From contig JBAZZV010000002.1 in the NCBI GenBank assembly GCA_041658645.1, forward strand, positions 107,907 to 171,906: DNA of 64,000 nucleotides, in the 5' to 3' direction. Of this stretch, positions 1-64,000 are shown one piece after another. Source of the DNA: Candidatus Margulisiibacteriota bacterium. Lineage in GTDB: Bacteria > Margulisbacteria > WOR-1 > O2-12-FULL-45-9 > XYB2-FULL-48-7. The position numbers and the translations under genes were made by a program. The notes beneath the pieces were generated by a model. It worked only from the letters and a program-made list of their open reading frames with translations. It ran no database searches and was not told the DNA's origin. Every line of letters begins with the position of its first letter. Position 1 is the stretch's first letter.

Positions 1-211
1 CGGCCACGCTGATGATGCTCGGGATATTGAGGTAGCTCTGGCCGGGAGCGGCCGGGCCGATGCAGTAGGACTCATCGGCGATCTTAACGTGGAGGGCGTC
101 CTTGTCCGCTTCGGAATAGACCGCGACGGCGGTGATCCCCAGCTCTTTGGCGGCCCGGATTATCCGGACGGCGATCTCCCCGCGGTTGGCGATCAGTATC
201 TTCTTGAACAT
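1..211 (-). CDS. Biotin carboxylase-like (acetyl-CoA/pyruvate carboxylase ATP-grasp subunit) N-terminal fragment; gene continues beyond window start
   Basis: Reverse-strand translation from ATG at 211 reads [54 protein letters not shown], the classic biotin carboxylase N-terminus. Confidence 0.55.
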
Positions 212-263
212 GGGAGGAGATTTTATCATGTTAACTCCAAAGCCGCAAGGCCGGGGCCAGCGC

Positions 264-1508
264 TCACCTGAAGAAAGTGAAGTAAAGCATCAAGAAAGAA
301 ATGACGGTAAAACAAATTATCGTCAACCAGGAAATAGCGTTGAAGATCGGCCCATTAGCGTCGGCGCCCATCAGTTTTTTATCATTGATCAGTTTCAAAA
401 TAACATAAAAAAGGATCGGCAAGATCAAAGTGTTCAAAGCTTGGGAAGCGGTCAAAACAAAAATGATCGGGAAGTTGGGGATAAAGACCAATAAGGTGCT
501 GACCAAAAGACAAAACCCGATGATCGAATAGAACAAAGGAGCTTCCCGGAAGGTTGCGTTAACCTTCCGTTCGGTGCCTAGCACCTCGGTCAAGGCATAA
601 GCCGTACCCATCGAGATCACGCAAACCCCCAGCAAAGAAGCGTTCAACAACCCCCAGGCAAAAAGGTGCTTGGCAAAGTCGCCCAACAAGGGACCGAGCG
701 CCAACGCCGCATCGACCGCGCTATTGACCGGGGTCCCCTTCACGTGCAAGGTGGCCGCCGCTGAAACAATAATGAAGAAGGCCACTACCCCGCACCACAG
801 CGAGCCGAAAAAAATATCCAAGCGGGCGCTTTTTATATATTTTTTACCCACGCCCTTATCGACAAAATAGGATTGAACAAAAAATTGCCCCCAAACAGTG
901 AGGGTCGTGCCGATCGAGGCCGTGGCCAGGAAAAGAAAATCACGATTAAGCGGCAAGGTGGGGACAAAAACGCCGTGCAGCATCGCCGGTATATCCGGCC
1001 GGGCGACAAAACCGTTAACAATATAACAAAAGAACAAGATACAAGAGGTCATAAAAATGTTTTGCACAAAGTTAAAACTTCCCTTAAGAATAATGTACCA
1101 GATCAAACCGATAAAGATCGGCACAAAGATCAAGCGGGGAATGCTGTAAATATCGGCCACGGAAGCGATCCCGGCCACGTCAGCCAGAATGTTGGAGAAA
1201 TTAGCCACAAAGACCAGGCCGATGATGATCAAAGAAAAACGCAAGCCTAACCTTTCCCGGATCAGATCGGCTAGCCCTTTCCCCGTAACCACCCCCAATC
1301 TCATCCCCATTTCCTGGGTGACATAAAGCATAAAGATCACCAGGATGAGGATCCAAAGCATCTGGTAGCCGAAGTGAGCACCGGCGATCGAATAGGTCGC
1401 CACCCCGCCGGCGTCGTTGTCTGCCGTGCCGGTGATGATCCCCGGACCGACCACCGACAGGAAGATCAGCCAGCGGAGCTTCCAGTAATTCCAGTTCTTA
1501 AACTTCAT
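264..1508 (-). CDS. mntH: NRAMP-family divalent metal (Mn2+/Fe2+) transporter
   Basis: 414 aa polytopic membrane protein; [15 protein letters not shown] resembles the NRAMP DPGN signature region; about 11 TM segments. Confidence 0.75.
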
Positions 1509-2803
1509 CCGAGCGTCTGCCTCTTGCGCCGCGAGATCGGCGGCAGGATCAGGTCCATGACGTCATCAACGGTCACGATGCCGAGGATCTTTCTTTCCGC
1601 GTCAACGACCGGCACGGCCAGCAGGTTATATTTGGACATGAAGTCGGCCACTTCGCGCTGGTTCATCTCGGCTGAAATGGCAAAGGGCTCTCGGATCATG
1701 ATCTCGGTGATCGGCTTGTAGGGCGGTGAAATGATCAGCCGGCGCAGAGAGAGGGCCCCGACCAGCCTCATCCCCTCGTCGACCACGTAAAGATAGTAGA
1801 TGGTCTCGGCATCCGGGGCAAGTTCGCGCAGTTTGGCGATCACCTGCTCGACGGTCAGGCCATGGTCAAGGGTAATGAACTCGGTCGTCATCAGGCCGCC
1901 GGCCGTCTCATCGCGATGTTTGAGGAGTTTGCGGATCTCGCCTGCTTTCCTGACCCGCATCAGGCGGAGCAGTTCTTCGGCTTTCTCCGCCGGCAGGTCG
2001 CCGATGATATCGGCCGCTTCATCGACCGGCATTTTTTCCAGGACGCCGAGGGCTTTTTTGGTATCAAGGGTGGCGATCAGGACCGCTCCCAGCATCGGCT
2101 CCAGCTCGTGGAGCGCTTCGGCCGCCGTCTTTTCGGTCAGAGCGGAGAAGATCTCGGTCCGCTTGTCGGTCTGGACCTGGGAAATGATCTGGGCAACGTC
2201 CGCCGGGTGGAGATCGGTGATCGTCTTGGTCGGCACGGCGATCTTGCCGCCGGAGAGGTTTTCGACATGGTCCCAGCCGATCAGCTGTTCCGGAACGTTT
2301 TTCTTTAATAGGCCGTAAAACCAACTGACGATCCCCAGTAAACCGAGCCGCCGCAGCATCCCGCTCAGGCCGACATCGGCCGCGATCAAACGGATATCTT
2401 CGTTGACCTTGGCCAGCTTCAAGTCGTTAACCCGGATGACCCGGGCGCCGTCGAGGTCGACGATCTGCTGGTCGATGACGTCGCGGAGGAGAAGTACCTC
2501 ACCTTCACGGAGTGAAGTTAACGGGACGCGCTCCTTGGTCGTGCGGGTGGAGCAGAACTGTTTGCCGATCAGGTCGATCTCGCCGATCAGCAAGACCTTC
2601 TCGCCACTCTGTTCGCCGGCCAGGGCGATCAGCAAAGCTGTGACCCGGGGGAAAGACTCGCCCAAGGTGATGATAATATCTTTGACCCGTCCGACGCTCT
2701 CCTGGACGCGGTCAACGACCGGGTCGCCGATCAATTCGGAAACGAACATTTCTGAGAAGAGGACCATGATCGTTATTGTAACCCGATATTGGCTATCTGG
2801 CAA
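1505..2803 (-). CDS. mgtE: Magnesium transporter MgtE (N-domain, tandem CBS, C-terminal TM domain)
   Basis: 432 aa; MgtE-like architecture with CBS pair and C-terminal membrane domain; 4 nt overlap with upstream ATPase and downstream mntH. Confidence 0.8.
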   Translation of the reverse strand: MPDSQYRVTITIMVLFSEMFVSELIGDPVVDRVQESVGRVKDIIITLGESFPRVTALLIALAGEQSGEKVLLIGEIDLIGKQFCSTRTTKERVPLTSLREGEVLLLRDVIDQQIVDLDGARVIRVNDLKLAKVNEDIRLIAADVGLSGMLRRLGLLGIVSWFYGLLKKNVPEQLIGWDHVENLSGGKIAVPTKTITDLHPADVAQIISQVQTDKRTEIFSALTEKTAAEALHELEPMLGAVLIATLDTKKALGVLEKMPVDEAADIIGDLPAEKAEELLRLMRVRKAGEIRKLLKHRDETAGGLMTTEFITLDHGLTVEQVIAKLRELAPDAETIYYLYVVDEGMRLVGALSLRRLIISPPYKPITEIMIREPFAISAEMNQREVADFMSKYNLLAVPVVDAERKILGIVTVDDVMDLILPPISRRKRQTLG

Positions 2804-2820
2804 CCAAAATGAATGGTGGT

Positions 2821-5367
2821 CTAGCGGCGCGCGGGAAAGCTCTTCCCCACAAGTTTTAGACCTTCGAACCAGGCTAAACTGGCCGCCCCGCCAAACAAGG
2901 CAACCAACAGATCGTTCACATGCAGGACCTCAAAGTGAAAAAGGTCCCGCAGAACAGGGGTATAGAGGACGATCGCCAGCGCCGCCAGGGTCCCCCCCAT
3001 TACCCACCAGAGAGCGGTATTCCTATGCCGGACGATCGTGACGATGTTCTGCGTCCAGGAGAGGTTGGTCAGGATCAGCATCAGGTTGGCAAAGACCATT
3101 GTGGCAAAGGTCAGGCTCCGCGCCTCCGCTTCGCTCTTACCAAGATAAAGGGCCAGCAGGAAGATCACCATCACGACCGCCAGTACGCTCAAACCCTGTA
3201 ATAAGCTGATCAATAATGAAGCGCGGTCGAATAACCGGTCGTTCAGCGGGCGCGGCGGCCGCCGCATGGTCCCGCCCTCCTCCGGTTCGGCCTCAAAAAC
3301 GGTCGAACAGGCCGGATCAATGACCAGTTCGAGGAAAGCGATGTGGGCCGGCAGGAGGACGATCGGCAGGTGGAAAAGTATCGGGAAAAGGGAGAGCCCG
3401 GCGATCGGCACGTGGACAGCAAAGATATAGGCGACCGCTTTTTTCAGATTGTCATAGATCCGCCGCCCCATCCTGACCGCGGCCACGATCGAGAAAAAAT
3501 CATCATTGAGCAGGACGAGATCGGCCGACTCCCTGGCGACATCGGTCCCCCGCGCCCCCATGGCCACGCCGATCTGGGCCGATTTCAGGGCCGGGGCGTC
3601 GTTGACCCCGTCACCGGTCATCGCCACCACTTCATTATTCGCCTTCAAGGCGTTGATGATATTTAATTTCTGTTCCGGCACGACCCGGGCAAAGACATTG
3701 ACGGAATTGATGCGCGCCTGCAGTTCCAGCCGGTCCATCGCCATCAATTCCGGTCCGGTGATCACTTCATCAGAGTTTTTCAGTCCGATCTGCCGGGCGA
3801 TATATTTGGCGGTACCGGGATAGTCACCCGTGATCATGATCACCCGCAGGCCGGCCTCGTAACATTCCTTGACCGCCGGCGGCACCGTCTTCCTGATCGG
3901 GTCGGTAAAACCGATCAGGCCGATGAATTTAAAAGGAAAATCATGTTGCTGGGCCGGCAATTCCGTCCGTTCGAAAGCTCCCTCGGCCACCCCCAGCAAG
4001 CGCAGTCCTTTATCTGCCAATTCGGCAATGGTCCTGGCCAACGACTCTTTCTCCGCCGCGCTTAAATGGCAGAGGTCGGCGATCGCTTCCGGCGCTCCTT
4101 TGGCGGCGATGACATAATGCTGTTTGTCCGGCGACGCCCAAACATGCGACAGCGCCAACAGCTCCTTGGAGAGCGGGTATTCCCTGACCAGTTGCCAGGT
4201 CTGGTTAAGATGTTCGGTCCCGGTCAGCCAGTTCTCCGCGCAAGCCTTGATCTCTTTTTCGATCGGGTCAAAAGGGTCGCGCTGGCTGGCCAGGAGAGAG
4301 TATTCCATCAGGTTGTGAAATTGGTCCGGCAGTCGTTGCCCGGCGGCCGCCGAAAACAACTCGTTCCCGACGTAGAGCGTCCCCAGGGTCATCGTGTTCT
4401 GGGTCAAGGTCCCCGTCTTGTCGACGCAGAGGACGGTCGCCGCCCCCAGGGTCTCGATCGCCGGCATGCGGCGGGTCAGGACTTGATGTTTGGAAAGGCG
4501 CCACGCCCCCAGGGTCAGAAAGATCAGCAGGACGACGGAAAACTCTTCCGGCAGCATCGCCATGCTCAAGGTCAGACCGGCCAGGAAGCCATTGATCCAG
4601 CTCCCCCGGGTCAAGCCATAGACCACAATGACCAGGGCGCACAGGACCAGGCCGGCCAGGGCAAAAGACTTGATGATCTGGCCGGTCTCTTTTTGGAGCA
4701 GGGTTGATTCTTCCTGGATAGATTCGAGCGCCCGGCCGATCTTGCCGATCTCGGTCCCGGCGCTGGTGGAAAAAACCTGGCCGACCCCCCGCCCCTGCAC
4801 GACCATCGTCCCGGAATAAACAAAGGGGAGGCCCTCCCCGCCCGGTTGCTGCGAGCTGCTCCGGCCATCCCACTCGCTCTTGCCGACCGCCAGCGATTCA
4901 CCGGTCAGCAACGATTCGTCGAGCATCAAGTTACTATTAAATAGCAGCCGGGCATCGGCCGGAACGCGGTCCCCTTCGCGCAGCATGATAATGTCGCCGA
5001 CCACGACCTCGCGGCCCGGGATCCGGAGCTGTTCCCCATTGCGGATGACCAGCGCTCGGGGTGACGAAAGGTTACGCAACGCCTCCAGAGCCCGTTCAGT
5101 TTTTCTCTCCTGGTAAAAAGTTATCCCGATGACGACCACCACGAAGGAGAGGAGCATCAGGGCGTCCTTTAATTCGCCGAGGACGACATAGATCAAGCCG
5201 CTGCCGAGCAGCAGCAAGAGCATCGGTTCGCGGACGACATGCCAAAGGAGTTGCAGCGGATTGCGGCGTTTCTGCGAAGGGAGCTCGTTGTAGCCGTTTT
5301 TCTTCAGCCGGGCGTCAACTTCCGCCTTGGTCAGCCCGGTCAGAGCGTTCACTTCAGTTTCGTTCAT
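2821..5367 (-). CDS. P-type cation-transporting ATPase (type II, Ca2+/Mg2+-like)
   Basis: 848 aa; DKTGTLT phosphorylation motif, TGES, MTGDGVNDAPALK hinge motif. Confidence 0.85.
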   Translation of the reverse strand: MNETEVNALTGLTKAEVDARLKKNGYNELPSQKRRNPLQLLWHVVREPMLLLLLGSGLIYVVLGELKDALMLLSFVVVVIGITFYQERKTERALEALRNLSSPRALVIRNGEQLRIPGREVVVGDIIMLREGDRVPADARLLFNSNLMLDESLLTGESLAVGKSEWDGRSSSQQPGGEGLPFVYSGTMVVQGRGVGQVFSTSAGTEIGKIGRALESIQEESTLLQKETGQIIKSFALAGLVLCALVIVVYGLTRGSWINGFLAGLTLSMAMLPEEFSVVLLIFLTLGAWRLSKHQVLTRRMPAIETLGAATVLCVDKTGTLTQNTMTLGTLYVGNELFSAAAGQRLPDQFHNLMEYSLLASQRDPFDPIEKEIKACAENWLTGTEHLNQTWQLVREYPLSKELLALSHVWASPDKQHYVIAAKGAPEAIADLCHLSAAEKESLARTIAELADKGLRLLGVAEGAFERTELPAQQHDFPFKFIGLIGFTDPIRKTVPPAVKECYEAGLRVIMITGDYPGTAKYIARQIGLKNSDEVITGPELMAMDRLELQARINSVNVFARVVPEQKLNIINALKANNEVVAMTGDGVNDAPALKSAQIGVAMGARGTDVARESADLVLLNDDFFSIVAAVRMGRRIYDNLKKAVAYIFAVHVPIAGLSLFPILFHLPIVLLPAHIAFLELVIDPACSTVFEAEPEEGGTMRRPPRPLNDRLFDRASLLISLLQGLSVLAVVMVIFLLALYLGKSEAEARSLTFATMVFANLMLILTNLSWTQNIVTIVRHRNTALWWVMGGTLAALAIVLYTPVLRDLFHFEVLHVNDLLVALFGGAASLAWFEGLKLVGKSFPARR

Positions 5368-6476
5368 TCCGCCCCCACGCCAATGAACATCTTCCCCGGC
5401 AATTGCCGGACGATCTTCTTGAGCTCGAGCATCATCAAGATACTGGCCGCCTGCGGCGAGGAGACACCGACCTCAACGGCGATCGCGTCAATATGCTTCG
5501 GCTCATGAGATATAACCGCAAAGATCTTCTCTTCTTCCGGGCTTAAATTTTCCGGCTTGGATATTGTTGTTTGGGTTTTGGTATTTGTTTTGAGGTTGGA
5601 TGTTTGAAGTTGGAGGTTTAACTCATCCAAAACGTCCTCAACCGTTTCCACAAGTTTTGCCCCTTGCTTGATCAGCCAGTGCGGCCCTCTGGACCCCTCA
5701 AGGCCGACGTTCCCGGGGACGGCAAAGACTTCCCGTCCCTGCTCCAGCGCTTCCTTGGCCGTGATCATCGCCCCGCTCTTGTAATCACCTTCGACCACGA
5801 TGACCCCGAGCGAGAGGCCGGAGATGATCCGGTTCCGTCGGGGAAAATTACTCCGATCGCCCCGCTCACCCAACGGGAATTCCGAGACCAGGGCGCCGGA
5901 CATTTCTATCTGTTCAGCCAGGGACTTATTGTCCGCCGGAAAAACGACGTCAACCCCGGTCCCGAAAACAGCAATCGTCCTCCCGCCCGCCGCCACGACC
6001 GCTTGATGAGCGGCGGCATCGATCCCCTGGGCTAAACCGGAGACGACGACGATCCCGAGCGCCGCTAGTTCACTCGCCAGTTTCCTGGCCGTGGCCAGGC
6101 CGTAACGGGAGGCTCGCCTTGTCCCGACAATGGCAATAGATCTTTCGCTTGGTTGTAACATCTCGCCGCGATAATAAATGACTGGCGGCGGATCGTAGAT
6201 ATGCTTGAGGAGTTCAGGATAATCGTCGTCAGCCAGGGTCAGCACTTTAACTTGCGCCGCCTCGACTTTAGCCAATTCCGCGTCAAGATCGACTTTGTCC
6301 CGGTTAGCCAGAAAAGAACTGATCGCTCTGGGCCGGAGCCCCTCGATCCCGCTAAAGTCGGTCGCCTGCCAAACCTGCTCGATCGAGCCAAAATGTTTCC
6401 AGAGCCGCTTGATCGTCACCGGCCCAAGTTCGGGGATATTATTGAGGCCTAACCAGTATTTGAGTTCTCTAAGCAA
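5364..6476 (-). CDS. dprA: DNA processing protein DprA (contains in-frame heptamer-repeat insertion in C-terminal linker)
   Basis: Rossmann-like GIDAAAHQAVVAAGGRTIAVFGTG core typical of DprA/Smf; C-terminal winged-helix region. Confidence 0.8.
   Translation of the reverse strand: MLRELKYWLGLNNIPELGPVTIKRLWKHFGSIEQVWQATDFSGIEGLRPRAISSFLANRDKVDLDAELAKVEAAQVKVLTLADDDYPELLKHIYDPPPVIYYRGEMLQPSERSIAIVGTRRASRYGLATARKLASELAALGIVVVSGLAQGIDAAAHQAVVAAGGRTIAVFGTGVDVVFPADNKSLAEQIEMSGALVSEFPLGERGDRSNFPRRNRIISGLSLGVIVVEGDYKSGAMITAKEALEQGREVFAVPGNVGLEGSRGPHWLIKQGAKLVETVEDVLDELNLQLQTSNLKTNTKTQTTISKPENLSPEEEKIFAVISHEPKHIDAIAVEVGVSSPQAASILMMLELKKIVRQLPGKMFIGVGAE
5558..5620. repeat. G/T-rich heptanucleotide tandem array (STRR-like), in frame inside dprA
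   Basis: About 9 units with 7 nt periodicity (gttgttt gggtttt ggtattt gttttga ggttgga tgtttga agttgga ggttt); encodes LQLQTSNLKTNTKTQTTISKP. Confidence 0.5.
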
Positions 6477-7034
6477 TTAGTTCTCTTGCAAGGCCGATTT
6501 AAAGAGGTTTTCCTGGTCCGTTTCCGAAGCCGGCAGGGCCGGCAGGTCGGTCAGGGTCTGCAGGCCAAAATGACGGAGAAAATCTTCCGAGGTCGCGTAC
6601 AGGTAGGGCCGTCCCACCGCCTCGCTCCGCCCCGCTTCTTTGACCAGTTTTTTGGCGATCAACGATTCGAGGATGTAACCGGAATCGACCCCGCGCAGCC
6701 GCTCCACTTCCACCCGCGTGACCGGCTGTTTGTAAGAAATGATCGCCAATGTTTCGAGCGCCTGGTGGGAAAGACGGGTCTCTTCCCGCGGATGGAGGAT
6801 CAGGTTGACGAACTCGGCATTGTCCGGATTGGTCCCCATCAGATAACCGCCGGCGACTTTGACGATCTGGATCCCTTTGGCCGAGTAGTCGGCGATCAGC
6901 TCTTCCAGCATTCCGGCCAGGAACTCGCGCGGCGCGGCCATGACCTCTTCCAACTGCGCCAGCGAGAGCGGCTCGCGGGCAACGAATAATAAAGACTCAA
7001 TTACCTGTTTCGCTTGGTTCGGTTCCACTTGCAC
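6477..7034 (-). CDS. scpB: Segregation and condensation protein B
   Basis: 185 aa; ScpB-like winged-helix tandem; immediately downstream of scpA. Confidence 0.8.
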   Translation of the reverse strand: MQVEPNQAKQVIESLLFVAREPLSLAQLEEVMAAPREFLAGMLEELIADYSAKGIQIVKVAGGYLMGTNPDNAEFVNLILHPREETRLSHQALETLAIISYKQPVTRVEVERLRGVDSGYILESLIAKKLVKEAGRSEAVGRPYLYATSEDFLRHFGLQTLTDLPALPASETDQENLFKSALQEN

Positions 7035-7779
7035 TAACCTCCATAACTGTTTCTACGTCCAGTCGGGCAAAAACCAAAATGGTGCCGAAGCGCCTGTCCT
7101 GCGTGATCCGGATAAAGCGCTGTTTGGCCAGTTCCAGGATCCCCAGGAAGGTGACAACTACTTCCAACCTGGTCTGGCGGATGAAGAGTTCAATAAAGGG
7201 CAAGCCGTCCGCTCTGTCCGCCACCAGCCGTTTGATCTCGGCGATCCGCTCCTCGAGCGAGACCTCCTCGGCCACGATCTCGACGATCTTTTCGCGCTGG
7301 GCCGCCTCGCGGTAGACTTTTTGGAAAGCGACCACCAGGTCGCGCAGGGAAATATCGACCAGATCGATCTCACGGTCGACCGGCTCACCCTCATGCCGGC
7401 TGTAAATGCGGGCAAAAACGTCTTTCCGTTCCTTGAGGCCCAGGGCGACCTGCTTGAAGAGCTGGTACTCCTGAATATGGGCGAGCAGCGAGTCCTCCAG
7501 GACGGCCGTTTCTTCCGCCTCCGCGGTCAGTTCTTCGCGCGCCGGCAAGAGCCCCCGCGTCTTTTGCTCGATCAGGTAAGCGGCCAGGTAAAGAAAATCA
7601 CCGGCCGTGACCAGGCTCGGCGCCTGTTGGCGCCAGTAATCGATATAGGCCGCGGTGATCTGGGCCAGCGAGACGCGGAAAATATCAACTTGCCCGTCGT
7701 CGATCGCCTTGAGGAGGAGATCGAACGGGCCTTCGAAAACCTCGGTCTTGACCCGGTAGCTGACCTCGGCCGTGATCAT
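6997..7779 (-). CDS. scpA: Segregation and condensation protein A
   Basis: 260 aa; FEGPFDLLLKAI N-terminal motif typical of ScpA kleisin. Confidence 0.8.
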   Translation of the reverse strand: MITAEVSYRVKTEVFEGPFDLLLKAIDDGQVDIFRVSLAQITAAYIDYWRQQAPSLVTAGDFLYLAAYLIEQKTRGLLPAREELTAEAEETAVLEDSLLAHIQEYQLFKQVALGLKERKDVFARIYSRHEGEPVDREIDLVDISLRDLVVAFQKVYREAAQREKIVEIVAEEVSLEERIAEIKRLVADRADGLPFIELFIRQTRLEVVVTFLGILELAKQRFIRITQDRRFGTILVFARLDVETVMEVSASGTEPSETGN

Positions 7780-8756
7780 AAACCGATCGCCTCCTTGGCT
7801 TCGCGCAGGGTGGCGGCGGCAACCGCTCTCGCCTTCTCTCCACCGGCAAGCAAAACCTTAGCCAGCAAGTCCGGTTGTTGTTCAAAAGCTTTACGGCGCT
7901 CATGGAGCGGCGCCAGATAATCGACCAGCAACTGGGCTAATTCTTTCTTGCAGTCGACACAGCCCCGTTTGGCTGAACGGCACTCCACGGCCACCTGGTC
8001 GGCGCGCTCTTTGGCGAAAACCTGATAATAAGCATAAACCGGGCAGACCTCGGGATGGCCCAGGTCGTCACGCTTGATCCTGGCCGGGTCGGTCACCATG
8101 ATGCCGATCTTTTTCCTGATCGTCTCCGGCAGGTCGGAGATGGCGATCGTGTTCCGGTAAGACTTGCTCATCTTGCGGCCGTCCAGACCGGGGAGGACGG
8201 GAAAAGCGGTCAGGGCCCCTTGCGGTTCGGGAAAGACTTCCTTGTAAAGATAATTGAAACGGCGGGCGATCTCCCGGGTCAGCTCGAGATGCGGGAGCTG
8301 GTCTTCGCCGACCGGGACCAGATCGGCCTTATATATTAAGATGTCGGCCGCCTGCAGGACCGGATAACCGAGAAAACCGTAGGTGCCGAGGTCTTTCTCC
8401 TTCAGCTCGTCGATCTTGCTCTTGTAGGTCGGCACCCGCTCCAGCCAGGGAAGCGGCGTGATCATCGAGAAGAGGAGATGGAGTTCAGCATGTTCCGGTA
8501 TGTCCGATTGCTTGAAAATGACACACTGTTCCGGGTCCAGACCGGCCGAGAGGAGGTCGATCGCCACCTGCTTGATATCTTCGCGCAAATTGGCCGTTTC
8601 AGCGTAAGCGGTCGTCAGGGCATGAAGGTCGGCAATAAAAAAATAACAATTGTATTTGGCCTGAAGCTTGACCCAGTTCTCAACGGCGCCGATCAGGTTG
8701 CCGAGATGCAACCTACCCGTCGGTTGGATACCCGATAGAACTCTTTTTTTGCTCAT
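7776..8756 (-). CDS. trpS: Tryptophan--tRNA ligase
   Basis: 326 aa; class I aaRS HIGH-like (TGRLHLGN) and KMSKS motifs. Confidence 0.9.
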   Translation of the reverse strand: MSKKRVLSGIQPTGRLHLGNLIGAVENWVKLQAKYNCYFFIADLHALTTAYAETANLREDIKQVAIDLLSAGLDPEQCVIFKQSDIPEHAELHLLFSMITPLPWLERVPTYKSKIDELKEKDLGTYGFLGYPVLQAADILIYKADLVPVGEDQLPHLELTREIARRFNYLYKEVFPEPQGALTAFPVLPGLDGRKMSKSYRNTIAISDLPETIRKKIGIMVTDPARIKRDDLGHPEVCPVYAYYQVFAKERADQVAVECRSAKRGCVDCKKELAQLLVDYLAPLHERRKAFEQQPDLLAKVLLAGGEKARAVAAATLREAKEAIGL

Positions 8757-10365
8757 TGCTTTCCGAAGGTATTATAGCATTGTCGGGTTTGACGTTCAAA
8801 TAGCGGAGCGCGTAGCTGACCACCGACTTGAAGAGCGGCCCGGCAGCGCTTTCTCCCCAGATCGTCGTTTGCGGATCATCGAGGATGACCAGGGCGATCA
8901 GGTTCGGATCGGTCAGCGGCGCGACGCCGATGAACGAGGCGATAAAATGGCCTTTCAGATAACCGCGCCCGCCGGGGGCCGCTTTTTGCGCCGTCCCGGT
9001 CTTGCCGCCGGCCTTGAAATCGGCCAGCTGGGCCCGCCGGCCGGAACCGTTCATAACGACGCAGAACATCAACTTCAGCATCTCCTTGGCCGTCGCTTCC
9101 GAAACCGGCCTCCCCCGCTCTTCCCGGGAAAAGACCTTGATAAATTGGCCGTCATTGCTGGCGATCCGCTTGATAACAAATGGTTTGACTACCCGGCCGT
9201 GGTTAGCAAAAGCAGCTACGGCGGAAAGAAGCTGCAAGGGAGTGACGGCAATGCTCTGGCCAAAGGAGATCATCGCCACGTCGGGCTTGTACCAGTTATC
9301 CCAGCGGCGGACGATCCCGCGCGACTCGCCGTCCAGGCCAAAATCTGTCACCCGGCCGAAGCCGAACTGCTTGAGCCGGTTATAGAACTTTTCCGGCCCC
9401 ATTTTTATGCCGATCTGGGCCGCGCCGGTGTTGATCGATTGCTCGAGCATCATGGCCAGCGACATGTCCGGGCCGGTCCATTTGATCTGGTGTGAATTTT
9501 CTATCACTTTGCCGCCGATCTCCAGCCGGTTGAGCGCCTTGAGCCTGGATGCAGGGGAGATCACCCGCTCTTCCAGCCCAGCGGCCGCCGTGATCAGCTT
9601 GAAGGTCGAACCCGGCTCATATGGATCGAGGAAGCGCGGATGCCAGAGCCGGCGATCGGCTTTCTTATATTCGTTCGGGTCAAAATCCGGTTTGGAAGCG
9701 AGGGCCAGGATCTCGCCGCTTTTGACGTCCATGACAATGAGCATTCCGGACTGCGCCCGCATCAACCGGACCTGTTCGGTTAGATCGCGTTCGGCCGCGT
9801 ACTGGAGATTCTCATCGATCGTCAGGGTCACGTTCATCCCGTCTTCGCCGGGGTCGATCGTGCGCAGGGCGCCGTAGAGCTCGCGCCCTTCCGGATCACC
9901 TTCCGTCACGACCCGGCCTTCTTTCCCTTTGAGGTATTTGTCCCAGGCCAGCTCGACCCCGGACAAACCCTGGTTCTCCGAACCGACAAAACCGATCAGC
10001 TGGGCCGCCAGCCGGTTCTTCGGATAGATCCGTTTCTTTTCTTTGACAACAATGTAGTCGTCCGGCGCGCTAGCCTTGACCTTTTCGGCTTCAGCCAAGG
10101 GGAGACGCCGGGCGATCCAGGCAAAGCCGTGTTTCTGTTTGAAAATGGAAAAGGTATCGATCGAGGTCGCCAGGATCTGCCCGCGGCTGTCCAGGATATC
10201 TCCCCGATTGGCCGCCAGGTTGATGATCCTGGTCCGCTGTTCCTGTGATCTTTCGAGGAAGAAACGGTGCTGGATGATCTGCAGCCAGACCAGCCGTAAC
10301 AAGATCACGCCGAGGATCACCAGGAAGAGGCCGAAGAGGAGCCGGAAGCGCTTGCCCTCTTTCAT
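8713..10365 (-). CDS. Penicillin-binding protein, peptidoglycan D,D-transpeptidase (FtsI/PBP3-like)
   Basis: 550 aa; N-terminal TM anchor, STFK active-site motif, KTGT motif. Confidence 0.8.
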   Translation of the reverse strand: MKEGKRFRLLFGLFLVILGVILLRLVWLQIIQHRFFLERSQEQRTRIINLAANRGDILDSRGQILATSIDTFSIFKQKHGFAWIARRLPLAEAEKVKASAPDDYIVVKEKKRIYPKNRLAAQLIGFVGSENQGLSGVELAWDKYLKGKEGRVVTEGDPEGRELYGALRTIDPGEDGMNVTLTIDENLQYAAERDLTEQVRLMRAQSGMLIVMDVKSGEILALASKPDFDPNEYKKADRRLWHPRFLDPYEPGSTFKLITAAAGLEERVISPASRLKALNRLEIGGKVIENSHQIKWTGPDMSLAMMLEQSINTGAAQIGIKMGPEKFYNRLKQFGFGRVTDFGLDGESRGIVRRWDNWYKPDVAMISFGQSIAVTPLQLLSAVAAFANHGRVVKPFVIKRIASNDGQFIKVFSREERGRPVSEATAKEMLKLMFCVVMNGSGRRAQLADFKAGGKTGTAQKAAPGGRGYLKGHFIASFIGVAPLTDPNLIALVILDDPQTTIWGESAAGPLFKSVVSYALRYLNVKPDNAIIPSESNEQKKSSIGYPTDG

Positions 10366-10366
10366 C

Positions 10367-11305
10367 TTAGCTCCCGCACAGTTCCAGGAGCATTATTTCA
10401 AAAAGCATCGCCTGGTGTTCGCCGCTCTTCAGCTTGAGGTTGGTGGCCAGCAACTTAGACATGATCCCCTTTAACTCTTCCAGATTAAAACGGCCCAAAT
10501 TCTCGAGGCAGCGCTTGACGAAAAACGGACTGGCCGCGATCCCCTGGCCCGGCGCCCCGCCCGCCGGCTGGGCCTTAAGCTGGAGCATGATCCGGTACTG
10601 CCAGGCCAGCAAGCCGAGCAGTTGGAAGAGGTCTTCGCGATTGCGGAGCAGGAGTTGGAAGATATCCAGCGCCCGCCGGGCATTTTTCGCCCGCAGCGCG
10701 TCGAGCAGGGCAAAAGCATTGACCTCACCAGGCGAGGCGAGCTTTTCAACATCGTCCTCATTGATCTCCGTCCGCTCGCCAACGTAGGTCACGATCTTTT
10801 CGATCTCGTTATCCAGAGACCGGAGGCTGGAACCGGAGATTTCTTGTAATATCCGCGCCGCCCCGTCCGACATCACCTTGCCGCGCCCTTGCGTCCGCTC
10901 CTTGAGCCAAGCGATCAGCTCCCGCCCCTGCCAAGGGGCAAAAGAGCGGAACTCGCGGCACTCGGCATGTTCAGCCAGCCATTTAAAAAGTTTCGTCCGC
11001 TTATCGCTCTCCGGCCGGCGGAAAACGACCGTCACTCCAAGCGGGAGCCCCTGCAGGGCGGCGATGTATTGAGCCTGCTGTTCGGCCGGGACCTTGAAAC
11101 GGTCGATGATGACCAGGCGGTCGCCGCCCAGCAAGGTCTGGGTGCAAAGGGCGGCCGAAAAATTTTCGAGGGATAAATTGGCGCCATCCAGATGCTCGAG
11201 GTTGAAATCCGGCATGGTAACCTGTTTTTTCAGCAGAGCGACCTGCTCATCGATGAGCCAGTCCTCTTCGCCGTAGAAACAGTAGATCGCCACCTGCTTT
11301 TTCAT
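10367..11305 (-). CDS. holA: DNA polymerase III delta subunit
   Basis: 312 aa; size, position and N-terminal clamp-loader delta-like region; weaker than other calls. Confidence 0.65.
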   Translation of the reverse strand: MKKQVAIYCFYGEEDWLIDEQVALLKKQVTMPDFNLEHLDGANLSLENFSAALCTQTLLGGDRLVIIDRFKVPAEQQAQYIAALQGLPLGVTVVFRRPESDKRTKLFKWLAEHAECREFRSFAPWQGRELIAWLKERTQGRGKVMSDGAARILQEISGSSLRSLDNEIEKIVTYVGERTEINEDDVEKLASPGEVNAFALLDALRAKNARRALDIFQLLLRNREDLFQLLGLLAWQYRIMLQLKAQPAGGAPGQGIAASPFFVKRCLENLGRFNLEELKGIMSKLLATNLKLKSGEHQAMLFEIMLLELCGS

Positions 11306-11458
11306 GTTATAGGTTAACTGAACTCTCCCAGCTTGAATTTAATTTAAATTATATAGCAATTTGAATGGATTGTCATTTATCCCTAAAGGCAAGGATTTTG
11401 CTCCCATAGTTTTAATGCTAAAGTTGAAATTCAAGCGAGTTTGTATCGATAATAAATC

Positions 11459-12505
11459 ATGGTGACGTCCGCGATAAATAACAATATCTCCCTTTCCATC
11501 GGACCCTTGCCTGTTGCTCGCTTTTCTGCAGCAACAAAGAAAAAATTAGACACCGCTTTTTGGAATATGCGGTTGGAACAAGTACGCTCTTTTTTAAAAG
11601 AGGGAGGCTGGTCCGCTCTCTGTGAAAGACCACCTATTCTACTTGGTGAAGCGATCTCACGCATGAAAAAATCACCAACTGTTGGCAGAGTGGATCAAAT
11701 TGCAGACAGTAATGTTCTTGAAGCAATTCAGGAGGAACGGCATCAGATTTTGCGTTTGGGAAGGGAAATCAGTGTTTTTCGTTTTTTTGGAACTCAAACA
11801 TGGTTGCTGGTTGAGGGGGATGATGAAGGGGTTGATTTACCTGGACAGGGAGAATACAGTGATGTCGAAATACATAGCCATCCTTTTTCAGGCTATTGCT
11901 TGCCATCCATAGAAGATCTGACCAGTTGCGCCAACCTTTTTTTGCAGGGTCTGGGAATTAGCAGAAACTATATTCTTTCGCATGAAGGGATCGTTCAATA
12001 TGATATTAAAAATGCTATTCCTCATTTTGTTTGGCACTCTCCTTTTATTTTTTTCAATGACTGTTTGTTTGGGACAGATGATCCGCCACCCGAGCAAAAT
12101 GACTTCCGCTTGAAAACTTATCTCCAACACGGGATATCGATCCAGAGAATTGACTGGGACAGTTTTTGCCTGGAAGATTTAACCGACCAGAAAGAGGCGC
12201 ATTCTATTACAACGCTGCTTGCATCTTCCGGCCCGGCGGAGCGAGTAGCCGGAGTTAATCTTGTTGATGTTGTAAGCAATTATAATCATTATGGCGATTT
12301 TCAATTAGCGGTCAATATTTTGCTTGAATTCTCTTCTGACCCATCACATTTAGTGCAGCTAATAGCCTTGAGCAAAGTTAGCGATGCAGTCTATGCCATT
12401 GGAAGCAAAAGTGATATGGGACGCGTTATCAGTGCTTTTAAAGATTCCGAATTCGAAATTGTTAGAAAAAAAATAAAAGTATTAAAGTTAGAGTTGGGCC
12501 TTTAA
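11459..12505 (+). CDS. Hypothetical protein with JAMM/MPN-like HSHP(x8)SxxD motif; low-GC accessory gene
   Basis: 348 aa; VEIHSHPFSGYCLPSIEDL resembles JAB/RadC metal site with one extra spacer residue; AT-rich codon usage differs from neighbours. Confidence 0.4.
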   Translation: MVTSAINNNISLSIGPLPVARFSAATKKKLDTAFWNMRLEQVRSFLKEGGWSALCERPPILLGEAISRMKKSPTVGRVDQIADSNVLEAIQEERHQILRLGREISVFRFFGTQTWLLVEGDDEGVDLPGQGEYSDVEIHSHPFSGYCLPSIEDLTSCANLFLQGLGISRNYILSHEGIVQYDIKNAIPHFVWHSPFIFFNDCLFGTDDPPPEQNDFRLKTYLQHGISIQRIDWDSFCLEDLTDQKEAHSITTLLASSGPAERVAGVNLVDVVSNYNHYGDFQLAVNILLEFSSDPSHLVQLIALSKVSDAVYAIGSKSDMGRVISAFKDSEFEIVRKKIKVLKLELGL

Positions 12506-12566
12506 AACAAGAATGAACTCCTCAACACTGAAGACACCCAACCAAAAAAAGCCGACGGCCAGAATC

Positions 12567-12644
12567 TCCCGATGGACATTATAAATATAATAATAATGAA
12601 ATCATCGGGATCCCGGCATTCCATATTATATATTGTCGTCGGGA
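12567..12644. repeat. Double-hairpin repeat element, copy A, embedded in a T-loop of a tRNA-Thr-like remnant
   Basis: TCCCGATG...CATCGGGA and TCCCGGC...GTCGGGA inverted repeats with AT-rich loops; flanked by tcgccagTTC and GATtctggccgtcggcttttttt, matching the tRNA-Thr T-arm and acceptor 3' end. Confidence 0.6.
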
Positions 12645-12672
12645 GAACTGGCGATCAGTTGCCCCAATAAAA

Positions 12673-12745
12673 AGCCGACGGCCAGGATCGAACTGGCGAC
12701 CTGCTGTTTACGAAACAGCTGCTCTACCAACTGAGCTACGTCGGC
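12673..12745 (-). tRNA. tRNA-Thr (anticodon CGT)
   Basis: Cloverleaf read by eye: GCCGACG acceptor, GCTC/GAGC D-stem, anticodon loop TTCGTAA, T-loop TTCGATC. Confidence 0.85.
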
Positions 12746-12768
12746 CCAAACTGAGTCCCGATGCAAAA

Positions 12769-12841
12769 AGCCGGCGGAGGGGATCGAACCCACGACCTGT
12801 GGTTTACAAAACCACTGCTCTACCAACTGAGCTACACCGGC
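12769..12841 (-). tRNA. tRNA-Thr (anticodon TGT)
   Basis: Cloverleaf read by eye: GCCGGTG acceptor, anticodon loop TTTGTAA, T-loop TTCGATC. Confidence 0.85.
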
Positions 12842-12844
12842 GAC

Positions 12845-14344
12845 CTACCAACGGCTCATCAGTAAACGGGCGTTATCGTTGCCGGGCAAAACCTGGCGGG
12901 TATCAACATCGACCAGCCAGTCAAAGGTCTCGAGCGCGCCGCCGCTCTGTTCACAAACATATTTGACGACAGACTTTTCACCCTTTTTACGGATCTGCCA
13001 ACCTTTGGCCACGACCGGCGTGCCGAGCGATTTGGTCAGAGCGACGACCGACTTGATGGCCGATTCGAGGCGGGTCCCCTTGCTGGTCTTCTGGCCCAGG
13101 ACAATCTTCAGCGAATCATCCGCGACCAGGGCCGAGACTGCTGTCCGGCCTTGTCCCCTGGCAACCGGCCCCGTGACGGCTGGCTTGACGGCCGTCCCCG
13201 CTATTCTCTCTCGCCCGAGGAAAGAGTGCAGAGCAACGCTCTCCGGATCGTTCTTCAGCCCTTCTTTCCAGGCGTCACGCGCTTCTTCCCTGAGACCAAG
13301 GGAGCGCAAACTTTCACCCAGCCTGACATAGGCCTGGGTCAGGTCCGGCCGCAGATCGACCGCCTGGCGGTAATTGGCCACCGCATCGTGGTAGCGGCGG
13401 AAGCGGAATGAATAGTTCCCCTGATCATAAAATTTCTGGGCAATGTCGTTAGCCGTTTTCCGGCTCTCCATATCCCGGTCATCGAGGCGGAGTGATTCTC
13501 CCAGCGCCTCGCCGGCAGCCGACAGGTTATTCTGGGCCAGGTAGGTCTTGGCCAGCCAGAGATGAGCTTTAGCCTGGCGGGCATCGACGTTAACCACGTT
13601 CTTGAAGTGTTTGACGGCGGCCGCGTAATTCTGGCCGTTGTAGGCCTGGCAGCCGAGCCGGAAAAGATCTTCGGTCGGCTCTTTGACGTTGGCCGAGGAG
13701 ACCCAGCCTTCCTTACCGTCGTCAAAGACGACCTTATACCACAGCATCTTGGAGAGCGCGGTCAGGACCTGTCCCTGGTAAAGGACCCGTCGTGAGTCGC
13801 TGGAGACCGCCGAGCAGGTGGCAACCACGGTCAGCGGCCAGCCAGCATTGTCAAAAGCTTCTCCCTGGGAAACATTACTTGCCTTTGATGCGGTCGCTGA
13901 CGGCCGTTCCACGAAAAACTCGACCGTCCGCTGGATGGCACCGCGTTCACCAGCGATCTGATAGCGCACCACGTGGACACCCGCGCCAACCCTGGCCGGC
14001 AGCTTATAGGCACTGCTCCAAGCGACGCCATCCTTGCTGGAAAGCTCGATCCGCTCCGAGCTAAAATCAAAGAGCGCCTTGACCGATTTGACCTGGTTGG
14101 CCGTCCTGACGCCGAGCGAAATGACCCGTTCTTCCCTAACCGTCTTGGGATAGACCAGCGCTTCGACCCAAACCAGCGAGAGCCCCTCACCCGGCTGGGT
14201 CGGACCCGCCTTGAGGCTCATGTTCTCCCGGTCAATTACCGCATCGGCCGCCCAGACCCTGCCTGCCGGCAGGCAGGCGAATCCGGCCAGCAACATGATA
14301 ACCGCCGGCAAAACTAAGCTTCTTTTCATTTTTTTCCTCCTCAT
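12845..14344 (-). CDS. Secreted TPR-repeat protein
   Basis: 499 aa; signal peptide; several TPR-like AxxYxxA/LG repeats in the C-terminal half. Confidence 0.5.
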   Translation of the reverse strand: MRRKKMKRSLVLPAVIMLLAGFACLPAGRVWAADAVIDRENMSLKAGPTQPGEGLSLVWVEALVYPKTVREERVISLGVRTANQVKSVKALFDFSSERIELSSKDGVAWSSAYKLPARVGAGVHVVRYQIAGERGAIQRTVEFFVERPSATASKASNVSQGEAFDNAGWPLTVVATCSAVSSDSRRVLYQGQVLTALSKMLWYKVVFDDGKEGWVSSANVKEPTEDLFRLGCQAYNGQNYAAAVKHFKNVVNVDARQAKAHLWLAKTYLAQNNLSAAGEALGESLRLDDRDMESRKTANDIAQKFYDQGNYSFRFRRYHDAVANYRQAVDLRPDLTQAYVRLGESLRSLGLREEARDAWKEGLKNDPESVALHSFLGRERIAGTAVKPAVTGPVARGQGRTAVSALVADDSLKIVLGQKTSKGTRLESAIKSVVALTKSLGTPVVAKGWQIRKKGEKSVVKYVCEQSGGALETFDWLVDVDTRQVLPGNDNARLLMSRW

Positions 14345-14985
14345 CAGTATGTCAGCAGCAGGTTGTCAAGCGCCACCTCGACCTCGCCCTGCGGTTTATC
14401 CGTTAATAAGGTCAACTGGATCTTGAGCAAGCCGCCCGAACCGTCCTTATGGTCGGGGTTCCAGACCCCATCCCCATGGCCGGGATTGTCCAGCCGAAAG
14501 GCCGAGAACGGAATGGAGATCCTGGTCCAACCCGGACCGAGGATTGGTACCTCGGCGACCCACTTATCATCACTCGTCGCCAGCCAATCGCGCGCCGGGT
14601 CCTGTTCCAGCACCAGGTTGCCGTTATCGTCATCAAAGAGCTCGATCTTGATCCTCCCGGCGTGGCCGTTACCGTAAGCGTCCATCTGCAGCCGGGTGAA
14701 CGGCGTCCCGTCAGCAAAGATATCGGTGCCAATGCCGCCGGCAAACCAGTTGGTCGCCCGCCCTTTCAGCTGGAGCGAGTAGTCGCCGCATGATTCGGCA
14801 ATGACGTCCCGGACCGTTCCTTCGAGCGAAGGGTTTTTGTCAACCAGTAATTTGACCTCGCCGAACTTATACCACTTGTCCGGTTTACCGGACTCGAAAT
14901 TGTCGATCAAATAAAAAGAGAACTCGGCCCGAGCCACCACCAGCAAGCCCAGACAGAATAAAGAGACTAAGAGAATTCGCTTCAT
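14344..14985 (-). CDS. Secreted hypothetical protein
   Basis: 213 aa with N-terminal signal peptide; no recognisable motif. Confidence 0.4.
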   Translation of the reverse strand: MKRILLVSLFCLGLLVVARAEFSFYLIDNFESGKPDKWYKFGEVKLLVDKNPSLEGTVRDVIAESCGDYSLQLKGRATNWFAGGIGTDIFADGTPFTRLQMDAYGNGHAGRIKIELFDDDNGNLVLEQDPARDWLATSDDKWVAEVPILGPGWTRISIPFSAFRLDNPGHGDGVWNPDHKDGSGGLLKIQLTLLTDKPQGEVEVALDNLLLTY

Positions 14986-15521
14986 TTTGTTTTGCGCGAA
15001 ACTCTGCCTGGTTTTCGGACTACCCCCTTTATGATTTTTCCGCCTGAGGCGGAATTTTTAGGCGCGGCCGGCTTGGCCCGCCCCTTCGCCTTGACCAACG
15101 GGACAGAAGCTTTCAAGACCAGCTCCTCTTTTTGCGCCCGGAGCTTTTCACATTCTTTGCTTAAGACCAGATTGCTTTTTTCCAGGACATCGCGGGTCTG
15201 TTTCAGGTCGTTCAGGCAGCCGTTGACCCCCTGGACTTGGCCGGAGAGTTCGGTATTCTGCAGTGAGAGCTGCTGGTTATCGATCTTGAGCTGGTCGACG
15301 ATGAAAGCCAGCTTCTCGAGCTTCTCTTCCTGGCCCCGGTCGGCCAAGACAGGGGCCGGGCCAATGACCGAAGACAAACCTCGGCTCCGCCGGCGCCAGG
15401 CCAGCGACATCGCGGCCGCCAGGCAAGCGACCAGGCCGACCGCCAGGAAAAACGGGTTAAGGTGTACGGCTGGCGCGGCGTTGGTCGTGCCGGCTAAAAC
15501 CTGGGTCAAGCTTGGGTTCAT
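14982..15521 (-). CDS. Membrane-anchored coiled-coil protein (start trimmed to MNPSLTQ; longer ORF is tRNA-Phe antisense)
   Basis: TM helix followed by a long coiled-coil (QLKIDNQQLSLQNTELSGQ...) and a basic tail. Confidence 0.4.
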   Translation of the reverse strand: MNPSLTQVLAGTTNAAPAVHLNPFFLAVGLVACLAAAMSLAWRRRSRGLSSVIGPAPVLADRGQEEKLEKLAFIVDQLKIDNQQLSLQNTELSGQVQGVNGCLNDLKQTRDVLEKSNLVLSKECEKLRAQKEELVLKASVPLVKAKGRAKPAAPKNSASGGKIIKGVVRKPGRVSRKTK

Positions 15522-15574
15522 CTTTTTCTCCTTCCCTCTGATCTCCAGTATAAGGTAAGCCAGCTGGCAAAAAA

Positions 15575-15647
15575 TGGCGCAGGCCGGAATTGAACCGGCG
15601 ACGCCTGCCTTTTCAGGGCAGCGCTCTACCAACTGAGCTACCGCGCC
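15575..15647 (-). tRNA. tRNA-Phe (anticodon GAA)
   Basis: GGCGCGG acceptor, anticodon loop CTGAAAA, T-loop TTCAATT. Confidence 0.85.
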
Positions 15648-15653
15648 ATTTTT

Positions 15654-15726
15654 TGACCCGCGTGCGACTCGAACGCACCACCACTTGCTTAAAAGGCAAG
15701 TGCTCTACCTGATGAGCTAGCGGGTC
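15654..15726 (-). tRNA. tRNA-Lys (anticodon TTT)
   Basis: GACCCGC acceptor, anticodon loop CTTTTAA, T-loop TTCGAGT. Confidence 0.85.
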
Positions 15727-15767
15727 GCGCTGACTTTATTATAACATAAACGGGCCCGGCCGGATTT

Positions 15768-15852
15768 TCCCGACGGACATTATTAATTTAAAATAATGGA
15801 AACGTCGGGATCCCGCCGCTCCGCTATATTAAATATAATAGTGAGGGCGGGA
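15768..15852. repeat. Double-hairpin repeat element, copy B; left boundary of AT-rich island
   Basis: TCCCGACG..CGTCGGGA | TCCCGCCG..GGCGGGA; flanked by tRNA-Asp-like fragments (cgtgacaggc anticodon segment; aaatccggccgggcccg T-loop/acceptor-like). Confidence 0.6.
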
Positions 15853-16025
15853 GAACACTCAGCATCTATCGTGACAGGCGACTCAAACCCCTCTTGAAAT
15901 AAGTGTATCACGAAGGATAACCCTGTTTCAAGGTGGTTTGAAATGGCTTTAAAGCAGTTTGATTGTGTTTGTTAAAAGATTGTTTGAAGGATATTAAGAA
16001 ATTAATAATTATGCTTGAATAGGGC

Positions 16026-16793
16026 CTAACGGCCCATCTCTCTTTCGAAGCAAGCATCGCAGGGCGAGTCTTGTTTTTCCGCTTTGTCTTCTTTCATAAT
16101 GGCATACTTTGTGCCACATCTAGGGCATTCCAAGACAGTTGCCTTCTGATGACAAAAATAACAATCAGCCTCATCTACCTTACTATCCAGATTAACTAAA
16201 ATTGTTTCATTCAAACAATATGGGCATTCAAGCTCTGTATAGGATGAGCCTTCTTTCCCATAGGGCGTATCGTCCCCCATTCTCGACTTAGCTTTTTTGT
16301 CTCTTTCCTCATAAGAAAACACTAACTCTTCGATTTTCTTCCAGTCCGCATCGCTAACCTGGTCTTCTATTTCCACGCCCAGTTTCTCGCTTGAAAACAC
16401 ACAGATATAATTCAACGCCTTCCCCAATATCCACTCGGCATCTTCCTTGCTTAGATGCACCTCATAATGTTGTATGTTATTTCTTTCGATTCTCAGGAAT
16501 TTCAATTGATCTGCTTTGTCGTCATCTGTTAAATCGCATTCCCTCAAACGATTAAGTAGCTCTTTATAATCTACTGTGTGCGAGCCCGTGTGCACCGGTT
16601 TCTTATCCGTATAAATTAATTCCGGACTTATTCTACGAAGAGATTCCTTAAGGAGGAGCTCGACCCCCTGATAAACACTAAGGATGGCTTGCTTATAGTC
16701 AGATTCCGCGAAATGCTTAACGCCATGATTAATTGAGTCAACGCCATTCTCAAACAAATTAAGTTTTAACATACTTAGCAACCTATCAGACAA
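16026..16793 (-). CDS. Hypothetical protein with two C-terminal Zn-ribbons (CPYC..CYFC, CPRC..CDAC) and a possible HEPN-like Rx4H (RNNIQH)
   Basis: 255 aa; four CxxC pairs; AT-rich island gene. Confidence 0.4.
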   Translation of the reverse strand: MSDRLLSMLKLNLFENGVDSINHGVKHFAESDYKQAILSVYQGVELLLKESLRRISPELIYTDKKPVHTGSHTVDYKELLNRLRECDLTDDDKADQLKFLRIERNNIQHYEVHLSKEDAEWILGKALNYICVFSSEKLGVEIEDQVSDADWKKIEELVFSYEERDKKAKSRMGDDTPYGKEGSSYTELECPYCLNETILVNLDSKVDEADCYFCHQKATVLECPRCGTKYAIMKEDKAEKQDSPCDACFEREMGR

Positions 16794-16821
16794 TATTTTT
16801 GAGCGCTAAACCATACCTATT

Positions 16822-17037
16822 TTAATAAATCCTTTTTGCACCTTTTTTACCTGTATATGGATTAACATTCCCCTTTGTTGGCCAATTATCAATCTTAGTT
16901 CTATTTGGGAATGTCTTATAATGAGGAGCAATATAAGTCCCGCTCTTTTTAATATGCCCGCTAACACGGACACTTTTTGCAAATGAAGTAAAAGCCAAAA
17001 GAGAACAAATCAAAGCCATTAATACAAGCTTTTTCAT
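16822..17037 (-). CDS. Small secreted protein
   Basis: 71 aa; signal peptide followed by a basic Gly/Lys-rich mature peptide (NPYTGKKG). Confidence 0.35.
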   Translation of the reverse strand: MKKLVLMALICSLLAFTSFAKSVRVSGHIKKSGTYIAPHYKTFPNRTKIDNWPTKGNVNPYTGKKGAKRIY

Positions 17038-17051
17038 TCTATGTCTTCCTC

Positions 17052-17357
17052 CTATTTATTCGGGGCTATGGGCTTTATTATAAACAGAGATACAAAGAAT
17101 ATGACCACTGATATGAAATCAATAATAACCCATAACTCTTTATCTAAATATATTGGAAATATAGGATTAAACAATATAGCGAGAAGAGCAAACATCCAAA
17201 CAAAAACCCTCTTTTGTTGTTCATAAGATAAATAAGTATTATAAGCCGATGCTCCACAAATAAACCACCTTAAAAGGATATAATATCCGTATGGCATGCC
17301 TACCGGGACTGCAACTAATAACATAATTATAGCTAATATTGGCACTAAATAGTTCAT
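17052..17357 (-). CDS. Small integral membrane protein
   Basis: 101 aa, 3 predicted TM helices. Confidence 0.35.
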   Translation of the reverse strand: MNYLVPILAIIMLLVAVPVGMPYGYYILLRWFICGASAYNTYLSYEQQKRVFVWMFALLAILFNPIFPIYLDKELWVIIDFISVVIFFVSLFIIKPIAPNK

Positions 17358-17372
17358 TGGTCCCCTCCTTAC

Positions 17373-18218
17373 CTACTTGTTCCCCTCATTGCGAGACCCG
17401 CTATTGTTGGAAACCTTATTTAAAAGATAAATAAATATTCCAGACATAGCTATTCCACCCCACAAAGCTATGTCTTGTCTGTAAGAATGATAGTTCTCAT
17501 CGCTATAATAACCCCAATCATTAGGAAGAAAGAATAGCACTCGCTCAAGTCCAAACATAAACAATATAGTTAAGCCAATCCCGCATCCAACGATCAAAGC
17601 ATACTCGTTTAGATATTTGATTCCAAATAAAGGAATGCTAACCAGATCCCTCCCAACTAATTTATAAAATATATAAAGAATTGTCGACAAAAACAAATAA
17701 GCAACGAGAAGGACTAAATAGGTTCCAAGACATAACGACCCAAATAAGGTCTCTTTCCATAACATTAATGTAATAATAGGAATAGCAAGCAATACGAGTA
17801 TGGCAACCACTTCAAGTCTTTCTGATGCATTTTTGCCCATAATATATTTATCCATGAACCAAAAACACCAAAGAACGACGAAGAAGATAATATAACTAAT
17901 AGATACGGCCAATAAACCAATCGAAATAGCTAAGTCAGGGATTACGAAGACAAGGACAAGAAATACAACTGAGAGCGTAGTTCCCAATAATTTAAATAAC
18001 GGTATTTTCCAGTTTTCCACCCTTCCGCCCCAGGGCCACTGCCACAGCAACATATTAAAATATGGGAGGAAAGAGATTGCAGCAAGATTCTTATAAAAGC
18101 TCCCTTCAGTATAAGCCGCGACAACGCTACCCCCAAGCCCACCAACAAAAAATACAATTACTACAACCGATCGAATCAGTTCTTCAATATGGGAGATTAA
18201 GCTATTTTTGCTATTCAC
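17373..18218 (-). CDS. Integral membrane protein
   Basis: 281 aa, 7-8 TM helices, low GC. Confidence 0.4.
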   Translation of the reverse strand: MNSKNSLISHIEELIRSVVVIVFFVGGLGGSVVAAYTEGSFYKNLAAISFLPYFNMLLWQWPWGGRVENWKIPLFKLLGTTLSVVFLVLVFVIPDLAISIGLLAVSISYIIFFVVLWCFWFMDKYIMGKNASERLEVVAILVLLAIPIITLMLWKETLFGSLCLGTYLVLLVAYLFLSTILYIFYKLVGRDLVSIPLFGIKYLNEYALIVGCGIGLTILFMFGLERVLFFLPNDWGYYSDENYHSYRQDIALWGGIAMSGIFIYLLNKVSNNSGSRNEGNK

Positions 18219-18363
18219 TTATGGTTCCCCCTTCATGCACAAAAATGGCCCTATGCTACATAAATTATATGCCACTCTTGATAGGATTATACTATTCTAG
18301 TAATTCATACGCTACCTACCGATCTCGATAGGCATACTATGCGGATGGGCCATTCAAAATAAA

Positions 18364-18378
18364 TTGTTAGAAAACAGA
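18364..18378. promoter_or_regulatory. 15 nt motif TTGTTAGAAAACAGA, copy 1 (second copy 19691-19705)
   Basis: Exact 15-mer repeated in two intergenic regions of the island. Confidence 0.3.
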
Positions 18379-18487
18379 AATAAAAGAAGAAATGCCTTGA
18401 ATTTTCATTGCTCCATATCTATAATTCCAACATACTTGTTTTTGAAGAATTGGGAAAATGAATATTTATACAAAGGGAGTCTGAGAA

Positions 18488-18751
18488 ATGTTTTACAGTC
18501 TACACATATCATTTGGCGATGGGCATAAAGGGACATCAATAATCCTGCCCGATAAAGAAGTAGAGAGGATAAATGAACTCAGGCGAATTGCTAAAGAGAT
18601 CGAAATCCTCAGCGAAACGGGCTGGAAACATACTGAACCAATCGAACAAATACATATAAACGAGAATCAAACTCGTTGGGAAGTCATTCCAATAAGCCCC
18701 AATGAACTATCAATACTTAAAAAGAAAGTCGGAATAATCCTGAGTTCCTAG
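18488..18751 (+). CDS. Hypothetical small protein
   Basis: 87 aa ORF; only plus-strand ORF in the island. Confidence 0.3.
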   Translation: MFYSLHISFGDGHKGTSIILPDKEVERINELRRIAKEIEILSETGWKHTEPIEQIHINENQTRWEVIPISPNELSILKKKVGIILSS

Positions 18752-18769
18752 CATTCCCCCGATTGAGTG

Positions 18770-19489
18770 CTACCAAGTTGTATTATATAGGGATATTTTT
18801 ATAGTGTTATCTTCAAGTTGATTAAATGATGATATGCCATATTTAATTTTCAATTTTTTATTCTGATCGTCCGCGTCTGCGTATGCATCATAAGTCCAAT
18901 AAAACCAATTGGCAATATAAACTAATGCCCAAGTTCCGCTCGAATTATTAGTGCTGGTGCCGTAATAATTATAGGATTTTGCAGTCATCCCACTGTATGA
19001 AGCAATAGCAATAACCCAAGATCCTATTGCTTTCGGCCAATTCCCATTGACAACTTGACCACCCCCAATAATCAGAAAAGAAAGTAGCGCGGATATCCCC
19101 GGGTCTTTCTTTTCTGAGCTATATAAACTTAAATTTGACAACATTCTGTCGGAACTGCCCGAATAATATTGATTAGTTGATGGGGAATAGTTCTCATCAT
19201 CAACCATTATTGTCGTTAGCTCTCCGGATTTAATTACGACTAGCTTTTCATATTTGGTCTTCAGTGATTTTGTTTCAACAGCCCTAATTGAATGGGACCC
19301 AGCAACAACTTCTTCGAGAAAAAGAGGGGTTTCTCCTGACTTTTCTTCATCTACAAACACGTAGCATGCTGGCCCCTTAGATAACACCTTTAATTGCCCA
19401 TATTGCATATCCAGTGCTAAAGCTGCGCCTGAAAAGATTATATTTAAAGCTAATATTATAAGGACAAAAAGACAAATTGTTTTTTTCAT
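18770..19489 (-). CDS. Secreted/membrane hypothetical protein (start set at MKKTICLF signal peptide)
   Basis: Signal peptide, beta-rich N-domain, two C-terminal TM segments. Confidence 0.4.
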   Translation of the reverse strand: MKKTICLFVLIILALNIIFSGAALALDMQYGQLKVLSKGPACYVFVDEEKSGETPLFLEEVVAGSHSIRAVETKSLKTKYEKLVVIKSGELTTIMVDDENYSPSTNQYYSGSSDRMLSNLSLYSSEKKDPGISALLSFLIIGGGQVVNGNWPKAIGSWVIAIASYSGMTAKSYNYYGTSTNNSSGTWALVYIANWFYWTYDAYADADDQNKKLKIKYGISSFNQLEDNTIKISLYNTTW

Positions 19490-19690
19490 ATTGGCACCTC
19501 CTAATAAATACCACCAACTCACTCAACTACATCCTGATTATACTTCAATAGAAAGCCTGGTCAAGTTTATTATTTATCCTCTTTCTCCCCATCCTTTGCC
19601 ACGCATTTTTGCCCTTACGTTTTCCCTGTCTCTGTTTAAACCAACAAGCTTTCCCCAGCAAACAACTATTCTAAATTAATTGTTAGAAGA

Positions 19691-19705
19691 TTGTTAGAAA
19701 ACAGA
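19691..19705. promoter_or_regulatory. 15 nt motif TTGTTAGAAAACAGA, copy 2, preceded by a partial repeat
   Basis: Identical to 18364-18378. Confidence 0.3.
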
Positions 19706-20208
19706 CAAGTGAGAGAATCAACGAAAAGACACAAGCCGTTAATTTTCCCTTGTTAATACGTTTAACACTCGATCCTTCGGGCATTAGTCAGAAGTGTGGC
19801 TTATCGCTGCAGAGGTCCTTGACAACTAAATATAGAGGTCAACTATTTTATCGAAATCTTTTTTGGAGAGGGATTTTTGCATATTTATTTTAACCTTTCG
19901 TTTCCCGCTCTCAAATATTAATGGAAAAACAAAAGGACAATTTTTGCTAACCATACGATACTCTATGTATAAATCAAAAAGGAATTTGATTATCTCTGCA
20001 ATATTGAACACAAACATTATGGTTTGCCATTCAGGGCAACCACCCATCCCCGGCATAATCCCCGCCCTGCCGTGAACGGCAACTATTCTTACTTTCTTTT
20101 TAGAAACAGGTTTTTCTTGAATGGCCTTCTTGTCAATGCTTTTTATTATTTTTTGACATCGAAGGGGTTATCCCCGGGAATAGTAAGTTTAATAACCTTC
20201 TTTTTCAT

Positions 20209-20412
20209 TTAAATGTTTTTATCACGAAAGGAATAGAAGAGAATACCCAAAATAATTGTAAATGGTAAAAATACAATAAATAAAAACATAAGGAGTTTTA
20301 TTAATAGGCCCTCTAACGAATAAACGTTTGAATTCCATAGTCCAAATAAAATAAAAAAGAATGAAGATGAAATACCTAATATCCACAATATAACCGTTTG
20401 CTTTTTATTCAT
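20209..20412 (-). CDS. Small membrane protein
   Basis: 67 aa, two TM helices. Confidence 0.3.
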   Translation of the reverse strand: MNKKQTVILWILGISSSFFFILFGLWNSNVYSLEGLLIKLLMFLFIVFLPFTIILGILFYSFRDKNI

Positions 20413-20547
20413 ATTATGCCATCCCTATTTCAAAAGTTCTTCAATCCGAACCCTAAGTACTTTAGCGATAATCTGAATGGTTGACAAATTGAATTATACA
20501 CCCAAACAATAGTAATGCATAATAAAAGAAACTGGCCCAAAGGGATT

Positions 20548-20632
20548 TCCCCGACGGACATTAATATATAAATAATAGAAACGTCGGGATCCCGCCGTTC
20601 CACTATATCAAAATATATTAATGAGGGCGGGA
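20548..20632. repeat. Double-hairpin repeat element, copy C; right boundary of island, inserted in the T-loop of a partial tRNA-Asp duplicate
   Basis: Flanks ctgtcCcgcaggagaccgagggGTTC | element | AATccctttgggcc match tRNA-Asp from anticodon loop to acceptor 3' strand. Confidence 0.65.
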
Positions 20633-20735
20633 GAACCCCTCGGTCTCCTGCGGGACAGAACATACGAGAAGAAACTAAACTTGTTCTCCGTAGCCACGAG
20701 TCCCGACGAATAGTCGGGACGAGGGCGAAGGAGAA

Positions 20736-20811
20736 CGGGCCCGAAGGGATTTGAACCCTCGGTCTCCTGCGTGACAGGCAGGCGCGTTAAACCAGACTAC
20801 GCTACGGGCCC
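20736..20811 (-). tRNA. tRNA-Asp (anticodon GTC)
   Basis: GGGCCCG acceptor, anticodon loop CTGTCAC, T-loop TTCAAAT. Confidence 0.85.
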
Positions 20812-20939
20812 GCGCGAACCTCAACTTATAACCGATAACCGATAACTAATAACTTAGAAACTGTCACTTTATCAATTATCATTCAAAAAATTATTATACC
20901 AGCTAAAGGGGATGTTGGAAAGGTGTATTATGTAACTTT

Positions 20940-21284
20940 TTAAATTGAATTGATCAGCCCCAGGAGCATCTTCGAGATCTCTTCAAACACGGCATACAAT
21001 TCCTTTTGTTGCAGTTCGTTGATCACTTTATCATCAGATAACAAGTCGATGATCGCGACTACCTCGTAGGTTGACCCGCGCGCGATAGTAAAGAAGTTTT
21101 TCTTATCGGCGCTTGACGATTTGCCGGTTCCTTCGGCTATATTGAGAACTATGCTTAGCGCTGCCCTTTTAAGCTGATCAAAAAGGGCTTTATCGACGTG
21201 GTGGCTGTTGGCCAAAAGAGCGAATAGAAGCTTCCGTGCTTCCTTGGCCTTCTGATAAACCTTCAGTTTTTCAAAATCAAACAT
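20940..21284 (-). CDS. Four-helix-bundle protein (23S rRNA intervening-sequence / TIGR02436-like family)
   Basis: 114 aa; VLNIAEGTGKSS...FFTIARGSTYE motifs characteristic of the IVS-encoded four-helix bundle family. Confidence 0.65.
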   Translation of the reverse strand: MFDFEKLKVYQKAKEARKLLFALLANSHHVDKALFDQLKRAALSIVLNIAEGTGKSSSADKKNFFTIARGSTYEVVAIIDLLSDDKVINELQQKELYAVFEEISKMLLGLINSI

Positions 21285-21377
21285 AATAAATAGTACTTAG
21301 TGTGAGTGTGCGTCTTGAGTCTTGAGCGTCGTCCGCTAACTACTAACTACTCACACTCACTCTCAAGACTTAATAAA

Positions 21378-21463
21378 CGGAGGGGGAGAGATTCGAACTC
21401 TCGCTACCTTACGGTACTAACGGTTTAGCAAACCGTCCCCTTGAACCACTTGGGTACCCCTCC
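21378..21463 (-). tRNA. tRNA-Ser (anticodon GCT)
   Basis: Long variable arm; GGAGGGG acceptor; anticodon loop TTGCTAA. Confidence 0.85.
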
Positions 21464-21524
21464 ATGCTCGCTATCGCTCGAAATCCTAAATCCTAAATTC
21501 TAAATCCGAAATATAAGGTCGAAA

Positions 21525-21611
21525 CGGAGGGAGGAGGATTTGAACCTCCGATACCCTTGCGGGCATACTAGTTTTCAAGACTAGCGCCATCAGCCGCTCG
21601 GCCATCCCTCC
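21525..21611 (-). tRNA. tRNA-Ser (anticodon TGA)
   Basis: Long variable arm; GGAGGGA acceptor; anticodon loop CTTGAAA. Confidence 0.85.
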
Positions 21612-21716
21612 TCGCTCAACGAACGCTCACATTAACAATTTAGTTTATTTTTTGCAAGCTTCACTTATTATAAGTTGTGTTAGCTTGCTTTTCAAGCCCG
21701 CCTTAGGAATAATCGC

Positions 21717-21746
21717 TTGACTGCCGCGCAAGGACGCAGGTATAAT
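21717..21746 (+). promoter_or_regulatory. Sigma70-like promoter upstream of the LexA-methyltransferase gene (TTGACT-N18-TATAAT)
   Basis: Near-consensus -35 and -10 hexamers about 50 nt upstream of the start. Confidence 0.45.
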
Positions 21747-21797
21747 TAGGTCAATCGAAAATGAATCGAAAGTCAAGCGAAGGTAAGTGAAGGTCAA

Positions 21798-23252
21798 ATG
21801 ATCACCAAGAGGCAAAAACAGACCCTGGACTTTATAAAAAACCATCAACTTAGGAGAGGGTATGCCCCTTCCCTTGAGGAGATCAAGGATCATCTTAAAC
21901 TTTCTTCCGTATCAACGGCACATCATCATGTTAAAGCATTGGAAGCGCTTGGATTGCTAAAAAAAAAGGAAAACCAGCCACGCGCAATTAGTCTTTATGA
22001 TAATGAACAGTTAATTAGTATGCCTTTGCTTGGAACCATTGCCGCCGGTGAACCCATTGAAGCTATTCAGGAAAAAGAAATAATTGCCATTCCCAAATCA
22101 AAATTAACTCAAAATGGTGAGTTTTACGCGCTACGTGTTTCTGGCAATAGCATGACAGATGAAAACATTAATGATGGCGATATCATTATAGTAAAAAGCC
22201 AGTCAACGGCCAATAATGGGGAAAAAGTTGTTGCCTTAATAGACAATCAAGCAGTAACCCTAAAAAAGCTGTACAAAGAAAACAAAAACATTCGACTTCA
22301 ACCAGCTAACTCAACTATGCCCCCAATGATATTCTCCCCACAAAGGGTAAATATTCAAGGAGTCGTTGTTGAGATCGTTAAGTCCGATAAACATTCGTCG
22401 CCAGGCATGAGATATTCACCTGAAAACAATTTAGCTGCTCCCCAACATCAAAGTATTAACAATTTCCTGAACAGAGTACTTCAAGGCGATTGCCTTGAAG
22501 TAATGAAAACCATGCCTCCGAAATCAATAAATATGGTTCTGTGTGATCTCCCTTATGGAAACACCCAAAACAAATGGGACAGCATTATCCCCCTTGATAA
22601 ACTATGGACTGAATATGAAAGAATAATTAAAGATAATGGTGTTATAGTTCTTACCTCACAAGGGTTGTTTACCGCCCAATTAATCCTATCCAATCCAAGG
22701 TTATTTAAGTATAAGATTATTTGGGTAAAATCTAAGCCAACTAATTTCCTTAATGCAAAGAAACAACCGCTTCGGAGGCACGAGGATATATGCATATTTT
22801 ACAAAAACCAACCCGATTATAATCCGCAAATGACTCCCGGAGAGCCTTATAACAAGGGGTTCAGGAAAAATCAGCTGACAGGCTGTTATGGGGATTTTAA
22901 GCCTGTTAAAGTTAAAAGTGATGGCCAGCGGTATCCCACAGATGTTGTTTATTTCAAAACGGCAGAGAGTGAAGGCGTTGTTCACCATCCTACTCAAAAA
23001 CCAGTCGAGCTAGGCAGATACCTAATTAAAACATTTACAAAACCAGGAGACATTATCCTCGACAATACTTGCGGCAGTGGGAGTTTTCTTGTTTCAGCCG
23101 TTCTTGAGGATCGATTGTTTATTGGTATCGAAAAAAATGAGGAAGTATTTTTGCACAAAAAGCATCATATTGACTATATTGAAATCTGCAACAAAAGAAT
23201 TAAAGAAGCAAAAAGGAAGGCCGCTGTCGAAAACAGCAGATTGTTCGCCTAA
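21798..23252 (+). CDS. Fusion protein: full-length LexA repressor (wHTH + S24 peptidase) fused to beta-class N6-adenine/N4-cytosine DNA methyltransferase
   Basis: N-terminus has the LexA cleavage site AAGEP, catalytic SGNSM and TLKKL; C-terminus has GDCLEVMKTMPPKSINMVLCDLPYG (CcrM-like DPPY region), HPTQKP and DNTCGSGS (FxGxG). Confidence 0.75.
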   Translation: MITKRQKQTLDFIKNHQLRRGYAPSLEEIKDHLKLSSVSTAHHHVKALEALGLLKKKENQPRAISLYDNEQLISMPLLGTIAAGEPIEAIQEKEIIAIPKSKLTQNGEFYALRVSGNSMTDENINDGDIIIVKSQSTANNGEKVVALIDNQAVTLKKLYKENKNIRLQPANSTMPPMIFSPQRVNIQGVVVEIVKSDKHSSPGMRYSPENNLAAPQHQSINNFLNRVLQGDCLEVMKTMPPKSINMVLCDLPYGNTQNKWDSIIPLDKLWTEYERIIKDNGVIVLTSQGLFTAQLILSNPRLFKYKIIWVKSKPTNFLNAKKQPLRRHEDICIFYKNQPDYNPQMTPGEPYNKGFRKNQLTGCYGDFKPVKVKSDGQRYPTDVVYFKTAESEGVVHHPTQKPVELGRYLIKTFTKPGDIILDNTCGSGSFLVSAVLEDRLFIGIEKNEEVFLHKKHHIDYIEICNKRIKEAKRKAAVENSRLFA

Positions 23253-24172
23253 ATACCCGTGTAAGGTTCTTTTTTCAGTATTTGGGCAGCCCTTTCTAAT
23301 TCTTTGTCTGTTATTAAACCTTCCTCTTTAAACCATTCTAAAAGATGAAAATATTGATTTGAGCTTAAAATCGGCTTAATTTCATTAGTTATATTTGCTT
23401 TTTTCTTAATATATTCCAAGTGTTTATTGTTCAATATGCCTCGACCAATCAAGTCGTAGGTAATACGTATCGCATCAACTGAAGTGAGATTCAAATCCCC
23501 TTTTCGAGCTATATCAGCATTGACATCAGATTGGTCTATTTTGAGCAACTCATCTAAGCTTTGTAAGCCATTCAAATTTTTATTATAAAATTCAATATCA
23601 TGCTTTTGATAAGTAAACCACGTCTTGCCTTGTTCGGTTAATGAGCCTCTAGGTAAATACACGCCTTCTCGTTTAACCCTTTCTTTCGAAACCCAACCAC
23701 ATATATATAATATCCATTTTTGTCTTTTTGTCCCAGGTAGTTTTCTTGTTTTTTTACTAGGGGTTTTAAGGTGTGTCATTAAGTATATATCTACATCTAA
23801 TCGATCATCGTTCATTTGCCTTGGCCAAAAATTATGTTTTGCTTCTCTTGGAATATCATCGTTGCTTAAATATTCCTCTTTAAATGGCAGCGTGCCGCCT
23901 CTGCATTTAACATCAACCTTGATTCCGGTTGGAAGCAGAAAATCATAACCTAAAGAAGGCCGATTGCTTGGATTAATTTCAGGCATTCCTAAATATTTCC
24001 GTACAACTATTTCCGCCAAAGCACCAAACCCCTGCTGTTCTTCACTCCCTCTTTCTGCTCCGGTTGTATTCGGATTAGCGGAAACGAACTGAAATGCCTT
24101 TTGGCGCAAATCAAACCCAGCAGAATCAATCAGTTTGATGGGGATTGGTTTTGGTTTGCTGTATTGATACAT
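23249..24172 (-). CDS. Putative restriction endonuclease-like PD-(D/E)xK nuclease, convergent with and overlapping the methyltransferase gene by 4 nt
   Basis: 307 aa; SLGYDFLLPTGIKVDVKC fits D-x(n)-D-x-K; low GC; no other similarity visible by eye. Confidence 0.35.
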   Translation of the reverse strand: MYQYSKPKPIPIKLIDSAGFDLRQKAFQFVSANPNTTGAERGSEEQQGFGALAEIVVRKYLGMPEINPSNRPSLGYDFLLPTGIKVDVKCRGGTLPFKEEYLSNDDIPREAKHNFWPRQMNDDRLDVDIYLMTHLKTPSKKTRKLPGTKRQKWILYICGWVSKERVKREGVYLPRGSLTEQGKTWFTYQKHDIEFYNKNLNGLQSLDELLKIDQSDVNADIARKGDLNLTSVDAIRITYDLIGRGILNNKHLEYIKKKANITNEIKPILSSNQYFHLLEWFKEEGLITDKELERAAQILKKEPYTGI

Positions 24173-24205
24173 ATCGCCCGCCTTTGAAGGGAAACTTAAT
24201 CCGCG

Positions 24206-25858
24206 CTATTCTTCCCCGCCCGAGATCAGCTTTTCGATCTGTTTTTTCGCAAAAGGGGCCTTAGAGATTATCTCAGCCGCTTCCGCCCGGGTCAAGTTGA
24301 GTTTCGGGCCGAACGATTGCCCGGACAAGTACTCGAATAGTCCGGCCGTTTTGGTCGCGGCTACGGCCGGCGAGGCCCAATGGTCGACAGGCATGTCCGG
24401 GAACGGCCGCGCCGCCAGCTTCGGTTTCTGATAAAGCCCCGCCCAACGGGCCAAAATCATCGCCCCTTCCGCCCGGGTAACGCGATTCTGCGGCCGGAAG
24501 GCCTTATCGGGATAACCGTTGATATATTTTCTCTCCACGGCAAAGCTGATGTAGGGGGCTTCAAAACTTTGCAGCGGCACGTCCTTGAACCTGACCCGGA
24601 CGTCAGTGCCGACGGTAAAGCCTTTTGCCTTGACCAGCAGGACCGCCAGCTCGCCCCGGGTCAGCTCCTGGGTCGGCCGGAAAGTGTTGTCGCCATAACC
24701 GCCCATGATCCCCAGGGTCGACAGATACTCAATCGGTTTTTTAGCCCAATAGCCATCAGGCACGTCGCTAAAGGACTTCAACTTCGGTTTGGCAACGATC
24801 TCCGGCTGGGGGATGGTCGAGCGCCGGTTCTTCTTCTCGGCAGCGGCCTTCTCCCGCAGTTTTTCCCGGTCGGTCCCGCGGTAGCCTAGCGAGAAGAAAT
24901 GCGTGGCGTTCTCTGACAGCTCGCCGAACTGGTGATAGGCGTAGTCAAAAGTAAAACCGCCAAAAGCGAAACCGACGCCGGCCGTCAGGTTATTATCGAC
25001 GCCGACGCCGCTCTCGGTCGCCCGCGGTTTCTGGTCAAGGCCAAGGCGGAGGGCTAGCGTCTCGATCGGCCAGAATTCGGAACCGAGATGAAAAACCCCG
25101 GGCCGGCCGACCGCCTGGCTCTTTTCATAATCACACATCAGATCTAGATTGCTCCAGAGGGCGTAATGCCCGCCGGCCCGCGTGATCAAGGGGATCCCTT
25201 CGATCACCCCGTTTTTCTGCCAGGTAAACTTCCCGCCAAAAGTGGCCGGCAGGAAATTTTGCAGAGTTAAACCAAGGCTTAATTTTGAATTAGTTTCCCA
25301 GAGGACCCCGAGATCGGCGTCCATCCCGCTCCCGTTCGCGTTCTGCATCGCCGAGCCGCCGCCGGAAAAACCTTGCGAGAGGAGCTTCAAGGTCGCTCCC
25401 AGAGAGACATTCTGCCCTGCCCCATTGCGCAGGAAGCGGCTTAACTTGGACCCATATGAAAAGAGGACCAGGCTGGAACCATAATCGGTTGAATCATATT
25501 GCTGCGCTTCCAGGCTCGGCCCGGAGCCAACCAGGCGCGTCAACGGAATGGCCGTCACCGCCGCGTTAATGTAGCCGACCCCGAACTTGCCGAGCGGTGA
25601 TTCGTTGGCCGCGCCGATCAGGACGTAATTGATGTCGCCCAGCAGCGCCCCGCTCATGCTGGTCAAGTTGAGGTTCTTGTTGCGGGCCAGCCCGGCTGGA
25701 TTGGTAAAAATAGCATTGGCGTCATCGGCCAAGCCAACATAAGCGCGCCCCAGGCCAAGCGGCCGGGCGCCGACACCGATCTCGCTCAAGTCAAGCGCGG
25801 CCATGGCTGTCGAACCGCATAAAACGACGGCTAACAGCGGGAAAAAAAGCTGTTTCAT
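24206..25858 (-). CDS. Outer-membrane beta-barrel-like protein with three C-terminal S-layer homology (SLH) domains
   Basis: Signal peptide; beta-rich N-domain (GFTFDYAYH); three SLH repeats (FSDVPDGYWA.., FKDVPLQSFEAPYI.., FPDMPVDHWASPAV..). Confidence 0.55.
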   Translation of the reverse strand: MKQLFFPLLAVVLCGSTAMAALDLSEIGVGARPLGLGRAYVGLADDANAIFTNPAGLARNKNLNLTSMSGALLGDINYVLIGAANESPLGKFGVGYINAAVTAIPLTRLVGSGPSLEAQQYDSTDYGSSLVLFSYGSKLSRFLRNGAGQNVSLGATLKLLSQGFSGGGSAMQNANGSGMDADLGVLWETNSKLSLGLTLQNFLPATFGGKFTWQKNGVIEGIPLITRAGGHYALWSNLDLMCDYEKSQAVGRPGVFHLGSEFWPIETLALRLGLDQKPRATESGVGVDNNLTAGVGFAFGGFTFDYAYHQFGELSENATHFFSLGYRGTDREKLREKAAAEKKNRRSTIPQPEIVAKPKLKSFSDVPDGYWAKKPIEYLSTLGIMGGYGDNTFRPTQELTRGELAVLLVKAKGFTVGTDVRVRFKDVPLQSFEAPYISFAVERKYINGYPDKAFRPQNRVTRAEGAMILARWAGLYQKPKLAARPFPDMPVDHWASPAVAATKTAGLFEYLSGQSFGPKLNLTRAEAAEIISKAPFAKKQIEKLISGGEE

Positions 25859-25928
25859 GCTTGCGTTTATTATCGCCGATAACATCAAACCTGTCAACTT
25901 CGATTAATTATGATAAAATGAAATAATA

Positions 25929-27710
25929 ATGCTTAACCGGATCAGGAACTTTTCCATCATCGCCCACATCGATCACGGTAAGTCGACGCTGGCCGACCGC
26001 CTGCTCGACTTCACCCACACGATCGCCAAACGCGATATGCGCGCCCAGGTCCTCGACACGATGGACCTGGAACGGGAACGCGGTATCACCATCAAGGCGC
26101 AGGCGATCAGGATGGAATACCAAAACTATATTCTTAACCTGATCGATACGCCGGGCCACGTTGATTTTTCTTACGAAGTCTCGCGCTCCCTGGCCGCCTG
26201 CGAAGGAGCCCTCCTCCTGGTCGACGCCACCCAGGGGATCGAGGCGCAGACCCTCGCCAACTACCACCTCGCCTTGAACAATAAACTGACCATCATCCCG
26301 ATCATCAACAAGATCGACCTCCCCGGCGCCGAGGTGGAAATGGCCCGGAACGAGCTGATCAACACCCTCGGCTTCAAGTCCGAGGATATCTTGCTCGCTT
26401 CGGCCAAGGAGGGGCGCGGCATCGGCGAGATCATTGACGCGGTGATCAAACGGGTCCCCGCTCCGCTGGGCGATCCCGACGCGCCGCTGCAAGCTTTGAT
26501 CTTTGATTCCCATTACGACCCCTACCGCGGCGTGATCATCTATATCCGGATCGTCAACGGCACGTTAAATAAGGGGGACAAGATCCTGTTAATGGGGACC
26601 GGCAAGGATTTTGAGGCCCTGGAGATCGGCACCCTCCGGCTCGACCTGATCCCGCGCGACACTCTCTCCGCCGGCGAGGTCGGCTATCTGATCGGCAATA
26701 TCAAAACCATCTCTGACGCGCACGTCGGCGACACCGTGACCAATATCAAGCGGCAGGCCACCACTGCCCTCCCCGGCTATAAGAAGATCAAGCCGATGGT
26801 CTTCTGCGGTTTTTATCCGATCAACGGCGAAGATTATAAGCTCCTCAAGGAATCGATCGAAAAGCTGCAGCTTAACGACGCCGCCCTTTTTTATGAACCG
26901 GAAACCTCGGCGGCACTCGGCTTTGGTTTCCGCTGCGGTTTTCTCGGCCTCCTCCATCTGGAAATAACCCAGCAGCGGCTGACCAGGGAATTTAATATTG
27001 GGCTGATCGCCACCACCCCGAACGTCGTCTATAAAGTAAATTTGCATAACAAAAAGACCCTGTTCATTGACAACCCGACCAAGCTTCCCGATGTGTCGGC
27101 GATCGAATCGATCGAGGAACCGTATTTGAAAGTGAGCATCTTCACCCCGGCCGAGTACGTCGGCTCGGTCATGACCCTGGCCACGGAAAAACGGGGGACC
27201 TTCATCAACCTGGAATATCTCGACCCGACCCGGGCCGTGGCCACTTATGAAATACCGCTGGCCGAAGTGATCATCGAGTTCCACGATCTGCTTAAATCGG
27301 TGACCAAAGGTTACGCCTCGATGGATTACGAGCAGATCGGTTTCCGGCCTTCTGACCTCGTCAAACTCGATATCCTGATCAACGGGGAGCTGGTCGACGC
27401 TCTCTCCTTCATCGTCCACCGCGACCGCGCCTACTACTACGGCAAGAAGCTGACCGAGCGGTTGGTCGAGGAGATCCCCCAGCATCAGTTCTCTGTCCCG
27501 ATCCAGGCGGCGATCGGCGGCAAAGTGATCGCCCGCGAGACGATCCGCGCCCGGCGCAAGGATGTGCTGGCCAAATGCTACGGCGGCGACATCACCCGCA
27601 AGCGGAAGCTCCTGGAAAAACAGAAAGAGGGGAAAAAGAAGATGAAGCTGATCGGCCGGGTCGAGATCCCCCAGGAAGCATTCCTCGCCGTCCTGCGCAT
27701 CGGGCAATGA
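25929..27710 (+). CDS. lepA: Elongation factor 4
   Basis: 593 aa; N-terminus [20 protein letters not shown] (G1 motif); LepA C-terminal domain. Confidence 0.9.
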
Positions 27711-29038
27711 CCGCCTCGCTCTACGTCCACATCCCCTTTTGCAAACAAAAGTGCAACTACTGTGATTTCGTTTCTTATGCCGGGAAGGAAAATTTCATTG
27801 ACGAGTATGTTGAGACGATGATCCGAGAATTCGAGTCCCGGTGTTCTGTGCTCTATGTTCCGTGTTCTACTGTCTTCTTCGGCGGCGGGACCCCGACCCT
27901 GCTCGAACCAAAGCATTTCGATAAAATATTATCCACATTCATTAGTCATTCGTCATTAGTCATTAGTCATTCAGAGATCTCCATCGAAGCTAATCCAGGA
28001 ACTGCCGGCAAAGCCAAGCTAAAAGCCCTTAGACAACTCGGTATCAACCGTCTCTCGATCGGCGTCCAGTCGTTCAACGACCGGCAGCTAAAGACCCTGG
28101 GGCGGATCCATGACTCCGCCACAGCTAAACGTTTTTATCAGGACGCGCGTGACGCCGGCTTCGACAATATTAATCTCGATCTGATCTTCGCCCTGCCCGG
28201 GCAGACCTTAGCTGAATGGAAACGCGATCTGGCCACGGCGATCGCGCTAAAACCAGAACATCTTTCAACTTATAATTTACAAATTGAAGAGGGAACACCT
28301 TTCTGGGAAAGGTTCAAAGAGCCCTCACCCGCTGCCGCAAACCGACGCACCCTCTCCCAGAGGGAGAGGGTAATGAGCCAAGCAGACTTGCAAAACACCT
28401 TCTCCCCCCCTCACCCGCTTACGCAAAGTGTCCCCCCTCTCCCAGAGGGAGAGGGTACTTCGCCTTTAATTCCCGTTTGCGCAACACCTTCTCCCTTTGG
28501 GAGAAGGTGCGCCTCCTTGGCGCATTGGATGAGGGGAGAGAAGGTGCATAGTTCTGGTAGAGCGGATGAGGGCCTCAGTCTCCCTTCCGAAGATGAAGAG
28601 CTGGCAATGTATGAATATGCCATCGAAGAACTGGCCGCTCACGGCTACAAACATTATGAGATCTCTAATTTTGCTAAACCGGGTTATGAATGTCAGCACA
28701 ATTTGGTTTACTGGCGGAACGAGAATTATCTCGGCATTGGCGCCGGCGCGCACTCCCATGTAAACGGCCAGCGCTGGTCTAATCCAAACTGTATCGAAAA
28801 ATACCTGGAAACCGCGACGTTTAGTCGCAGGTTTCCAGGTTCGACTGCCGACCAACGCGAAACGATCTTCCTCGGCCTCCGCCTCCTGGACGGTTTGTCA
28901 ATTAAGAAATTTAAAGGCTTTGAGGCTCAAGTCGCTGAACTGATAAAAGACGGCTTGTTAACCGAGGAAAAGGGGAATTATAAACTAACCCGGCAAGGTC
29001 TATATCTGGGCAATCTGGTCTTCGAGAAGTTCGTATAA
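27707..29038 (+). CDS. hemW: Radical SAM heme chaperone HemW (HemN-like), carrying an approximately 84 aa in-frame insertion
   Basis: [10 protein letters not shown] (CxxxCxxC); GGGTPT; C-terminal HemN domain; start ATG overlaps lepA stop (ATGA). Confidence 0.8.
27936..27974. repeat. Heptanucleotide tandem repeat CATT(A/C)GT, about 5.5 copies, inside the hemW coding region
   Basis: cattcattagtcattcgtcattagtcattagtcattcag; encodes [13 protein letters not shown]. Confidence 0.5.
28321..28573. mobile_element. MITE-like hairpin repeat element (TIR GCCCTCACC/GGTGAGGGC-like), copy 1, inserted in frame within hemW
   Basis: Contains two CCCTCTCCC-AGA-GGGAGAGGG perfect hairpins plus CACCTTCTCCC-TTT-GGGAGAAGGTG; ends gccctcaccc ... 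tggtagagcggatgagggc; homologous to the 49391-49521 copy. Confidence 0.55.
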
Positions 29039-29041
29039 GCC

Positions 29042-29524
29042 TTAGGCCTTCAAATATCCCAAGAAATTGAAGAATCCTTTTCCTGGTATAACAAAATCCG
29101 CTCCCACCCCCATCATCTCTTTGTTCTTCTTACCGCTGGCTGAATTGGCTGCAATATAACCCTTATATTTCAAATCTCTTAATTCCTTTACTAATTCCGG
29201 GCCCGAGGTGTTGAACATCTGCCCATCCATAACAACCAATTCCGGATTGTGTTCAGCAACGAGTTTAAGTCCCTGCTCTCTTATTGGGAGACCCGGATCA
29301 ACCGCTACAACTTTAACATTGTAATCTCTCAGCAGCTGTTGCGCACTTTTCAAATAATTGGGGTCATCATCAACCAGAAGGATCGTCTTGATGACTTGTG
29401 GCCTGCCCGGTTTAACAAATTCCGCCTTTAGCTGCACGCCGACTGCCGGCGAATGACCTGCCGCCATAAAACATCGGTAATCAAATAGTTTTCTGTAAGA
29501 AGACACGGGAAATTTAACGTCCAC
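29042..29524 (-). CDS. Response-regulator receiver-domain protein (stand-alone, CheY-like)
   Basis: LLVDDD acidic pocket, VVMDGQM phospho-acceptor region, conserved Lys near the C-terminus. Confidence 0.45.
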   Translation of the reverse strand: MDVKFPVSSYRKLFDYRCFMAAGHSPAVGVQLKAEFVKPGRPQVIKTILLVDDDPNYLKSAQQLLRDYNVKVVAVDPGLPIREQGLKLVAEHNPELVVMDGQMFNTSGPELVKELRDLKYKGYIAANSASGKKNKEMMGVGADFVIPGKGFFNFLGYLKA

Positions 29525-29590
29525 TTCATCAGCCTCCTGCTAATGAGATTATCATCATTTTCAATCTGGAATTTCATCAAATCCGCCCTC

Positions 29591-29646
29591 TTGACACTTA
29601 TACAATAAACTTGTTATAATTAGCACTCCAAAGGAGAGAGTGCTAA
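29591..29646 (+). promoter_or_regulatory. Sigma70 promoter (TTGACA-N18-TATAAT) followed by a perfect CIRCE operator, TTAGCACTC-N9-GAGTGCTAA
   Basis: CIRCE at 29620-29646 overlaps the hrcA RBS and start; textbook HrcA operator. Confidence 0.85.
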
Positions 29647-30395
29647 TGCCGGCTAAGTTAGAATTAGATGACCGTAAAAAACGTATTTTAGAGGCGATCG
29701 TCCGGGATTATCTGCACACAGCCGAACCGGTCGGCTCGCGCACTATCTGGCGCGCTTACATGCCCGATCTTTCCCCCGCCACCATCCGCAACGAAATGGC
29801 CGACCTGGAAGCGCTCGGGATGATCGTCCAGCCGCACACTTCGGCCGGGCGGGTCCCGACCGACCTCGGCTATCGCTTTTATGTCGATCACATGATGAAA
29901 TCTCGCCAGTTGACGGTCAAGGAAGAAGAGGTCATTCACGAAGGGTTGAAAGAGATCCACGATGACCTGGAAGATACCATGCACCAGACCCTCAAGGTAC
30001 TCTCCCACCTGCTCGACTATGCCTCGGTCATCGCCACCCTGCAGGACAAGCAGCGGGTCTATGCCGGTGGTTTCGCCCATATGCTCAAGCAACCGGAGTA
30101 TTCCGACGTCAAACTCTCCCGGCGCATTTTTGAAACACTGGAAGAAGAGGACCTGATGGCCAACATGGTCAAGGAATACACGACCGAAAAAGGGATCACC
30201 ATCAAGATCGGCGCGGAGAATACTTTTAAGGAAGTTAAGGACTGCAGCGTGGTCATGGCCTCGTATAAAGTCAACAAAGTGACCGGCGGGCTCGGCGTCA
30301 TCGGACCGACCCGGATGAGCTACGCCCGGACCGCCACTATTTTGGAAAGCATCTCCCGACGCCTGGAAGTTTTATTGGAGGGACATAATGACTGA
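29646..30395 (+). CDS. hrcA: Heat-inducible transcription repressor HrcA
   Basis: N-terminal wHTH (RKKRILEAIVRDYLHTAEPVGSR); operon context with CIRCE. Confidence 0.85.
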   Translation: MPAKLELDDRKKRILEAIVRDYLHTAEPVGSRTIWRAYMPDLSPATIRNEMADLEALGMIVQPHTSAGRVPTDLGYRFYVDHMMKSRQLTVKEEEVIHEGLKEIHDDLEDTMHQTLKVLSHLLDYASVIATLQDKQRVYAGGFAHMLKQPEYSDVKLSRRIFETLEEEDLMANMVKEYTTEKGITIKIGAENTFKEVKDCSVVMASYKVNKVTGGLGVIGPTRMSYARTATILESISRRLEVLLEGHND

Positions 30396-30882
30396 AGAGT
30401 TGGAAGAAATTAAGCCGGAACTGCCGCCAGAAAAAAGCGAGCTCGAGCTGATGAAGGAGCAGGTAGCCGAGGGGAAGAATAGGATGCTCCGGGCAATGGC
30501 CGATCTTGATAACTTCAAGAAGCGCTCTTTGCTCGAGCGGGAACAGTTCGTTCAGTTCGCCAACGAAACGCTGATCAGCGACACCCTCCCCGTCCTCGAC
30601 GGCTTTAGCCGGGCGCTCGACGCGGCCGCCAAGATGAAGGCCGGGGAAGAGCTGACCAAAGGGCTTGCCCTGATCAAACGCCAGCTCGAGGACGTCTTAA
30701 CCAAACACGGGGTCAAAGTGATCGAAGCGGTCGGCAAAGTTTACGACCCAAATTTACACGAAGCAATTTTACAGAAAGAGCACCACGGCCCGGAGAATGT
30801 TATCATTGAAGAGATGCAAAAAGGTTACACCTTGCACGGGCGGGTTATCCGGCCGTCTATGGTGATCGTCAGCAAGAAATGA
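30388..30882 (+). CDS. grpE: Nucleotide exchange factor GrpE
   Basis: 164 aa; coiled-coil N-terminus; RAMADLDNFKKR...GYTLHGRVIRPSMV. Confidence 0.85.
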   Translation: MTEELEEIKPELPPEKSELELMKEQVAEGKNRMLRAMADLDNFKKRSLLEREQFVQFANETLISDTLPVLDGFSRALDAAAKMKAGEELTKGLALIKRQLEDVLTKHGVKVIEAVGKVYDPNLHEAILQKEHHGPENVIIEEMQKGYTLHGRVIRPSMVIVSKK

Positions 30883-30986
30883 CAAATGTCCAATGTCGCG
30901 TTGAATGTCAAATGTCCAATGACAAATGTCAAATGAAGGTGTCGCCTGCGGCGACATTATTCTAATCGGAAATCAACAACAAGCTT

Positions 30987-31298
30987 ATGTTAAATGAAGA
31001 ATCAAAAATAAAAATAGATTCATTGACAATAAAAGAATTGGGGGAAAACCTTGCGTTCAGCTATTACGGGGCAATGGATTCAGAGAAGTCGAGATATGCT
31101 CAACATGTTCTTGAGATGAAAAAACGAGAAGAAAACGATGACAGAATCTTGGCTTTGATAGGTTCAATAGGCAATTTAGCTAATTCAAACGAGAAAACAG
31201 CTAAATCTCAAGGTCAACTTACGTTTTGGCAGGTTGTTTTGGCGGGAGCACTCACACTAGCCACATTTGGGTTGATTTATGTTACGTGGATTAAATAA
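30987..31298 (+). CDS. Small hypothetical protein with a C-terminal TM helix (cassette cargo)
   Basis: 103 aa, AT-rich. Confidence 0.35.
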   Translation: MLNEESKIKIDSLTIKELGENLAFSYYGAMDSEKSRYAQHVLEMKKREENDDRILALIGSIGNLANSNEKTAKSQGQLTFWQVVLAGALTLATFGLIYVTWIK

Positions 31299-31654
31299 TG
31301 CAAATTCAGGATAGAGCACTGGAATTTGCGGTCAGGATAATAAAGTTTGCTGATAAGTTACCGAAATCGGCAGCGGGGGCGGTTTTGGTTAAGCAATTGA
31401 TCCGTTCCGGGACATCGATTGGGGCGAATATGGAAGAAGCGGATGGCGCTTCGTCGAAAGCCGATTTTATTAATAAAGTAACGATTGCTAGGAAAGAAGC
31501 AAGGGAAACGCATTATTGGCTACAGCTAATTAAGAAGGCGGAATTGATACATAAAGATAATATTGTTGAATTGGATAGTTTAATTAATGAGGCGGAAGAA
31601 TTGAAGCGTGTTCTTAGCGCAATCATTAACAAAGCAAGAGAAAAGAAACAATGA
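31298..31654 (+). CDS. Four-helix-bundle protein (23S rRNA IVS-encoded protein family)
   Basis: 118 aa; GTSIGANMEEADGASSKADFINKVTIARKEARETHYWLQL matches the family signature. Confidence 0.7.
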   Translation: MQIQDRALEFAVRIIKFADKLPKSAAGAVLVKQLIRSGTSIGANMEEADGASSKADFINKVTIARKEARETHYWLQLIKKAELIHKDNIVELDSLINEAEELKRVLSAIINKAREKKQ

Positions 31655-31789
31655 CAAATGACCAATTAAAAATGACAAATGAAGGTATGCCTTCGGCATA
31701 TCATTTTAATAACGTCGCGCAGCGACACATCAATTTGACATTTGTCATTGGACATTTGACATTAATAAAGGATAAGGGGGAGTAAAGAA

Positions 31790-33676
31790 ATGGCACAGGA
31801 AAAGATCATTGGGATAGATCTGGGGACAACTAACAGTTGCGTGGCGGTAATGATGGGGGGAGAAGCGACCGTCATCCCGAACTCGGAGGGAGGCCGGACC
31901 ACCCCATCGATCGTCGCTTTCCTCAAGGACGGGGCCCGGGTCGTCGGCCAAGTGGCAAAAAGACAGTCGATCACTAATCCGGAGCATACTATCTCCTCAA
32001 TCAAAAGATTTATGGGGCGGCGGTTCGACGAGGTCGGCGGCGAGCTAAAGTATGTCCCCTATCGGGTGGTTAAAGGGAGCAAAGACGAAGTTAAGATCAA
32101 GATTGACGAGAAAGATCACACCCCGCCGGAGATCTCGGCCATGATCCTGCAAAAGATGAAACAGTCGGCCGAGGATTTTCTCGGCGAGCAGGTCAAGAAA
32201 GCGGTCATCACCGTCCCGGCATATTTTAACGACAGCCAGCGCCAGGCGACCAAGGACGCCGGCACCATCGCCGGCCTCGAGGTCGTCCGGATCATTAACG
32301 AACCGACCGCCGCTTCCCTGGCTTACGGCATTGAAAAAAAGAAAGAGGAAAAGGTCGCGGTGTTCGATCTTGGCGGCGGAACTTTTGACGTCTCGGTCCT
32401 TGATATCATGGAAGGCTCGATCGAAGTCCTGGCGACCAACGGCGACACCCATCTCGGCGGCGATGATTTTGACCAGCACATCATGAAGTGGCTGCTCGAC
32501 GAGTTCAAGAAAGACCAGGGGATCGACCTGGGTAAAGACCGGCTGGCAATGCAGCGGCTCAAGGAATCGGCCGAAAAAGCCAAATGCGAGCTCTCCACCG
32601 CCGTGGAAACCGAGATCAACCTCCCCTTCCTGACCGCTGATGCTTCCGGCCCCAAGCACCTGGTCATCAAGCTGACCCGGTCCAAGCTGGAACAGCTGGT
32701 CGGCGACCTGATCGAGCGGTCGATCGCTCCGTGCAAACAAGCGCTCGCCGACGCTGGCCTCAAGGCCAACCAGATCAACGAGGTCATCCTGGTCGGCGGC
32801 ATGACCAGAATGCCTAAAGTTCAGGAAACGGTTAAAGCCTTCTTCGGCAAAGAACCGCACAAAGGGGTCAATCCGGATGAAGTGGTCGCGCTCGGCGCGG
32901 CCATCCAGGGCGGGATCATGTCCGGCGAGACTTCGAAGGAAATGGTCCTGCTTGATGTCACCCCCTTGACCCTCGGGATCGAGACCCTGGGGAGCGTCAT
33001 GACCCCATTGGTCGAGCGGAATACCACCATCCCTTATGAAAAAAGCCAGGTCTTTTCGACCGCGGCTGACGGGCAAACCTCGGTCGAAGTCCATATTCTC
33101 CAAGGGGAACGGCCGATGGCCGCAGATAACCGGACGCTCGGCCGCTTCCATCTCGACGGGATCCCGCCGGCGCCGCGCGGCATCCCCCAAGTCGAAGTAA
33201 CCTTTGATATTGACGCCAACGGGATCCTCAATGTCCGGGCCAAGGATAAAGGGACCGGCAAAGAGCAGAAGATCACCATCACCGCCTCATCCGGCCTGTC
33301 CAAGGACGAGATCGAGAAGATGAAGAAGACCGCCGAGGCGCACGAAGCCGAGGATAAGAAAAAACGGGAAGAAGTCGACACCCGCAACCAGGCCGATGCC
33401 ATGGCCTACTCCGCGGAAAAGACCTTAAAAGAGGCCGGTGACAAGGTCGACGCACCGACCAAAGAGAAGGTCGAGAAGGCGATCGCCGAAACCCGCCAGA
33501 CGCTGGCTGGAACTGACGCCGAAGCGATCAAGAAGTCCCTCGAGAACCTCCAGAAAGAGGTCTACGAGATGTCGGCCAAGATTTATAAAGAAGCCGAACC
33601 GGCCCCCGGCCCGAAAGACGAAACACGAACCACGAACGATGACGAAAAAACGATCGACGCTGAAACGGCGCCATGA
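31790..33676 (+). CDS. dnaK: Molecular chaperone DnaK
   Basis: [24 protein letters not shown], and more. Confidence 0.95.
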
Positions 33677-34734
33677 AGCGTGACCCCTACGAAATACTCG
33701 GTGTAGGCAAAACAGCCTCGCAAGAGGAGATCAAACGGGCTTACCGCAACCTGGCCCGCAAATACCATCCCGACGTCAATAAGGAAGCGGGCTCGGCCGA
33801 CAAGTTCAAAGAGATCAACGGCGCCTATCAGCTCCTCTCCGACCCGCAGAAACGGTCGCAGTATGATTACTACGGCCAGGCCGGACCGGCCGGGGCCGGC
33901 GGCGGCGGTTTCGAAGGTTTTGATTTTGGCGGAGCGGCAGGGTTTGGCGAGTTCGGCGACCTCTTTGACATGTTCTTCGGCGGCCAGCGGGGCGGCCAGC
34001 GCTCCGGCCCACAGCGCGGCGAAGATCTCCGTTACGATCTCAAGATCACCCTCGAACAGGCGGCCACCGGTTTCGACAAAGACCTCGATGTTCTCCACTA
34101 TACCGCCTGCTCGGCCTGCAAAGGGAGCGGCGCTAAACCGGGAACGGCGCCGGTCAAATGCACCGCCTGTAACGGGGCCGGCCAGGTCAGAAAGAACCAG
34201 CGAACATTCCTCGGCAACTTTACCCAGATCGTCCCCTGCCCGGCCTGCCGCGGAACCGGCCAGACGATCAAATCACCCTGTCCAACCTGCGGCGGATCAG
34301 GCCGCGAAAAGAAAAAACATGTCGTTAGGTTAAAGGTCCCCGCCGGGATCGATTCCGGTTACCGCCTGCGCGTCGCCGGCGCCGGCAACGCCGGTGACAC
34401 TGGCGGGCCACCCGGTGACCTCTACGCCTTTATCACGGTTGAACAGCATCCGCTGTTCAACCGCGACGGCGCCAACCTCTACCATCGCCAGGCGATCACC
34501 TTCCGCCAGGCGATCCTGGGCGACGAGATCGTTGTCCCGACCCTCTCCGGCAAGACGGTACTCAAGGTCCCGGCCGGGACCCAACCGAACTCCACTTTCA
34601 AGCTCAAGGAAAAAGGGGTCCCCCATCTCGGCCGGAACAGCCGCGGCGACCTCTACGTCCAGATCGAGGTCGTCATCCCGGCCAAGATCACCAGGCAACA
34701 GGAAGAGCTGTTGAGAAACTTCGATCATGCCTAG
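33673..34734 (+). CDS. dnaJ: Molecular chaperone DnaJ
   Basis: J-domain with HPD, G/F-rich region, four CxxCxGxG zinc-finger repeats. Confidence 0.9.
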
Positions 34735-35425
34735 GGTCTTTGTTTCACCGGAACACTTTCCCGACATCATTGGCTCCGATGTCCATTACCTGCGCGACGT
34801 CCTTCGCCTGAAACCGAATGACGAGCTCGAATTGCTGGATGGCTCCGGCCTGGTCCACGCGGCCAGGATCGAAACCCTCACCCCGGACAGGGTCACCTGC
34901 CAGGTGATCAGTTCGCACCCGGCCGAGAGCGAACCGCAAACCCTGATAACTCTCGCCCAAGCTTTGCCCAAAGCCTCTAAGATGGATTTTATCGTCGAGA
35001 AATGCACCGAGTTGGGGGTTAGCCGGATCATCCCGATGCTGACCTCGCGGACGATCGCCCAGGGAGTTAAGCTGGAGCGCTGGCGCAAGCTGGCTAAAGA
35101 AGCGGCCGAACAGTCCGGCCGCGCCGTTATCCCGGAAATATCTGACTCGACGAAGTTTGCCGAGGTACTTAAGCTGAAAGATCAATTTGATCTCGCCTTG
35201 ATCCCGTGGGAGAGCGAAAAAGAAAATAGCTTAAAATCAGTTCTTACCGTCCATCGTCCATCGTCTATCGTCTTTCTGATCGGGCCCGAGGGTGGTTTTA
35301 CGAAGGAAGAAGTCGAGTCTGCCAGGCAAGCAGGTTTTATCTCGGTCAGTTTGGGTAAACGGATCATGAGGACAGAAACCGCCGGACTAGCCACGATCGC
35401 CAATATTCTCTACGAATTAGGCTGA
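34727..35425 (+). CDS. rsmE: 16S rRNA (uracil1498-N3)-methyltransferase
   Basis: 232 aa; RsmE-like PUA plus SPOUT fold motifs. Confidence 0.75.
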   Translation: MPRVFVSPEHFPDIIGSDVHYLRDVLRLKPNDELELLDGSGLVHAARIETLTPDRVTCQVISSHPAESEPQTLITLAQALPKASKMDFIVEKCTELGVSRIIPMLTSRTIAQGVKLERWRKLAKEAAEQSGRAVIPEISDSTKFAEVLKLKDQFDLALIPWESEKENSLKSVLTVHRPSSIVFLIGPEGGFTKEEVESARQAGFISVSLGKRIMRTETAGLATIANILYELG

Positions 35426-35427
35426 TA

Positions 35428-35449
35428 AAAGAGAGGGACCCTCCCTTTA
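35428..35449. terminator. GC-rich near-palindrome AAAGAGAGGGACCCTCCCTTT flanked by A and T runs; likely bidirectional terminator
   Basis: Lies between convergent rsmE and the 35489-36265 gene; identical copy at 38626-38646. Confidence 0.4.
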
Positions 35450-35488
35450 AAGTATCCAAGTTATCTTTAAAGTTCGGGCCCCTGCTCT

Positions 35489-36265
35489 TTATAGAACGAT
35501 CGGCTGGCAAACTGAGAGACTGATACCCTTGGAAGTGACGGTGTTCGAGCGGACAACATTGTATCCGATCTCAAATCCGGTCTTCCCTAACCCGAGGCCG
35601 AGGTCAGCATTGATGCCAAAATAGACATCGCCGCCGAGCTTGCCGCTGGTCTGGCCGTTGCCATAAGCAACGTAGTTCAGCCCACCAGTGAGATAGCTGT
35701 CGAGACCACCCATCCACTCCGCCGGCAAACTAATGATGCCGCCGCCGTAGACTGGGACAGCCTTTAAGCCTCCTCCACCCATGACATAACCTGTACCAAC
35801 CTTGAACTTCACGGCATTGGCCGACAGGCCAACCATGGGCCCAAGACCGATAAAGTCATCCAACACCAGGTTGCCCATCGCCCCGATGGAACCGGAGAGC
35901 GATCCCTTTCCAGTGCTGATATACAGACCGGAGAGAGAAGTGTTGAGCCCCATTCCGAACAATCCAGCGGAAGCGGCCGGCTTAACGACGACCGAGGCTG
36001 GCGGAACAGGAGCGACTGGCGGTGGCGCGACTTCCAGCGAAGCTTTCAGCTTATTCCAGCGGGCCAGAGTCGCGGCTTTGTCAGCTTTCAAAATAGACAG
36101 CTTAACTGTCTGTTTAGCATTCCGAGCCTTGACTATCTTCACGTCGATCACCTTCAGGTAATCCCTGACCGCTTGTTTTTCCTCATCTATCGTCCGGCCA
36201 AAAGCAACGCTGGCCACTGAAGCCATGAAAGCCATGACCACAAAAAATATAATTACTTTCTTCAT
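35489..36265 (-). CDS. Secreted Gly-rich protein, paralog 1 (probable outer-membrane/beta-rich C-domain)
   Basis: Signal peptide; Pro-rich linker; C-domain nearly identical to the 38686-39429 product. Confidence 0.5.
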   Translation of the reverse strand: MKKVIIFFVVMAFMASVASVAFGRTIDEEKQAVRDYLKVIDVKIVKARNAKQTVKLSILKADKAATLARWNKLKASLEVAPPPVAPVPPASVVVKPAASAGLFGMGLNTSLSGLYISTGKGSLSGSIGAMGNLVLDDFIGLGPMVGLSANAVKFKVGTGYVMGGGGLKAVPVYGGGIISLPAEWMGGLDSYLTGGLNYVAYGNGQTSGKLGGDVYFGINADLGLGLGKTGFEIGYNVVRSNTVTSKGISLSVCQPIVL

Positions 36266-36328
36266 TATTTTTCACCTCCCTTTTGTTCAGGATTAAGGAT
36301 CGGGTCCCCGTTCTTACCGTCCCTCAGC

Positions 36329-37468
36329 CTATGGCTGAGTCACGGGATTGGCGTCTAGTGTAACCGCGGTCTGTGATAGCGCTCTACCGTTCAGTGTCGC
36401 GCCGGTCTGCAGCTCAATCAGCGTTTGGCACAATATATTTCCCTTGAAATTAGACGTCGTTCCAAGTGTCGCTTTGCCGGCAACCTGCCAAAAGATGTTC
36501 TTGGCCTGTGCGCCACCCGAGAGAGTAATAATGGCACCGTTGGCCACGGTGAGATTTTGTGCTATCTGGAAGATCCAGACATCGTTGGCGCCGCCAGAGA
36601 GAGTAACACCAGCAGCAGATATTAGTACCCCTGTCCCCCATTTATAGAGACCGGGAGCAAGTGTCATCGAAGTAATATCTCCGGCGCCCAGTTCAGTCTG
36701 ATCAGGCAATGCCCGTCCAGCTGCGTCGGTGTACGCGAGCTCCATGTCACTTACAGCCGTAGTCATTTTAGCTGGAGTTGGGGGAGTATAGTCGGCCGCA
36801 TAAACCTTATATCCGGGCGATAGAGATGATGTCGAAAATGTATTCGTGCTATCCATTGCTAATCCAAATCCAGTGATGTAACTTGCAGCGGCTGGACTAA
36901 CTCCAATATCTCCAACAATCGTAGTCGTCCCAGTCGTTGAGATCCCTGACTTTGATAAAATCACAAAACTGCCGGCTGTTCCAAGGTTTACCAGCTCTGG
37001 ACCGGTCGCTGTAGTTGCCCCTGTTGTAAAGGTCCATGTCTTAGCGACAGCCAATGCATTGCCTGCCAGATCCTTGGCACCCGTGGTGATCGTCGCTTCA
37101 TATGTGGTATTGACTGCGAGATCACTTGTTGGGTTCAAGATCGCAACGGTGCCCGCATACGTCACAGCGCAGGGAACAGTCGTTGTCCCATCCGTTAAGG
37201 TAAAGGTTGCGGTGGTGATCGTTGCCGGGTCCATCGCCTCACTGAAGGTGGCGGTGATGTTCCGGTTGATGGGCACACCGGTGGCAAGATCAGCCGGGTT
37301 TGTGGAACTCACGGTGGGCGCGGTAGTGTCCGGCAATGTTGTTGTGGTAGTTGACGTGGTGGCGGTCGCATCCGGCGGAACGAGAACGTCACACCCGCTC
37401 ATCACGATCCCCAGACCAAACGCAAAAACCAGAAGCAGGATCCCGAAGCCCATCTTAACTCTCTTCAT
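36329..37468 (-). CDS. Secreted protein with bacterial Ig-like domain and DUF3494 ice-binding-like beta-helix domain
   Basis: SbsA-type Ig-like segment (TTAPTVSSTNPADLATGVPIN...); LGTAGSFVILSKSGISTTG and NIFWQVAGKATLGT typical of DUF3494. Confidence 0.55.
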   Translation of the reverse strand: MKRVKMGFGILLLVFAFGLGIVMSGCDVLVPPDATATTSTTTTTLPDTTAPTVSSTNPADLATGVPINRNITATFSEAMDPATITTATFTLTDGTTTVPCAVTYAGTVAILNPTSDLAVNTTYEATITTGAKDLAGNALAVAKTWTFTTGATTATGPELVNLGTAGSFVILSKSGISTTGTTTIVGDIGVSPAAASYITGFGLAMDSTNTFSTSSLSPGYKVYAADYTPPTPAKMTTAVSDMELAYTDAAGRALPDQTELGAGDITSMTLAPGLYKWGTGVLISAAGVTLSGGANDVWIFQIAQNLTVANGAIITLSGGAQAKNIFWQVAGKATLGTTSNFKGNILCQTLIELQTGATLNGRALSQTAVTLDANPVTQP

Positions 37469-37575
37469 TTTTCCCCCTACAATGAGATTTACCGAAATTA
37501 TGGCATTCCATTATTTCTTGTCAAGCAGAAATTTTAGTGCGCCATCCACCGGATCGGCGGGATGCCTTTTGTCGT

Positions 37576-38040
37576 TCAATGCTTGCGGCCGCGGCCCTCA
37601 TTGCTCCGGCCCTGTTTTTGCGGCTGTCCGCCCTGCTTTTTCGACTGCCCGTAATTATTTTTCCACTGCTTGTAATTAATAGGGCTCTCATTCTTATAGA
37701 CCGCGCGGTAATTCTTTGGTACTTTGAACAAATACCCGGGAACATAGCTGCGTTGCACAATGCCCCACGGCCCCCGGTACTGGCTTGACCGATACCAGCG
37801 ATCGCCTCGCGGGGACCACCAGTAGCCGTTATAGAAGAAGACATCAAAACTGATCCCCGGCACAAAATAGATGCCGTACTGCGGCATCATGACCACAGCC
37901 GGAGGCTCCGACACGACGATGGGAGGGGGACCTATATTAATGTTAACATTGACCTCCGCCTGAGCCGTCCCCGCGAACCCGCCAACCACGAGCGCAAAAA
38001 TCAAAACAGATCCAAATAAACCATAAAGACATTTCTTCAT
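37576..38040 (-). CDS. Small secreted protein (start at MKKCLYGLF; AGGAGG RBS)
   Basis: Signal peptide; Tyr/Trp-rich mature region. Confidence 0.4.
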   Translation of the reverse strand: MKKCLYGLFGSVLIFALVVGGFAGTAQAEVNVNINIGPPPIVVSEPPAVVMMPQYGIYFVPGISFDVFFYNGYWWSPRGDRWYRSSQYRGPWGIVQRSYVPGYLFKVPKNYRAVYKNESPINYKQWKNNYGQSKKQGGQPQKQGRSNEGRGRKH

Positions 38041-38053
38041 GTTCATTTCCTCC

Positions 38054-38470
38054 TTAGAAATAATATCCCACCTGGAACTGCAGTCTGCCGGATTTAACCA
38101 CATCTATCCCAACTTCCAGGAACAAAGGTGTAACCTCAAAAAGCCGATCAAAAATAAGGGAAATATAAGGGCCGGCGGTGGAATGATCTCCCAGATAACC
38201 GACCAGGCCGCCGCTCATGGACATCGGGGATCCGCCCCTGATATTGGTCAGAAACCATTTTCCGCCGATAAAGAGAATACCCGGCGTATTGGACGTATTG
38301 GCTTCAAAACCATATCTTAACGTGGCACCGTTCGTGAGGCCGCTTTCCGCCATTAACCCCAACGCCAAACCGTCCCTTATCCCGCCAATAACGGCCGGTT
38401 GGAACGCCAGGCAACTCGATCCCAAAAGAAGCACCATAAACGCGACCAGGGAAATTGTCGTTTTTTTCAT
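38054..38470 (-). CDS. Small secreted beta-rich protein
   Basis: Signal peptide; C-terminal QFQVGYYF aromatic terminus reminiscent of OM beta-barrel signals. Confidence 0.4.
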   Translation of the reverse strand: MKKTTISLVAFMVLLLGSSCLAFQPAVIGGIRDGLALGLMAESGLTNGATLRYGFEANTSNTPGILFIGGKWFLTNIRGGSPMSMSGGLVGYLGDHSTAGPYISLIFDRLFEVTPLFLEVGIDVVKSGRLQFQVGYYF

Positions 38471-38685
38471 ATTCCCTCCTTGCAAAATATTAACGGGCGA
38501 AGATCAACGTTTGACTACAGTGAATTATATTTCACATCCCCTAGTTTTACTATATTAAGCATGCGCTTTATCCCTTGTATGTCAAGCCTTATTCTGTTTT
38601 TCGGTAAAATAATATAGCAGAAAAAAAGAGAGGGACCCTCCCTTTAAAGTATCCAAGTTATCTTTAAAGTTCGGGCCCCTGCTCT

Positions 38686-39429
38686 TTATAGAACGATCGG
38701 CTGGGAAACTGTTAGACTGATACCCTTGGAAGTGACGGTGTTCGAGCGGACAACACTGTATCCGATCTCAAATCCGGTCTTCCCGAGACCAAGGCCGAGG
38801 TCAGCCCTGATGCCATATTTGGCATCTCCACCGATCTTGCCGCTGGTCTGGCCGTTGCCATAGACAACGTAGTTCAATCCACCTGTCAGATAGCTATCAA
38901 GACCACCCATCCACTCCGCCGGCAAACTAATGATGCCGCCGCCGTAGACTGGGACAGCCTTTAAGCCTCCTCCACCCATGACATAACCTGTACCAACCTT
39001 GAACTTCACGGCATTGGCCGACAGGCCAACCATGGGCCCAAGACCGATAAAGTCATCCAACACCAGGTTGCCCATCGCCCCGATGGAACCGGAGAGCGAT
39101 CCCTTTCCAGTGCTGATATACAGACCGGAGAGAGAAGTGTTGAGCCCCATTCCGAACAATCCAGCGGAAGCGGCCGGCTTAACGACGACCGGGGCTGGCG
39201 GAACAGGAGCGACTGGCGGTGGCGGCGGTGCGATAGGAGCCGGCATGGCTTTGGCCGGAGAAGCCTTTTTCACGGCCTTCTTGACCACCTTCTTAACCAC
39301 TTTCTTCTTAACCACTTTCTTCTTGGCAACGACCTTCTTTTTAACAACGGCCGCAGCATCTGAAGAGTAGACTCCCGCAACACCGACAAAGAACGCCAAC
39401 AAAACAAATAAACCTACTAATCTTTTCAT
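38686..39429 (-). CDS. Secreted Gly-rich protein, paralog 2, with N-terminal KKKVV lysine-rich repeats
   Basis: C-domain and 3' flank about 95-100% identical at the DNA level to 35427-36020. Confidence 0.5.
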   Translation of the reverse strand: MKRLVGLFVLLAFFVGVAGVYSSDAAAVVKKKVVAKKKVVKKKVVKKVVKKAVKKASPAKAMPAPIAPPPPPVAPVPPAPVVVKPAASAGLFGMGLNTSLSGLYISTGKGSLSGSIGAMGNLVLDDFIGLGPMVGLSANAVKFKVGTGYVMGGGGLKAVPVYGGGIISLPAEWMGGLDSYLTGGLNYVVYGNGQTSGKIGGDAKYGIRADLGLGLGKTGFEIGYSVVRSNTVTSKGISLTVSQPIVL

Positions 39430-39497
39430 TGTAATTTTTCACCTCCTTATACTTAGAATTATAACAGTCGAGCCTTTTCTGTCAAGGATTGTTGCAA

Positions 39498-40319
39498 TTA
39501 ATTACCAAAGGTCAGGCGATACCCCAGCAGGACCGTCATCCCCTTATAGCTCGGGGAAAAACCGGTCTGGACGATCGCATAACCCAATTCGCCATAAACC
39601 GTCCCGCCAAAACCTTCGCTCTCCACTCCATAGTACACCTCACCGCCGACAGTCCCCTGCTTCATCCCGCTGGTCAGGGCGACATAATTAAGGCCGCAAC
39701 CGAGGTAATTCTCAACACCGGTAAACCAGCCGGGGGGGAAACTAAAGATCAGGTCAAGGTTGACCGGGACGAAGCGCCGGCCATCGACGCGGCCCTGGGC
39801 CAGCCCGGTCGCCAGCCGGAAATTGACCGTCGCTGGGCCGAAAACGATCCGCAAAGGGACCCTGACCTCACCCAGGACGCTGGTCAGCCCGGCAAAAAAA
39901 CCATAAGTCACGCCGACCTCATGGCGGAAACGGGAGCGCGGCTTGACCTCGGCCTCGGGCGAAGAGTGGACCTGTTCTTCCGGGCCGGCTTCGAGGCTGG
40001 CTAGCGCGTCGGTCGCCGCCCGGCGGGTGATCGGTTTCTGCAAGCTTTTTTTCTGGGGAGCGATCTTGGCCTTAAGTTTGGCCAGTTTGGCCTGGAGCAG
40101 ATCTATCTTATCCAGGATATCGGCCTTCAGTTGTTTTTTCTTGGCCTTGGCCAGGCGCGCTTTCAAGACCGAGATCTGTTTTTGCAGTTGTTTTATTCCA
40201 GCCTGGGCTTTAGTGAACGACGCTTTGACGGCCGGCTTGGCGACAGGTTTTTTCTGGGCCAGGCCCGGGCCGGCCAGCAATAACAGGAGAATAAGACCGA
40301 CGCATAATTGTCCGCGCAT
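39498..40319 (-). CDS. Secreted protein, paralog 3, with N-terminal coiled-coil and a related Gly-rich C-domain
   Basis: Signal peptide; LKARLAKAKKKQLKADILDKIDLLQAKLAKLKAK coiled-coil; C-domain pattern shared with paralogs 1 and 2. Confidence 0.45.
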   Translation of the reverse strand: MRGQLCVGLILLLLLAGPGLAQKKPVAKPAVKASFTKAQAGIKQLQKQISVLKARLAKAKKKQLKADILDKIDLLQAKLAKLKAKIAPQKKSLQKPITRRAATDALASLEAGPEEQVHSSPEAEVKPRSRFRHEVGVTYGFFAGLTSVLGEVRVPLRIVFGPATVNFRLATGLAQGRVDGRRFVPVNLDLIFSFPPGWFTGVENYLGCGLNYVALTSGMKQGTVGGEVYYGVESEGFGGTVYGELGYAIVQTGFSPSYKGMTVLLGYRLTFGN

Positions 40320-40406
40320 TTCTTCTCTTTAATTCTACCCTTTGCCGGCAGGTTGTCAAGCCGGTATCGCAATGCTATAATCGACGACCAATAGGGGGTA
40401 ATCGTC

Positions 40407-41102
40407 ATGAAAAAAATATTGGTGTTCGGGCTATTCTGCGCTCTGGCGGCCTCAACCGCTTCGGGCGCCCTGCTCCGAGCGGATAAAGTGCTGGTGGTCA
40501 CCGGGACCGGCCAGGTCCAGACCACGCCCGACACGGCCATAGTGCGGCTCGGGGTTGAGGTCAGCCGCAAGCTCGCCCAGGAAGCGCAAAGCGACAATGC
40601 CGCCGTCATGCAAAAAATCGCCGCGGCTATCGCCAAACTCGGGATCCCGGCCGAGAAGGTCCAAACCTCCGGCTACAATATTTGGGCGGAAACGAAGTAC
40701 GAACAGAACCAGCCCCCGAGGACCGTCGGTTATCGCTGCGCCAACCAGGTCAATGTCGTGATCGAGGACCTGGCCAAGATCTCCCGGGTGATCGACTTCG
40801 GGATTAACGCCGGCGCGAACAATGTCCAGGGAATATCTTTCTTCCGGAAAGACGACGCGGCCGCCAAACGGCTGGCGCTGGAAGGAGCGGTCAAAGACGC
40901 CGCGGCTAAAGCGCTGGCGATCGCCCAGGCCGCCAATCTCAAGCTTCGAGGGATCAAGAGCATAATTGAAAGCGGCGCGGCCGTTCTGCCGCCCAGCAAC
41001 CAGGTGGTCCGGGCGATGAGCGTGGCCGGCGAGAACACGCCGGTCTCCCCCGGCCTGGTGGAAGTGCGCGGCAATGTCAGCGTCACCTACGATGTCGACT
41101 AA
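40407..41102 (+). CDS. SIMPL/DUF541-family periplasmic protein
   Basis: Signal peptide; sequence pattern typical of the 26 kDa periplasmic immunogenic protein family. Confidence 0.6.
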   Translation: MKKILVFGLFCALAASTASGALLRADKVLVVTGTGQVQTTPDTAIVRLGVEVSRKLAQEAQSDNAAVMQKIAAAIAKLGIPAEKVQTSGYNIWAETKYEQNQPPRTVGYRCANQVNVVIEDLAKISRVIDFGINAGANNVQGISFFRKDDAAAKRLALEGAVKDAAAKALAIAQAANLKLRGIKSIIESGAAVLPPSNQVVRAMSVAGENTPVSPGLVEVRGNVSVTYDVD

Positions 41103-41143
41103 TAAGCAGGAATATACCCGTGGTCAGGCCGGTCGCGCTCTGG

Positions 41144-41524
41144 TCACGGCCGAAATTTCTCTTTTTCTTCTTCTTTCAGGCGGCTGACGACTTTTTCCCG
41201 CTTTTCCGCCATCCGGTCGAGCTTGTAAACGAAAAACAGGACCTCGGCAACCAGCGTGTACATTTCCGGTGGTATTTCCACGTCCAGCTCCAGTTTGGAC
41301 AGGAGCTTGGCCAGTTCCGGGTCTTCGTATAACGGGATCTTGTTCTCATCGGCTATCCGCAAGATCTCATCAGCGACCGGGCCGCGGCCGGAAGCGATCA
41401 CCAGCGGCGCCTTGTCCCGGTCAACATCGTATCTGATGGCGATCGCCGCCTTCCTGGCCGGCGCCGCCTTGTCTTTGTCGTCGGCCAATTCTTCACCCGG
41501 TCCGGGTATTCGCTGTTCTGCCAT
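41144..41524 (-). CDS. FlhB C-terminal domain-like protein (YlqH/EscU family fragment)
   Basis: 126 aa; KAPLVIASGRGPVADEILRIADENKIPLYEDPELAKLL matches the FlhB C-terminal domain. Confidence 0.6.
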   Translation of the reverse strand: MAEQRIPGPGEELADDKDKAAPARKAAIAIRYDVDRDKAPLVIASGRGPVADEILRIADENKIPLYEDPELAKLLSKLELDVEIPPEMYTLVAEVLFFVYKLDRMAEKREKVVSRLKEEEKEKFRP

Positions 41525-41527
41525 TAT

Positions 41528-42811
41528 TTATGCCTCAAGATCGATCTTTCTCATGACCTCATCAAGGTTGGCCAGTATCGGGATGAGGTACGGGCGGATC
41601 TTGCAGAGCGCCGGGTCGACCTTGACCTGATACCCCGTGATCAGAAAATTCTTATCGGCCAGCTTCTGCTGGAACTCGCCGTACTGCTTGGCGATCAGGC
41701 TCCGCCCCTCATCACCGTACTCCTTCTCATTAAAGACGAAGACCACATAGACCTTGTTGTCTTTAACGATCATGGTGATAACCATCTTACCCAACTGCGT
41801 GGTTTCCATGGCAATGACCACCTGCGTGTTGCGGGGATCGACCTGGGCCTCTTTCCCCTCACCCTGGCGTTTGACGACGATCTCGAAGGTCGTATGGGGC
41901 GTGGTCATGGCGTTGGGGATCTGCTGATAATGGTAATTGACCTCCTGGCGCCCTTTTTGGGACAGGATCGCCTGGGCGATAAGATTTTGCTGGAGGCTGT
42001 CCAGTTTCCCCGACACTTCCGCCATGGCGCTGGCCAAAGCCTGGGCTTCCGGAGAACCCTTGGCCGGCGCTTTTTCCTTTAAACCCTGGAGGAGCGCTTT
42101 GAGGGCGCGAACATCGTTCAAGGCGCCGATCTGCTTGAAGAGCTCCCCTTTACCGGAAAATTTATTGGAGACGTTTTGAAAAGATTCGTCGACCTGGGCG
42201 AGCAGCGCGGTCAATTGGGCCAGCAGGGACGGATCCATCAACGCCTTCCCAGCCCCCAGGGCCGACGACAGGTTGCCCAGCGCCGACTGCAGGGAAGAGA
42301 GCTGCGCCGCCAGCGCCGGGTTTTCCGACATCACCCCGCCGAGCATTTTGGCCGCGGCCGGGGAGTCGATCCCTTTCATCAGCAGGACGATGGCCGCTTC
42401 CTGCATCGTCTGTGATTTATCGCTCCCCTGGAGCATGGTCATGATCTTGACGAAATTCGAGCGGGATATTTCCAGCCCGTTGCGGACCATGAGAGAAGCC
42501 AGCTGCGTATTGGCGTCGCTTGGCTCGAGTTGTAAACTAAGAAGATGGGAACGGAGGTCTTCAACCGTTAAGGCGCGGGCAATGGTCGCGGCCGGCTTAC
42601 CAGCCACGGTGGCCTGGGCTCCGGCCTGGGCTTGCTGGGTCGGGGCGGCCTTGGACGCCGCGGAGGCCGGGGAGCTCTGGGCGGGGACATTTCTGGCCGA
42701 GCCGGTGGTTTCCGCCTGGGAAGAACTGGTCACGGAGGTCGGCTTGCTAGTCGGCCAAATGATAGGTTTTCCGGGGTGGATTCCACCCCCTTCCGCTTGA
42801 AACTCACCCAT
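41528..42811 (-). CDS. Hypothetical protein (possibly FliK-like partner of the FlhB-C-like protein)
   Basis: 427 aa; Ala/Gln-rich; translationally coupled to the downstream FlhB-like gene. Confidence 0.3.
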   Translation of the reverse strand: MGEFQAEGGGIHPGKPIIWPTSKPTSVTSSSQAETTGSARNVPAQSSPASAASKAAPTQQAQAGAQATVAGKPAATIARALTVEDLRSHLLSLQLEPSDANTQLASLMVRNGLEISRSNFVKIMTMLQGSDKSQTMQEAAIVLLMKGIDSPAAAKMLGGVMSENPALAAQLSSLQSALGNLSSALGAGKALMDPSLLAQLTALLAQVDESFQNVSNKFSGKGELFKQIGALNDVRALKALLQGLKEKAPAKGSPEAQALASAMAEVSGKLDSLQQNLIAQAILSQKGRQEVNYHYQQIPNAMTTPHTTFEIVVKRQGEGKEAQVDPRNTQVVIAMETTQLGKMVITMIVKDNKVYVVFVFNEKEYGDEGRSLIAKQYGEFQQKLADKNFLITGYQVKVDPALCKIRPYLIPILANLDEVMRKIDLEA

Positions 42812-42823
42812 AATAAAGTGCCG

Positions 42824-43543
42824 TTACTTTTTGGCCGGTTGGCCTTCAACCTTGGCTGGCGGAGCGCCTGGCGCCGATTTTTCCTTGACCTTCTCGTCCG
42901 CCACTGCCGCCGCCCCCTCGGTCGCCGCCGCGGCCACTTCGGCCGGCGTCGGGATCGGGGCCGCCACCACCTCTTCCTTGGTCGGCGGCGAACAATTGGC
43001 GATCATTTCGGTCGGGGTGGTAAGGACCTTGACCTTGGCCGTGATCGCCAGGTCGCTGACGTGGAGGGAATCGTTAATGTTCAAGGCCGAAACGTCGATC
43101 AGGAACTTATCAGGGATGTTACCCGGCAGACATTCCACTTCCACCTCGCGCAAACCGTGGACCAGGACACCGCCGGTCTCTTTGACGCCGAGCGGGATGC
43201 CGGTCAGCTCGATCCGGACCCGGGTCCGGATCGCCTCATCCATAACGATGTGGCGGAAATCAACATGGAGTATCTCGTCGGTCAACGGGTTCATCTGCAC
43301 TTCTTGGGTCAGGACGGAGATATCTTTGACCTTGCCGCCGGCGACCTTAAGGGTGACGATCGCGTTCCGCCCCGCCACGGACCTTAAAATTTGCTTGATA
43401 AAACTCTTGCCGTCAATGGCCAGCGCCAGTGCTTTGATCTTTTTACCATAGACGACCGCCGGGACCAGTCCCTGGCGGCGCAACCCTTTAAGTTTTTTCC
43501 CTATCTCTTCCCTTGGTTTGGCCTCAAGTATGATCTTTTCCAT
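42824..43543 (-). CDS. rplY: 50S ribosomal protein L25 / general stress protein Ctc
   Basis: 239 aa; L25 N-domain plus Ctc C-terminal extension. Confidence 0.85.
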   Translation of the reverse strand: MEKIILEAKPREEIGKKLKGLRRQGLVPAVVYGKKIKALALAIDGKSFIKQILRSVAGRNAIVTLKVAGGKVKDISVLTQEVQMNPLTDEILHVDFRHIVMDEAIRTRVRIELTGIPLGVKETGGVLVHGLREVEVECLPGNIPDKFLIDVSALNINDSLHVSDLAITAKVKVLTTPTEMIANCSPPTKEEVVAAPIPTPAEVAAAATEGAAAVADEKVKEKSAPGAPPAKVEGQPAKK

Positions 43544-43563
43544 AGTTCCTTATTTTACCAAAT

Positions 43564-45300
43564 CTATTGCCCCGTGTCAAAAGCTTCCTGGGTCGCCAGG
43601 CGGTTGTCCCGGTACCAGGTCAGGATGTCGCGGGCAACATAGGCGGCCGAGCGGTCGCCATGCTGGCCGTGTTCCACGAAAGAGGTAATGACGATCCGCG
43701 GCTTATCGGACGGCGCGTAACAGACGAACCAGGCGTGAGGCAAGCCCGGATTCTCGGCGGTGCCGGTCTTGCCGGCAGCCGGCAGGCCTTTGATCTTGGC
43801 CGCGATACCGGTCGCTCGCTCCACAACATCGCACAGCGCTTTTCTCAAGTAATTGATGATGATCTCATGGACCGGCGCGGCCGCCACCTGGACCTGTTTT
43901 CCCTCATAGAGCACTTCCCCGTGGCGGTCCTTGATCCGGCTGACGACATATGGCTTCATCCTTTTCCCGGTGGCGATCGTCCCGTAGACACAGGCCAGTT
44001 GAAGGGGGGTCAACTGCAAGAACCCCTGCCCGATGCCGTAGTTGATGGAGTCCCCTTCATACCACGGCTCTTTCCAAACCGCCCGCTTCCAAGCGGTATC
44101 CGGGACCAACCCTTTTTTCTCCTGCGGCAGGTCGATCCCGGTCCTCTCTCCCAGTCCGTATTGCCGGGCGTAGCTGGCCAGACGGTCGGGGCCGAGTCTC
44201 CGCCCCAGCTCATAAAAAACGACGTCGCACGACTGGGTCAAACCTTCCAGCACCGTGATCCGGCCGTGGCCACCCTCTTTCCAACATCTGGCTATCCGGC
44301 CGTTCAGGTTGTAATAACCGGGGCAATAGAGTGTCTCGGTCGTCTTGGCCAGTTGCTCCTTAAGCGCGGCCGAAAGGGTCACGACTTTAAAAGTCGACCC
44401 GGGAGGATAAATGCCGAGCGCCCGGTTCATGAAAGGGTGGCGCGGGTCGAGCAAGGCGGCCGCCCGGTGAGGATTTTTTTGGCCGATAAAGATGTTCGGA
44501 TCGTAATTAGGGTGGCTGACCAGCGCCAGGACCTCACCGCTCCAGGGGTCGAGCACCACCACCGCCCCCGGTTGGCTCCCCAGCGCTTTTTCGGCCGCCT
44601 CTTGCAGTTCGACGTCGATCGTTAATTTCACGTCGGCGCCGGGGACCGCTGCGGAAAATCCGAGCAGGCGGGTCGGCGTGCCGGCCACGTCAACCTCGAT
44701 CTTCTTGCCGCCGTCGATACCCCGGATCAGGCTATCATATTGTTTTTCCACTCCGTCCTTGCCGACCCAGTCGCCCAGCCGGTAGCCCTGCTCCTTCAAG
44801 CGTGAGAGGTCGTCCGGTTCGATCTCACCAACATAACCGAGCAGGTGCGAAGCGGTATTGTCGTGGGGATAGAAGCGGACCGGACGGACGCTGACCACGA
44901 CCCCTTCCAGCTTGTCCTTTTGCTCTTCGATCCTGACCGCGATCTCCGGCGCGAGATTATCCTTGATGATGATCGGCTTATCCGACGATGGTTTGAACTC
45001 CAGTTTTTCTCCGAGGATCGCCCCTAGCCGGGCTAGGACAACTGCTTTCTTTTTCCCCGCGCCGGCCGTCAGCAGCTGCGGCATGACCTGGACGGAAAAG
45101 ACCGGCCGGTTCTCGACCAATACCCTGTCATTCCGGTCATAGATAACGCCCCGCGCCGCCGGAGCGGGAACGGTGCGGGCGGCATTTTCGTCGGCTACCC
45201 GCCGGTACTTGTCCCCCTCGATCACCTGTAACTGCAGCAAGCGGAGGGCGAGCAGGACAAAGACCAGGCCGCAAAAAATTAGCAGGAGCCGCTTACTCAT
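43564..45300 (-). CDS. mrdA: Penicillin-binding protein 2 (elongasome transpeptidase)
   Basis: 578 aa; STFK, KTGT; immediately downstream of mreD. Confidence 0.85.
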   Translation of the reverse strand: MSKRLLLIFCGLVFVLLALRLLQLQVIEGDKYRRVADENAARTVPAPAARGVIYDRNDRVLVENRPVFSVQVMPQLLTAGAGKKKAVVLARLGAILGEKLEFKPSSDKPIIIKDNLAPEIAVRIEEQKDKLEGVVVSVRPVRFYPHDNTASHLLGYVGEIEPDDLSRLKEQGYRLGDWVGKDGVEKQYDSLIRGIDGGKKIEVDVAGTPTRLLGFSAAVPGADVKLTIDVELQEAAEKALGSQPGAVVVLDPWSGEVLALVSHPNYDPNIFIGQKNPHRAAALLDPRHPFMNRALGIYPPGSTFKVVTLSAALKEQLAKTTETLYCPGYYNLNGRIARCWKEGGHGRITVLEGLTQSCDVVFYELGRRLGPDRLASYARQYGLGERTGIDLPQEKKGLVPDTAWKRAVWKEPWYEGDSINYGIGQGFLQLTPLQLACVYGTIATGKRMKPYVVSRIKDRHGEVLYEGKQVQVAAAPVHEIIINYLRKALCDVVERATGIAAKIKGLPAAGKTGTAENPGLPHAWFVCYAPSDKPRIVITSFVEHGQHGDRSAAYVARDILTWYRDNRLATQEAFDTGQ

Positions 45301-45766
45301 CGAGCGTCACCCTGACCAGCGGATACAGCAGCGGCACCAGGATCAGGTTATAGACCGTTTCCGCCACCAGGCGGAAAATAAAATACCAGAGCGAGAACTC
45401 CCGGTGGAAAATGAAATGCAGGGTCAACCCTTCCGCCAGCACGCTCAAGGGAGTAAAGAGCGCCACCAGGCCGGCGATCAGGGTGTATTCATCGCCCATG
45501 AACCGCTCCCGGAAAGTGTTGGCCGCAGCCCCCGTGATCGTCTTGATGATCGTGTTCAGGTAAAAGGGGCAGGCCAGAATGTCCTGAAGGAAACCGGCCA
45601 GGGCGGAGAGTAAAGTGGCCGGCGTCCTCTCCAGCAGTACCGCGTAAAACACCACTGTGACCAAGACCAGGTCGGGGACCACGCCAAGAAAGTTGAAACG
45701 GGGCAGGATGACCGTTTGCAGGAGAAGGACCGCGCTGAGGTATAAGCCGATCTTAAAAGCGCGCAT
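45293..45766 (-). CDS. mreD: Rod shape-determining protein MreD
   Basis: 157 aa polytopic membrane protein in the mreBCD position. Confidence 0.6.
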   Translation of the reverse strand: MRAFKIGLYLSAVLLLQTVILPRFNFLGVVPDLVLVTVVFYAVLLERTPATLLSALAGFLQDILACPFYLNTIIKTITGAAANTFRERFMGDEYTLIAGLVALFTPLSVLAEGLTLHFIFHREFSLWYFIFRLVAETVYNLILVPLLYPLVRVTLDE

Positions 45767-45767
45767 T

Positions 45768-46580
45768 TTATTGGACCAGGAAGACCTCTTCCAACCGGGA
45801 AAAATTGACCGCCGGCTTTATTTTTATCTCGTAGAAAAGATCGGCTTCCGCCTTGGTGGCCGCGCTGACCGTGCCGATCGGTATCCCGGGCGGGAAAAGG
45901 CTCGAGATCGCCGCGGTCACGATCTGGTCCCCAACCCCGACGTCAGCCCCGCTGCTGACATAGCGGAGAAAGAGAGTGTCGGGTGAGTAACCTTCAACTA
46001 TGCCAAAATCGCGGCTCCGTTGATCGGCACCGGCGACCGAGCTCTGCGCGTCGGTCAGCAACAAGACGCGGGCGCTGCTCGGCGCCACTTCCACTACCCG
46101 GCCGACCAAACCTTCGCGGACCACGACCGGACAATCGGGTTTAACGCCGCTCCCCGCCCCTTTATCTATCTCGATCGACGATAACCAGGGTGAGCCGCTC
46201 CGGGCAATGACCCGGGCCGCCACCAACCGCCCGCCATAGCGTGGACCGCCCCGGAAATCAAGCGCTTGCCGCAGCCGTTCGTTCTCTTTGGCCAATTCCA
46301 CGAGCGTGGCCGCTTTGGCCGCCAGCGCGTTGTTCTCGCTCTTGAGGGCGGCATTCTCGCTCGCCTGGCTCCCCAGGCTAAAAACAAAACCGGGCGCCCC
46401 CGTGACTCCGCGCCAGACTACCGTCGTGGCCAGCTGGAACGGGGTAATGACGGTCGTCAGGAGAGAACGCAATCCGGCGAGGTTAAGCCAGGAAAAATAA
46501 GAGACAGCCAGGGCCAGCAAGACCACCGTGATCGCCAGGGAATAAGAGTTCTTTCTTTTAAATGGCCGGTAGCTCGTCAC
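45768..46580 (-). CDS. mreC: Rod shape-determining protein MreC
   Basis: 270 aa; TM anchor, coiled-coil, beta-rich domains. Confidence 0.8.
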
Positions 46581-47620
46581 TGGCTGCTTTTAGGCATGAT
46601 CAGGACTTTCTTGAGGGTATCGATCTCTTCCAAGATCTTCCCCGTCCCGTAGGCGACGCACGAGACCGGATCGTCCACAACGTAGACCGACATGTCGGTT
46701 TCTTGGGCGAGATACTTGTCGAGCCCGCGGAGGAGGGAACCGCCGCCCGCCATGACAATACCGCGGTCCATGATATCGGCCGCCAGTTCCGGCGGCGTTT
46801 TCTCCAGCGTCATCCGGACAGCGTCGACGACCGTCGCCACCGGTTCGGCCAGCGCGTCGCGGATCTCCGACGAGGTCAGGGTCAGGGTCTTGGGGAGGCC
46901 GGTCACCAGGTCGCGGCCGCGCACTTCGATCGTCTTCTCTTCCGGCAGAGGATAGGCGGAGCCGATATCGATCTTGATCTGCTCGGCGGTCCGCTCCCCG
47001 ATCAATAGATTATAATTCTTGCGGCAATGGGAGACGATCGCCTCGTCCATTTCGTCGCCGGCCACCCGGATCGACTTGGAGACAACGATCCCGCCCAGGG
47101 CCAGGACAGCCACTTCGGTCGTCCCGCCGCCGATGTCAACGATCATGCTCCCCTGCGCTTCGGAAACCGGCAGGTTGGCTCCGATCGCCGCCGCCATCGG
47201 CTCTTCTACCAGGTAAGCTTCGCGGGCGCCGGCATGCATGGCCGCGTCAAGCACCGCTCGCTTCTCCACGCCGGTAATGCCGGACGGAACGCCGACCACG
47301 ATCCGCGGCCGGACAAAAGCCGAACGGTTGTGGCTCTTGTTGATGAAATGACGAAGCATCATCTCGGTTATCTCAAAGTCGGCAATCACACCGTCGCGCA
47401 TCGGGCGAACGGCCACGATGTTGGCCGGAGTGCGGCCCAGCATGCTTTTGGCCTCATTACCAAAGGCGAGCGCCCGGTTATTATCTTTATTGATCGCCAC
47501 GACCGACGGTTCGCAGAGAATGATCCCCTCACCCCGGGCAAAGACCAGCGTGGTCGCGGTCCCGAGGTCGATCCCCAGGTCGCGGGAAAATTGGCCGAAA
47601 ATATAGTCGTAAAGAGACAT
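46577..47620 (-). CDS. mreB: Rod shape-determining protein MreB
   Basis: 347 aa actin-like ATPase. Confidence 0.9.
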
Positions 47621-47631
47621 TGTTTATCCTC

Positions 47632-48228
47632 CTATTCGTAAATTAAGTGGGAACTGAAACCTTTGGCCGCCAGCTTGCCGCGCAGTTCCTCGGCGATCGC
47701 TTTCGTCCGGTAAGCGCCGACCTGGACCCGCCAGCCGCTCCCCGCTTTTCTGATAAAGACATCGAAGCCGCTGGTACTCAATTTGTCAGCCAGTTGTTTC
47801 GCGGCCTCTTTATCGGCAAATAGACCAGCCTGGACCTTGTAATAACCTTTGCCAACCGTAACCGCCTTTGCCGCCGCTGCCGCCTGTTTCCGGCAAAGGA
47901 CCTTTTTTTTCGGCGTTTGCTTGACGGCTTTTTTCGCTTCCGTGGACAACGCCGCCTGCAACCTTTGCAACGCCCGGATCGATTCGGGCGGCTCCGGGAT
48001 CGGCGCTGCGATCTTGGCCTCCGGCGTTTTCTTGACCGGGGAGAGGATCCGCGATCCCAACTGGAAGCTGACAAAGAAACTGGCCGCGACGATCAAGACC
48101 AGCACCAAGAAAACAAAAAGGTTCTTTAACCCGCCGCTTACCGGCCGCTCCTCGGGCAACGGATCGTCATCCGGCCGGGGAGGCGGGAAACCGCCCGGAG
48201 GATTGATGTTAAGAAATTCTTCGGCCAT
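47632..48228 (-). CDS. SPOR-domain membrane protein
   Basis: TM helix; Pro/Lys-rich linker; C-terminal SPOR-like fold motif (GYYKVQAGLFADKEAA...RVQVGAY). Confidence 0.55.
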   Translation of the reverse strand: MAEEFLNINPPGGFPPPRPDDDPLPEERPVSGGLKNLFVFLVLVLIVAASFFVSFQLGSRILSPVKKTPEAKIAAPIPEPPESIRALQRLQAALSTEAKKAVKQTPKKKVLCRKQAAAAAKAVTVGKGYYKVQAGLFADKEAAKQLADKLSTSGFDVFIRKAGSGWRVQVGAYRTKAIAEELRGKLAAKGFSSHLIYE

Positions 48229-48250
48229 CGCATTTGTATTCTACTATATA

Positions 48251-49402
48251 CTAAGCCCGAGGGTCAAGGAGTTTCAGCGCGTCGGCCGCTAAAAAGAGAG
48301 AACCGGCGATAACCCGCGCCTCGCCGGCTGTTTGTTTTAAAGCCGTCTTAAGCGGCAGCGGCTCGGTCCCACCCAGCTGGGTGGCGGCTTGCCGGTGGGA
48401 TGACCGGGTGATAATTATTTTTTTAGCCAGGGGGGCGATCAGCCGCAGCATCTCCGCCGCGTCCTTGTCCCCCTGCGCCCCGATGATAAAGGTGAATTTT
48501 GTGTCGGGATACTCCGCCTTCAGGGTCGCGACCAGCGTCGCCATCCCGGCCGGATTATGGGCGCCGTCCACGATGGTCAGCGGCCGGCGGGCAACGACCT
48601 GGAAACGGGCCGGCCAGTTGGTCCGGGCCAAGCCCCGCAAGATCGCCTCCTTGTCGGCCTTTATCCCGGCCAGCCGGACAGCCGCCAAGGCGCAGGCGGC
48701 ATTAATTTTCTGGTGTTCGCCGATCAGGCCACTGCTCAATCCAGCTCCCTGGCTGTTGACCTGGATCAGCACGCTCCCATTTTTCTCCGCCTGGTACTGC
48801 AGGACCTTCAAGGCCGCCGGTTTTTGTTCGCCGGTGATCACCGGCACTCGCGGCTTGATGATCCCCCCCTTTTCAATGGCGATCTTGGCCAGCGTATTAC
48901 CCAGCACCGCCTTATGTTCGAGATCAATATTGGTGATCACCGAAACCAGCGGCGTCAGGACATTGGTCGCATCAAGACGCCCCCCCAGGCCGACTTCTAC
49001 CACCGCGTAATCGATCTTCTTCTCCGCGAAATACCAAAAAGCAACCGCCGTCAGGACCTCAAAGACGGTCGGCTGTTCTGGCCAGGAACGGCTTAGCGCC
49101 TCGACCTTGGCTAAACCCCGCTTAAAGTCCGAGCGTGAAATATCACGACCATTGATTTTAATTCTTTCCCTAAAATCGAAAAGATGAGGAGAAGTATACA
49201 GCCCGACTTTATAGCCGGACTCTTTCAGGATCGAGGCGATCATCACGCAAGTCGAACCTTTGCCGTTCGTCCCGGCAACGTGGAGCGACTGGAACCGGAG
49301 CTGCGGGTTACCGAGCTCTTTCAGGAGCCGCTCGATCCGCTCTAACCCCAGGTTGATACCGAATTTATCCAGGGAAAGAAGATATTTATTCCCCTCACCC
49401 AT
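48251..49402 (-). CDS. folC: Folylpolyglutamate synthase / dihydrofolate synthase
   Basis: HVAGTNGKGST P-loop; Mur-ligase fold; start set at the ATG giving MGEGNKYL (an upstream in-frame GTG is also possible). Confidence 0.8.
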   Translation of the reverse strand: MGEGNKYLLSLDKFGINLGLERIERLLKELGNPQLRFQSLHVAGTNGKGSTCVMIASILKESGYKVGLYTSPHLFDFRERIKINGRDISRSDFKRGLAKVEALSRSWPEQPTVFEVLTAVAFWYFAEKKIDYAVVEVGLGGRLDATNVLTPLVSVITNIDLEHKAVLGNTLAKIAIEKGGIIKPRVPVITGEQKPAALKVLQYQAEKNGSVLIQVNSQGAGLSSGLIGEHQKINAACALAAVRLAGIKADKEAILRGLARTNWPARFQVVARRPLTIVDGAHNPAGMATLVATLKAEYPDTKFTFIIGAQGDKDAAEMLRLIAPLAKKIIITRSSHRQAATQLGGTEPLPLKTALKQTAGEARVIAGSLFLAADALKLLDPRA

Positions 49403-49521
49403 CTGCGCAAACACTCACACCCTCTCCCAAAGGGAGAGGGTGACTCGCACTTTTTTCCAGGCATTTTCCCCCTCTCCCTCAGGGAGAGGGGTCTTCGTTT
49501 TGGTAGAGCGGAGGTGAGGGC
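49391..49521. mobile_element. MITE-like hairpin repeat element, copy 2, intergenic; left TIR overlaps the folC start codon
   Basis: cccctcaccc...CACCCTCTCCC-AAA-GGGAGAGGGTG...CCCCCTCTCCC-TCA-GGGAGAGGGG...tggtagagcggaggtgagggc; TIRs CCCTCACC/GGTGAGGG. Confidence 0.55.
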
Positions 49522-49538
49522 TGTTAAATTTCATTCCA

Positions 49539-50159
49539 TTAAAAGAACTTCATCATCATCAGGTTATAGATCAGGTCAACAATGGACCAGAGCAAAGTCT
49601 GGGTCAGTGGGAAAGTCAGGATAAAGAACAGAATGATCATGCCATACGGCTCCAGCCGCTCGATCGCCGCCGCCTGCTCATAAGGGAGGAACATGGCGGC
49701 TAGCTTGGAGCCGTCTAAAGGCGGGATCGGGATCAGGTTAAAGATAGCCAGAACAATGTTGATATGTACGCCATAATTCAAGACTTCCTTTAGCAGATAA
49801 ACCAAGGAACTACCGTTATCCGGCATTACTTTCAGGACCGTCGCCAGGATCCAGGCAAGGAACAAATTGGTCAAGATGCCGGCTGCGCTAACCCAAATCA
49901 TCCCCCTGCGATAATTACTAAAATTGTATGGATTGATCGGTACCGGTTTGGCCCAACCGAATATAATCGGCGAACCTATCACCACCAGAATGATCGGCAA
50001 GATCGTCCCGAACGGATCAATATGTGGTATAGGATTCAAAGTCAATCGGCCACCCAACCGAGCGGTCGGGTCCCCCATCAGTTCGGCCGCTTTGCCATGC
50101 GCGATCTCATGCAGGATGATAGAATAAAGCAAGATCAAAGCAATTAATAAGAATCCCAT
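49539..50159 (-). CDS. Site-2 protease family (peptidase M50) membrane metalloprotease
   Basis: HEIAH motif within a TM helix; polytopic membrane protein. Confidence 0.55.
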   Translation of the reverse strand: MGFLLIALILLYSIILHEIAHGKAAELMGDPTARLGGRLTLNPIPHIDPFGTILPIILVVIGSPIIFGWAKPVPINPYNFSNYRRGMIWVSAAGILTNLFLAWILATVLKVMPDNGSSLVYLLKEVLNYGVHINIVLAIFNLIPIPPLDGSKLAAMFLPYEQAAAIERLEPYGMIILFFILTFPLTQTLLWSIVDLIYNLMMMKFF

Positions 50160-50160
50160 T

Positions 50161-51042
50161 TTATGCCCTCGGGTGCGCCTTTAAGTACATTTTCTTCAAC
50201 CGCTCGCGCGAGACGGAAGTATAGATCTGCGTCGTCGCAATATCAGCGTGCCCCAGCATTTCCTGGACCGAGCGGAGGTCCGCCCCTTTCTCCAACAGAT
50301 GGGTGGCAAAAGAATGGCGGAGGGTGTGGGGAGAAGTCTTCGACTTGACCCCGCTCCGTTTGACATATTTTTTCAGGACCAACCACAACCCCTGCCGGCT
50401 CAACCGCTCGCCGTTCTTGTCAAGGAAGAGGGCAACTTTATCTTTGATCGGGAACTGCGGCCGCCCGGCTTCCAGATAATGTTTGAGGGCGTCGAGCGCT
50501 ATCTGGCCGATCGGCACCACCCGCTCCTTCGACCCTTTGCCAAAACAGCGGACAAAAGAGACCTCCAGATTGATGTCGTCCAGGTTCAGGCCGATGATCT
50601 CCGAAGCGCGCATCCCGCTGGCGTACAGCAATTCCAAAAGGGCCGCGTCACGCAAGGCCCAAGGATCGTTGCCGCGCGGGGAAGAAACTAGCCGGGCCGC
50701 TTCGTTGATCGTCAAGGCCTTAGGAAGGCGTTTGGCTTTCTTTGGTAAATGAAAATCACCGGTCGGGTCGGTTGCCACCTTCCCCTCGCCAATCAAATAA
50801 TGGAAAAAAGATTTGAGACAGGCCATTTTCCGCTCCAGCGAGGCGGCGGAAAAACCGTGGTTGCTTAAGTAATCGATATATTTTTTAATGACCTCGCGGT
50901 CGATCTCCAACAATTCTTTCGGCCGGGTAAAACGGACAAAGTGATCAAGGTCGCGGTAGTACGCCTTGATCGTGTTGACGGCGTACCCGCGCTCGATCTG
51001 GATATAAGAGATAAAATCTTTAACGGTCGCTCTCACTCCCAT
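50161..51042 (-). CDS. Tyrosine recombinase XerC/XerD-like
   Basis: R..HxxR..Y catalytic pattern (HTLRHSFATHLL ... IYT); N-terminal SAM-like domain. Confidence 0.8.
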   Translation of the reverse strand: MGVRATVKDFISYIQIERGYAVNTIKAYYRDLDHFVRFTRPKELLEIDREVIKKYIDYLSNHGFSAASLERKMACLKSFFHYLIGEGKVATDPTGDFHLPKKAKRLPKALTINEAARLVSSPRGNDPWALRDAALLELLYASGMRASEIIGLNLDDINLEVSFVRCFGKGSKERVVPIGQIALDALKHYLEAGRPQFPIKDKVALFLDKNGERLSRQGLWLVLKKYVKRSGVKSKTSPHTLRHSFATHLLEKGADLRSVQEMLGHADIATTQIYTSVSRERLKKMYLKAHPRA

Positions 51043-51572
51043 TCCCCCCGCTGCCAGAGTCCGGCCAGCTGAATCCCGATCAGTGTCTTGCTATCTTTGA
51101 TCGTCCCGGACCGGGCCAATTCCAGGCAGGCGGCCATATCGACCAACTCGACCTCGATCCGCTCGTCTTCATCGGGCCTTTGGGCCGCCCGGGTCAACCC
51201 GCTGGCCATGAAAAAGGCTATTTTCTCGTCAGAATAACCGGGCGAAGAATAACCTTCCCACAATTTTTGGATATGCGCCGCAAGGTAACCTGTCTCTTCC
51301 GTCAGCTCGCGCCGGGCGGCTTCTTCCCCGCTCTCCCCTTTGGCCGGCACGCCGGCCGGCAGTTCGAGCAAAGTTTCGCCGGTAGCGTAACGGAACTGGC
51401 TAACCAAGACCAGCTCATCTTCAGCGGTAATAGCCATGATCGCCACCGCCCCCGGATGATGGACCACTTCGCGCGTCGCTTCAACGCCGTCAGACAACTT
51501 GACCCGGTCAGACTCGACTTTTATCAAGCGTCCGGAAAAAACGACCTCGCCGCTTATTTTCTTTTCTTCCAT
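51033..51572 (-). CDS. NUDIX hydrolase
   Basis: Nudix box GESGEEAARRELTEETG. Confidence 0.7.
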   Translation of the reverse strand: MEEKKISGEVVFSGRLIKVESDRVKLSDGVEATREVVHHPGAVAIMAITAEDELVLVSQFRYATGETLLELPAGVPAKGESGEEAARRELTEETGYLAAHIQKLWEGYSSPGYSDEKIAFFMASGLTRAAQRPDEDERIEVELVDMAACLELARSGTIKDSKTLIGIQLAGLWQRGEWE

Positions 51573-52678
51573 TCTGCCGCTCCTGTAATGATCTTCAAGA
51601 CCATCTCCGTCCCCCGGACAAGGTCAGAAATTTTGATCTGTTCGCGCGTCGTATGCACGTTATGGGCACCGACCCCGAGGATCACGGTCGGCAAGCCGCG
51701 CTCGTTAAAGACATTGGCATCCGACCCGCCGCCAGTCGGCTTGATGATCGGCAGAACACCGGCCGCGCGCATCCCCGCCAGGACAACGCGCATCACTTGG
51801 CTCGAAGGGCTAAGCTCGAAAGAACGGTATATCCGCTCTACTTTCAGCTTGAGCCGCGCCCGGTACTTGCGGGCCGCTTTGAAAAGTAACCGCTCCATAT
51901 GCTCGACCTGGCGCTGCAGTTTGCGCCGGCTATGACTGCGCGCTTCGCCGCGCAGTTCCACTTCATCCGGGATGATATTGGTCGCCTTACCACCCTTTAT
52001 CACGCCAATATTAGCGGTCGTTTCCGGGTCGATCCGGCCGAGCTTCATCCCGGCGATCGCCTCGCTGGCCACCTTGATGGCATTGACCCCGTCTTCCGGG
52101 TGGATCCCGGCGTGGGCCGCCCGGCCGATGATCGTCGCCGTCAAGTTATATTGCGTCGGCGCTTGATTGACGACCTTCTCGACCACCCCGCCGTCGAGTG
52201 TCAGGCCAAAGTCAGCCTGCAGCGCCTTATCCGGCAGGACCTTCGCCCCCAGCAAGCCGATCTCCTCTGCGACGGTAAAAATCACGACCAGTGGCGGATG
52301 TTTAAGCTTCCGCTCTTTTAAGACGCGGAGGATCTCGACGATCGCGACTACTCCGGCCTTATTATCCGCGCCCAGGATCGTGCCGCCATCCGGGCGGATA
52401 ACACCGTGCCGCTCGACCGGCTTGATCTTTTTTCCCGGAGAGACCGTGTCCAGATGGGCATTGATCATCACGCGGGGACTTTTCACTCCCTGACCCGGGA
52501 CAAAGGCGATCAGATTGCCGATCTCGCCCCCGGTTAAATGGCCACTCTGCCGGGTACGGATCCCGAGCGCCCTAAGTTCACGCTGGACCCATTTGGCCGC
52601 TCCGGCTTCACGCAAAGACAAACTGTCGATGCGGACCAGCTGTTTGAAACTATTAACCAGTCGGCGTTTATTGATCAT
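51554..52678 (-). CDS. M20-family metallopeptidase / deacylase (ArgE/DapE-like)
   Basis: 374 aa with M20 metal-binding His/Asp/Glu pattern. Confidence 0.6.
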   Translation of the reverse strand: MINKRRLVNSFKQLVRIDSLSLREAGAAKWVQRELRALGIRTRQSGHLTGGEIGNLIAFVPGQGVKSPRVMINAHLDTVSPGKKIKPVERHGVIRPDGGTILGADNKAGVVAIVEILRVLKERKLKHPPLVVIFTVAEEIGLLGAKVLPDKALQADFGLTLDGGVVEKVVNQAPTQYNLTATIIGRAAHAGIHPEDGVNAIKVASEAIAGMKLGRIDPETTANIGVIKGGKATNIIPDEVELRGEARSHSRRKLQRQVEHMERLLFKAARKYRARLKLKVERIYRSFELSPSSQVMRVVLAGMRAAGVLPIIKPTGGGSDANVFNERGLPTVILGVGAHNVHTTREQIKISDLVRGTEMVLKIITGAAEWKKRK

Positions 52679-53643
52679 TTAAAATGCTCGTACCCTTTGG
52701 CGTTAGCTGGAGTGATCCCGGCGCTTTTTGGGGCGATCGCTCCAACCACCGTCACCTTGGTGCCGGTCCGGCGCCGCACCAGTTCCATCAACTTGATCGC
52801 CTTGTTCTTTGGCGCGGTCAAGACCAGCTCGTACTCTTCCCCGCCGTTCAGCGCCTGGTCCGGGGTCGCTCCGGCGGCCCGCGGCACCAGCTCTGTCCAA
52901 ATCTTAGCACCTGTCCGGCTCTGCCGGCAAATCTCCCGGACCGAACGCATCAGCCCGTCGCTCGAGTCGATCATGGCGGTAGCTAAACGGGAGCGGGCAA
53001 TAGTTTGCGCTTCAGTAACGCGTAACGCGTAACACGCCGTGCCTGCCGGCAGGCAGATAACGCGATATTTTTGAGCGGCTGGGCCGCCGAACTCGCCGGT
53101 CACCAGGACCAGATCACCCGGCTTCGCCCCACCGCGGGTCATTAGTTGCCGTTGTTCAACTTCTCCCAGCAAAGTAACACTAATGATAAGTTCTTTAGGG
53201 GAAGAGATGGTATCGCCGCCGATTATATCTATCTGGTATTTTCTGGCCAGCTGTTTGAGCCCGCTGTAGAGGAGCTCGATATTTTCCGCCTGGAAGTTTT
53301 TACTCGCCCCGATCGTCACCAAAGCGTAAGTTGGCACCCCGCCCATCGCCGCAATGTCGGAAATATTGGCCGCCAGCACTTTTTCACCCAAAGCTTTATA
53401 AGAAATACCCTTGGTCTTAAAATGAACATTCTCCACAAACGTGTCAGTGGTAATTAACAATAACTTTTGTAGTTTTTGTTTTGTGATTTTGGATTTGTTT
53501 TGATGTTTGAAGTTGGATGTTTGAAGTTTGATCGCTGCGGCATCATCCCCGATCCCAATCAGCACGTTCTTCGAGGCTGGTTTGCCGATCTGCTTGGCCA
53601 GCAGTTCGATCAGACCGAATTCTCCGAGTTGCGCTAGCTTCAC
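52675..53643 (-). CDS. thiL: Thiamine-monophosphate kinase (contains in-frame heptamer-array insertion)
   Basis: GEFGLIELL...IGIGDDAA N-terminus; AIR synthase-related fold. Confidence 0.8.
   Translation of the reverse strand: MKLAQLGEFGLIELLAKQIGKPASKNVLIGIGDDAAAIKLQTSNFKHQNKSKITKQKLQKLLLITTDTFVENVHFKTKGISYKALGEKVLAANISDIAAMGGVPTYALVTIGASKNFQAENIELLYSGLKQLARKYQIDIIGGDTISSPKELIISVTLLGEVEQRQLMTRGGAKPGDLVLVTGEFGGPAAQKYRVICLPAGTACYALRVTEAQTIARSRLATAMIDSSDGLMRSVREICRQSRTGAKIWTELVPRAAGATPDQALNGGEEYELVLTAPKNKAIKLMELVRRRTGTKVTVVGAIAPKSAGITPANAKGYEHFK
53466..53530. repeat. G/T-rich heptanucleotide tandem array (STRR-like), in frame inside thiL
   Basis: gatgttt gaagttg gatgttt gaagttt units shared with the dprA array; encodes KLQTSNFKHQNKSKITKQ, inserted between conserved ThiL blocks. 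Confidence 0.5.
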
Positions 53644-53717
53644 AATTTGTAAATTATATCACGAAAATACGACTTTTTTAGCGCATTTTTTGACCTAATT
53701 ATTACGATAATACATAT

Positions 53718-54137
53718 ATGAAGAGAACATCAAAAAGGGCTGTCGACTATGCGTTCATTATAGCGTCATTTTTGTTGATTTTATGCTTTATTCCTTTGGG
53801 TTACCTGCTCACACCGCGGGGGGTCCCGCGCGGCTATAAGGTCATGCACGGAGGGACGATCCTCGCCTCGGCCTATAATTCCCTACCCGGCCAGACCGAC
53901 AGCTCCCCCTGGATCACCGCCTCCGGGACCCGCTGTCGCGAAGGGGTCATCGCTTCCAACCACTTCCCGATCGGGACCAAGATCATGATCGAAGGATATA
54001 AGGGAAAAGTCTTTGTGGTTGAGGACCGGATGAACAGGAGATACAAGAAGAAGATCGATATCTGGTTCAGAGACTACGATGACGCGATCAAGTTCGGCGT
54101 GCGCAAGGTCAAATATTACGTTTTAGCTTCAGTTTAA
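53718..54137 (+). CDS. 3D-domain (MltA-like) secreted protein
   Basis: TM/signal; 3D-domain-like acidic residues in GKVFVVEDRMN...DIWF. Confidence 0.5.
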   Translation: MKRTSKRAVDYAFIIASFLLILCFIPLGYLLTPRGVPRGYKVMHGGTILASAYNSLPGQTDSSPWITASGTRCREGVIASNHFPIGTKIMIEGYKGKVFVVEDRMNRRYKKKIDIWFRDYDDAIKFGVRKVKYYVLASV

Positions 54138-54155
54138 TACTTAATAGGTTTGAAT

Positions 54156-54521
54156 TTATTTCTCGTAGCTTTTCAATTGATTGATCAGTTTCCCGTCGCA
54201 AGATTCGACAATAAACAGGTCACCTCTATCGTCCCGCCAAAATATGCCGATCTCGTACGATTTATTCCTGGGCAATGAGTTCCGCACCGATTTCATGGCC
54301 GCTTCCAGGCTCAGGTTTGAGGCCGATAAAGCTGTTTGTAATTGCTCACAATATCCGGGATCAAACAACTCATTAACATTGGTGTGGATTGTAGCTATCC
54401 CGGACCGGCCAACCCCAATGGGCTTTGTTTTAAAGCGCAACATGACCTGGACCGCAATATCAACCCGCGGCAAATTGATTTTGTCCCTGTATAGATTATA
54501 GACCCTCGTCCCGCTTATCAT
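54156..54521 (-). CDS. Hypothetical protein
   Basis: 121 aa ORF, low GC. Confidence 0.3.
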   Translation of the reverse strand: MISGTRVYNLYRDKINLPRVDIAVQVMLRFKTKPIGVGRSGIATIHTNVNELFDPGYCEQLQTALSASNLSLEAAMKSVRNSLPRNKSYEIGIFWRDDRGDLFIVESCDGKLINQLKSYEK

Positions 54522-54613
54522 AAGTCCTCCTCATCTCTTGGCTAATATGTTTCGAACATATTTCCTGGATATTTCAGTCGAACTTACCTGATCTTTGAAA
54601 TTCTGGGCTGGTT

Positions 54614-55510
54614 TTGACGATATATTATGTAGAGAAACCTATGAGAGTCCCAAGTGTTGAATACAATCGAACCAGACAAATAATGCTTAGCGCAGGCCTC
54701 TCCAAAAGCATACCTTTCGAAGTAAGTATTTCGCGGAATGCCCCCATTCCTATTCAGCAGGCGGAAAGGATCATTGCAGCTGTGACCCAACGGCTGTCAC
54801 GCTCTCCATTTAATTCATTTATCGGCGCAAAACCAATTAACATCAAATTTGTTACCAGCGAAGAAATGGATAAGCTTGGCTATACTGATCTTTTCCGTCG
54901 CGGGGCCAACAATAATTACTCCGCCCCCGAACTTGCCAATAAAATGTCGCCGAGCGGAGCCTACGATCCCCTGAAAGATACAGTTTTTGTTAACTGCAGA
55001 TCGCTTGACCGGCCGAAAAAGTACCTGGAAGTTTTAACTCATGAATTTCTGCATGCTTACAGCACTGAAATAACTGAGATCGAGCCGGGGATCATTTCTT
55101 TAAGAAGTGGGTTAAGAACCAGCATCATTGACAAAGCAAACAAACGGGAATTAAGAAAAAGCGGAGAATATTTAAATGAGGGCCTTACGGAATATCTGCG
55201 TATCCTGGCCGGCGACGGGCCGACCTTCGGTGTCTACGTTCCGTTGGTTGAGGCGATCGGGATCGTGGCCCAACAGGTGGGGATCGATCTTTTAATGAAA
55301 GCATATTTCAAGGAAGGGCCAACACTATTAGAAAGAGCTTTTGACGGCATTCACGGTGCTAAAGCCTATTTGGAATTATCTTCACTGGCACATACGGTCG
55401 GGACCAGGAATAGCATTAGAGCCGAAGCTCGGAATGGCGAAGACCTAGCGGGTTTCGTTAGATACGGATTTGAATACTACATCATGAAAGAATGGAATAC
55501 GCAAAGATAA
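54614..55510 (+). CDS. Hypothetical protein with HExxH (HEFLH) zinc-metalloprotease-like motif
   Basis: 298 aa; VLTHEFLHAY. Confidence 0.35.
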   Translation: MTIYYVEKPMRVPSVEYNRTRQIMLSAGLSKSIPFEVSISRNAPIPIQQAERIIAAVTQRLSRSPFNSFIGAKPINIKFVTSEEMDKLGYTDLFRRGANNNYSAPELANKMSPSGAYDPLKDTVFVNCRSLDRPKKYLEVLTHEFLHAYSTEITEIEPGIISLRSGLRTSIIDKANKRELRKSGEYLNEGLTEYLRILAGDGPTFGVYVPLVEAIGIVAQQVGIDLLMKAYFKEGPTLLERAFDGIHGAKAYLELSSLAHTVGTRNSIRAEARNGEDLAGFVRYGFEYYIMKEWNTQR

Positions 55511-55690
55511 TTTACACAAAGATCGAACCCCGGCATCTTCAATCGCCAAACTTTCTGGGGAGAGGAGGCGGCGGGTCGGGATGGATGTCTAGCATCAGAT
55601 TATAAATTAGCGAGCTGGTGGAGACTCGGCTAGAATGTATTTTCGAGAAGAAATTCAAACTATTGAAAAGCAAAAACACAGGCTCAACAT

Positions 55691-57289
55691 CTACAAGGGC
55701 CTCATAACAAGCCCCCGCGCGCTATCTCGCTCCGATTCAAATACATCGATCATTTTATTAAAAAGACCATTAATATCCCGCTCTAATCTTCGTGTCTCCC
55801 AAAAACCTAATTTTGAGCATAGTGATTTTTTAGTTGTCGAATAATTATTTTTCTTACTGAATGTTTCGGTCGCCTGATCAAGATCAAGCTTTTCCGTTGG
55901 CACGGCCTTCAACCGATCGATCACTCCCAAGTAAAAAGCGAGAAAATGTTTTTCCAGCAGCCTACTTTCTGCCTGTGAATAAACAAAGGGAAGCCGTTCG
56001 CGGCGTTCCATCATCAGGGCTACCAGCAAGAGCAGTCGCGGGTCTCGCTTGAAACGAAGGTAATCAACCGGGGCCATCGATTTGGAAAATTGGCTTCCAG
56101 GGTCGTAAATAATGTGCGAGCCGATCGAATTGGTTCTAATTTCAACGTTATCGGGATATTCCGCCAAATAAGCTTGCGCCCTTTCAGCTTCTGCTTGTGC
56201 CTCCGCCAGATCCATTTTCCAATCCAGGTTCATGAGACTGAATGAAATAGTTGTTGCTGTGCCCTTGAATAATTCCAGAATATATTTCAATCTTTCTTCC
56301 TGTTTCATTGCCTGCCGCTTGTTTTTATATTTACCGATCCCTACCAGATGGTCGGAAGTAAAGCGTTCAATCCCCAGGCCGATAGTATTGCCGAACCTGG
56401 CGAATCTTTTCCAGGCCTCCGGATGCCTTTTTAACGAAGCGTCAAGTGAATCGACCCGTGACAGAAAGTAGTAACCATGAGGCATATAAGATAGGACCGA
56501 CACAATTGCGGAAGCCCGGTCTGGATTCGCCGTAAAATTGGCTGAAGCAATTCCGATCCCCTTTACTCCTTTTTCTTTCAACTCACGAAGTTCTTGCCCG
56601 ACCAGTTCTGGCGAACGATAATCTATACTTTTAGGGTCATTGCCGCAGTAGAAACAACTTCCCCAGCAGCCGCTTTCCCATTTGACCTGGGCGGTTTCAA
56701 ATCCACCGACATTATAATCCCGGGTAAAATCAAGATCGTCCAATTTCTTTACCGGCAGTGGACTTAAAATATAGGCATTCTTCGTGCACAACATTCCAAA
56801 ACCAAGCCTGTCACCAGAGTCTCGATAGGACATATCGCTAAGTGCTCTTGCAGCTAGTTCGAAATTAAAACCATTGCCTGCATAAGCTTCTATAAATGCT
56901 TCGCCTTCGTTGCTGACCAGTATTAGTTCAGGCCCGCTATCGGACAAACGTGAGAAATAAGGCCCGAATTGTTCTGCATAATAATCAGCATGATATTTAA
57001 TATCCGTCCCGCCGATAACCGTGATCGGTCTTGGCTTTAACGATTTTATTAATTGCTGAGCATCGCTGATCGCATCCTTAGAAGAACCGATAAAGGAGAG
57101 GCCAAGTATTTCCGGCCTAAATTCAGCGATTTCGCGACGTGGATCCAACCCATTTTGAAATATTTTCGTCTGATTGCCATTTTTCTTGCAGATGTTAGCC
57201 ATGGGGACAAGATGAACCGGGTCGCAAAAGCGACTGCCACCATTTGGTTCCTTATAGGGGTTCATATCAACGAAAGCGACTCGTGTCAT
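55691..57289 (-). CDS. B12-binding-domain radical SAM protein
   Basis: CWGSCFYC (CxxxCxxC); N-terminal B12-binding-like Rossmann segment; low GC. Confidence 0.6.
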   Translation of the reverse strand: MTRVAFVDMNPYKEPNGGSRFCDPVHLVPMANICKKNGNQTKIFQNGLDPRREIAEFRPEILGLSFIGSSKDAISDAQQLIKSLKPRPITVIGGTDIKYHADYYAEQFGPYFSRLSDSGPELILVSNEGEAFIEAYAGNGFNFELAARALSDMSYRDSGDRLGFGMLCTKNAYILSPLPVKKLDDLDFTRDYNVGGFETAQVKWESGCWGSCFYCGNDPKSIDYRSPELVGQELRELKEKGVKGIGIASANFTANPDRASAIVSVLSYMPHGYYFLSRVDSLDASLKRHPEAWKRFARFGNTIGLGIERFTSDHLVGIGKYKNKRQAMKQEERLKYILELFKGTATTISFSLMNLDWKMDLAEAQAEAERAQAYLAEYPDNVEIRTNSIGSHIIYDPGSQFSKSMAPVDYLRFKRDPRLLLLVALMMERRERLPFVYSQAESRLLEKHFLAFYLGVIDRLKAVPTEKLDLDQATETFSKKNNYSTTKKSLCSKLGFWETRRLERDINGLFNKMIDVFESERDSARGLVMRPL

Positions 57290-57354
57290 GAATTATTATC
57301 CGAGGATCAGAGGAAATATTTCAGTTTTTCTTCAAGGCTTCCGAGGAGACTTTC

Positions 57355-57639
57355 ATGGCCCGCCGCATCCCGTTTGACAATTCAGCTCAAAACCTGTTAA
57401 ACTTTTCATTAAAGGACGGTGATTCCATTATGACGCCCGCAAAAGCAATGACTGAAGTGTTTGTTGCCGCCTTCAAGGCATTACCTCATTCCGAACAGGA
57501 GTCCTTTTTATCTAAATTAATTAAAGATAAACATTTTAGGGATGATCTCATTGATCTGGCAATTGCTGAAACCAGGAAGCATGAAAAAACCAGGCCTTTT
57601 CACAAGGTCATCGCAGAAATACACGCTGCAAGAAACTAG
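57355..57639 (+). CDS. Putative antitoxin of a type II toxin-antitoxin pair
   Basis: 94 aa; stop/start overlap (ATGA) with the downstream RelE-like gene. Confidence 0.45.
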   Translation: MARRIPFDNSAQNLLNFSLKDGDSIMTPAKAMTEVFVAAFKALPHSEQESFLSKLIKDKHFRDDLIDLAIAETRKHEKTRPFHKVIAEIHAARN

Positions 57640-57896
57640 TGTTTAAGTACCACCTCGAAATAACATCCGGCGCTGAAAAAGAACTCAAAAAATACCCCTC
57701 CAAACTTCAGGACCGGATCATTAAGAAAATATTAAACCTGGAAGAAAACCCTCGGCCTTATGGGTTTAAGAAATTGTTCGGCTCAAATAATTTTCGCGTA
57801 AGAATGGGCGATTACAGGATCATTTATGCTATTGATGACGCAAGAAGAACAGCAAAGATCATTGACCTAGGGCATCGGAAAGATATTTATCGCTGA
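57639..57896 (+). CDS. RelE/ParE-family toxin
   Basis: 85 aa; KKILNLEENPRPYGFKKL...FRVRMGDYRIIYAIDD..AKIIDLGHRKDIY typical RelE/StbE. Confidence 0.7.
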   Translation: MFKYHLEITSGAEKELKKYPSKLQDRIIKKILNLEENPRPYGFKKLFGSNNFRVRMGDYRIIYAIDDARRTAKIIDLGHRKDIYR

Positions 57897-59194
57897 AACC
57901 AGGCTTTACTTCCCCCTAAGGCTTCCGAGGAAATCTTCATCGCGCAGAACTCACCGCACATGGAGCACGTGTCCTGCCCTGTGTTCCGTGCTCCGTGTTC
58001 CATTTTCCGTGCTCTTTTCTCATGGATCTTCTTGGCTTTCACCGGATCGATCGCTAACTGGATCTGTTTTCCCCAATTCAAACTTTTCCGCGCCTTGGAC
58101 ATCGCCCTATCCCACTCGATCGCTCCGGGTATCCCATTGGCTATATCGGCGCAGTGAGCGGCGATCCGGGAAGCGATCACCCCTTCTTTGACATCGGCCG
58201 GTTCCGGTAAACCGAGATGTTCGGTCGGAGTAACGTAACAAAGGAAATGAGCGCCGGAGACCGCCGCCAACGTCCCGCCAATCGCGGCGGTAATATGGTC
58301 ATAACCGGGGGCGACATCGGTCGGCAGAGGACCGAGAACGTAGAAGGGCGCGCCAGAGCAATATTTCTTTTGCATTTTCATCTGGGCGACGATCTGGTTA
58401 TAAGGAACATGTCCCGGCCCTTCGATGATCACCTGCACTCCGGCCCGCCAGGCCAGTTTAGTCAGTTGGCCGAGGATCTTGAGCTCTTTGATCTGGGCGG
58501 CATCACCGGCGTCAACGACCGAACCCGGACGCATCCCGTCACCCAGAGAAAGAGTGACATCGTACTGCGCGGCGATCTCGAGCAGGCGGTCATAGTGTTC
58601 ATAAAACGGGTTTTCCTGGTCATTGTCAATTATCCACTTCATCAGCAACGCCCCGCCCCGGGAAACAACTTCCATCAAACGAGGATGTTTCTTCAACTCG
58701 GCAACCGAAGCCCGGGTCACCCCACAATGGACCGTCATAAAATCGACCCCTTCTTTGGCCTGGGCCTCCACGACCGAGAACATCCCATCGACGGTCATTT
58801 TCTTTTCGACCACCGCCTGGTAGATCGGCACCGTGCCGACCGGGACCGGACAAGCCGCCATGATCGCCTTTCTCGTCGCGTTGATATTCCCGCCGGTCGA
58901 CAGGTCCATGATCGCGTCGGTCTTGGCCGCCAGGGCCGCTTTGAGCTTTTTGAGCTCTGTCTTTAAATGAGGATAATCGGCGGAGGTCCCGATATTGGCG
59001 TTAACCTTGGTCCGCAAACCTTGGCCGATCCCGGTCGGGCGGCAATTTTTGTGCCGTGGATTATAGGGAATAGAGAGTGTCCCTTGGGCTAAACCTTTGA
59101 GGATCTCCGCGGGGGAACAGCTTTCATCTTTAGCGACCGCTTTCATCTGCGGCGTGACCACCCCCTTCAGCGCGGCCTGGCGTTGGGTAGCCAT
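57887..59194 (-). CDS. thiC: Phosphomethylpyrimidine synthase
   Basis: 435 aa ThiC; C-terminal CSMCGEFCA cluster motif. Confidence 0.9.
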   Translation of the reverse strand: MATQRQAALKGVVTPQMKAVAKDESCSPAEILKGLAQGTLSIPYNPRHKNCRPTGIGQGLRTKVNANIGTSADYPHLKTELKKLKAALAAKTDAIMDLSTGGNINATRKAIMAACPVPVGTVPIYQAVVEKKMTVDGMFSVVEAQAKEGVDFMTVHCGVTRASVAELKKHPRLMEVVSRGGALLMKWIIDNDQENPFYEHYDRLLEIAAQYDVTLSLGDGMRPGSVVDAGDAAQIKELKILGQLTKLAWRAGVQVIIEGPGHVPYNQIVAQMKMQKKYCSGAPFYVLGPLPTDVAPGYDHITAAIGGTLAAVSGAHFLCYVTPTEHLGLPEPADVKEGVIASRIAAHCADIANGIPGAIEWDRAMSKARKSLNWGKQIQLAIDPVKAKKIHEKRARKMEHGARNTGQDTCSMCGEFCAMKISSEALGGSKAWFQR

Positions 59195-59715
59195 TATTTC
59201 CTGAATTCGACCGGTTCTTCCGGAGGTCTCGCCTCTCGGGCCAATTTCATCGCTAGGACCACGGCTTCGGCAGCAGTGTTCGCCCGCCGGACCTCTTTGT
59301 CCATTTGGCCGTTATGGTGGATGAACTGCCAGGTGTTGAGCCCAACGACCGGTATCTTGTAACCAAGGGCAAAAGCGATCTCTGAAAGTGTCCCGTAAAA
59401 GCCTCCGACAGCTATCACCACGTGGCCCGTTTTAATGACCAGTTTATTCCTCGCATAACCGATCCCAGTGATGATCGGGTAATCTATGTAAGGATTGGCG
59501 TCTTCCCGGCGGCTGCCGGGTAAAATACCGATAGTCGTGCCGCCAGCCGACTTGGCCCCTTTGGCGGCCGACTCCATAACACCTTTTAATCCGCCGCAAA
59601 CGAGCACCGCGCCGGCCCTGGCAATTTCGGCCCCCACCTCTTCGGCCAGTTTGGCGATCTCCGGGGACGCGTGGCTTTCGCCCACAACCGAGATAAAGAT
59701 CTTCTTGTTGTTCAT
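59194..59715 (-). CDS. TIGR00725/LOG-family Rossmann protein (start trimmed to MNNKKIF)
   Basis: GGxGxMEAxxxGA-like nucleotide-binding pattern (VCGGLKGVMESAAKGAKSAGGTTIGILP); the longer ORF extension lacks an RBS. Confidence 0.6.
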   Translation of the reverse strand: MNNKKIFISVVGESHASPEIAKLAEEVGAEIARAGAVLVCGGLKGVMESAAKGAKSAGGTTIGILPGSRREDANPYIDYPIITGIGYARNKLVIKTGHVVIAVGGFYGTLSEIAFALGYKIPVVGLNTWQFIHHNGQMDKEVRRANTAAEAVVLAMKLAREARPPEEPVEFRK

Positions 59716-59739
59716 TCCCTGTTCCTCGGGAAAGATTAT

Positions 59740-59758
59740 AACATATTCCCGATATGTT
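59740..59758. promoter_or_regulatory. Palindrome AACATAT-N5-ATATGTT in a 58 nt divergent intergenic region
   Basis: Perfect 7 bp inverted repeat overlapping the candidate -10 of the LOG-like/thiC transcription unit. Confidence 0.3.
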
Positions 59759-59773
59759 AAGATATCAGCTAAT

Positions 59774-60709
59774 ATGGAAAATTTGTCCGAGCTGGCCCTG
59801 CCGGAGCTCACCGCCGCGACCGGGCTTAAGCCGGCGGCGGCCAAGAAACTTTTCCGCTCTTTCCACCAAGGCTTCGCCGCTACTTCGCCGCTGGCCGTTG
59901 ACCGGGAAGAAAAGTCCGGCGGCGTGATTAAAACCCGCTTCCGCCTGACGGACGGAGCGCGCATCGAATCGGTCTTCATGGACTGGGGAAAAGATAAAAA
60001 GTTTGTCTGCGTCTCCGCCCAGGCCGGCTGTCCGATCGGCTGTCGTTTTTGCGCGACCGGCCAGATGGGCTTCAAGCGAAATCTAACGGTTGGCGAGATC
60101 ATCACCCAGGTCTACTACTTTGCCAAAACCGAGAAAGTAACCAACCTGGTCTTTATGGGGATGGGTGAACCGTTCCTCAATTATGACCGGGTGATGAATG
60201 CGGTCAAGCTGTTAAACAGCGAGCTCGGCCAAAATATCGCCGCCCGCAAGATGGTCGTTTCAACCATCGGGATCGTCCCCGGGATCAGGCAGTTCGCGGC
60301 CGAACTGCAAACTTTAAAATTAGCCTGGTCGCTCGCCGCCCCAAATGACCAGCTGCGCCACGAACTGATCCCCTATCCCGGCTTGCCGTCAATTGACGAA
60401 ACAATTGCCGCGATCAAAGATTATCAAAAAATCACCAAGCAGAGAATAACGATCGAATATGTCCTGCTCAAAGGGATAAATGACGGCGCAAACGACCTGA
60501 ATGAACTATATCGAATTTCGCAAACGCTCGACAGCCACATCAACCTGATCCAGTATAATCCTTCGCCGGGGCTACCCTTGGCGGCCGGGGACGTCGAGCT
60601 CGCCCGCGCCCGCCTGAAGGGTCTGCGGGCCAACGTCACTATCCGCCGGAGCCTGGGCAGGGAAATATCAGCCGCCTGTGGCCAGCTTGCCACTGTTATG
60701 ATAAAATAA
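59774..60709 (+). CDS. rlmN: 23S rRNA/tRNA A2503 C2 methyltransferase RlmN/Cfr-family radical SAM
   Basis: [27 protein letters not shown] terminal Cys. Confidence 0.8.
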
Positions 60710-60714
60710 ACCAT

Positions 60715-62010
60715 ATGAGCCAGACGATCTCTCAAAAAATCCTCGCCAAGCACGCCGGCAAGAAAACCGTTCAACCCGGCGAATTGATCAATTGCAAAGT
60801 CGACCTGGTCCTCGGCAACGACATTACCGCCCCGACGGCGATCAAGGAATTCGAAAAGATCGGCGTCAGCAAAGTATTCGACAAAAAAAAGATCTATCTG
60901 GTCCCGGACCATTTCACTCCGGCGAAAGATATCAAATCAGCCGAGCAGGTCAAGATGATGCGCAAGTTCGCCCACAAATACGGCATCGTCAATTTCTTTG
61001 AGATCGGCTGTATGGGGATCGAGCATGCCCTTCTCCCCGAAATGGGCGCGATCAGACCCGGCGACCTGATCATCGGCGCCGATTCCCACACCTGCACTTA
61101 TGGCGCGTTAGGAGCCTTCTCGACCGGCGTCGGCTCAACCGATATGGCGGCCGCCATGGCTACCGGCGAGGTCTGGTTCAAAGTGCCGGAGCAATTAAAG
61201 TTTATCTATCGCGGCAAATTGAACAAGTGGGTCGAAGCCAAAGACCTGATCCTCTACACTATCGGCCAGATCGGGGTCGACGGCGCGCGCTATATGTCGA
61301 TGGAGTTCACCGGCCCGGTCATTAAAGCTCTCTCGGTTGAGGGCCGCCTGACTATGGCTAACATGGCGATCGAAGCCGGCGGGAAAAATGGTATATTTGA
61401 GGTTGATGGAAAAACAATAGAATATCTAAAAAGTCATGGAGGTCTAAAGATCTCCGCTACATCAAAAAAAGTAGCGGCGACCTTTAGGTCGCCATACAAA
61501 TCCGACCCGGACGCTGAATACAAACAAGTTTATGAGTGGGACATTTCCAAGATCGAACCGCAAGTCTCCTTCCCTCATCTACCGTCAAACACCAAGCCAG
61601 TCAGCAAATGCGGCCACGTTAAGATCGACCAGTCAGTCATCGGCTCCTGCACCAACGGCCGGATCGAAGATATGCGGGTCGCGGCTAAAGTCCTCAAAGG
61701 GAAAAAAGTCCACCCCAATGTCCGCCTGATCATCCTCCCAGCCACGCAAAAGATCGAGCTCCAGATGATCAAGGAAGGCTTGACGGAACTATTCATCAAA
61801 GCCGGCGCCGCGGTCTCGACCCCGACCTGTGGCCCCTGCCTCGGCGGGCATATGGGCATTCTGGCTGAAGGCGAAAGATCGATCGCGACTACTAATAGAA
61901 ATTTTGTCGGGCGAATGGGCCATCCGAAATCAGAAGTTTATCTTTCTAACGTGGCGGTGGCGGCGGCCAGCGCGGTCTTAGGCTTTATCGGCAGTCCCGA
62001 AAACCTCTAA
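60715..62010 (+). CDS. Aconitase-family large subunit (3-isopropylmalate/homoaconitate dehydratase LeuC-like)
   Basis: 431 aa; GSCTNGR, CGPCLG cluster ligands. Confidence 0.75.
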
Positions 62011-62778
62011 TTGCTTCACGAGGTTGATCTCCGGATTTTTCATCCGCTGAAAGGCATACGCGATCTGTTTGTCCAATCCGCTAATGAATTTATCGTAAGC
62101 TATTCGATCTGAACTGCCGGCAAATCCCGCAATATTATCGATCAGGTAATTGGTTAATCCGATGACCATTTCCCTCTGGTATAAATAGGAAAAAGCATCC
62201 CGCCCCTCCTGGCTGATCGGCAAACCTTTGGCTATAGCCAATTGCCCGACCTTGACCCGGCCGATAAGTTGGGCCAGCGGCCAGTGCAGAAGCTGTCCAG
62301 GCAGAGGTTGTCCCAATTCGGCCAAAGGATGCAAAAAGATAGTCGTCTGAAATTTGGTTTTGAGATACTCCGGCGCGCTGGCGAGAAAAGTTTTAATTTC
62401 CTCCGAAGCACAGCCAGCCATGGAAAGCTCGAAACCGGCGGCCCAGCCCTCTTTTGCCAAGAACGGCAGGAAAACCAACGACGAACAATAACGATTAAAA
62501 TCCTGCTCGAACTTTTCGCCCGCCACGGAAAAAGGGGCGCAGACCGCTTCGGGGACCAGTGAGTTATAGGTCAGCACGGCCGAATTATGGTATCTCATTA
62601 ATAAGTGGATGTCGTTCATATCCGGCCGGCAGGCGAAGTCGTCCTGTGTTTTAATCGCCTTTGGGTCGCGAATAACCTGTGAAAGCGTTACCGGTTGACC
62701 CTGCGGATGCAATTGATAAGGCCCGATCCTGGGACCCAGGCTACCGGCCCGTATTGGTTTTAATAGCGCGTCTGCCAC
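61978..62778 (-). CDS. Hypothetical protein, paralog of the 62864-63769 product
   Basis: Shared blocks [13 protein letters not shown] / SLPARLGNLHLYP and PFSVAGEKF / PFKVAGDEY. Confidence 0.35.
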
Positions 62779-62863
62779 ACAGTTTCATCGGCCGCAGACA
62801 AGAAGAATTTCAATTGAATATTAAATATGCAGATTATCGAGGTCGTTGATGATATCCCGGCAG

Positions 62864-63769
62864 CTAATTACTCCCGCCGGTTTGCCTGCCCGCCATGAGC
62901 ACCGGGAAGATGATTTGTTGATTCTTCCACAAAGATTCTTTCACTTCATTCATGGTCAGTTGCAAAAACATTATTTCCGCCCCTTTTATTTGACCCGTCG
63001 CACCTTCGATTAAATGATTAGTAAAGTTAAGACGTTGCAGCTGGTCTTTAAAAGGCTCCGTTTCGCAAATTGAGGGGTCTCTTTCCATCAGATTCAACAT
63101 TAGTTTTTGGGTCATATCGACTTGATACATCCACGCCGCGCAATTTCTGGCCACTTGGCCGAAATGAGCCGTGGTGAAACCGAGCTCCTCGACCTGCCGA
63201 TTGATCTTCAGCCGTCCCAGCAACCAACTTAAATCCCAGTAAAGCTCATCTCCAGGAATGGGAAGATCCGGGGAATCAAAACAATTGAGGAGAATAGTGT
63301 GGTTAGGGTCACGGATCTCCGCTTGGCTGGCAAAATCATTTATTTGGCTTTGATCGCAATTCAGCATTAAAGGCTCAAAGCCCGGCAACCGGAATTCCTG
63401 TCCCTCCCCGGTTATAATGATTGACCTAAGAAAAACGACTGCCGCCGCAAATTTTTTCAAGTCGTCTAAATACTCGTCTCCCGCCACTTTAAAAGGCGCG
63501 GTTACGGTCGCCGGCAGCGCCACGCCTTCAACGATGACCCCGACAGCGCGTTGAACGATCAGGGCTTGAATTCCTTCCATCGGCGGCCGAACATCGATCG
63601 CTTCGCGGAGAACTTTCGGCCGACCGGGAGCCACTTGAGCCAACTCGACTCGGCCGTTCTGCGCCGGATACAAATGGAGATTGCCTAAACGAGCGGGCAG
63701 ACTGCCGGCCGAACAAGGCCTGAAAAATACTTTAACATCAGAACTCAAATTGATACCCCCAACGATCAA
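62864..63769 (-). CDS. Hypothetical protein, paralog of the 61978-62778 product
   Basis: See above. Confidence 0.35.
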   Translation of the reverse strand: MIVGGINLSSDVKVFFRPCSAGSLPARLGNLHLYPAQNGRVELAQVAPGRPKVLREAIDVRPPMEGIQALIVQRAVGVIVEGVALPATVTAPFKVAGDEYLDDLKKFAAAVVFLRSIIITGEGQEFRLPGFEPLMLNCDQSQINDFASQAEIRDPNHTILLNCFDSPDLPIPGDELYWDLSWLLGRLKINRQVEELGFTTAHFGQVARNCAAWMYQVDMTQKLMLNLMERDPSICETEPFKDQLQRLNFTNHLIEGATGQIKGAEIMFLQLTMNEVKESLWKNQQIIFPVLMAGRQTGGSN

Positions 63770-63841
63770 AGTACGGAAGAACCTATTTAGTTGTCGGGGG
63801 ATAAGCCGGAGAATTTCAGCCTTTTAGGCGGATTTAAGAAG

Positions 63842-64000
63842 TTAGCTCGGGTCGAAGCCTGAATCGACCAGGGCATCGGTCAAATCAAGATTTAGTTCCC
63901 AGCAATTCTGATAACGGCGGGCGGGATCGCGGTCTATCATCTTACCGATGATCGGTCGTAGTTTTTCCGGCAGTTTGGCCAGATCGGGAATCATCGTGCC
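63842..64000 (-). CDS. C-terminal fragment of a Hanks-type Ser/Thr protein kinase (gene begins beyond window end)
   Basis: Reverse translation IPDLAKLPEKLRPIIGKMIDRDPARRYQNCWELNLDL resembles kinase subdomain XI. Confidence 0.4.
   Translation of the reverse strand, partial: GTMIPDLAKLPEKLRPIIGKMIDRDPARRYQNCWELNLDLTDALVDSGFDPS

Follow-up and report, generated by a model that had tools for sequence, protein, structure and literature searches.

The 64,000-nt stretch of DNA analysed here (the window) derives from a Candidatus Margulisiibacteriota MAG. The DprA and ThiL proteins encoded in the window are both 100% identical to proteins of that MAG, DprA being listed at NCBI as 'DNA-processing protein DprA [Candidatus Margulisiibacteriota bacterium]'; a cyanobacterial origin of the window was therefore rejected. 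Margulisbacteria are a little-known, non-photosynthetic sister phylum of Cyanobacteria. The gene dprA contains a heptamer-built element with two parts:

5364..6476, minus strand: dprA, an ORF of 370 amino acids that hosts the element, with Pfam domains DNA_processg_A (residues 71-277) and DprA_WH (residues 307-362)
5592..5619, minus strand: head of the element, made up of four heptamers (coding strand: AAACCTC CAACTTC AAACATC CAACCTC) that match the MAACNTC x4 head of the aligned copies
5557..5591, minus strand: tail of the element, degenerate heptamers (AAAACAA ATACCAA AACCCAA ACAACAA TATCCAA) with the conserved core AAAACAAATnCCAAAAyC

A sequence-only reading of this DNA had placed a strictly periodic array at 5558-5620. 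The array does exist; it lies one base away, at 5557-5619, and consists of nine units of 7 nt, giving 63 nt or 21 codons and hence the multiple of 21 that had been claimed. On the plus strand the units are TTGGATA TTGTTGT TTGGGTT TTGGTAT TTGTTTT GAGGTTG GATGTTT GAAGTTG GAGGTTT. In-frame translation of the minus strand yields NLQLQTSNLKTNTKTQTTISK, and the surrounding peptide in the DprA ORF (5364..6476, minus strand) is ...ELNLQLQTSNLKTNTKTQTTISKPEN... Autocorrelation, which had been proposed as a check, gave a signal above that of shuffled sequences: self-identity is 0.61 at lag 7 and 0.65 at lag 14, versus 0.39 ± 0.06 in 20,000 shuffles (p ~5e-4). No adjacent units are identical, and TRF scored the last four units alone (5589-5619; period 14, 2.2 copies of a 14-mer). 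Together, the lag-7 statistics and the TRF result indicate that the 7-nt periodicity is real and significant but degenerate, so that the heptamer units are confirmed and their strictness is not. Over the entire window, lag-7 identity in 56-nt windows averages 0.256 ± 0.069, and it reaches at least 0.6 at only ~10 loci, most of them intergenic. Many further 7-nt arrays are present in this genome. Weak 7-nt periodic segments at the DnaK C-terminus (33596-33643) and in ThiC (57979-58023) may be due to chance. Since an identical DprA protein is found on 5 contigs from several public sources, an assembly artefact is unlikely.

The head and tail together encode DprA residues 287-307. Both the ORF and the Pfam domain limits place the array in the inter-domain linker and show that it is read in frame. 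Among structures in the PDB, 3UQZ and 3MAJ are relatives of the window DprA, and the alignment to the Streptococcus pneumoniae protein (3UQZ) reaches residue 287, just ahead of the element. The AF2 model has a mean pLDDT of 88.6 and drops below 50 nowhere but at residues 290-305. Hence the array peptide is predicted to be a disordered linker that joins the Rossmann-type and winged-helix domains.

The array had been described as inserted in dprA. An in-frame heptamer segment is certainly there, but the comparison of orthologue lengths gave no insertion signal: the DprA proteins have the same length, and the element has long been resident at the site. As an outgroup we used DprA genes of other phyla with 40-49% identity, taken from the matches listed in a metagenome scan with the DprA alignment. 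Among these listed matches, the linker is 9-33 amino acids long (median 23), compared with 24 in the window. The element therefore adds no length to DprA, and a recent insertion that lengthened the protein was rejected, as the orthologues are equally long and the outgroup linkers similar. In nearly all DprA orthologues the linker is about as long, and the array is equally long in the window, L083 and L082. Members of 90% clusters share both length and array; the second member adds nothing, since it differs in its start residue only.

The element is present at the dprA site in orthologues as distant as ~58-65% identity. In two orthologues (P0005 and P0006) the peptide QLQTSN[LF]KT is kept. Conservation of the peptide in distant orthologues had been named as evidence against an invading array, and formally it was found, yet the conservation is at the level of DNA rather than of peptide (see below). 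In L084, the DprA linker has a TGACCAA x4 head, and in other lineages the same site encodes unrelated peptides of other heptamer families, e.g. MTNDQLPMTNEG. Judging from these alignments, the element at the dprA site is old and vertically inherited rather than freshly inserted, and predates the divergence of orthologues that are now ~60% identical. The DprA element is most likely a flexible spacer only.

The unit types of the dprA array had also been reported inside thiL, and this recurrence was borne out by a full second copy, which is 46/63 identical in register to the dprA array and has the 16-mer GATGTTTGAAGTTGGA in common with it. The features in thiL are:

52675..53643, minus strand: thiL, the second host gene, encoding thiamine-phosphate kinase (322 amino acids; NCBI name; Pfam AIRS and AIRS_C)
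53467..53529, minus strand: second composite copy, in the loop after GIGDDAAA (AAACTTC AAACATC CAACTTC AAACATC AAAACAAATCCAAAATCACAAAACAAAAACTACAA, read as KLQTSNFKHQNKSKITKQKLQ)
53008..53066, minus strand: thiL site 2, in-frame GCGTTAC heptamers (YALRVTEA), broken by a 21-nt palindromic mini-insert
53037-53057, minus strand: the palindromic mini-insert TCTGCCTGCCGGCAGGCACGG, read as CLPAGT, within thiL site 2 and absent from L085

The element is absent from thiL of the closest orthologue (L085/P0122), a 51-nt difference, and also from P0134, P0201 and P0227. Low AF2 confidence in ThiL is confined to the two insert sites, with pLDDT below 50 at residues 28-39 and 41-56 (the element loop) and at residues 197-203 (site 2); the element peptide is thus predicted to be disordered in this protein too. 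The head has changed in concert in thiL of L210, where four perfect CAAATTC units precede the same tail.

The segment had been taken for a plain tandem array. It is indeed built of heptanucleotides; however, alignment of the copies shows a composite of four MAACNTC head units and a conserved, non-repetitive A/C-rich tail (AAAACAAATCCAAAATC...), found in at least five different genes. The consensus of the A/C-rich strand is AAACTTC CAACTTC AAACTTC AAACATC followed by AAAACAAATCCAAAATCCCAAA..., and the architecture of four head units plus ~35 nt is fixed in all copies. In 204 kb of Margulis/Saganbacteria DNA, nhmmer detected 11 copies: four in dprA, three in thiL, one each in an lplA-like gene (L082, 20794-20849, ELQTSNIKLQNKSKSPNQKSRTS) and a gene for a bioA-like aminotransferase (L102, KLPTSNLKLQNKSKITNFKSKTK), and two that form an inverted pair where flgA and flgH meet in L092 (flgH N-terminus or upstream region). 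Later composite-type copies in L209, L210 and L211 scored weakly with nhmmer (E 0.003, 5e-5 and 0.05) and were recognised by visual inspection, and that in L212 is visible only in a pairwise DNA alignment. This brings the total to 14 composite-type copies in ~250 kb, with the flgA/flgH inverted pair counted once. The dprA linker is occupied in 7 genomes, the thiL loop in 4, and the lplA-like, bioA-like and flgA/flgH sites in 1 each. Most copies, including that in dprA, lie inside coding sequences.

The tail sets this family apart. A tail-only HMM matched only Margulis/Saganbacteria loci, and it had no convincing match (best E 0.63) among 118 loci of other phyla chosen for a 4-unit head. The element family has so far been seen only in Margulisbacteria and Saganbacteria. 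The tail AAAACAAATCCAAAATCACAAA is identical over 22 nt in the window thiL and in L102 bioA, i.e. in different genes of different genomes, and the window thiL copy as a whole is 90% identical over 50 nt to this bioA copy. The identity matrix has a star-like form in which the copies group neither by gene nor by genome. Since the copies are of low complexity (A ~60%, C ~30%), chance identity between them is ~0.46; this inflates all identity figures and may itself produce the star-like matrix. Low complexity also defeats HMMER scoring at the protein level, where a 70-aa concatenate of the module peptides matched a single LplA-like fragment.

There are two copies in the 64 kb window and about one per 15-20 kb in the sampled loci. 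Beyond the targeted genes, ~180 kb of flanking DNA contained one extra copy (lplA in L082), which suggests that the family may be small and consist mainly of ancient fixed sites rather than being actively mobile. We obtained no evidence of recent proliferation. When the copies were aligned together with their flanking DNA, neither machinery for mobilisation nor terminal inverted repeats nor target-site duplications came to light. A head-plus-tail scan of viral contigs gave no match, and Rfam annotated only seven tRNAs in the whole window, with nothing at the arrays.

In every genic copy the A/C-rich strand is the sense strand. This consensus is stop-free in three frames, whereas each frame of the reverse complement contains stops; inside genes, the element can therefore survive in one orientation only, but in any frame. 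It is read in frame 0 in thiL, bioA and lplA (KLQTSNFKHQNKSKI), dprA uses frame 1 (LQTSNLKTNTKTQ), and the tail is conserved irrespective of frame. Four of the five host genes have the same frame (p ~0.14 by our estimate), which lends weak support to a peptide-level role. Codon positions argue for conservation of the DNA. Third-position identity between the window and L082 is 0.76 in the array and 0.47 in the rest of dprA, a value exceeded by 9/312 21-codon windows; against L209, the figures are 0.67 and 0.35, exceeded by 0/312. For amino acids, identity in the array (0.33-0.57) does not exceed the average of the gene. The sense RNA of the element is non-palindromic and predicted to be wholly unstructured (MFE 0 kcal/mol), and the intergenic inverted pair at flgA/flgH folds strongly (-35.6 kcal/mol, z -5.3).

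What accounts for this pattern? We propose, with a probability of about 0.6, that the dprA segment is one copy of a short (~60-64 nt) family of heptamer-built composite repeats that provides a spacer peptide. The copies could instead be purely local microsatellites, i.e. independent slippage arrays in each gene, with the likeness between dprA, thiL, bioA and lplA due to convergence of A/C-rich, low-complexity sequence. Many heptamer unit types are common in the window, xAACxTC arrays occur in many phyla, and low complexity inflates similarity; moreover, heads that are homogenised within an array and differ by lineage, as in L210 and L084, are what slippage predicts. The recurrence of four units plus ~35 nt in every copy, the 22-nt identity of a non-repetitive tail between thiL and bioA, and the failure of that tail to appear among head-bearing loci of other phyla make local origins unlikely. 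Slightly less likely again is that LQTSNFK/QNKSKI functions as a short linear motif or is a linker selected at the protein level, with the DNA periodicity a by-product of its origin. Retention of the peptide in orthologues at 55-65% identity is consistent with this, as are the one frame common to thiL, bioA, lplA and the flgH N-terminus, and the general occurrence in DprA of a flexible linker of about this length. However, the frame used in dprA is a different one, third positions in the array are better conserved than those elsewhere in the gene while amino-acid identity is no higher than average (the opposite of protein-level selection), unrelated peptides of other heptamer families occupy the same DprA site elsewhere, insert-free thiL orthologues exist, and AF2 predicts disorder.

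Conservation of nucleotides independently of frame and host gene, together with a sense RNA lacking any structure and a strongly folding inverted pair, would also be expected of an embedded nucleic-acid signal: the tail could be an RNA or DNA binding site (Csp/S1/Hfq-type) or an uptake or recombination signal, and selection for that role would then retain the copies. Protein binding has been proposed for TAACTGA heptamers (MacGregor 2015, PMC4679880). Nonetheless, such a signal seems quite improbable given the low density of copies, their inconsistent position relative to gene starts and ends, the thiL genes of close relatives that work without the element, and the lack of an identified candidate binder. 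Tandem repeats drive phase variation in other bacteria (PMC4692102, PMC4679880), and because 7 is not divisible by three, adding or dropping a single unit would cause a frameshift; dprA, and with it competence, might thus be switched on and off by heptamer slippage. We consider such a contingency locus highly improbable. The degenerate units (61% lag-7 identity) suppress slippage, array length is constant in relatives and within 90% clusters, the same element lies in the housekeeping gene thiL, and the array is two-thirds into dprA rather than near its start. Phase variation was therefore rejected.

The best reading is that of an STRR-like, coding-compatible dispersed element that is maintained at the DNA level, its peptide acting as a passive spacer. 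Such an element would be tolerated wherever a protein can accommodate ~21 hydrophilic, disordered residues (rich in K/Q/T/S/N/P), and its peptide would have no specific function. Copies may arise by copy-and-paste or conversion at the DNA level. Within a gene, the array would be frame-locked: slippage by one or two units shifts the frame and would be purged, which would keep the head at four units. The units could nevertheless become homogenised in sequence, for instance through conversion or through contraction and expansion in steps of 21 nt (3 units), and the perfect (CAAATTC)x4 and (TGACCAA)x4 heads at the same site in other lineages would thereby be accounted for. More tentatively, and with the odds against it, these copies may represent an undescribed class of mini-element in Margulisbacteria and Saganbacteria: ~63 nt long, stop-free, copied or homogenised into loops of essential proteins, and with a phylum-wide consensus that is independent of frame.

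If this is true, it would imply either that a novel mechanism makes templated copies or that coding sequence harbours a function exerted by the nucleic acid itself; with the nested 21-nt palindromes, it would also extend the STRR and small dispersed repeat biology of Cyanobacteria to a sister phylum without photosynthesis and suggest that the two share an origin. The description of STRRs reportedly dates from 1990, and the origin and spread of such repeats are said to have been open since. Our data suggest that heptamer-array biology is common to Cyanobacteria and this sister phylum, that heptamer arrays can turn into permanent protein linkers that are locked in unit number while their units are still homogenised, and that a defined head-and-tail element is kept at the nucleotide level whatever its frame. 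Because the repeats lie inside conserved genes, filled and empty orthologous sites, frames and codon positions provide a ruler for age, turnover and level of selection. For annotation, LQTSNFK, QIPNSKF, MTNDKxxMTNEG and CLPAGR would be repeat-derived peptides, not protein motifs. We found no paper linking Margulisbacteria with tandem or dispersed repeats.

Heptamer arrays had been called a hallmark of some cyanobacteria. The 7-nt units and the many arrays fit STRRs; the Margulisiibacteriota host and the occurrence of xAACxTC arrays in many phyla do not. STRR units are reportedly CCCCAGT, TTGGTCA (STRR2) and CAACAGT, and the TGACCAA x4 head in L084 is presumably the reverse complement of the STRR2 unit. 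The element resembles STRRs in its tandem head-to-tail 7-nt units (nine in register here, degenerate), in the presence of short arrays of several unit families at many loci per genome, and in belonging to the sister phylum of Cyanobacteria. It differs in that its MAACNTC units seem unlike those STRR units, in that its host is not a (filamentous) cyanobacterium, and in that descriptions of STRRs have them mostly between genes and homogeneous, whereas the element is a head-plus-tail composite, in frame in housekeeping genes. Three tandemly repetitive heptanucleotides were described in Calothrix PCC 7601 (Mazel et al. 1990, as cited in PMC4692102).

TAACTGA heptamer direct repeats occur in marine Beggiatoaceae and in some Cyanobacteria and Bacteroidetes, and CspB is noted to bind one heptamer per protein (MacGregor 2015, PMC4679880). 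Like the element, they form sets of two to six heptamers at many loci, occur within ORFs only in the stop-free orientation, giving a 7-aa periodic peptide (LSVISYQ), and are suspected of horizontal or mobile spread by no known mechanism. In contrast to the element, which lies in internal loops of conserved enzymes and is conserved across the phylum, TAACTGA sets have no conserved tail and are mostly found just upstream of start codons, with ORF cases in hypothetical proteins or at protein ends. The GGGNATC and GGGGA(C/T)T heptamers of Xanthomonas and Nostoc (Rehm et al. 2015, PMC4692102) likewise form dispersed arrays, have a marked preference for four units and are intragenic in about a third of cases in Nostoc. 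They are, however, G-rich and form G-quadruplexes, whereas the element has no three-tetrad G4 runs and its sense strand is unstructured.

Rickettsia palindromic elements (RPEs) were reportedly described by Ogata et al. in 2000 as selfish repeats that lie in frame in protein-coding genes. The element is similarly a translation-compatible dispersed family in unrelated housekeeping genes (here dprA, thiL, lplA-like, bioA-like and flgH), and its peptide is added at fold-neutral sites, namely the AF2-disordered segments of DprA and ThiL. RPEs are 100-150 bp long and palindromic; the element is ~63 nt long, consists of heptamers and is not palindromic. PMC1779305 and PMC10969869 also refer to RPEs. 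Unlike MITEs, the element has no visible terminal inverted repeats or target-site duplication. The small dispersed repeats (SDRs) of Nostoc punctiforme are reportedly 21-27 nt long. Comparison with SDRs (Elhai et al. 2008, as cited in PMC3116915) concerns the nested 21-nt palindromic mini-inserts (core GCCTGCCGGCAGGC) rather than the heptamer element: both are very small and have no obvious transposase, and they look alike in size and hairpin form.

The dprA array consists of nine heptamers (63 nt) and has a sibling in thiL:

5557-5619, read on the plus strand: TTGGATA TTGTTGT TTGGGTT TTGGTAT TTGTTTT GAGGTTG GATGTTT GAAGTTG GAGGTTT
5557-5619, read on the minus strand: AAACCTC CAACTTC AAACATC CAACCTC AAAACAA ATACCAA AACCCAA ACAACAA TATCCAA
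5364..6476, minus strand: dprA ORF, host of the array
53467-53529: second composite copy, inside thiL (52675..53643, minus strand)

The sequence-only reading had described a strict 7-nt repeat coding in frame. In-frame coding holds, with the minus-strand ORF giving NLQLQTSNLKTNTKTQTTISK. The autocorrelation signal is also above chance, with self-identities of 0.61 (lag 7) and 0.65 (lag 14), compared with 0.39 +/- 0.06 for 20,000 composition-preserving shuffles (p ~5e-4) and a window-wide lag-7 mean of 0.256 +/- 0.069 (56-nt windows; >=0.6 at only ~10 loci). Tandem Repeats Finder (TRF) scored the last four units and no others. Hence, the periodicity is real but degenerate, not "strict". The thiL sibling, also part of that reading, matches the array at 46/63 positions in register, with a 16-mer in common.

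The placement in the DprA inter-domain linker is borne out by Pfam, the array lying between DNA_processg_A (residues 71-277) and DprA_WH (307-362). In the PDB, DprA has 3UQZ and 3MAJ as relatives; the alignment to S. pneumoniae DprA ends at residue 287, just ahead of the element. An AlphaFold2 model (32 orthologues) has a mean pLDDT of 88.6 and falls below 50 only at residues 290-305, that is, in the element. A Candidatus Margulisiibacteriota MAG has proteins 100% identical to the window DprA and ThiL, which rules out a cyanobacterial origin; all close homologues are from Margulisbacteria, Saganbacteria or WOR-1. The window therefore belongs to the non-photosynthetic sister phylum of Cyanobacteria.

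Aligned copies share a fixed architecture: four MAACNTC units, then a tail that is conserved and hardly periodic, AAAACAAATCCAAAATC(A/C)CAAA... Searching 204 kb of Margulis/Saganbacteria DNA with an HMM of the element gave 11 copies: four in dprA, three in thiL, one in an lplA-like gene (L082; L numbers denote loci from other genomes), one in a bioA-like aminotransferase gene (L102, a Saganbacterium), and an inverted pair ~20 nt apart at a flgA/flgH junction (L092, 5734-5869), for which a hairpin of -35.6 kcal/mol (z -5.3) is predicted. The G/T-rich arm of this pair would code for some of the hydrophobic N-terminal residues of the FlgH ORF as annotated. Later composite-type copies were read by eye in L209, L210 and L211, where the HMM matched weakly (E 0.003, 5e-5 and 0.05), and another, in L212, came from pairwise alignment outside the HMM search. 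Identities between copies are star-like (0.64-0.90), with no clustering by gene or genome; the window thiL and L102 bioA copies agree at 90% of positions over 50 nt, with an unbroken run of 22 matching bases in the tail.

Four-unit xAACxTC heads are far more widespread, with at least 120 loci in many phyla in a scan of species-representative genomes. The matches listed (L086-L205) include Bacteroidota, Acidobacteriota, Verrucomicrobiota, Chloroflexota, two cyanobacteria and two Saganbacteria; among them, the arrays are mostly homogeneous and ~90% lie outside long ORFs. The ~10% within long ORFs, among the matches listed, are in the sense orientation, and some listed arrays, such as L107, are inverted around a GC hairpin. 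A tail-only HMM run on the listed matches gave no convincing match (best E 0.63) beyond the two Saganbacteria loci. Thus, the heads are cosmopolitan, while the head-plus-tail composite appears so far to be restricted to this phylum, in a sample of about a dozen genomes (~250 kb) biased to dprA and thiL loci.

Is the element an insertion, as had been proposed? For dprA the comparison of orthologues says otherwise. Nearly all are 360-375 aa long with similar linkers, and linkers in other phyla span 9-33 aa (median 23; n=17 genes, among the matches listed), compared with 24 in the window. The element therefore adds no length to DprA but fills a linker that is present anyway. Its DNA architecture recurs in dprA orthologues with 83% (L083, L212), 65% (L082) and 55-58% (L207) protein identity; its presence at this site is ancient and due to vertical inheritance. 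For thiL the answer is different. In the closest relative (L085/P0122, 78-83% identical) the element is missing and only AAAACCCGAAC is present, a 51-nt difference; the element is also absent from three further orthologues, yet carried by many distant ones. This is a genuine filled/empty polymorphism, through either gain or loss.

Variable-loop peptides in the DprA and ThiL alignments are exact three-frame translations of heptamer arrays: LQTSNFK of (CTTCAAA)x3, QIPNSKF of (CAAATTC)x3, FKIQNSK of (TTCAAAA)x3, ALRVTRY of (GCGTTAC)x3, and MTNDQLPMTNEG of (TGACCAA)n then TGAAGG. These assignments were inferred from the alignments, with DNA confirmation for L084 (dprA linker, TGACCAA x4 + TGAAGG), L210 (CAAATTC x4) and L209. 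A second in-frame site in the window thiL follows the same pattern with GCGTTAC units. GTTACGC heptamers, of the same unit family, lie in frame within a glycine dehydrogenase subunit 2 gene (L082, 19874-19917), which makes this the second heptamer family to occur inside genes. In the window, the AATGACA/TGACCAA unit with a AATGAAGG end is intergenic only (30878-30941 and 31650-31685). The intergenic AATGACA/AATGTCA arrays (30878-30941, 31650-31685, 31733-31763) have a AAATGAAGG end followed by a GC-rich terminator-like hairpin; an array in inverse orientation lies directly upstream of dnaK (start 31790). The unit and ending of these arrays are those of the MTNDQLPMTNEG linker of other Margulisbacteria (L084).

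What is maintained in these copies? All three frames of the consensus are open, every frame of the reverse complement contains a stop, and each genic copy has the A/C-rich strand as its sense strand. In-ORF TAACTGA repeats likewise occur only in the stop-free orientation, and MacGregor made the same stop-codon argument (PMC4679880). The element is read in frame 0 in thiL, bioA, lplA and the flgH N-terminus (KLQTSNFKHQNKSKI), and in frame 1 in dprA (LQTSNLKTNTKTQ). Third-position identity to the window is 0.76 in the element and 0.47 in the rest of the gene for L082, and 0.67 and 0.35 for L209, an excess that is real but smaller than apparent since composition (A ~60%, C ~30%) already gives a chance identity of ~0.46. 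The element's value is reached or surpassed by 9/312 21-codon windows for L082 and by 0/312 for L209. Amino acid identity is 0.57 in the element and 0.64 elsewhere for L082, and 0.33 and 0.62 for L209. The codon-position pattern and the two frames argue against selection on the peptide; the comparison favours maintenance of the DNA/RNA sequence, or repeated homogenisation to a family consensus.

A selected peptide motif is further contradicted by thiL orthologues without the insert and by unrelated families that take its place at one and the same site. Its hydrophilicity, together with the disorder predicted in both DprA and ThiL, makes a passive spacer the most likely role of the peptide. An embedded RNA or DNA signal is compatible with conservation independent of frame and with an unstructured sense RNA (MFE 0), but the copies show no positional logic and there is no candidate binder. 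Independent slippage in each gene would explain the heads but leaves the shared tail unexplained. Phase variation is unlikely, given degenerate units, constant length in relatives, identity between members of each 90% cluster, and the presence of the element in thiL, a housekeeping gene. The copies in five genes showed neither inverted termini nor target duplications, and no accompanying enzyme.

We propose that an in-gene heptamer array would be frame-locked: gain or loss of one or two units through slippage would shift the frame and be purged, which fits the constant four-unit head of nearly all copies. Permitted changes would be three-unit steps (21 nt) or conversion, and these would explain homogeneous heads that differ by lineage at the same site (AAACTTC-type in the window, CAAATTC x4 in L210, TGACCAA x4 in L084).

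A dispersed 21-nt palindromic mini-insert, core GCCTGCCGGCAGGC, is always in frame within genes (+7 residues), reading CLPAGT, CLPAGR or ACRQAGG:

53037-53057, minus strand: window thiL, nested in the GCGTTAC array, cleanly missing from orthologue L085
~14250-14275, minus strand: window
~960-980: L211, interrupting the dprA element
10859-10872: L210

It resembles small dispersed repeats of Nostoc. L212, the closest dprA relative, carries a 30-nt in-frame insert that separates head units 1 and 2; it consists of two 15-nt hairpins in tandem (TCCGCCGGAGGCGGA TCCGCCTTTGGCGGA) and reads SAGGGSAFGG. Outside the insert, the element is ~90% identical to the window copy.

Other heptamer arrays (ATAACCG/ATAACTA, GTCTTGA, CTAACTA, AAATCCT; 20813-20869, 21312-21351, 21475-21524) lie beside or between tRNA genes (20736-20811, 21378-21463, 21525-21611, all minus strand). 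A low-GC island (16001-24000; GC 0.37-0.41 vs ~0.55-0.60 elsewhere) contains short ORFs, tRNA genes and several heptamer arrays, and may be horizontally acquired. The top period-7 array of the window is intergenic, TCATTAG x4.7 (27939-27971; 92% matches, TRF score 59). Weak 7-nt periodicity in the DnaK C-terminal tail (33596-33643) and just ahead of the ThiC CSMCG motif (57979-58023; EHGARNTGQ, GGAACAC-type units) may represent decayed arrays or chance.

A literature search found no paper on repeats in Margulisbacteria. As classes for the element, contingency locus, Rickettsia palindromic element (RPE) and MITE each fail on tested features. RPEs are among the closest in kind for their in-frame lifestyle. 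Cyanobacterial STRRs are also among the closest in kind, but the element differs from STRRs sensu stricto in host and location and probably in its units. The window's ATAACTn unit is similar to TAACTGA, the repeat found in Beggiatoaceae and Cyanobacteria. That repeat (PMC4679880) and the GGGNATC heptamers of Xanthomonas and Nostoc, with their four-unit preference (PMC4692102), are likewise among the systems closest in kind to the element.

Follow-up and report, generated by a model that had tools for sequence, protein, structure and literature searches.

How does a small double-hairpin sequence come to lie inside the T-loop of a broken tRNA gene, beside an intact copy of that gene? The tRNA-Thr locus raises this question in the 64-kb stretch of Margulisbacteria DNA analysed here (the window), in which a preliminary description had recorded three such elements, A, B and C, and taken them for either a small mobile element directed at T-loops or a site for a tRNA-directed recombinase. 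Our best reading is a palindromic mobile repeat that is non-autonomous, resembles REP/REPIN elements in form and has tRNA loops as its specific target. We lean towards the view that it represents a Margulisbacteria family of such repeats that targets tRNA and tmRNA gene DNA and is kept only in redundant copies.

Element copies in the window

A covariance-model scan of the window finds exactly three copies, A, B and C, located 28, 42 and 103 nt, respectively, from tRNA genes. The features around copy A are as follows (here and below a slash between tRNA positions, or within a junction sequence, marks the point of insertion).

12544-12550, minus strand: T-run (T7) 3' of the right flank of copy A
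12551..12566, minus strand: right flank of copy A, GATtctggccgtcggc, comprising the T-loop 3' part, T-stem 3' strand and acceptor 3' strand
12567..12644, minus strand: element copy A, 78 nt, covariance-model match of 83.1 bits; hairpin 1 TCCCGAC...GCCGGGA (imperfect), hairpin 2 TCCCGATG...CATCGGGA
12645..12654, minus strand: left flank of copy A, tcgccagTTC, the T-stem 5' strand and T54-C56 of a tRNA-Thr copy
12655..12667, minus strand: ttggggcaactga (ttgggg followed by caactga), between the tRNA trailer and the left flank
12672..12746, minus strand: intact tRNA-Thr(CGT), functional partner of the remnant (ARAGORN and Rfam, 70.4 bits)
12747..12768, minus strand: spacer, ttttgcaTCGGGA joined to CTCAGTTTG, read as end bases of a deleted element and tRNA positions 11-19
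12769..12841, minus strand: intact tRNA-Thr(TGT) (ARAGORN and Rfam)

On the minus strand copy A runs TCCCGACG...GCCGGGA and then TCCCGATG...CATCGGGA, downstream of tRNA-Thr(CGT) and the trailer tttttA that directly follows that gene. Its left flank is identical to intact tRNA-Thr(CGT) at 10/10 bases and its right flank at 15/16 (blastn-short match 12549-12562), which places the element between C56 and R57 of a tRNA-Thr 3' remnant. This similarity to the tRNA-Thr T-arm cannot be chance, and the earlier proposal that copy A interrupts the T-loop between TTC and GAT is borne out. The remnant appears to begin further 5' than previously described, and ‘caactga’ matches tRNA-Thr positions 25-31; the ‘ttgggg’ before it probably represents what is left, in degenerate form, of a second element (TCGGGA), and an internal deletion follows, as judged by comparison with ‘tttgcaTCGGGA/CAACTG’ in the related loci L058 and L054. 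The spacer between the two intact tRNA-Thr genes aligns with complete ‘gccgacgtag[element]ctcagttg’ units that L054 and L056 carry at this position, and is read as the vestige of a 5' fragment that once carried an element at G10/C11. Copy A probably represents a late stage of a tandem tRNA-Thr copy that formerly held two elements (G24/C25 and C56/R57) and has since lost most of its 5' part. A promoter and terminator scan around copy A gave no terminator and one promoter-like match, within chance expectation.

Copies B and C lie in tRNA-Asp-derived sequence.

15751-15767, minus strand: AAATccggccgggcccg, flank of copy B
15768..15852, minus strand: element copy B, in the T-loop of a decayed tRNA-Asp upstream of tRNA-Lys and tRNA-Phe
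15853-15879, minus strand: gcctgtcacg...gagtgTTC, flank of copy B
20532-20548 and 20633-20652, minus strand: flanks of copy C
20549..20632, minus strand: element copy C, in the T-loop of a tRNA-Asp 3' fragment, downstream of an intact tRNA-Asp (20735-20812)

Both show the identical junction GTTC/element/AAAT, confirming that copy C shares its junction type with the others in a tRNA-Asp duplicate. The place of copy B is taken by an intact tRNA-Asp in L058 and by an Asp fragment with an element in L017, and the original tRNA-Asp of the Asp-Lys-Phe operon is dead in the window. As B and C are mutual nearest relatives (87% identical) they are not independent of one another, and the suggestion of three independent T-loop insertions is not upheld; their host T-stems derive from different tRNA-Asp alleles. 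Other matches to GGGATCCCG in the window (33154, 40637) fall in coding sequence and are chance matches, not element copies.

Hairpin structure and distribution of the family

The element is non-coding and palindromic, 75-90 bp long (copies measure about 80 bases), and is built as an inverted doublet of one asymmetric hairpin unit, in which a stem of TCCCGNNG and CNNCGGGA surrounds an AT-rich interior. The units, 33-45 nt with terminal stems of 7-8 bp, occur as doublets in all cases, and the feet of the hairpins coincide with the element ends. It follows from the inverted doublet that the element begins TCCCG, ends CGGGA and reads nearly alike on both strands, which the covariance model scores nearly equally (e.g. 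100.4 and 86.4 bits). Variable stem positions retain Watson-Crick pairs in 150 of 152 cases, with three to four pair types each, i.e. AT 19, TA 10, CG 7 and two mismatches at hairpin 1 position 6, CG 28, TA 6 and GC 4 at hairpin 1 position 7, and CG 24, TA 13 and AT 1 at hairpin 2 position 7. These pairs were counted directly from anchored arms, as a MAFFT alignment of the 38 copies misplaced 5' ends. The compensatory change described for copy A, CCCGATG with CATCGGG against CCCGACG with CGTCGGG in B and C, is real, and the other hairpin of this copy is imperfect, with one A.C mismatch. Folded as DNA, typical copies reach z of about -5 and copy A is weak (z = -1.9). That compensatory change keeps the stems is strongly supported. 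The accompanying claim, that stem structure is under selection, is supported to the extent that pairing is kept, but the cause could be selection on RNA, selection on DNA hairpins or cruciforms, or arm-to-arm repair.

Search patterns specifying the element alone, with no flanks, identified 16 genome loci (Margulisbacteria or unclassified) and 21 metagenome loci, and the covariance model added further copies. All true matches among the 38 distinct copies are in Margulisbacteria (WOR-1, Saganbacteria) or in unclassified metagenome contigs, and viral contigs scanned with the element pattern gave no matches; as found so far, the family appears to belong to Margulisbacteria only. Copies in tRNA-Asp (L039), tmRNA (L040) and tRNA-Gly (L028) show 93-94% identity where the family as a whole averages 79%, and this high identity, with the kinship of B and C in different tRNA-Asp alleles, points to recent spread. 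At one orthologous site (L054 and L056) the element is 86% identical whereas the neighbouring protein is only 56% identical, a conservation above that expected for inert selfish DNA, which calls for either continuing homogenisation or a host function.

A host function would make the double hairpin a working part of tRNA operons, as a hairpin that guides RNase processing or confers stability, as a barrier akin to a terminator within tRNA precursor transcripts or as a DNA site bound by a protein, and the tRNA fragments incidental. Besides the orthologous identity and the pairing kept over deep divergence, this is favoured by the persistence of the element while its flanking pseudogene decays (copy B) and by its presence on either side of both tRNA-Thr genes in L054. 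Several observations count against it. Mismatches in the stems show no strand bias (G.T and A.C, 6 vs 4) and no G.U bias on either strand. Rfam 15 gives no family at the element at gathering or permissive thresholds (best 24.4 bits against a threshold of 85), tRNAs alone exceeding the gathering threshold, and neither a terminator-like nor a convincing promoter-like signal was found at it. Relatives lack the element at the same loci (L059, L060), and the tRNA-Phe and tRNA-Ser sites of the window are empty. The orientation of the element relative to the tRNA is about equal both ways, and exact junctions inside tRNA sequence are predicted by insertion, not by function. We consider a host function improbable.

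Insertion sites and the tRNA copies that host them

Twenty-nine of about 40 distinct insertion sites lie at T-loop position C56/R57 (GTTC/RA), in at least 11 tRNA identities and in tmRNA (named hosts are Thr, Asp, Ile, Arg, Ser, Gly, Leu, Pro, Asn, Phe and tmRNA). Eight more lie elsewhere within tRNA sequence (G10/C11, G24/C25, the D-loop and G39/C40), so that 37 of about 40 occupy fixed nucleotide positions in tRNA-derived sequence. The remaining three are outside tRNA, all with one common motif. GTTC abuts the element at the 29 T-loop sites and CTTG at the tRNA-Pro D-loop site, and the secondary sites have no obvious common sequence motif. The T-loop targeting first proposed holds well outside the window, but describes the main site and not the whole range; the GTTC/RA context holds for these 29, and the three copies away from tRNA-like sequence leave the pattern standing. 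About 14 T-loop insertions have the same sense as the tRNA and about 15 the opposite sense, and none of the roughly 40 junctions shows a target-site duplication or flanking direct repeat. Manual comparison of the junction sequences with models of target-site duplication and of serine- or tyrosine-recombinase junctions gave no fit.

Dead tRNA copies serve as hosts, and the intact tRNA or tmRNA gene beside them usually lies within 17-106 nt of the element. These hosts form a continuum from full-length (L039, L042 and the tRNA-Phe of L054) through degenerate full-length (L024, copy B) to short remnants (copy A), the smallest being 10-nt stubs. When the element is removed in silico, ARAGORN recognises a tRNA again in only 3 of 39 cases (L039, L058 and L054:642), each adjoined by an intact paralogue, and an intron or split-tRNA reading is therefore rejected. 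Conversely, about 35 of about 40 credible tRNA fragments abut an element; fragments and elements co-occur almost strictly, and clean loci have neither.

Comparison of relatives, whose orthologous loci were reached by homology search with the window's neighbouring gene (exact protein look-up gave no record), reveals gain and loss at single loci. The tRNA-Thr locus holds four elements in L054 and one each in L056, L058 and the window, at positions that differ by genome; L059 and L060 have neither element nor fragments there. At tRNA-Phe, L054 has an element where the window has none. In L039 and L042 the element sits in the T-loop of an upstream tRNA-Asp copy, but in L017 and L038 it sits in the D-loop of that same copy, which indicates that insertion at this locus followed duplication. 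As tRNA duplications take in promoter or trailer DNA they are DNA-level events, and an origin of the element-bearing copies as cDNA of tRNA precursors is rejected because 5'-type duplications contain promoter DNA.

The mobile-repeat reading joins these observations as follows. The element would insert without target duplication and in either orientation at fixed positions of tRNA and tmRNA genes, its main target being the apex of the T-arm between C56 and R57 (GGTTC/RAnYC). We infer mobilisation in trans, by an enzyme that would recognise the element hairpins together with a tRNA arm, probably as an extruded hairpin or single strand. Insertions into needed tRNA genes would be lost by selection and the element would hence be visible only in redundant copies, whether these are duplicates (in tandem or close by) or the original gene, once a paralogue has taken over its function. 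Deletions would then erode the dead copy until only the element and its immediate T-stem and acceptor flanks are left beside the intact gene. Since simple survivorship does not predict the co-occurrence of fragments and elements, this reading needs the extra assumption that spare copies are quickly occupied.

Integration into tRNA genes classically leaves an intact tRNA with a 3' fragment behind it, and the remnants could also be attL/attR-type repeats of tRNA-integrating elements, with the double hairpin as the recombinase-binding core of a miniature integrative element. The T-arm resembles the recombinase core site of such elements, a large serine recombinase abuts tRNA-Asp in L039, and a Campbell-type crossover of a small fragment-element-fragment unit would give the observed order. 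However, the element sits inside one repeat instead of between repeats, no overlap or direct repeat flanks it, only 7-40 nt separate the intact tRNA from the fragment, and 5' fragments with elements at G10/C11 and in the D-loop are equally common types. No integrase is near 29 of 30 loci, and the sole tyrosine recombinase in the window, XerC/D-like, is 30 kb away. We disfavour relic attachment sites as very improbable, and the recombinase alternative offered in the preliminary description finds no support.

Candidate enzymes and known systems

The partner search comprised Pfam on 20 element-adjoining ORFs, inspection of 66 ORFs within 600 nt of elements, a PHROGs comparison of the 62 ORFs of the window (in which 25 of 68 matched families were listed) and Pfam on integrase-sized ORFs. 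Apart from the L039 serine recombinase and the distant XerC/D-like recombinase of the window, no transposase, RAYT or integrase was found among these ORFs, adjoining the element or in the 64-kb window, which weighs against the proposed mobility in trans. Neither an excision junction nor polymorphism within a population was observed. What does accompany the element, at four loci, is a small GIY-YIG ORF of 83-84 aa (PF01541, E = 1e-17), a bare catalytic domain lacking a DNA-binding domain, which lies between the element-bearing copy and the intact tRNA in L017, L038 and L039 (tRNA-Asp) and L028/L043 (tRNA-Pro). Its homologues are widespread (Patescibacteria, Bacteroidota), with tRNAs nearby in one of four contexts checked, so the link between GIY-YIG and tRNA is local and not general.

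This gene suggests another origin, in which a small SegB-like GIY-YIG nuclease would target the T-loop motif and the D-arm of tRNA genes for cleavage. Break repair would make local tRNA duplications, and the element would be copied or captured into the cut via short T-arm homology, in either orientation because the T-stem is itself an inverted repeat. The element would then destroy the cleavage site of that copy. It would arise together with the fragment and be the cis component, or a scar of immunity, in a system of homing type instead of a transposon. SegB, a GIY-YIG homing endonuclease of T4-like phages (T4/T6), cuts RAWTSGAAC in tRNA genes, the reverse complement of the T-loop motif GTTCSAWTY, and its cleavage leads to tandem amplification of tRNA segments (PMC13096335). 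The nuclease family and preferred motif therefore agree, as do the placement of the ORF at the four loci, the joint presence or absence of fragments and elements, and the promoter and trailer DNA in the duplications. However, the gene is near only 4 of about 30 element-bearing loci and absent from the window, and at tRNA-Asp the position of the element varies by lineage within the same copy. SegB, moreover, is encoded by phages, has a DNA-binding domain and is not associated with any palindromic element, while the bacterial ORF is an 83-aa catalytic domain on a chromosome. We regard a nuclease origin as unlikely.

In form the element resembles several known repeats. REP/BIME/REPIN sequences are likewise short imperfect palindromes of about 40 nt (REP units measure about 20-40 nt) in inverted doublets that fold as two hairpins or one long one, and are non-coding, lineage-specific and kept as a family with conserved pairing. 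They are mobilised by RAYT HUH transposases, the gene being typically flanked by the repeats; no RAYT gene was seen among ORFs within 0.6-1.3 kb of the element at 27 loci or among the window's 62 ORFs. REP units have a conserved unpaired GTAG or CGTC tag at one end (PMC3733652). The present units lack it and begin TCCCG, GAYG and CRTC being base-paired in the stem, where they covary, and they are not dispersed behind ORFs.

Elements of the IS91 family (IS801, IS1294, IS91) insert by rolling circle at GTTC or CTTG, with no target duplication and with palindromic ends (bioRxiv 10.1101/2025.01.24.634351). The same tetranucleotides, lack of duplication and terminal palindromes are seen here, but IS91 has asymmetric ends (oriIS, terIS, a terminal cleavage tetranucleotide), oriented insertion and a Y2 HUH transposase, whereas the present ends are symmetric, insertion goes both ways and no such transposase was found among ORFs sampled around the element. 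A bare tetranucleotide does not suffice to explain restriction to tRNA loops. IS200/IS605-derived palindrome-associated elements, which insert in one orientation 3' of a fixed tetra- or pentanucleotide, share the lack of target duplication but differ in that the present element inserts in both orientations, at some sites without GTTC, and has its hairpins at the very ends, not subterminal with guide sequences. Compared with a classical DDE-derived MITE it has terminal inverted repeats and lacks the target-site duplication.

Rickettsia palindromic elements and mitochondrial double-hairpin elements are small hairpin repeats that insert in conserved genes or RNAs and persist there. The fungal mitochondrial elements resemble ours in double-hairpin form, a likeness of form only; both groups have other hosts and sequences and are tolerated inside functional genes, whereas ours is found only in non-functional tRNA copies. 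We know of no comparable single-nucleotide tRNA target described for either. Known bacterial tRNA introns, self-splicing group I ribozymes of at least 200 nt in the anticodon loop (bioRxiv 10.1101/2025.07.03.662931), do occupy a fixed nucleotide position in tRNA genes. The present element differs from these and from archaeal bulge-helix-bulge introns in its length of about 80 nt, in matching no Rfam intron, and in its main location in the T-loop of fragments unable to make tRNA.

Small palindromic repeats are common in bacteria, and the rules and enzymes of their insertion are mostly unknown. The nucleotide-exact C56/R57 target is an unusually clean handle on how such an element chooses its target, and secondary sites on both sides of one D-stem step and in the D-loop hint that the tRNA gene arm is recognised folded. 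A bolder, and in our estimate doubtful, interpretation is that the element is the cis module of a chromosomal nuclease-driven tRNA-gene system, in which a minimal GIY-YIG or other structure-specific enzyme reads folded tRNA-gene DNA, cuts the T-loop apex and one D-stem step and provokes duplicative repair, the element copied in marking and immunising the spent copy. If true, this would be a bacterial counterpart of SegB-driven tRNA-locus amplification and a transposition-like process whose target is set by tRNA architecture and not by a DNA word; should the GIY-YIG link hold, phage-type homing-endonuclease biology would be tied to the evolution of chromosomal tRNA genes. In Margulisbacteria genomes the family will mislead the annotation of tRNAs and interrupt assemblies where tRNA genes lie. 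Its copies are also markers for tracing the duplication, replacement and decay of tRNA genes, such as the tRNA-Asp of the Asp-Lys-Phe operon, and the family explains the tRNA fragments that litter the tRNA loci of a whole candidate phylum.

Copies of the element in the window

Copy A of E, a double-hairpin palindromic repeat of about 80 nt, was placed by the preliminary description in the T-loop of a tRNA-Thr remnant, and this is confirmed by its flanks, which match the neighbouring tRNA-Thr across its T-stem, its T-loop and the 3' strand of its acceptor stem. A vertical bar marks an E junction, and L-numbers denote other E-bearing or orthologous loci from genomes and metagenomes.

12746-12672, minus: intact tRNA-Thr(CGT), upstream of the copy A remnant
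between this tRNA and the left flank, minus: T-rich trailer, then ttggggcaactga
12654-12645, minus: left flank, tcgccagTTC, 10/10 bases identical to the neighbouring tRNA-Thr
12644-12567, minus: copy A, 78 nt
12566-12551, minus: right flank, GATtctggccgtcggc, 15/16 bases identical to the same tRNA
directly after the right flank, minus: T7 run
15768-15852: copy B, GTTC|E|AAAT junction in tRNA-Asp-derived sequence
20549-20632: copy C, GTTC|E|AAAT junction in tRNA-Asp-derived sequence

Given these flank matches, copy A lies between C56 and R57 of the remnant, which probably reaches further 5' than the limit first described. A covariance model detects only these three copies across the 64-kb window, at 28 nt (A), 42 nt (B) and 103 nt (C) from tRNA genes. 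The T-loop junctions reported for all three hold, but their independence does not, since B and C are related, being each other's nearest neighbours though in different tRNA-Asp alleles. The stem change in A (CCCGATG/CATCGGG, against CCCGACG/CGTCGGG in B and C) is indeed compensatory and the reported hairpin pairs, but the other hairpin has an A.C mismatch and A folds weakly. Elsewhere in the window, four copies of a palindromic repeat, CCCTCTCCC-NNN-GGGAGAGGG, with a common 5' flank (28322-28462 and 49392-49497), form a second small repeat family of this genome, unrelated to E, and a 300-nt direct repeat (35427-35726 and 38624-38923, 92% identity, 3.2 kb apart) overlaps two minus-strand ORFs that resemble each other and are probably paralogues.

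Architecture, pairing and distribution of the family

The element is 75-90 nt long and runs from TCCCG to CGGGA in every copy save C, which ends CGGGG. Two adjacent hairpins meet at an invariant CGGGATCCCG, each with a terminal stem of 7-8 bp (TCCCGNNG / CNNCGGGA) enclosing a short asymmetric internal loop, an AT-rich inner stem and an AT-rich apex. The right half approximates the reverse complement of the left, making E an inverted doublet of one unit, and covariance model scores are nearly equal on both strands. No unit triplets were seen among the copies found, while lone complete units occur just twice, at L039 694-728 (pattern match only, 20.9 bits) and in L054, where one adjoins a truncated second unit. 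Stem pairs were tallied from the anchored arms of 38 copies.

Stem pairs at four positions of E (38 copies)
hairpin 1, position 6: AT 19, TA 10, CG 7, mismatch 2
hairpin 1, position 7: CG 28, TA 6, GC 4
hairpin 2, position 6: AT 36, CG 1, TA 1
hairpin 2, position 7: CG 24, TA 13, AT 1

Watson-Crick pairs account for 150/152 of these, and the RNAalifold consensus contains the same two hairpins. This covariation shows that, not why, intrastrand pairing matters; stem mismatches are balanced (G.T vs A.C, 6 vs 4), which favours neither strand and therefore gives no preference for an RNA.

Searches used no flank sequence and a pattern covering only part of E, with N at covarying positions. It matched 26 loci in a one-genome-per-species collection, of which 16 are true copies, all in Margulisbacteria (WOR-1, Saganbacteria, Margulisiibacteriota) or an unclassified MAG; the other ten were rejected as GC-rich coding sequence in which the first hairpin is absent. 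A metagenome scan gave 21 further loci (21/21 true) and the covariance model added divergent copies, bringing the distinct sequences to 38, while the viral contigs scanned gave no matches. Identical versions of several loci turn up in independent assemblies, and this speaks against an artefact of assembly. Copies in tRNA-Asp (L039), tmRNA (L040) and tRNA-Gly (L028) are 93-94% identical (family mean 79%), and this identity across hosts and contigs, with the closeness of B and C, points to copying between sites.

REP doublets (REPINs) come nearest to E in form, but E lacks both their tag and their dispersed distribution (PMC3733652). With the IS91 family it shares GTTC/CTTG targeting without duplication (bioRxiv 10.1101/2025.01.24.634351), but differs in its symmetric ends and insertion both ways. 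A tRNA intron was rejected, as the bacterial tRNA introns known so far interrupt the anticodon loop and are group I ribozymes (bioRxiv 10.1101/2025.07.03.662931), different in class and site. In the literature searched, with incomplete coverage, no bacterial repeat is described as targeting the T-loop, and this absence is weak evidence.

Insertion sites and host tRNA copies

The T-loop junction GTTC|RA holds 29 of about 40 distinct sites, about 14 in tRNA sense and 15 opposite, with no direct repeats flanking E. Hosts here are tRNA-Thr, Asp, Ile, Arg, Ser, Gly, Leu, Pro, Asn and Phe, and also tmRNA. Eight sites lie elsewhere within tRNA sequence and three are non-tRNA, sharing the motif GAAAAAGTG|AAATYTTCC.

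G10|C11: tRNA-Arg in L025; tRNA-Thr in L054 and L056
G24|C25: L054, plus stubs
D-loop: GGTTT|AAC in tRNA-Asp; CTTG|GTAG in tRNA-Pro
G39|C40: L038
non-tRNA, GAAAAAGTG|AAATYTTCC: L012 7398-7700; L008 2150-2449; L023 412-494

In L012 and L008, promoter-like sequence and a conserved transcript of ~70 nt with a terminator at its end lie downstream of the non-tRNA target. Sites 10|11 and 24|25 are opposite sides of one D-stem step, and D-loop and T-loop sites come together at the tRNA elbow, a geometry that hints at recognition of a folded tRNA arm, possibly as folded DNA.

E resides in defunct tRNA copies next to live genes. Deleting E in silico makes a tRNA detectable again in only 3/39 cases, each beside an intact paralogue. 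Almost all tRNA fragments of the sampled DNA abut an E, and the distance to an intact tRNA or tmRNA is usually 17-106 nt. Hosts range from full length (L039 and L042 for tRNA-Asp, L054 for a tandem tRNA-Phe copy) through degenerate full length (L024, window B) to remnants that keep 10-30 nt to the left of E (window A and C). Copy B sits in what was originally the tRNA-Asp of an Asp-Lys-Phe cluster and has since decayed; the gene is intact in L058 and has an E-bearing fragment for company in L017; the working tRNA-Asp of the window lies 5 kb from B, with copy C behind it.

At L014 7780-7998 and L035 2794-3057 two fragments enclose an intact tRNA, a 5' fragment on one side and an E-bearing 3' fragment on the other; in L014 both come from a different tRNA-Ser allele. 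The tRNA genes at these loci appear to have been replaced in situ. A tRNA-Asp 3' fragment without E (L017 3300-3366) begins precisely where insertion usually occurs (AAAAATCCGGCCGGGCCCG) and is preceded by its own inverted copy (ccggattttcgattcgaaaaatccgg), perhaps a hairpin-type footprint left when an element was lost.

Gain, loss and candidate enzymes

Relatives were reached through the TPR protein adjoining the tRNA-Thr pair (identity of this neighbour to the window in brackets).

L054 (83%): four E around two tRNA-Thr genes, in 5' fragments at 24|25 and 10|11 and in 3' fragments in the T-loop
L056 (56%): 10|11 unit only; nothing after tRNA-Thr(CGT)
L058 (56%): 25-76 copy behind tRNA-Thr(CGT), its T-loop occupied by E; a TCGGGA stub comes before it
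L059 (54%), L060 (53%): neither fragment nor E
window 12747-12768: spacer between the two tRNA-Thr genes, ttttgcaTCGGGA|CTCAGTTTG

In this spacer the stub of a deleted E (…gcaTCGGGA) is joined to tRNA positions 11-19, a relic of the 10|11 unit, which survives whole at the same place in L054 and L056. E is likewise present in L054 and absent in the window at a tRNA-Phe site, and present in L009 and absent in the window at tRNA-Ser(TGA). At 10|11, the orthologous E copies of L054 and L056 share 86% identity, beside a protein at 56% and within unalignable spacer, so E is either constrained or homogenised. Such conservation would favour a host function, but the two orientations and the clean loci in relatives speak against one, and we judge it distinctly unlikely.

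Near E in the sampled loci no transposase, RAYT or integrase was detected, and among the matches listed for the window the one exception is a XerC/D-like tyrosine recombinase (50164-51042, minus; Phage_integrase and SAM-like N-terminal domains), the window's only integrase-family gene, 30 kb from the E copies. That E is the relic of an integrase is highly improbable given the mismatch with its junctions. In L039 the intact tRNA-Asp adjoins, at its 3' end, a large serine recombinase (5301-6845; Resolvase, Recombinase and zinc-ribbon domains), which may belong to a separate integrated element using that tRNA. Two window ORFs also sit by tRNA genes: an unusual fusion of LexA DNA-binding, Peptidase_S24 and N6/N4 DNA methylase domains (21798-23252, plus) beside the tRNA-Ser cluster, and a 23S_rRNA_IVP (four-helix-bundle) ORF (20940-21284, minus) between tRNA-Ser(GCT) and tRNA-Asp, another small ORF of the kind lodging in RNA gene clusters, with a 57% identical homologue (L013 2864-3208) 165 nt from an E copy.

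The only recurrent neighbour of E is a GIY-YIG nuclease ORF of 83-84 aa (PF01541), found between the E-bearing copy and the intact tRNA.

L017 2739-2975: beside tRNA-Asp
L038 1785-2033: beside tRNA-Asp
L039 7008-7250: beside tRNA-Asp
L028 268-519: beside tRNA-Pro, its end overlapping the tRNA 5' end

The tRNA promoter is duplicated at these four loci, and the wider family of this ORF has no general linkage to tRNAs. The ORF is worth noting because the phage GIY-YIG enzyme SegB prefers RAWTSGAAC, which is complementary to the T-loop motif, and by cutting leads to tandem amplification of tRNA segments (PMC13096335). Nuclease-driven duplication and insertion of E as one event is the main rival explanation, and we consider it fairly unlikely; the same upstream tRNA-Asp duplicate has E in its T-loop at L039 and L042 and in its D-loop at L017 and L038, and insertion there followed duplication.

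The data establish the family, its junctions, the defunct hosts, gain and loss among relatives and the covariation; movement in trans, the enzyme class, a folded-DNA target and purging by selection are inferred. On balance we lean towards E being a non-autonomous palindromic mobile repeat, inserted in trans at the T-arm apex and seen only in redundant copies. An enzyme of some putative class acting in trans would place E at the T-arm apex and, less often, at other tRNA arm positions; hits in needed tRNA genes would be purged by selection, leaving E visible in redundant copies only, and the dead E-bearing tRNA copy would then erode by deletion.

Follow-up and report, generated by a model that had tools for sequence, protein, structure and literature searches.

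A double-hairpin element in the T-loop of displaced tRNA-Asp fragments on both sides of a variable low-GC cargo block in a Margulisiibacteriota genome

REP doublets, BIMEs and REPINs are mobilised by RAYT transposases (IS200/IS605-like Y1), and REPINs are generic extragenic repeats that are not specific to tRNA loops. Tyrosine-integrase genomic islands reportedly reside at tRNA genes, where tandem accretion at one tRNA is also said to occur. Double-hairpin elements (DHEs) are known from the fungal mitochondrial genomes of Allomyces and Schizosaccharomyces (Paquin et al. 2000, via PMC10085805, PMC2800124). The available text of these sources describes DHEs as short, discrete units that fold into two adjacent hairpins, are apparently mobile between close relatives, occur in intergenic regions and structural-RNA genes and leave no flanking target duplication, with mechanism and enzyme not known (PMC10085805, PMC2800124). 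The IS91 family also produces no target duplication and inserts beside 5'-GTTC or 5'-CTTG next to oriIS, an end with two imperfect subterminal palindromes (PMC13181058). Its terIS cleavage site is GTTC in three members, one-ended events are frequent, and flanking DNA ending at GTTC-like sites is co-mobilised (PMC13181058). SegB, a free-standing GIY-YIG homing endonuclease of phage tRNA gene clusters, causes a tRNA gene, in the available text on it, to undergo segmental amplification (PMC13096335).

The element described here (EL) is a kind of palindromic non-autonomous element, and its family of small, mobile double hairpins has not been described before. With REP doublets, BIMEs and REPINs it has in common two inverted imperfect palindromic units, non-autonomy, a selected hairpin and no target duplication. 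Unlike them, it is without the GTAG/CTAC tetranucleotide, no RAYT gene was found, and its copy number is low, with three copies, all in tRNA fragments, in the 64 kb stretch of DNA that was analysed (the window). All the DHE properties given above are shared by EL, but DHEs are GC-rich in AT-rich organelle genomes whereas EL is bacterial and chromosomal; no common sequence is evident from the available descriptions, and these report for DHEs neither targeting of one T-loop nucleotide position nor confinement to pseudo-tRNAs. The likeness to IS91 comprises the missing target duplication, the GTTC or CTTG neighbour, the two imperfect palindromes and the co-mobilised flanking DNA. However, EL is symmetric and occurs in either orientation, no transposase of the HUH Y2 type was detected, some of its sites are neither GTTC nor CTTG, and GTTC alone is insufficient as target: the window has 466 GTTC and 21 GGTTCRA sites, with EL at tRNA-derived ones only. 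The locus resembles tRNA islands in its intact tRNA, foreign-composition cargo, directly repeated tRNA 3' part, serial fragments, defence-type cargo gene and absence from related genomes. It differs by having no integrase and by an 85-nt element interrupting each repeated tRNA part, and in many sister loci the intact tRNA and the fragment are a mere 10-75 nt apart. GIY-YIG genes of the window's relatives lie, like SegB, among tRNA genes and are tied to tandem tRNA-segment duplication, but their products have 79-115 aa with the catalytic domain only and are chromosomal rather than phage-borne; the available text on SegB describes no hairpin element (PMC13096335). The window contains no GIY-YIG gene.

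A covariance model (CM) of 25 EL family members was searched across the window. It matched copy B (15768-15852, 85 nt, folding into two hairpins; 86.3 bits, E=1.6e-19) and copy C (20549-20632, 84 nt; 81.5 bits, E=2.7e-18) in the same orientation, so that the direct repeats reported to bracket an AT-rich block in the initial annotation were borne out. Their identity is 86% (74/86 aligned columns) and not about 90%, and C starts at 20549 and not at 20548, t20548 being a T-loop base. B and C are mutually closest among 30 EL copies compared. The proposed search for further copies added only one that is full-length across the 64 kb, copy A (12567-12644, a 78-nt double hairpin; 84.7 bits, E=4e-19), whose flank is a tRNA-Thr fragment; A interrupts it at T-loop position 56/57, as B and C interrupt tRNA-Asp fragments.

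In tRNA sense (minus strand), C reads CTGTCCCGCAGGAGACCGAGGGGTTC-EL-AAATCCCTTTGGGCCAG, which corresponds to tRNA-Asp nucleotides 32-73 with four differences. Nucleotides 32-56 form segment X'c (20633-20658), and Y'c (20532-20548) is a displaced tRNA-Asp 3' end. B reads GCCTGTCACG..CTGAGTGTTC-EL-AAATCCGGCCGGGCCCG, composed of the tRNA-Asp-derived segment X'b (15853-15880, minus strand) and the displaced 3' end Y'b (15751-15767, minus strand), which is followed by a trailer common to locus L083 of a close relative. In both copies, EL lies exactly between C56 and A57 of the T-loop. X'b and Y'b cannot pair (GAGTG versus CCGGC); the outer stem is thus broken in B, which argues against a selected three-way-junction RNA. 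On the side of B, the host boundary is conserved and is formed by the intact tRNA-Lys(ttt) gene (15654-15726, minus strand), and the intact tRNA-Asp(gtc) gene (20736-20812, minus strand; T-arm GAGGG/CCCTT) lies 103 nt from C. The tRNA-Asp-derived flanks recognised before were therefore real, being duplicated 3' parts from anticodon loop to acceptor end, and so was the intact gene about 100 nt outside C. Scars of this kind remain where incoming DNA has integrated into a tRNA gene and rebuilt it.

Two tentative relics were also read from the sequence. One (20701-20735; tRNA sense ..CCCG TTC-TCCTTCGCCCTCG-TCCCGACTATTCGTCGGGA), overlooked before, is probably a degraded EL that adjoins the intact tRNA-Asp at its 3' end, with a weak CM match (E=5.6-8.2). 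The other lies between two intact tRNA-Thr genes (12747-12768, minus strand) and is a putative EL foot (GCATCGGGA) followed by a fragment of tRNA-Thr nt 11-19; the orthologous site of relative L137 has a full EL (GCCGACGTAG-EL-CTCAGTTGA). Around copy A, the Y' part of the pseudo-tRNA-Thr (12550-12566, minus strand; GATTCTGGCCGTCGGCT) comprises the T-loop 3' half and the 3' strands of T-stem and acceptor, and agrees with the tRNA-Thr(tgt) allele of L137. The X' part (12645-12661, minus strand; CAACTGATCGCCAGTTC) has T-loop GTTC as its 3' end and is orthologous to L137 fragment (d).

EL is a quasi-palindrome of two inverted imperfect hairpins of ~42 nt, hp1 and hp2, with the form TCCCG-NNN-(G/C)ACATTA..AT-rich loop..TAATGRAAT-N'N'N'-CGGGA. 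They are joined at GGGA/TCCC, hp2 repeats the hp1 unit in inverted form, and the CM matches both strands. Both stems contain compensatory changes (10 double changes at columns 7/41, 13 at 53/89 and 5 at 54/88). The ends (TCCCG...CGGGA) are exact and identical at more than 12 different tRNA species, with no target duplication, and different tRNAs can harbour copies that are ~90% identical, such as those of L108 (Asp) and L112. Pattern scans gave 14 genome loci and 16 metagenome loci, solely from Margulisiibacteriota, WOR-1 and Saganbacteria assemblies, and none in viral contigs; ~30 independent insertions were found in all. Neither the window nor the EL loci contained a transposase, integrase or HUH enzyme, so the mobility of EL is read from its distribution alone, and no orthologous site both filled and empty for EL alone was found. 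We consider it somewhat probable that EL is a mobile element, small and non-autonomous, that is restricted to Margulisbacteria and Saganbacteria.

At least 21 of the ~30 independent insertions are at T-loop 56/57, right after GGTTC. Other sites are in the D-loop (18/19, 16/17, 20/21), the D-stem (10/11, 24/25) and the anticodon stem (39/40). About 90% of ELs are in non-functional tRNA copies beside an intact cognate tRNA. The spacing between the EL-bearing fragment and the intact tRNA is usually 10-75 nt and island-free. EL insertion and tRNA duplication are separable: two ELs lie within one pseudo-tRNA-Asp in L105 and L141, saganbacterial loci share the same pseudo-tRNA-Asp/GIY-YIG/tRNA-Asp arrangement with EL at differing positions, and EL-free fragments exist (L137(c), L066, L011). 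In the window and L137, the only two samples not selected for having EL, it occupies 3/3 and 5/6 displaced fragments, respectively. This very high occupancy indicates either that secondary colonisation is very efficient or that EL takes part in making the duplications.

The cargo (15881-20531) is 4.65 kb long with a GC content of 0.364, or 36% in a host of 54-58%. The contrast with the flanks noticed before was upheld (0.584 for the left flank; 0.543 for 24206-30000, host DNA beyond the neighbouring low-GC tRNA/R-M zone). The low-GC zone, as was overlooked, runs on to 24.2 kb as separate insertions. The small membrane and secreted proteins and the Zn-ribbon protein were likewise found as claimed, all encoded on the minus strand. 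The Zn-ribbon gene (16026-16772) encodes a helical protein of 248-255 aa with C-terminal Zn-ribbons, a candidate defence protein with PADLOC matches to PDC-S64 (E=1.6e-24) and HEC-08 (E=1e-8). A homologue on another contig is linked to a DUF6804 gene, and the 183 nt available downstream contain no EL. The other genes encode a secreted protein of 71 aa (16822-17037; phrog_29674, E=5e-22), a DUF6804 membrane protein (17052-17357; Pfam PF20619, E=8.6e-26), a polytopic membrane protein of 281 aa without family match (17373-18218) and an exported or membrane protein of 239 aa with a weak PEGA-like N-terminus (18770-19489). The C-terminus of an XRE-type HTH gene remains at 20425-20493 (minus strand; translation ..IIAKVLRVRIEELLK and stop). 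This remnant is common to the tRNA-proximal end of the L083 cargo (L083 1525-1583 = window 20470-20410). Domain and profile searches found no recombinase domain among the island ORFs, in line with the reported lack of an integrase gene.

Comparison with other genomes, as had been suggested, showed that the block is an insertion. From tRNA-Asp to tRNA-Lys, L011 has 265 nt and L083, whose flanks are 94-97% identical, has ~1 kb, made of ~0.8 kb of other cargo and the B fragment; L140 has unrelated permease genes at the same position. L083 retains a B orthologue with identical flanks and ~65 nt of common island-side sequence, without C and without the 4.7 kb cargo. Small cargoes of other kinds also lie between the intact tRNA and the EL-bearing fragment in L001, L014 and L083. 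Against B, the L083 orthologue is 98% identical in hp1 and 64% in hp2. The hp2 type common to B and C is lacking there, so B and C have not evolved independently; they do exchange sequence with each other. The AT-rich block consists of foreign cargo that varies between genomes at a hotspot of insertion beside tRNA-Asp, and the EL repeats do not delimit it.

The initial annotation had likened B and C to attL and attR, which would make them the ends of one integrative element that entered site-specifically at the EL/T-loop of tRNA-Asp and whose integrase was later lost. The direct repeats that are mutual nearest neighbours (86%), the tRNA-Asp-derived flanks, the low-GC cargo and the absence of the island from other genomes agree with such an element. 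Two objections raised with it also lose force: the T-loop is reportedly a normal crossover sublocation for tRNA-targeting integrases, and an intact tRNA-Asp outside C is expected under serial insertion. However, this model is contradicted by L083, where B is present without C and with a different 0.8 kb cargo, so B and C are not att sites of the island. EL is moreover dispersed over ~20 other tRNA fragments (Thr, Ser, Ile, Arg, Val, Leu, Asn, Gly, Pro, Phe), mostly island-free with spacers of 10-75 nt, a pattern that the initial annotation had itself named as refuting its reading. No integrase was found, and a longer element with a single hairpin unit at its ends occurs neither in the 134 loci nor in the window. 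We therefore regard att sites as quite improbable. About as improbable is a host structural feature in place of a selfish element, either a palindromic fragile site, recombination hotspot or processing/termination signal kept downstream of tRNA genes, or a sequence that interrupts a tRNA-like RNA and is either excised from it or has a function as RNA. The conserved hairpins with covariation and conserved internal-loop sequence, the frequent location downstream of tRNA genes, and the patchy gene conversion and cargo turnover beside ELs would suit such a feature, as would the sites 56/57 and 18/19, which flank the G19:C56 elbow pair of the folded tRNA. But the EL-bearing copies are truncated or degenerate and cannot yield tRNA, the outer stem of B is broken, and EL position, number and presence differ between close relatives. 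ELs themselves decay to relics, no Rfam match was obtained, and no U-tract belongs to the hairpins.

EL could instead be the active end of a mobile block (EL, the adjacent tRNA part and any cargo) rather than a late coloniser, a reading we find unlikely. A copy of the block would enter a cognate tRNA gene in the T-loop, behind GTTC, with an intact tRNA regenerated beside the disrupted copy, by rolling-circle one-ended transposition of the IS91 type or by break-induced copying after a cut by a small GIY-YIG nuclease; B and C would be made by the same events that brought the cargo. The IS91-family parallels speak for it, with EL adjoining GTTC at ~21 sites and CTTG in L034a, as does the near-total EL occupancy of fragments. 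In 9/10 independent GIY-YIG loci (five found through protein homology only), EL lies 0-140 nt upstream of the GIY-YIG gene, which is followed by a promoter and the intact tRNA. L143 has three tandem GIY-YIG units, with a truncated EL arm abutting the ATG in two, and L144 has two tandem Y-34 nt-X' units; SegB, in the available text, is a precedent for GIY-YIG-driven amplification of tRNA segments (PMC13096335). In contrast, the two ELs per pseudo-copy with one duplication in L105 and L141 indicate insertion without new duplication, and EL-free GIY-YIG cassettes and fragments exist (L066, L137(c)). Neither an HUH transposase nor, within the window, a GIY-YIG gene was seen. The bottom-strand tetranucleotides are not constant for the 3'-type arrangement, to which most cases belong. 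Since any tandem duplication parses as such a block, its geometry by itself proves nothing, and the GIY-YIG adjacency may simply reflect cassettes that create pseudo-tRNAs.

Overall, the reading we prefer, with modest confidence, is that B and C are EL copies that colonised the tRNA-Asp scars of successive insertions. EL would move as a discrete unit, by way of single-stranded hairpin DNA or repair of a nuclease-induced break, and its insertions are confined almost wholly to tRNA-gene sequence. An EL in the only functional gene for a tRNA would kill the cell, and the ELs that survive are accordingly in dispensable copies, the displaced 3' or 5' parts beside an intact gene. Foreign DNA probably entered tRNA-Asp at least two times, each time with a replacement tRNA 3' part. 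The order of events may have been that an older one left fragment B beside tRNA-Lys and brought the cargo, today's 4.65 kb of low-GC genes including the candidate defence gene, and that a later one displaced the then-functional 3' end as fragment C and left the 75-nt spacer with the EL relic. B and C would thus be displaced tRNA-Asp 3' ends of at least two successive insertions, each fragment with an EL in its T-loop. The non-tRNA EL sites L006, L008 and L013, where an intact target copy lies ~10 nt from the interrupted one, count against this preferred reading, and so do the high occupancy of displaced fragments, the failure to find a mobilising enzyme or a site both filled and empty, and the hp2 type common to B and C. 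B and C mark scars on both sides of the cargo and are not its insertion sites; since they are direct repeats, recombination between them could remove the island.

EL, the small double-hairpin element, consists of two imperfect hairpins of ~42 nt (hp1 and hp2), as seen in an alignment of 30 copies. Each hairpin has a constant foot (TCCCG/CGGGA), a covarying variable triplet, a conserved asymmetric internal loop (GA opposite RAAT), a conserved CATTA/TAATG segment and an AT-rich tip that varies. The hp1 unit recurs in inverted form as hp2, and the whole EL is a quasi-palindrome centred on GGGA/TCCC, whose ends (TCCCGNNG...CNNCGGGA) are terminal inverted repeats and whose covariance model matches both strands. 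Compensatory double changes were found 10 times at alignment columns 7/41, 13 times at 53/89 and 5 times at 54/88, and the stems of hp1 and hp2 differ from each other within one copy. These results indicate that two separate hairpins are under selection and not a single long one. Hairpins were found only as adjacent pairs: neither a single unit, including one flanking a gene, nor a long version with cargo between the hairpins occurs in the 134 loci and the window. Rfam, searched at gathering and permissive thresholds, matched only seven tRNAs and not EL. Orientation relative to the target tetranucleotide, as given by the GGACATTA half (~9 versus 12–15), is ill-defined, and flip/flop orientation was dropped as a polarity marker, since the halves are almost equivalent and sequence is exchanged between them.

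The window contains three copies, B (15768–15852), C (20549–20632) and A (12567–12644), the last being the sole further match of the covariance model in 64 kb. The identical sequence is also present in ENA assembly ERZ27247322, contig k141_528702 (74.8 kb). B and C are real direct repeats in the same orientation, with an identity of 86% (74/86) instead of the ~90% given by the initial annotation; they are mutual nearest relatives and match the model with E of ~1e-18 to 1e-19. All three copies interrupt a tRNA 3' fragment between C56 and R57 of the T-loop (tRNA sense), and the tRNA 5' half is missing at each. In tRNA sense, the C site reads CTGTCCCGCAGGAGACCGAGGGGTTC-EL-AAATCCCTTTGGGCCAG, which is nucleotides 32–73 of tRNA-Asp, and the B site reads GCCTGTCACG..CTGAGTGTTC-EL-AAATCCGGCCGGGCCCG. 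The flanks of B and C had been described as derived from tRNA-Asp, and they are indeed true integration-type scars, comprising nucleotides ~30/32–73 of the tRNA whose intact gene lies at 20736–20812. The A site, CAACTGATCGCCAGTTC-EL-GATTCTGGCCGTCGGCT in tRNA sense, is a tRNA-Thr fragment located 11 nt past the intact tRNA-Thr(cgt). The low-GC zone (15.9–24.2 kb; host DNA 54–58% GC) holds the minus-strand tRNA cluster, and the minus-strand order in tRNA sense is Ser(tga), Ser(gct), Asp, Lys, Phe, three genes, Thr(tgt) and Thr(cgt). A putative degraded EL relic (20701–20735), read by eye from the sequence (model E=5.6), adjoins the 3' end of the intact tRNA-Asp.

At least 21 of the ~30 independent EL sites are at the T-loop position between nucleotides 56 and 57 (56/57), in fragments of tRNAs for Asp, Thr, Ser (three isoacceptors), Ile, Arg, Val, Leu, Asn, Gly, Pro and Phe. 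Other sites are in the D-loop (18/19 in Pro, after CTTG; 16/17 in Pro; 20/21 in Asp), in the D-stem of Thr (10/11 and 24/25) and in the anticodon stem of Asp (39/40). Three sites are outside tRNA sequence, and there an undamaged copy of the target is present beside the interrupted one. The ends of EL are flush at every site with no target duplication, and the flanks account for the whole 7-nt T-loop. EL is preceded by GTTC at ~21 sites, by CTTG at one, and by GTTT, CACG, AGAG, GTAG or CCAG at the rest. The window contains 466 GTTC and 21 GGTTCRA sites, and EL occupies the tRNA-derived ones only.

The tRNA copies bearing EL are dispensable and lie beside an intact cognate gene, which is not visible in metagenome locus L124 because the contig ends inside the fragment. 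Full-length EL-bearing copies were found only in L108, where an intact copy adjoins, and L124. With X' and Y' for the tRNA-derived parts before and after EL, the 3' type runs from the intact tRNA through a 10–75 nt spacer or kb-scale cargo to X'-EL-Y' and the native trailer. The 5' type runs from native upstream DNA to a tRNA 5' part or a full tRNA with EL, often followed by a GIY-YIG gene, a promoter and the intact tRNA. Several of the spacers are degenerate 5' parts of a formerly complete tRNA copy. Past tRNA-Pro(ggg) in locus L144 (2832–3000), two tandem units of a 34-nt trailer plus ATCGTGGGTTC were found, the first without EL and part of Y' (GGTTC/TACCCCGA) and the second with EL; they could have arisen by unequal recombination or be the footprint of a deletion.

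When one genome per species was scanned with an exact pattern, EL was found in 14 loci, all of them from Margulisiibacteriota, WOR-1 or Saganbacteria MAGs. A metagenome scan with a loose pattern gave 16 additional copies, the true ELs among 120 matching stretches (L015–L134). The locus L137, from a relative retrieved through its flank protein (83% identical), carries six ELs within 6.2 kb. Two scans of viral contigs with EL patterns gave no matches, so there is no evidence for X'-EL-Y' as a phage attP.

The block between B and C (4.65 kb) has a GC content of 0.364 versus 0.54–0.58 for host DNA, which bears out the sharp contrast first noticed. Pfam and reading of the ORFs also agree with the cargo described by the initial annotation, namely a Zn-ribbon protein alongside small secreted or membrane proteins. 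In PADLOC, the Zn-ribbon protein hits two candidates, PDC-S64 (E=1.6e-24) and HEC-08; in PHROGs, one small secreted protein hits a family without an assigned function. One protein is DUF6804, and the remaining ones have no family. A Zn-ribbon homologue (68% identical) lies near a DUF6804-domain gene, with one gene between, in an unrelated short contig, and no EL is present near this pair in the 183 nt available downstream. No recombinase was found in the island ORFs by Pfam, PHROGs or PADLOC, in agreement with the integrase-free island reported before, and no integrase or transposase was found by Pfam in the ORFs of all low-GC zones of the window. The best description of the block is that of a decayed island with a defence flavour and without mobility genes of its own.

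The close relative L083, a 3.5 kb metagenome contig with flanks 94–97% identical to the window, carries an orthologue of B for which both flanks match, hp1 is 98% identical and ~65 nt of island-side sequence is in common. Copy C and this cargo are absent, and tRNA-Asp is separated from B by only ~0.8 kb, which codes for an unrelated membrane protein of 126 aa; all that the two cargoes have in common is 60 nt, left over from an XRE-type gene, at the tRNA-proximal end. L083 has an additional EL-bearing fragment past tRNA-Ser(gct) that is absent from the window. Between tRNA-Asp and tRNA-Lys, the Saganbacterial L011 has tRNA-Asp, 24 nt, X'-EL-Y', 75 nt and a bare 3' remnant (265 nt in total), and L140 has permease genes and no tRNA fragment, so this cargo is missing there in all three relatives. 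Because these arrangements differ, the cargo is variable, and we infer that B is older than the cargo or outlasted its replacement and that C was added later. The attL/attR-like reading of the initial annotation therefore holds for the tRNA-Asp scar flanks but not for the repeats as recombination sites of the island, since L083 has B without C and without cargo. Nor do B and C delimit the island as proposed, because EL occurs at ~20 tRNA fragments without any island and is dispersed with no correlation to island boundaries. Recombination between two ELs at the central GGGATCCC, inserting a hairpin-cargo-hairpin unit, was rejected on the basis of L083 as well, because X'b, the tRNA-derived part before B, and the ~65 nt of island-side sequence are found beside B there.

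The difference between B and its L083 orthologue is a mosaic: hp2 is replaced and, within Y', only the 3' strand of the T-stem changes to the Saganbacterial allele. In tRNA-Ser(gct), the tRNA-Asp fragments and two tRNA-Thr genes, close relatives differ only in the T-arm and with compensatory pairs (window 21377–21464 versus L083:655–742; window B versus L083:2436–2452; L137:3590–4025), and between genomes Thr(tgt) and Thr(cgt) have swapped T-arms. These differences suggest that tRNA 3' modules are often replaced. A near-perfect palindrome of 85 bp may in itself be prone to breakage; this would fit the turnover of cargo beside ELs and the patchy conversion between B and C. In an independent assembly of the same strain, the Logan SRR8449812 contig L136 (corresponding to window 12697–15922) stops ~40 nt inside the island edge, beside B; strain heterogeneity or breaks in assembly caused by the repeat would be consistent with this.

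Other blocks lie near the tRNA genes of the window. After copy A, a 1.2 kb block (11306–12549, GC 0.40) contains one 348-aa ORF without a family match (11459–12505, plus strand); the block is missing from L011 and L137, in which holA directly follows the tRNA-Thr cluster. Between tRNA-Ser(gct) and tRNA-Asp lies a 23S-rRNA-IVS/Avd-like four-helix-bundle gene (PF05635; 20940–21284, minus strand), whose family also adjoins ELs at L083:966–1310 and L009:2861–3208, and Saganbacteria have an HNH gene at this place. A separate block upstream of tRNA-Ser(tga) (21612–24205, GC 0.38), absent from L083, encodes a LexA/S24-peptidase-N6/N4 DNA methylase fusion (21798–23252, plus strand) and a convergent 307-aa ORF without a family match (23249–24172, minus strand), which together are likely a restriction-modification system. 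The window also contains a second hairpin repeat family, CCCTCTCCC-AGA-GGGAGAGGG, with ~20 nt of upstream sequence in common and two pairs of members (28348–28377 and 28433–28462; 49418–49447 and 49468–49497), and a 300-nt direct repeat (35427–35726 and 38624–38923; 92% identical, 3.2 kb apart) overlapping paralogous ORFs.

How EL came to lie in duplicated tRNA copies was considered in several ways. We lean towards EL inserting independently into tRNA-gene sequence, with only the insertions in redundant copies surviving. A serious rival, which we nevertheless hold to be improbable, is that EL captures adjacent DNA and thereby creates the tRNA duplications. Capture would agree with the high share of displaced fragments that carry EL in two samples not selected for EL (3/3 in the window and 5/6 in L137), and with the intact copy that likewise accompanies interrupted non-tRNA targets. 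Obligatory coupling is opposed by L105 and L141, in which one pseudo-tRNA-Asp from a single duplication contains two ELs, and by the fragments without EL in L137(c), L066 and L011. Moreover, the Saganbacterial arrangement of HNH gene, pseudo-tRNA-Asp, GIY-YIG gene and tRNA-Asp is constant while the position of EL is not: it is in the T-loop in L108 and L124, in the D-loop in L011 and L105, and at both 39/40 and 56/57 in L140, L141 and L143. The double-EL copies, shifting positions and EL-free fragments favour independent insertion. Retro-duplication of an EL-containing pre-tRNA was also considered; a duplicated tRNA-Phe unit in L137 ends in the U-tract, as this model would have it, but the duplications containing a promoter (L108, L141) are at the DNA level and no reverse transcriptase was seen. 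Models with a serine-integrase-type 2-bp crossover, with transposition that duplicates the target site, or with k-turn or hammerhead motifs did not fit the sequence and were rejected.

Neither the window nor the loci yielded an integrase, a transposase or a HUH enzyme. GIY-YIG genes (79–115 aa, catalytic domain only) lie directly downstream of EL-bearing pseudo-tRNAs in 9/10 independent loci; protein homology alone, not EL, led to five of these, and all five have ELs. Between the EL-bearing pseudo-tRNA and the intact tRNA (Asp or Pro), the genes are located at L011:2742–3032, L105:1785–2033, L108:7008–7250, L034:271–522, L140:2501–2761, L141:2501–2755, L143:3524–4677 and L144:2501–2746. In L143, three EL/GIY-YIG units are in tandem, in two of which the start codon is directly adjoined by a truncated EL arm, and in L066 the gene lies beside a tRNA-Leu 5' fragment without EL. 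The window has no GIY-YIG gene. The phage GIY-YIG endonuclease SegB is reported to be tRNA-associated as well and to drive segmental amplification of a tRNA gene (PMC13096335). It is conceivable, if doubtful, that EL and the single-domain GIY-YIG nuclease form an undescribed self-repairing, tRNA-targeting bacterial mobile system. Such a system would target the universally conserved elbow-coding positions of tRNA genes, T-loop 56/57 and the D-loop, with the double hairpin as the structure recognised and cleaved. Its spread would proceed through copying of the break-induced or rolling-circle kind, in which an intact tRNA is restored every time beside the disrupted copy. Variable islands linked to tRNAs, that between B and C among them, would be seeded by this copying; the pseudo-tRNA fragments would then be products of the mechanism and not earlier landing pads. 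The adjacency could be indirect, because GIY-YIG cassettes themselves create pseudo-tRNAs.

The whole locus has the geometry of serial tRNA-targeted island integration without an integrase, with each of the repeats interrupted by EL. An intact tRNA at one end with a direct repeat of its 3' part at the other, and a foreign composition with absence in relatives, are present here as in tRNA-integrated islands, whereas an integrase or recombinase gene inside was not found by Pfam, PHROGs or PADLOC and the flanking repeats are not the recombination sites, as seen from L083. EL itself behaves as a palindromic non-autonomous element, whose nearest analogues are the double-hairpin elements (DHEs) of fungal mitochondria and REPIN/BIME doublets. 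The former have two hairpins, no target-site duplication and an unknown enzyme, like EL (PMC10085805, PMC2800124). Terminal inverted repeats as in MITEs are present, but target-site duplication is absent and no autonomous relative with EL ends was found in the 134 loci and the window. The inverted doublet of a palindromic unit resembles REP/REPIN. The REP foot carries a conserved GTAG/CTAC and REPs have a cognate RAYT gene; in contrast, the feet of EL are TCCCG/CGGGA without GTAG/CTAC, and no Y1 transposase is present among the proteins scanned. The IS91 family inserts next to GTTC/CTTG without target-site duplication, has two palindromes at oriIS and captures flanking DNA (PMC13181058). EL likewise lacks target-site duplication and mostly follows GTTC (~21 sites, with one CTTG), but no HUH gene was seen in the window or the loci and GTTC alone is insufficient for the specificity of EL. 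Integron attC sites or cassettes were rejected, since EL lacks a GTTRRRY core pair and has two hairpins, both strands carry cargo genes and IntI is absent. A group I or BHB tRNA intron was rejected, since A, B and C lack the 5' half and Rfam gave no intron match, and a type V-K CAST homing unit was rejected, since tRNA sequence is present on both sides of EL and the ORFs scanned have no Cas/Tns domains.

tRNA genes are classic landing sites for genomic islands, and to our knowledge the evolution of the resulting scars has rarely been examined. The EL family appears to be undescribed so far, its single-nucleotide preference in the T-loop is unusual, and the candidate phylum carrying it is the sister group of Cyanobacteria. 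In the sampled DNA, EL marks nearly all leftover tRNA fragments. ELs also break assemblies, as in the Logan contig ending at the island edge, and create pseudo-tRNA fragments that are overlooked by annotation pipelines. If EL is a mere coloniser, it would be a new, highly target-specific non-autonomous element with an enzyme worth finding, and a natural reporter of past integrations and of T-arm swapping between strains. If EL and the GIY-YIG nuclease make the duplications, they would represent a self-repairing mechanism of insertion into essential genes and a route by which defence-type cargo accumulates beside tRNAs.
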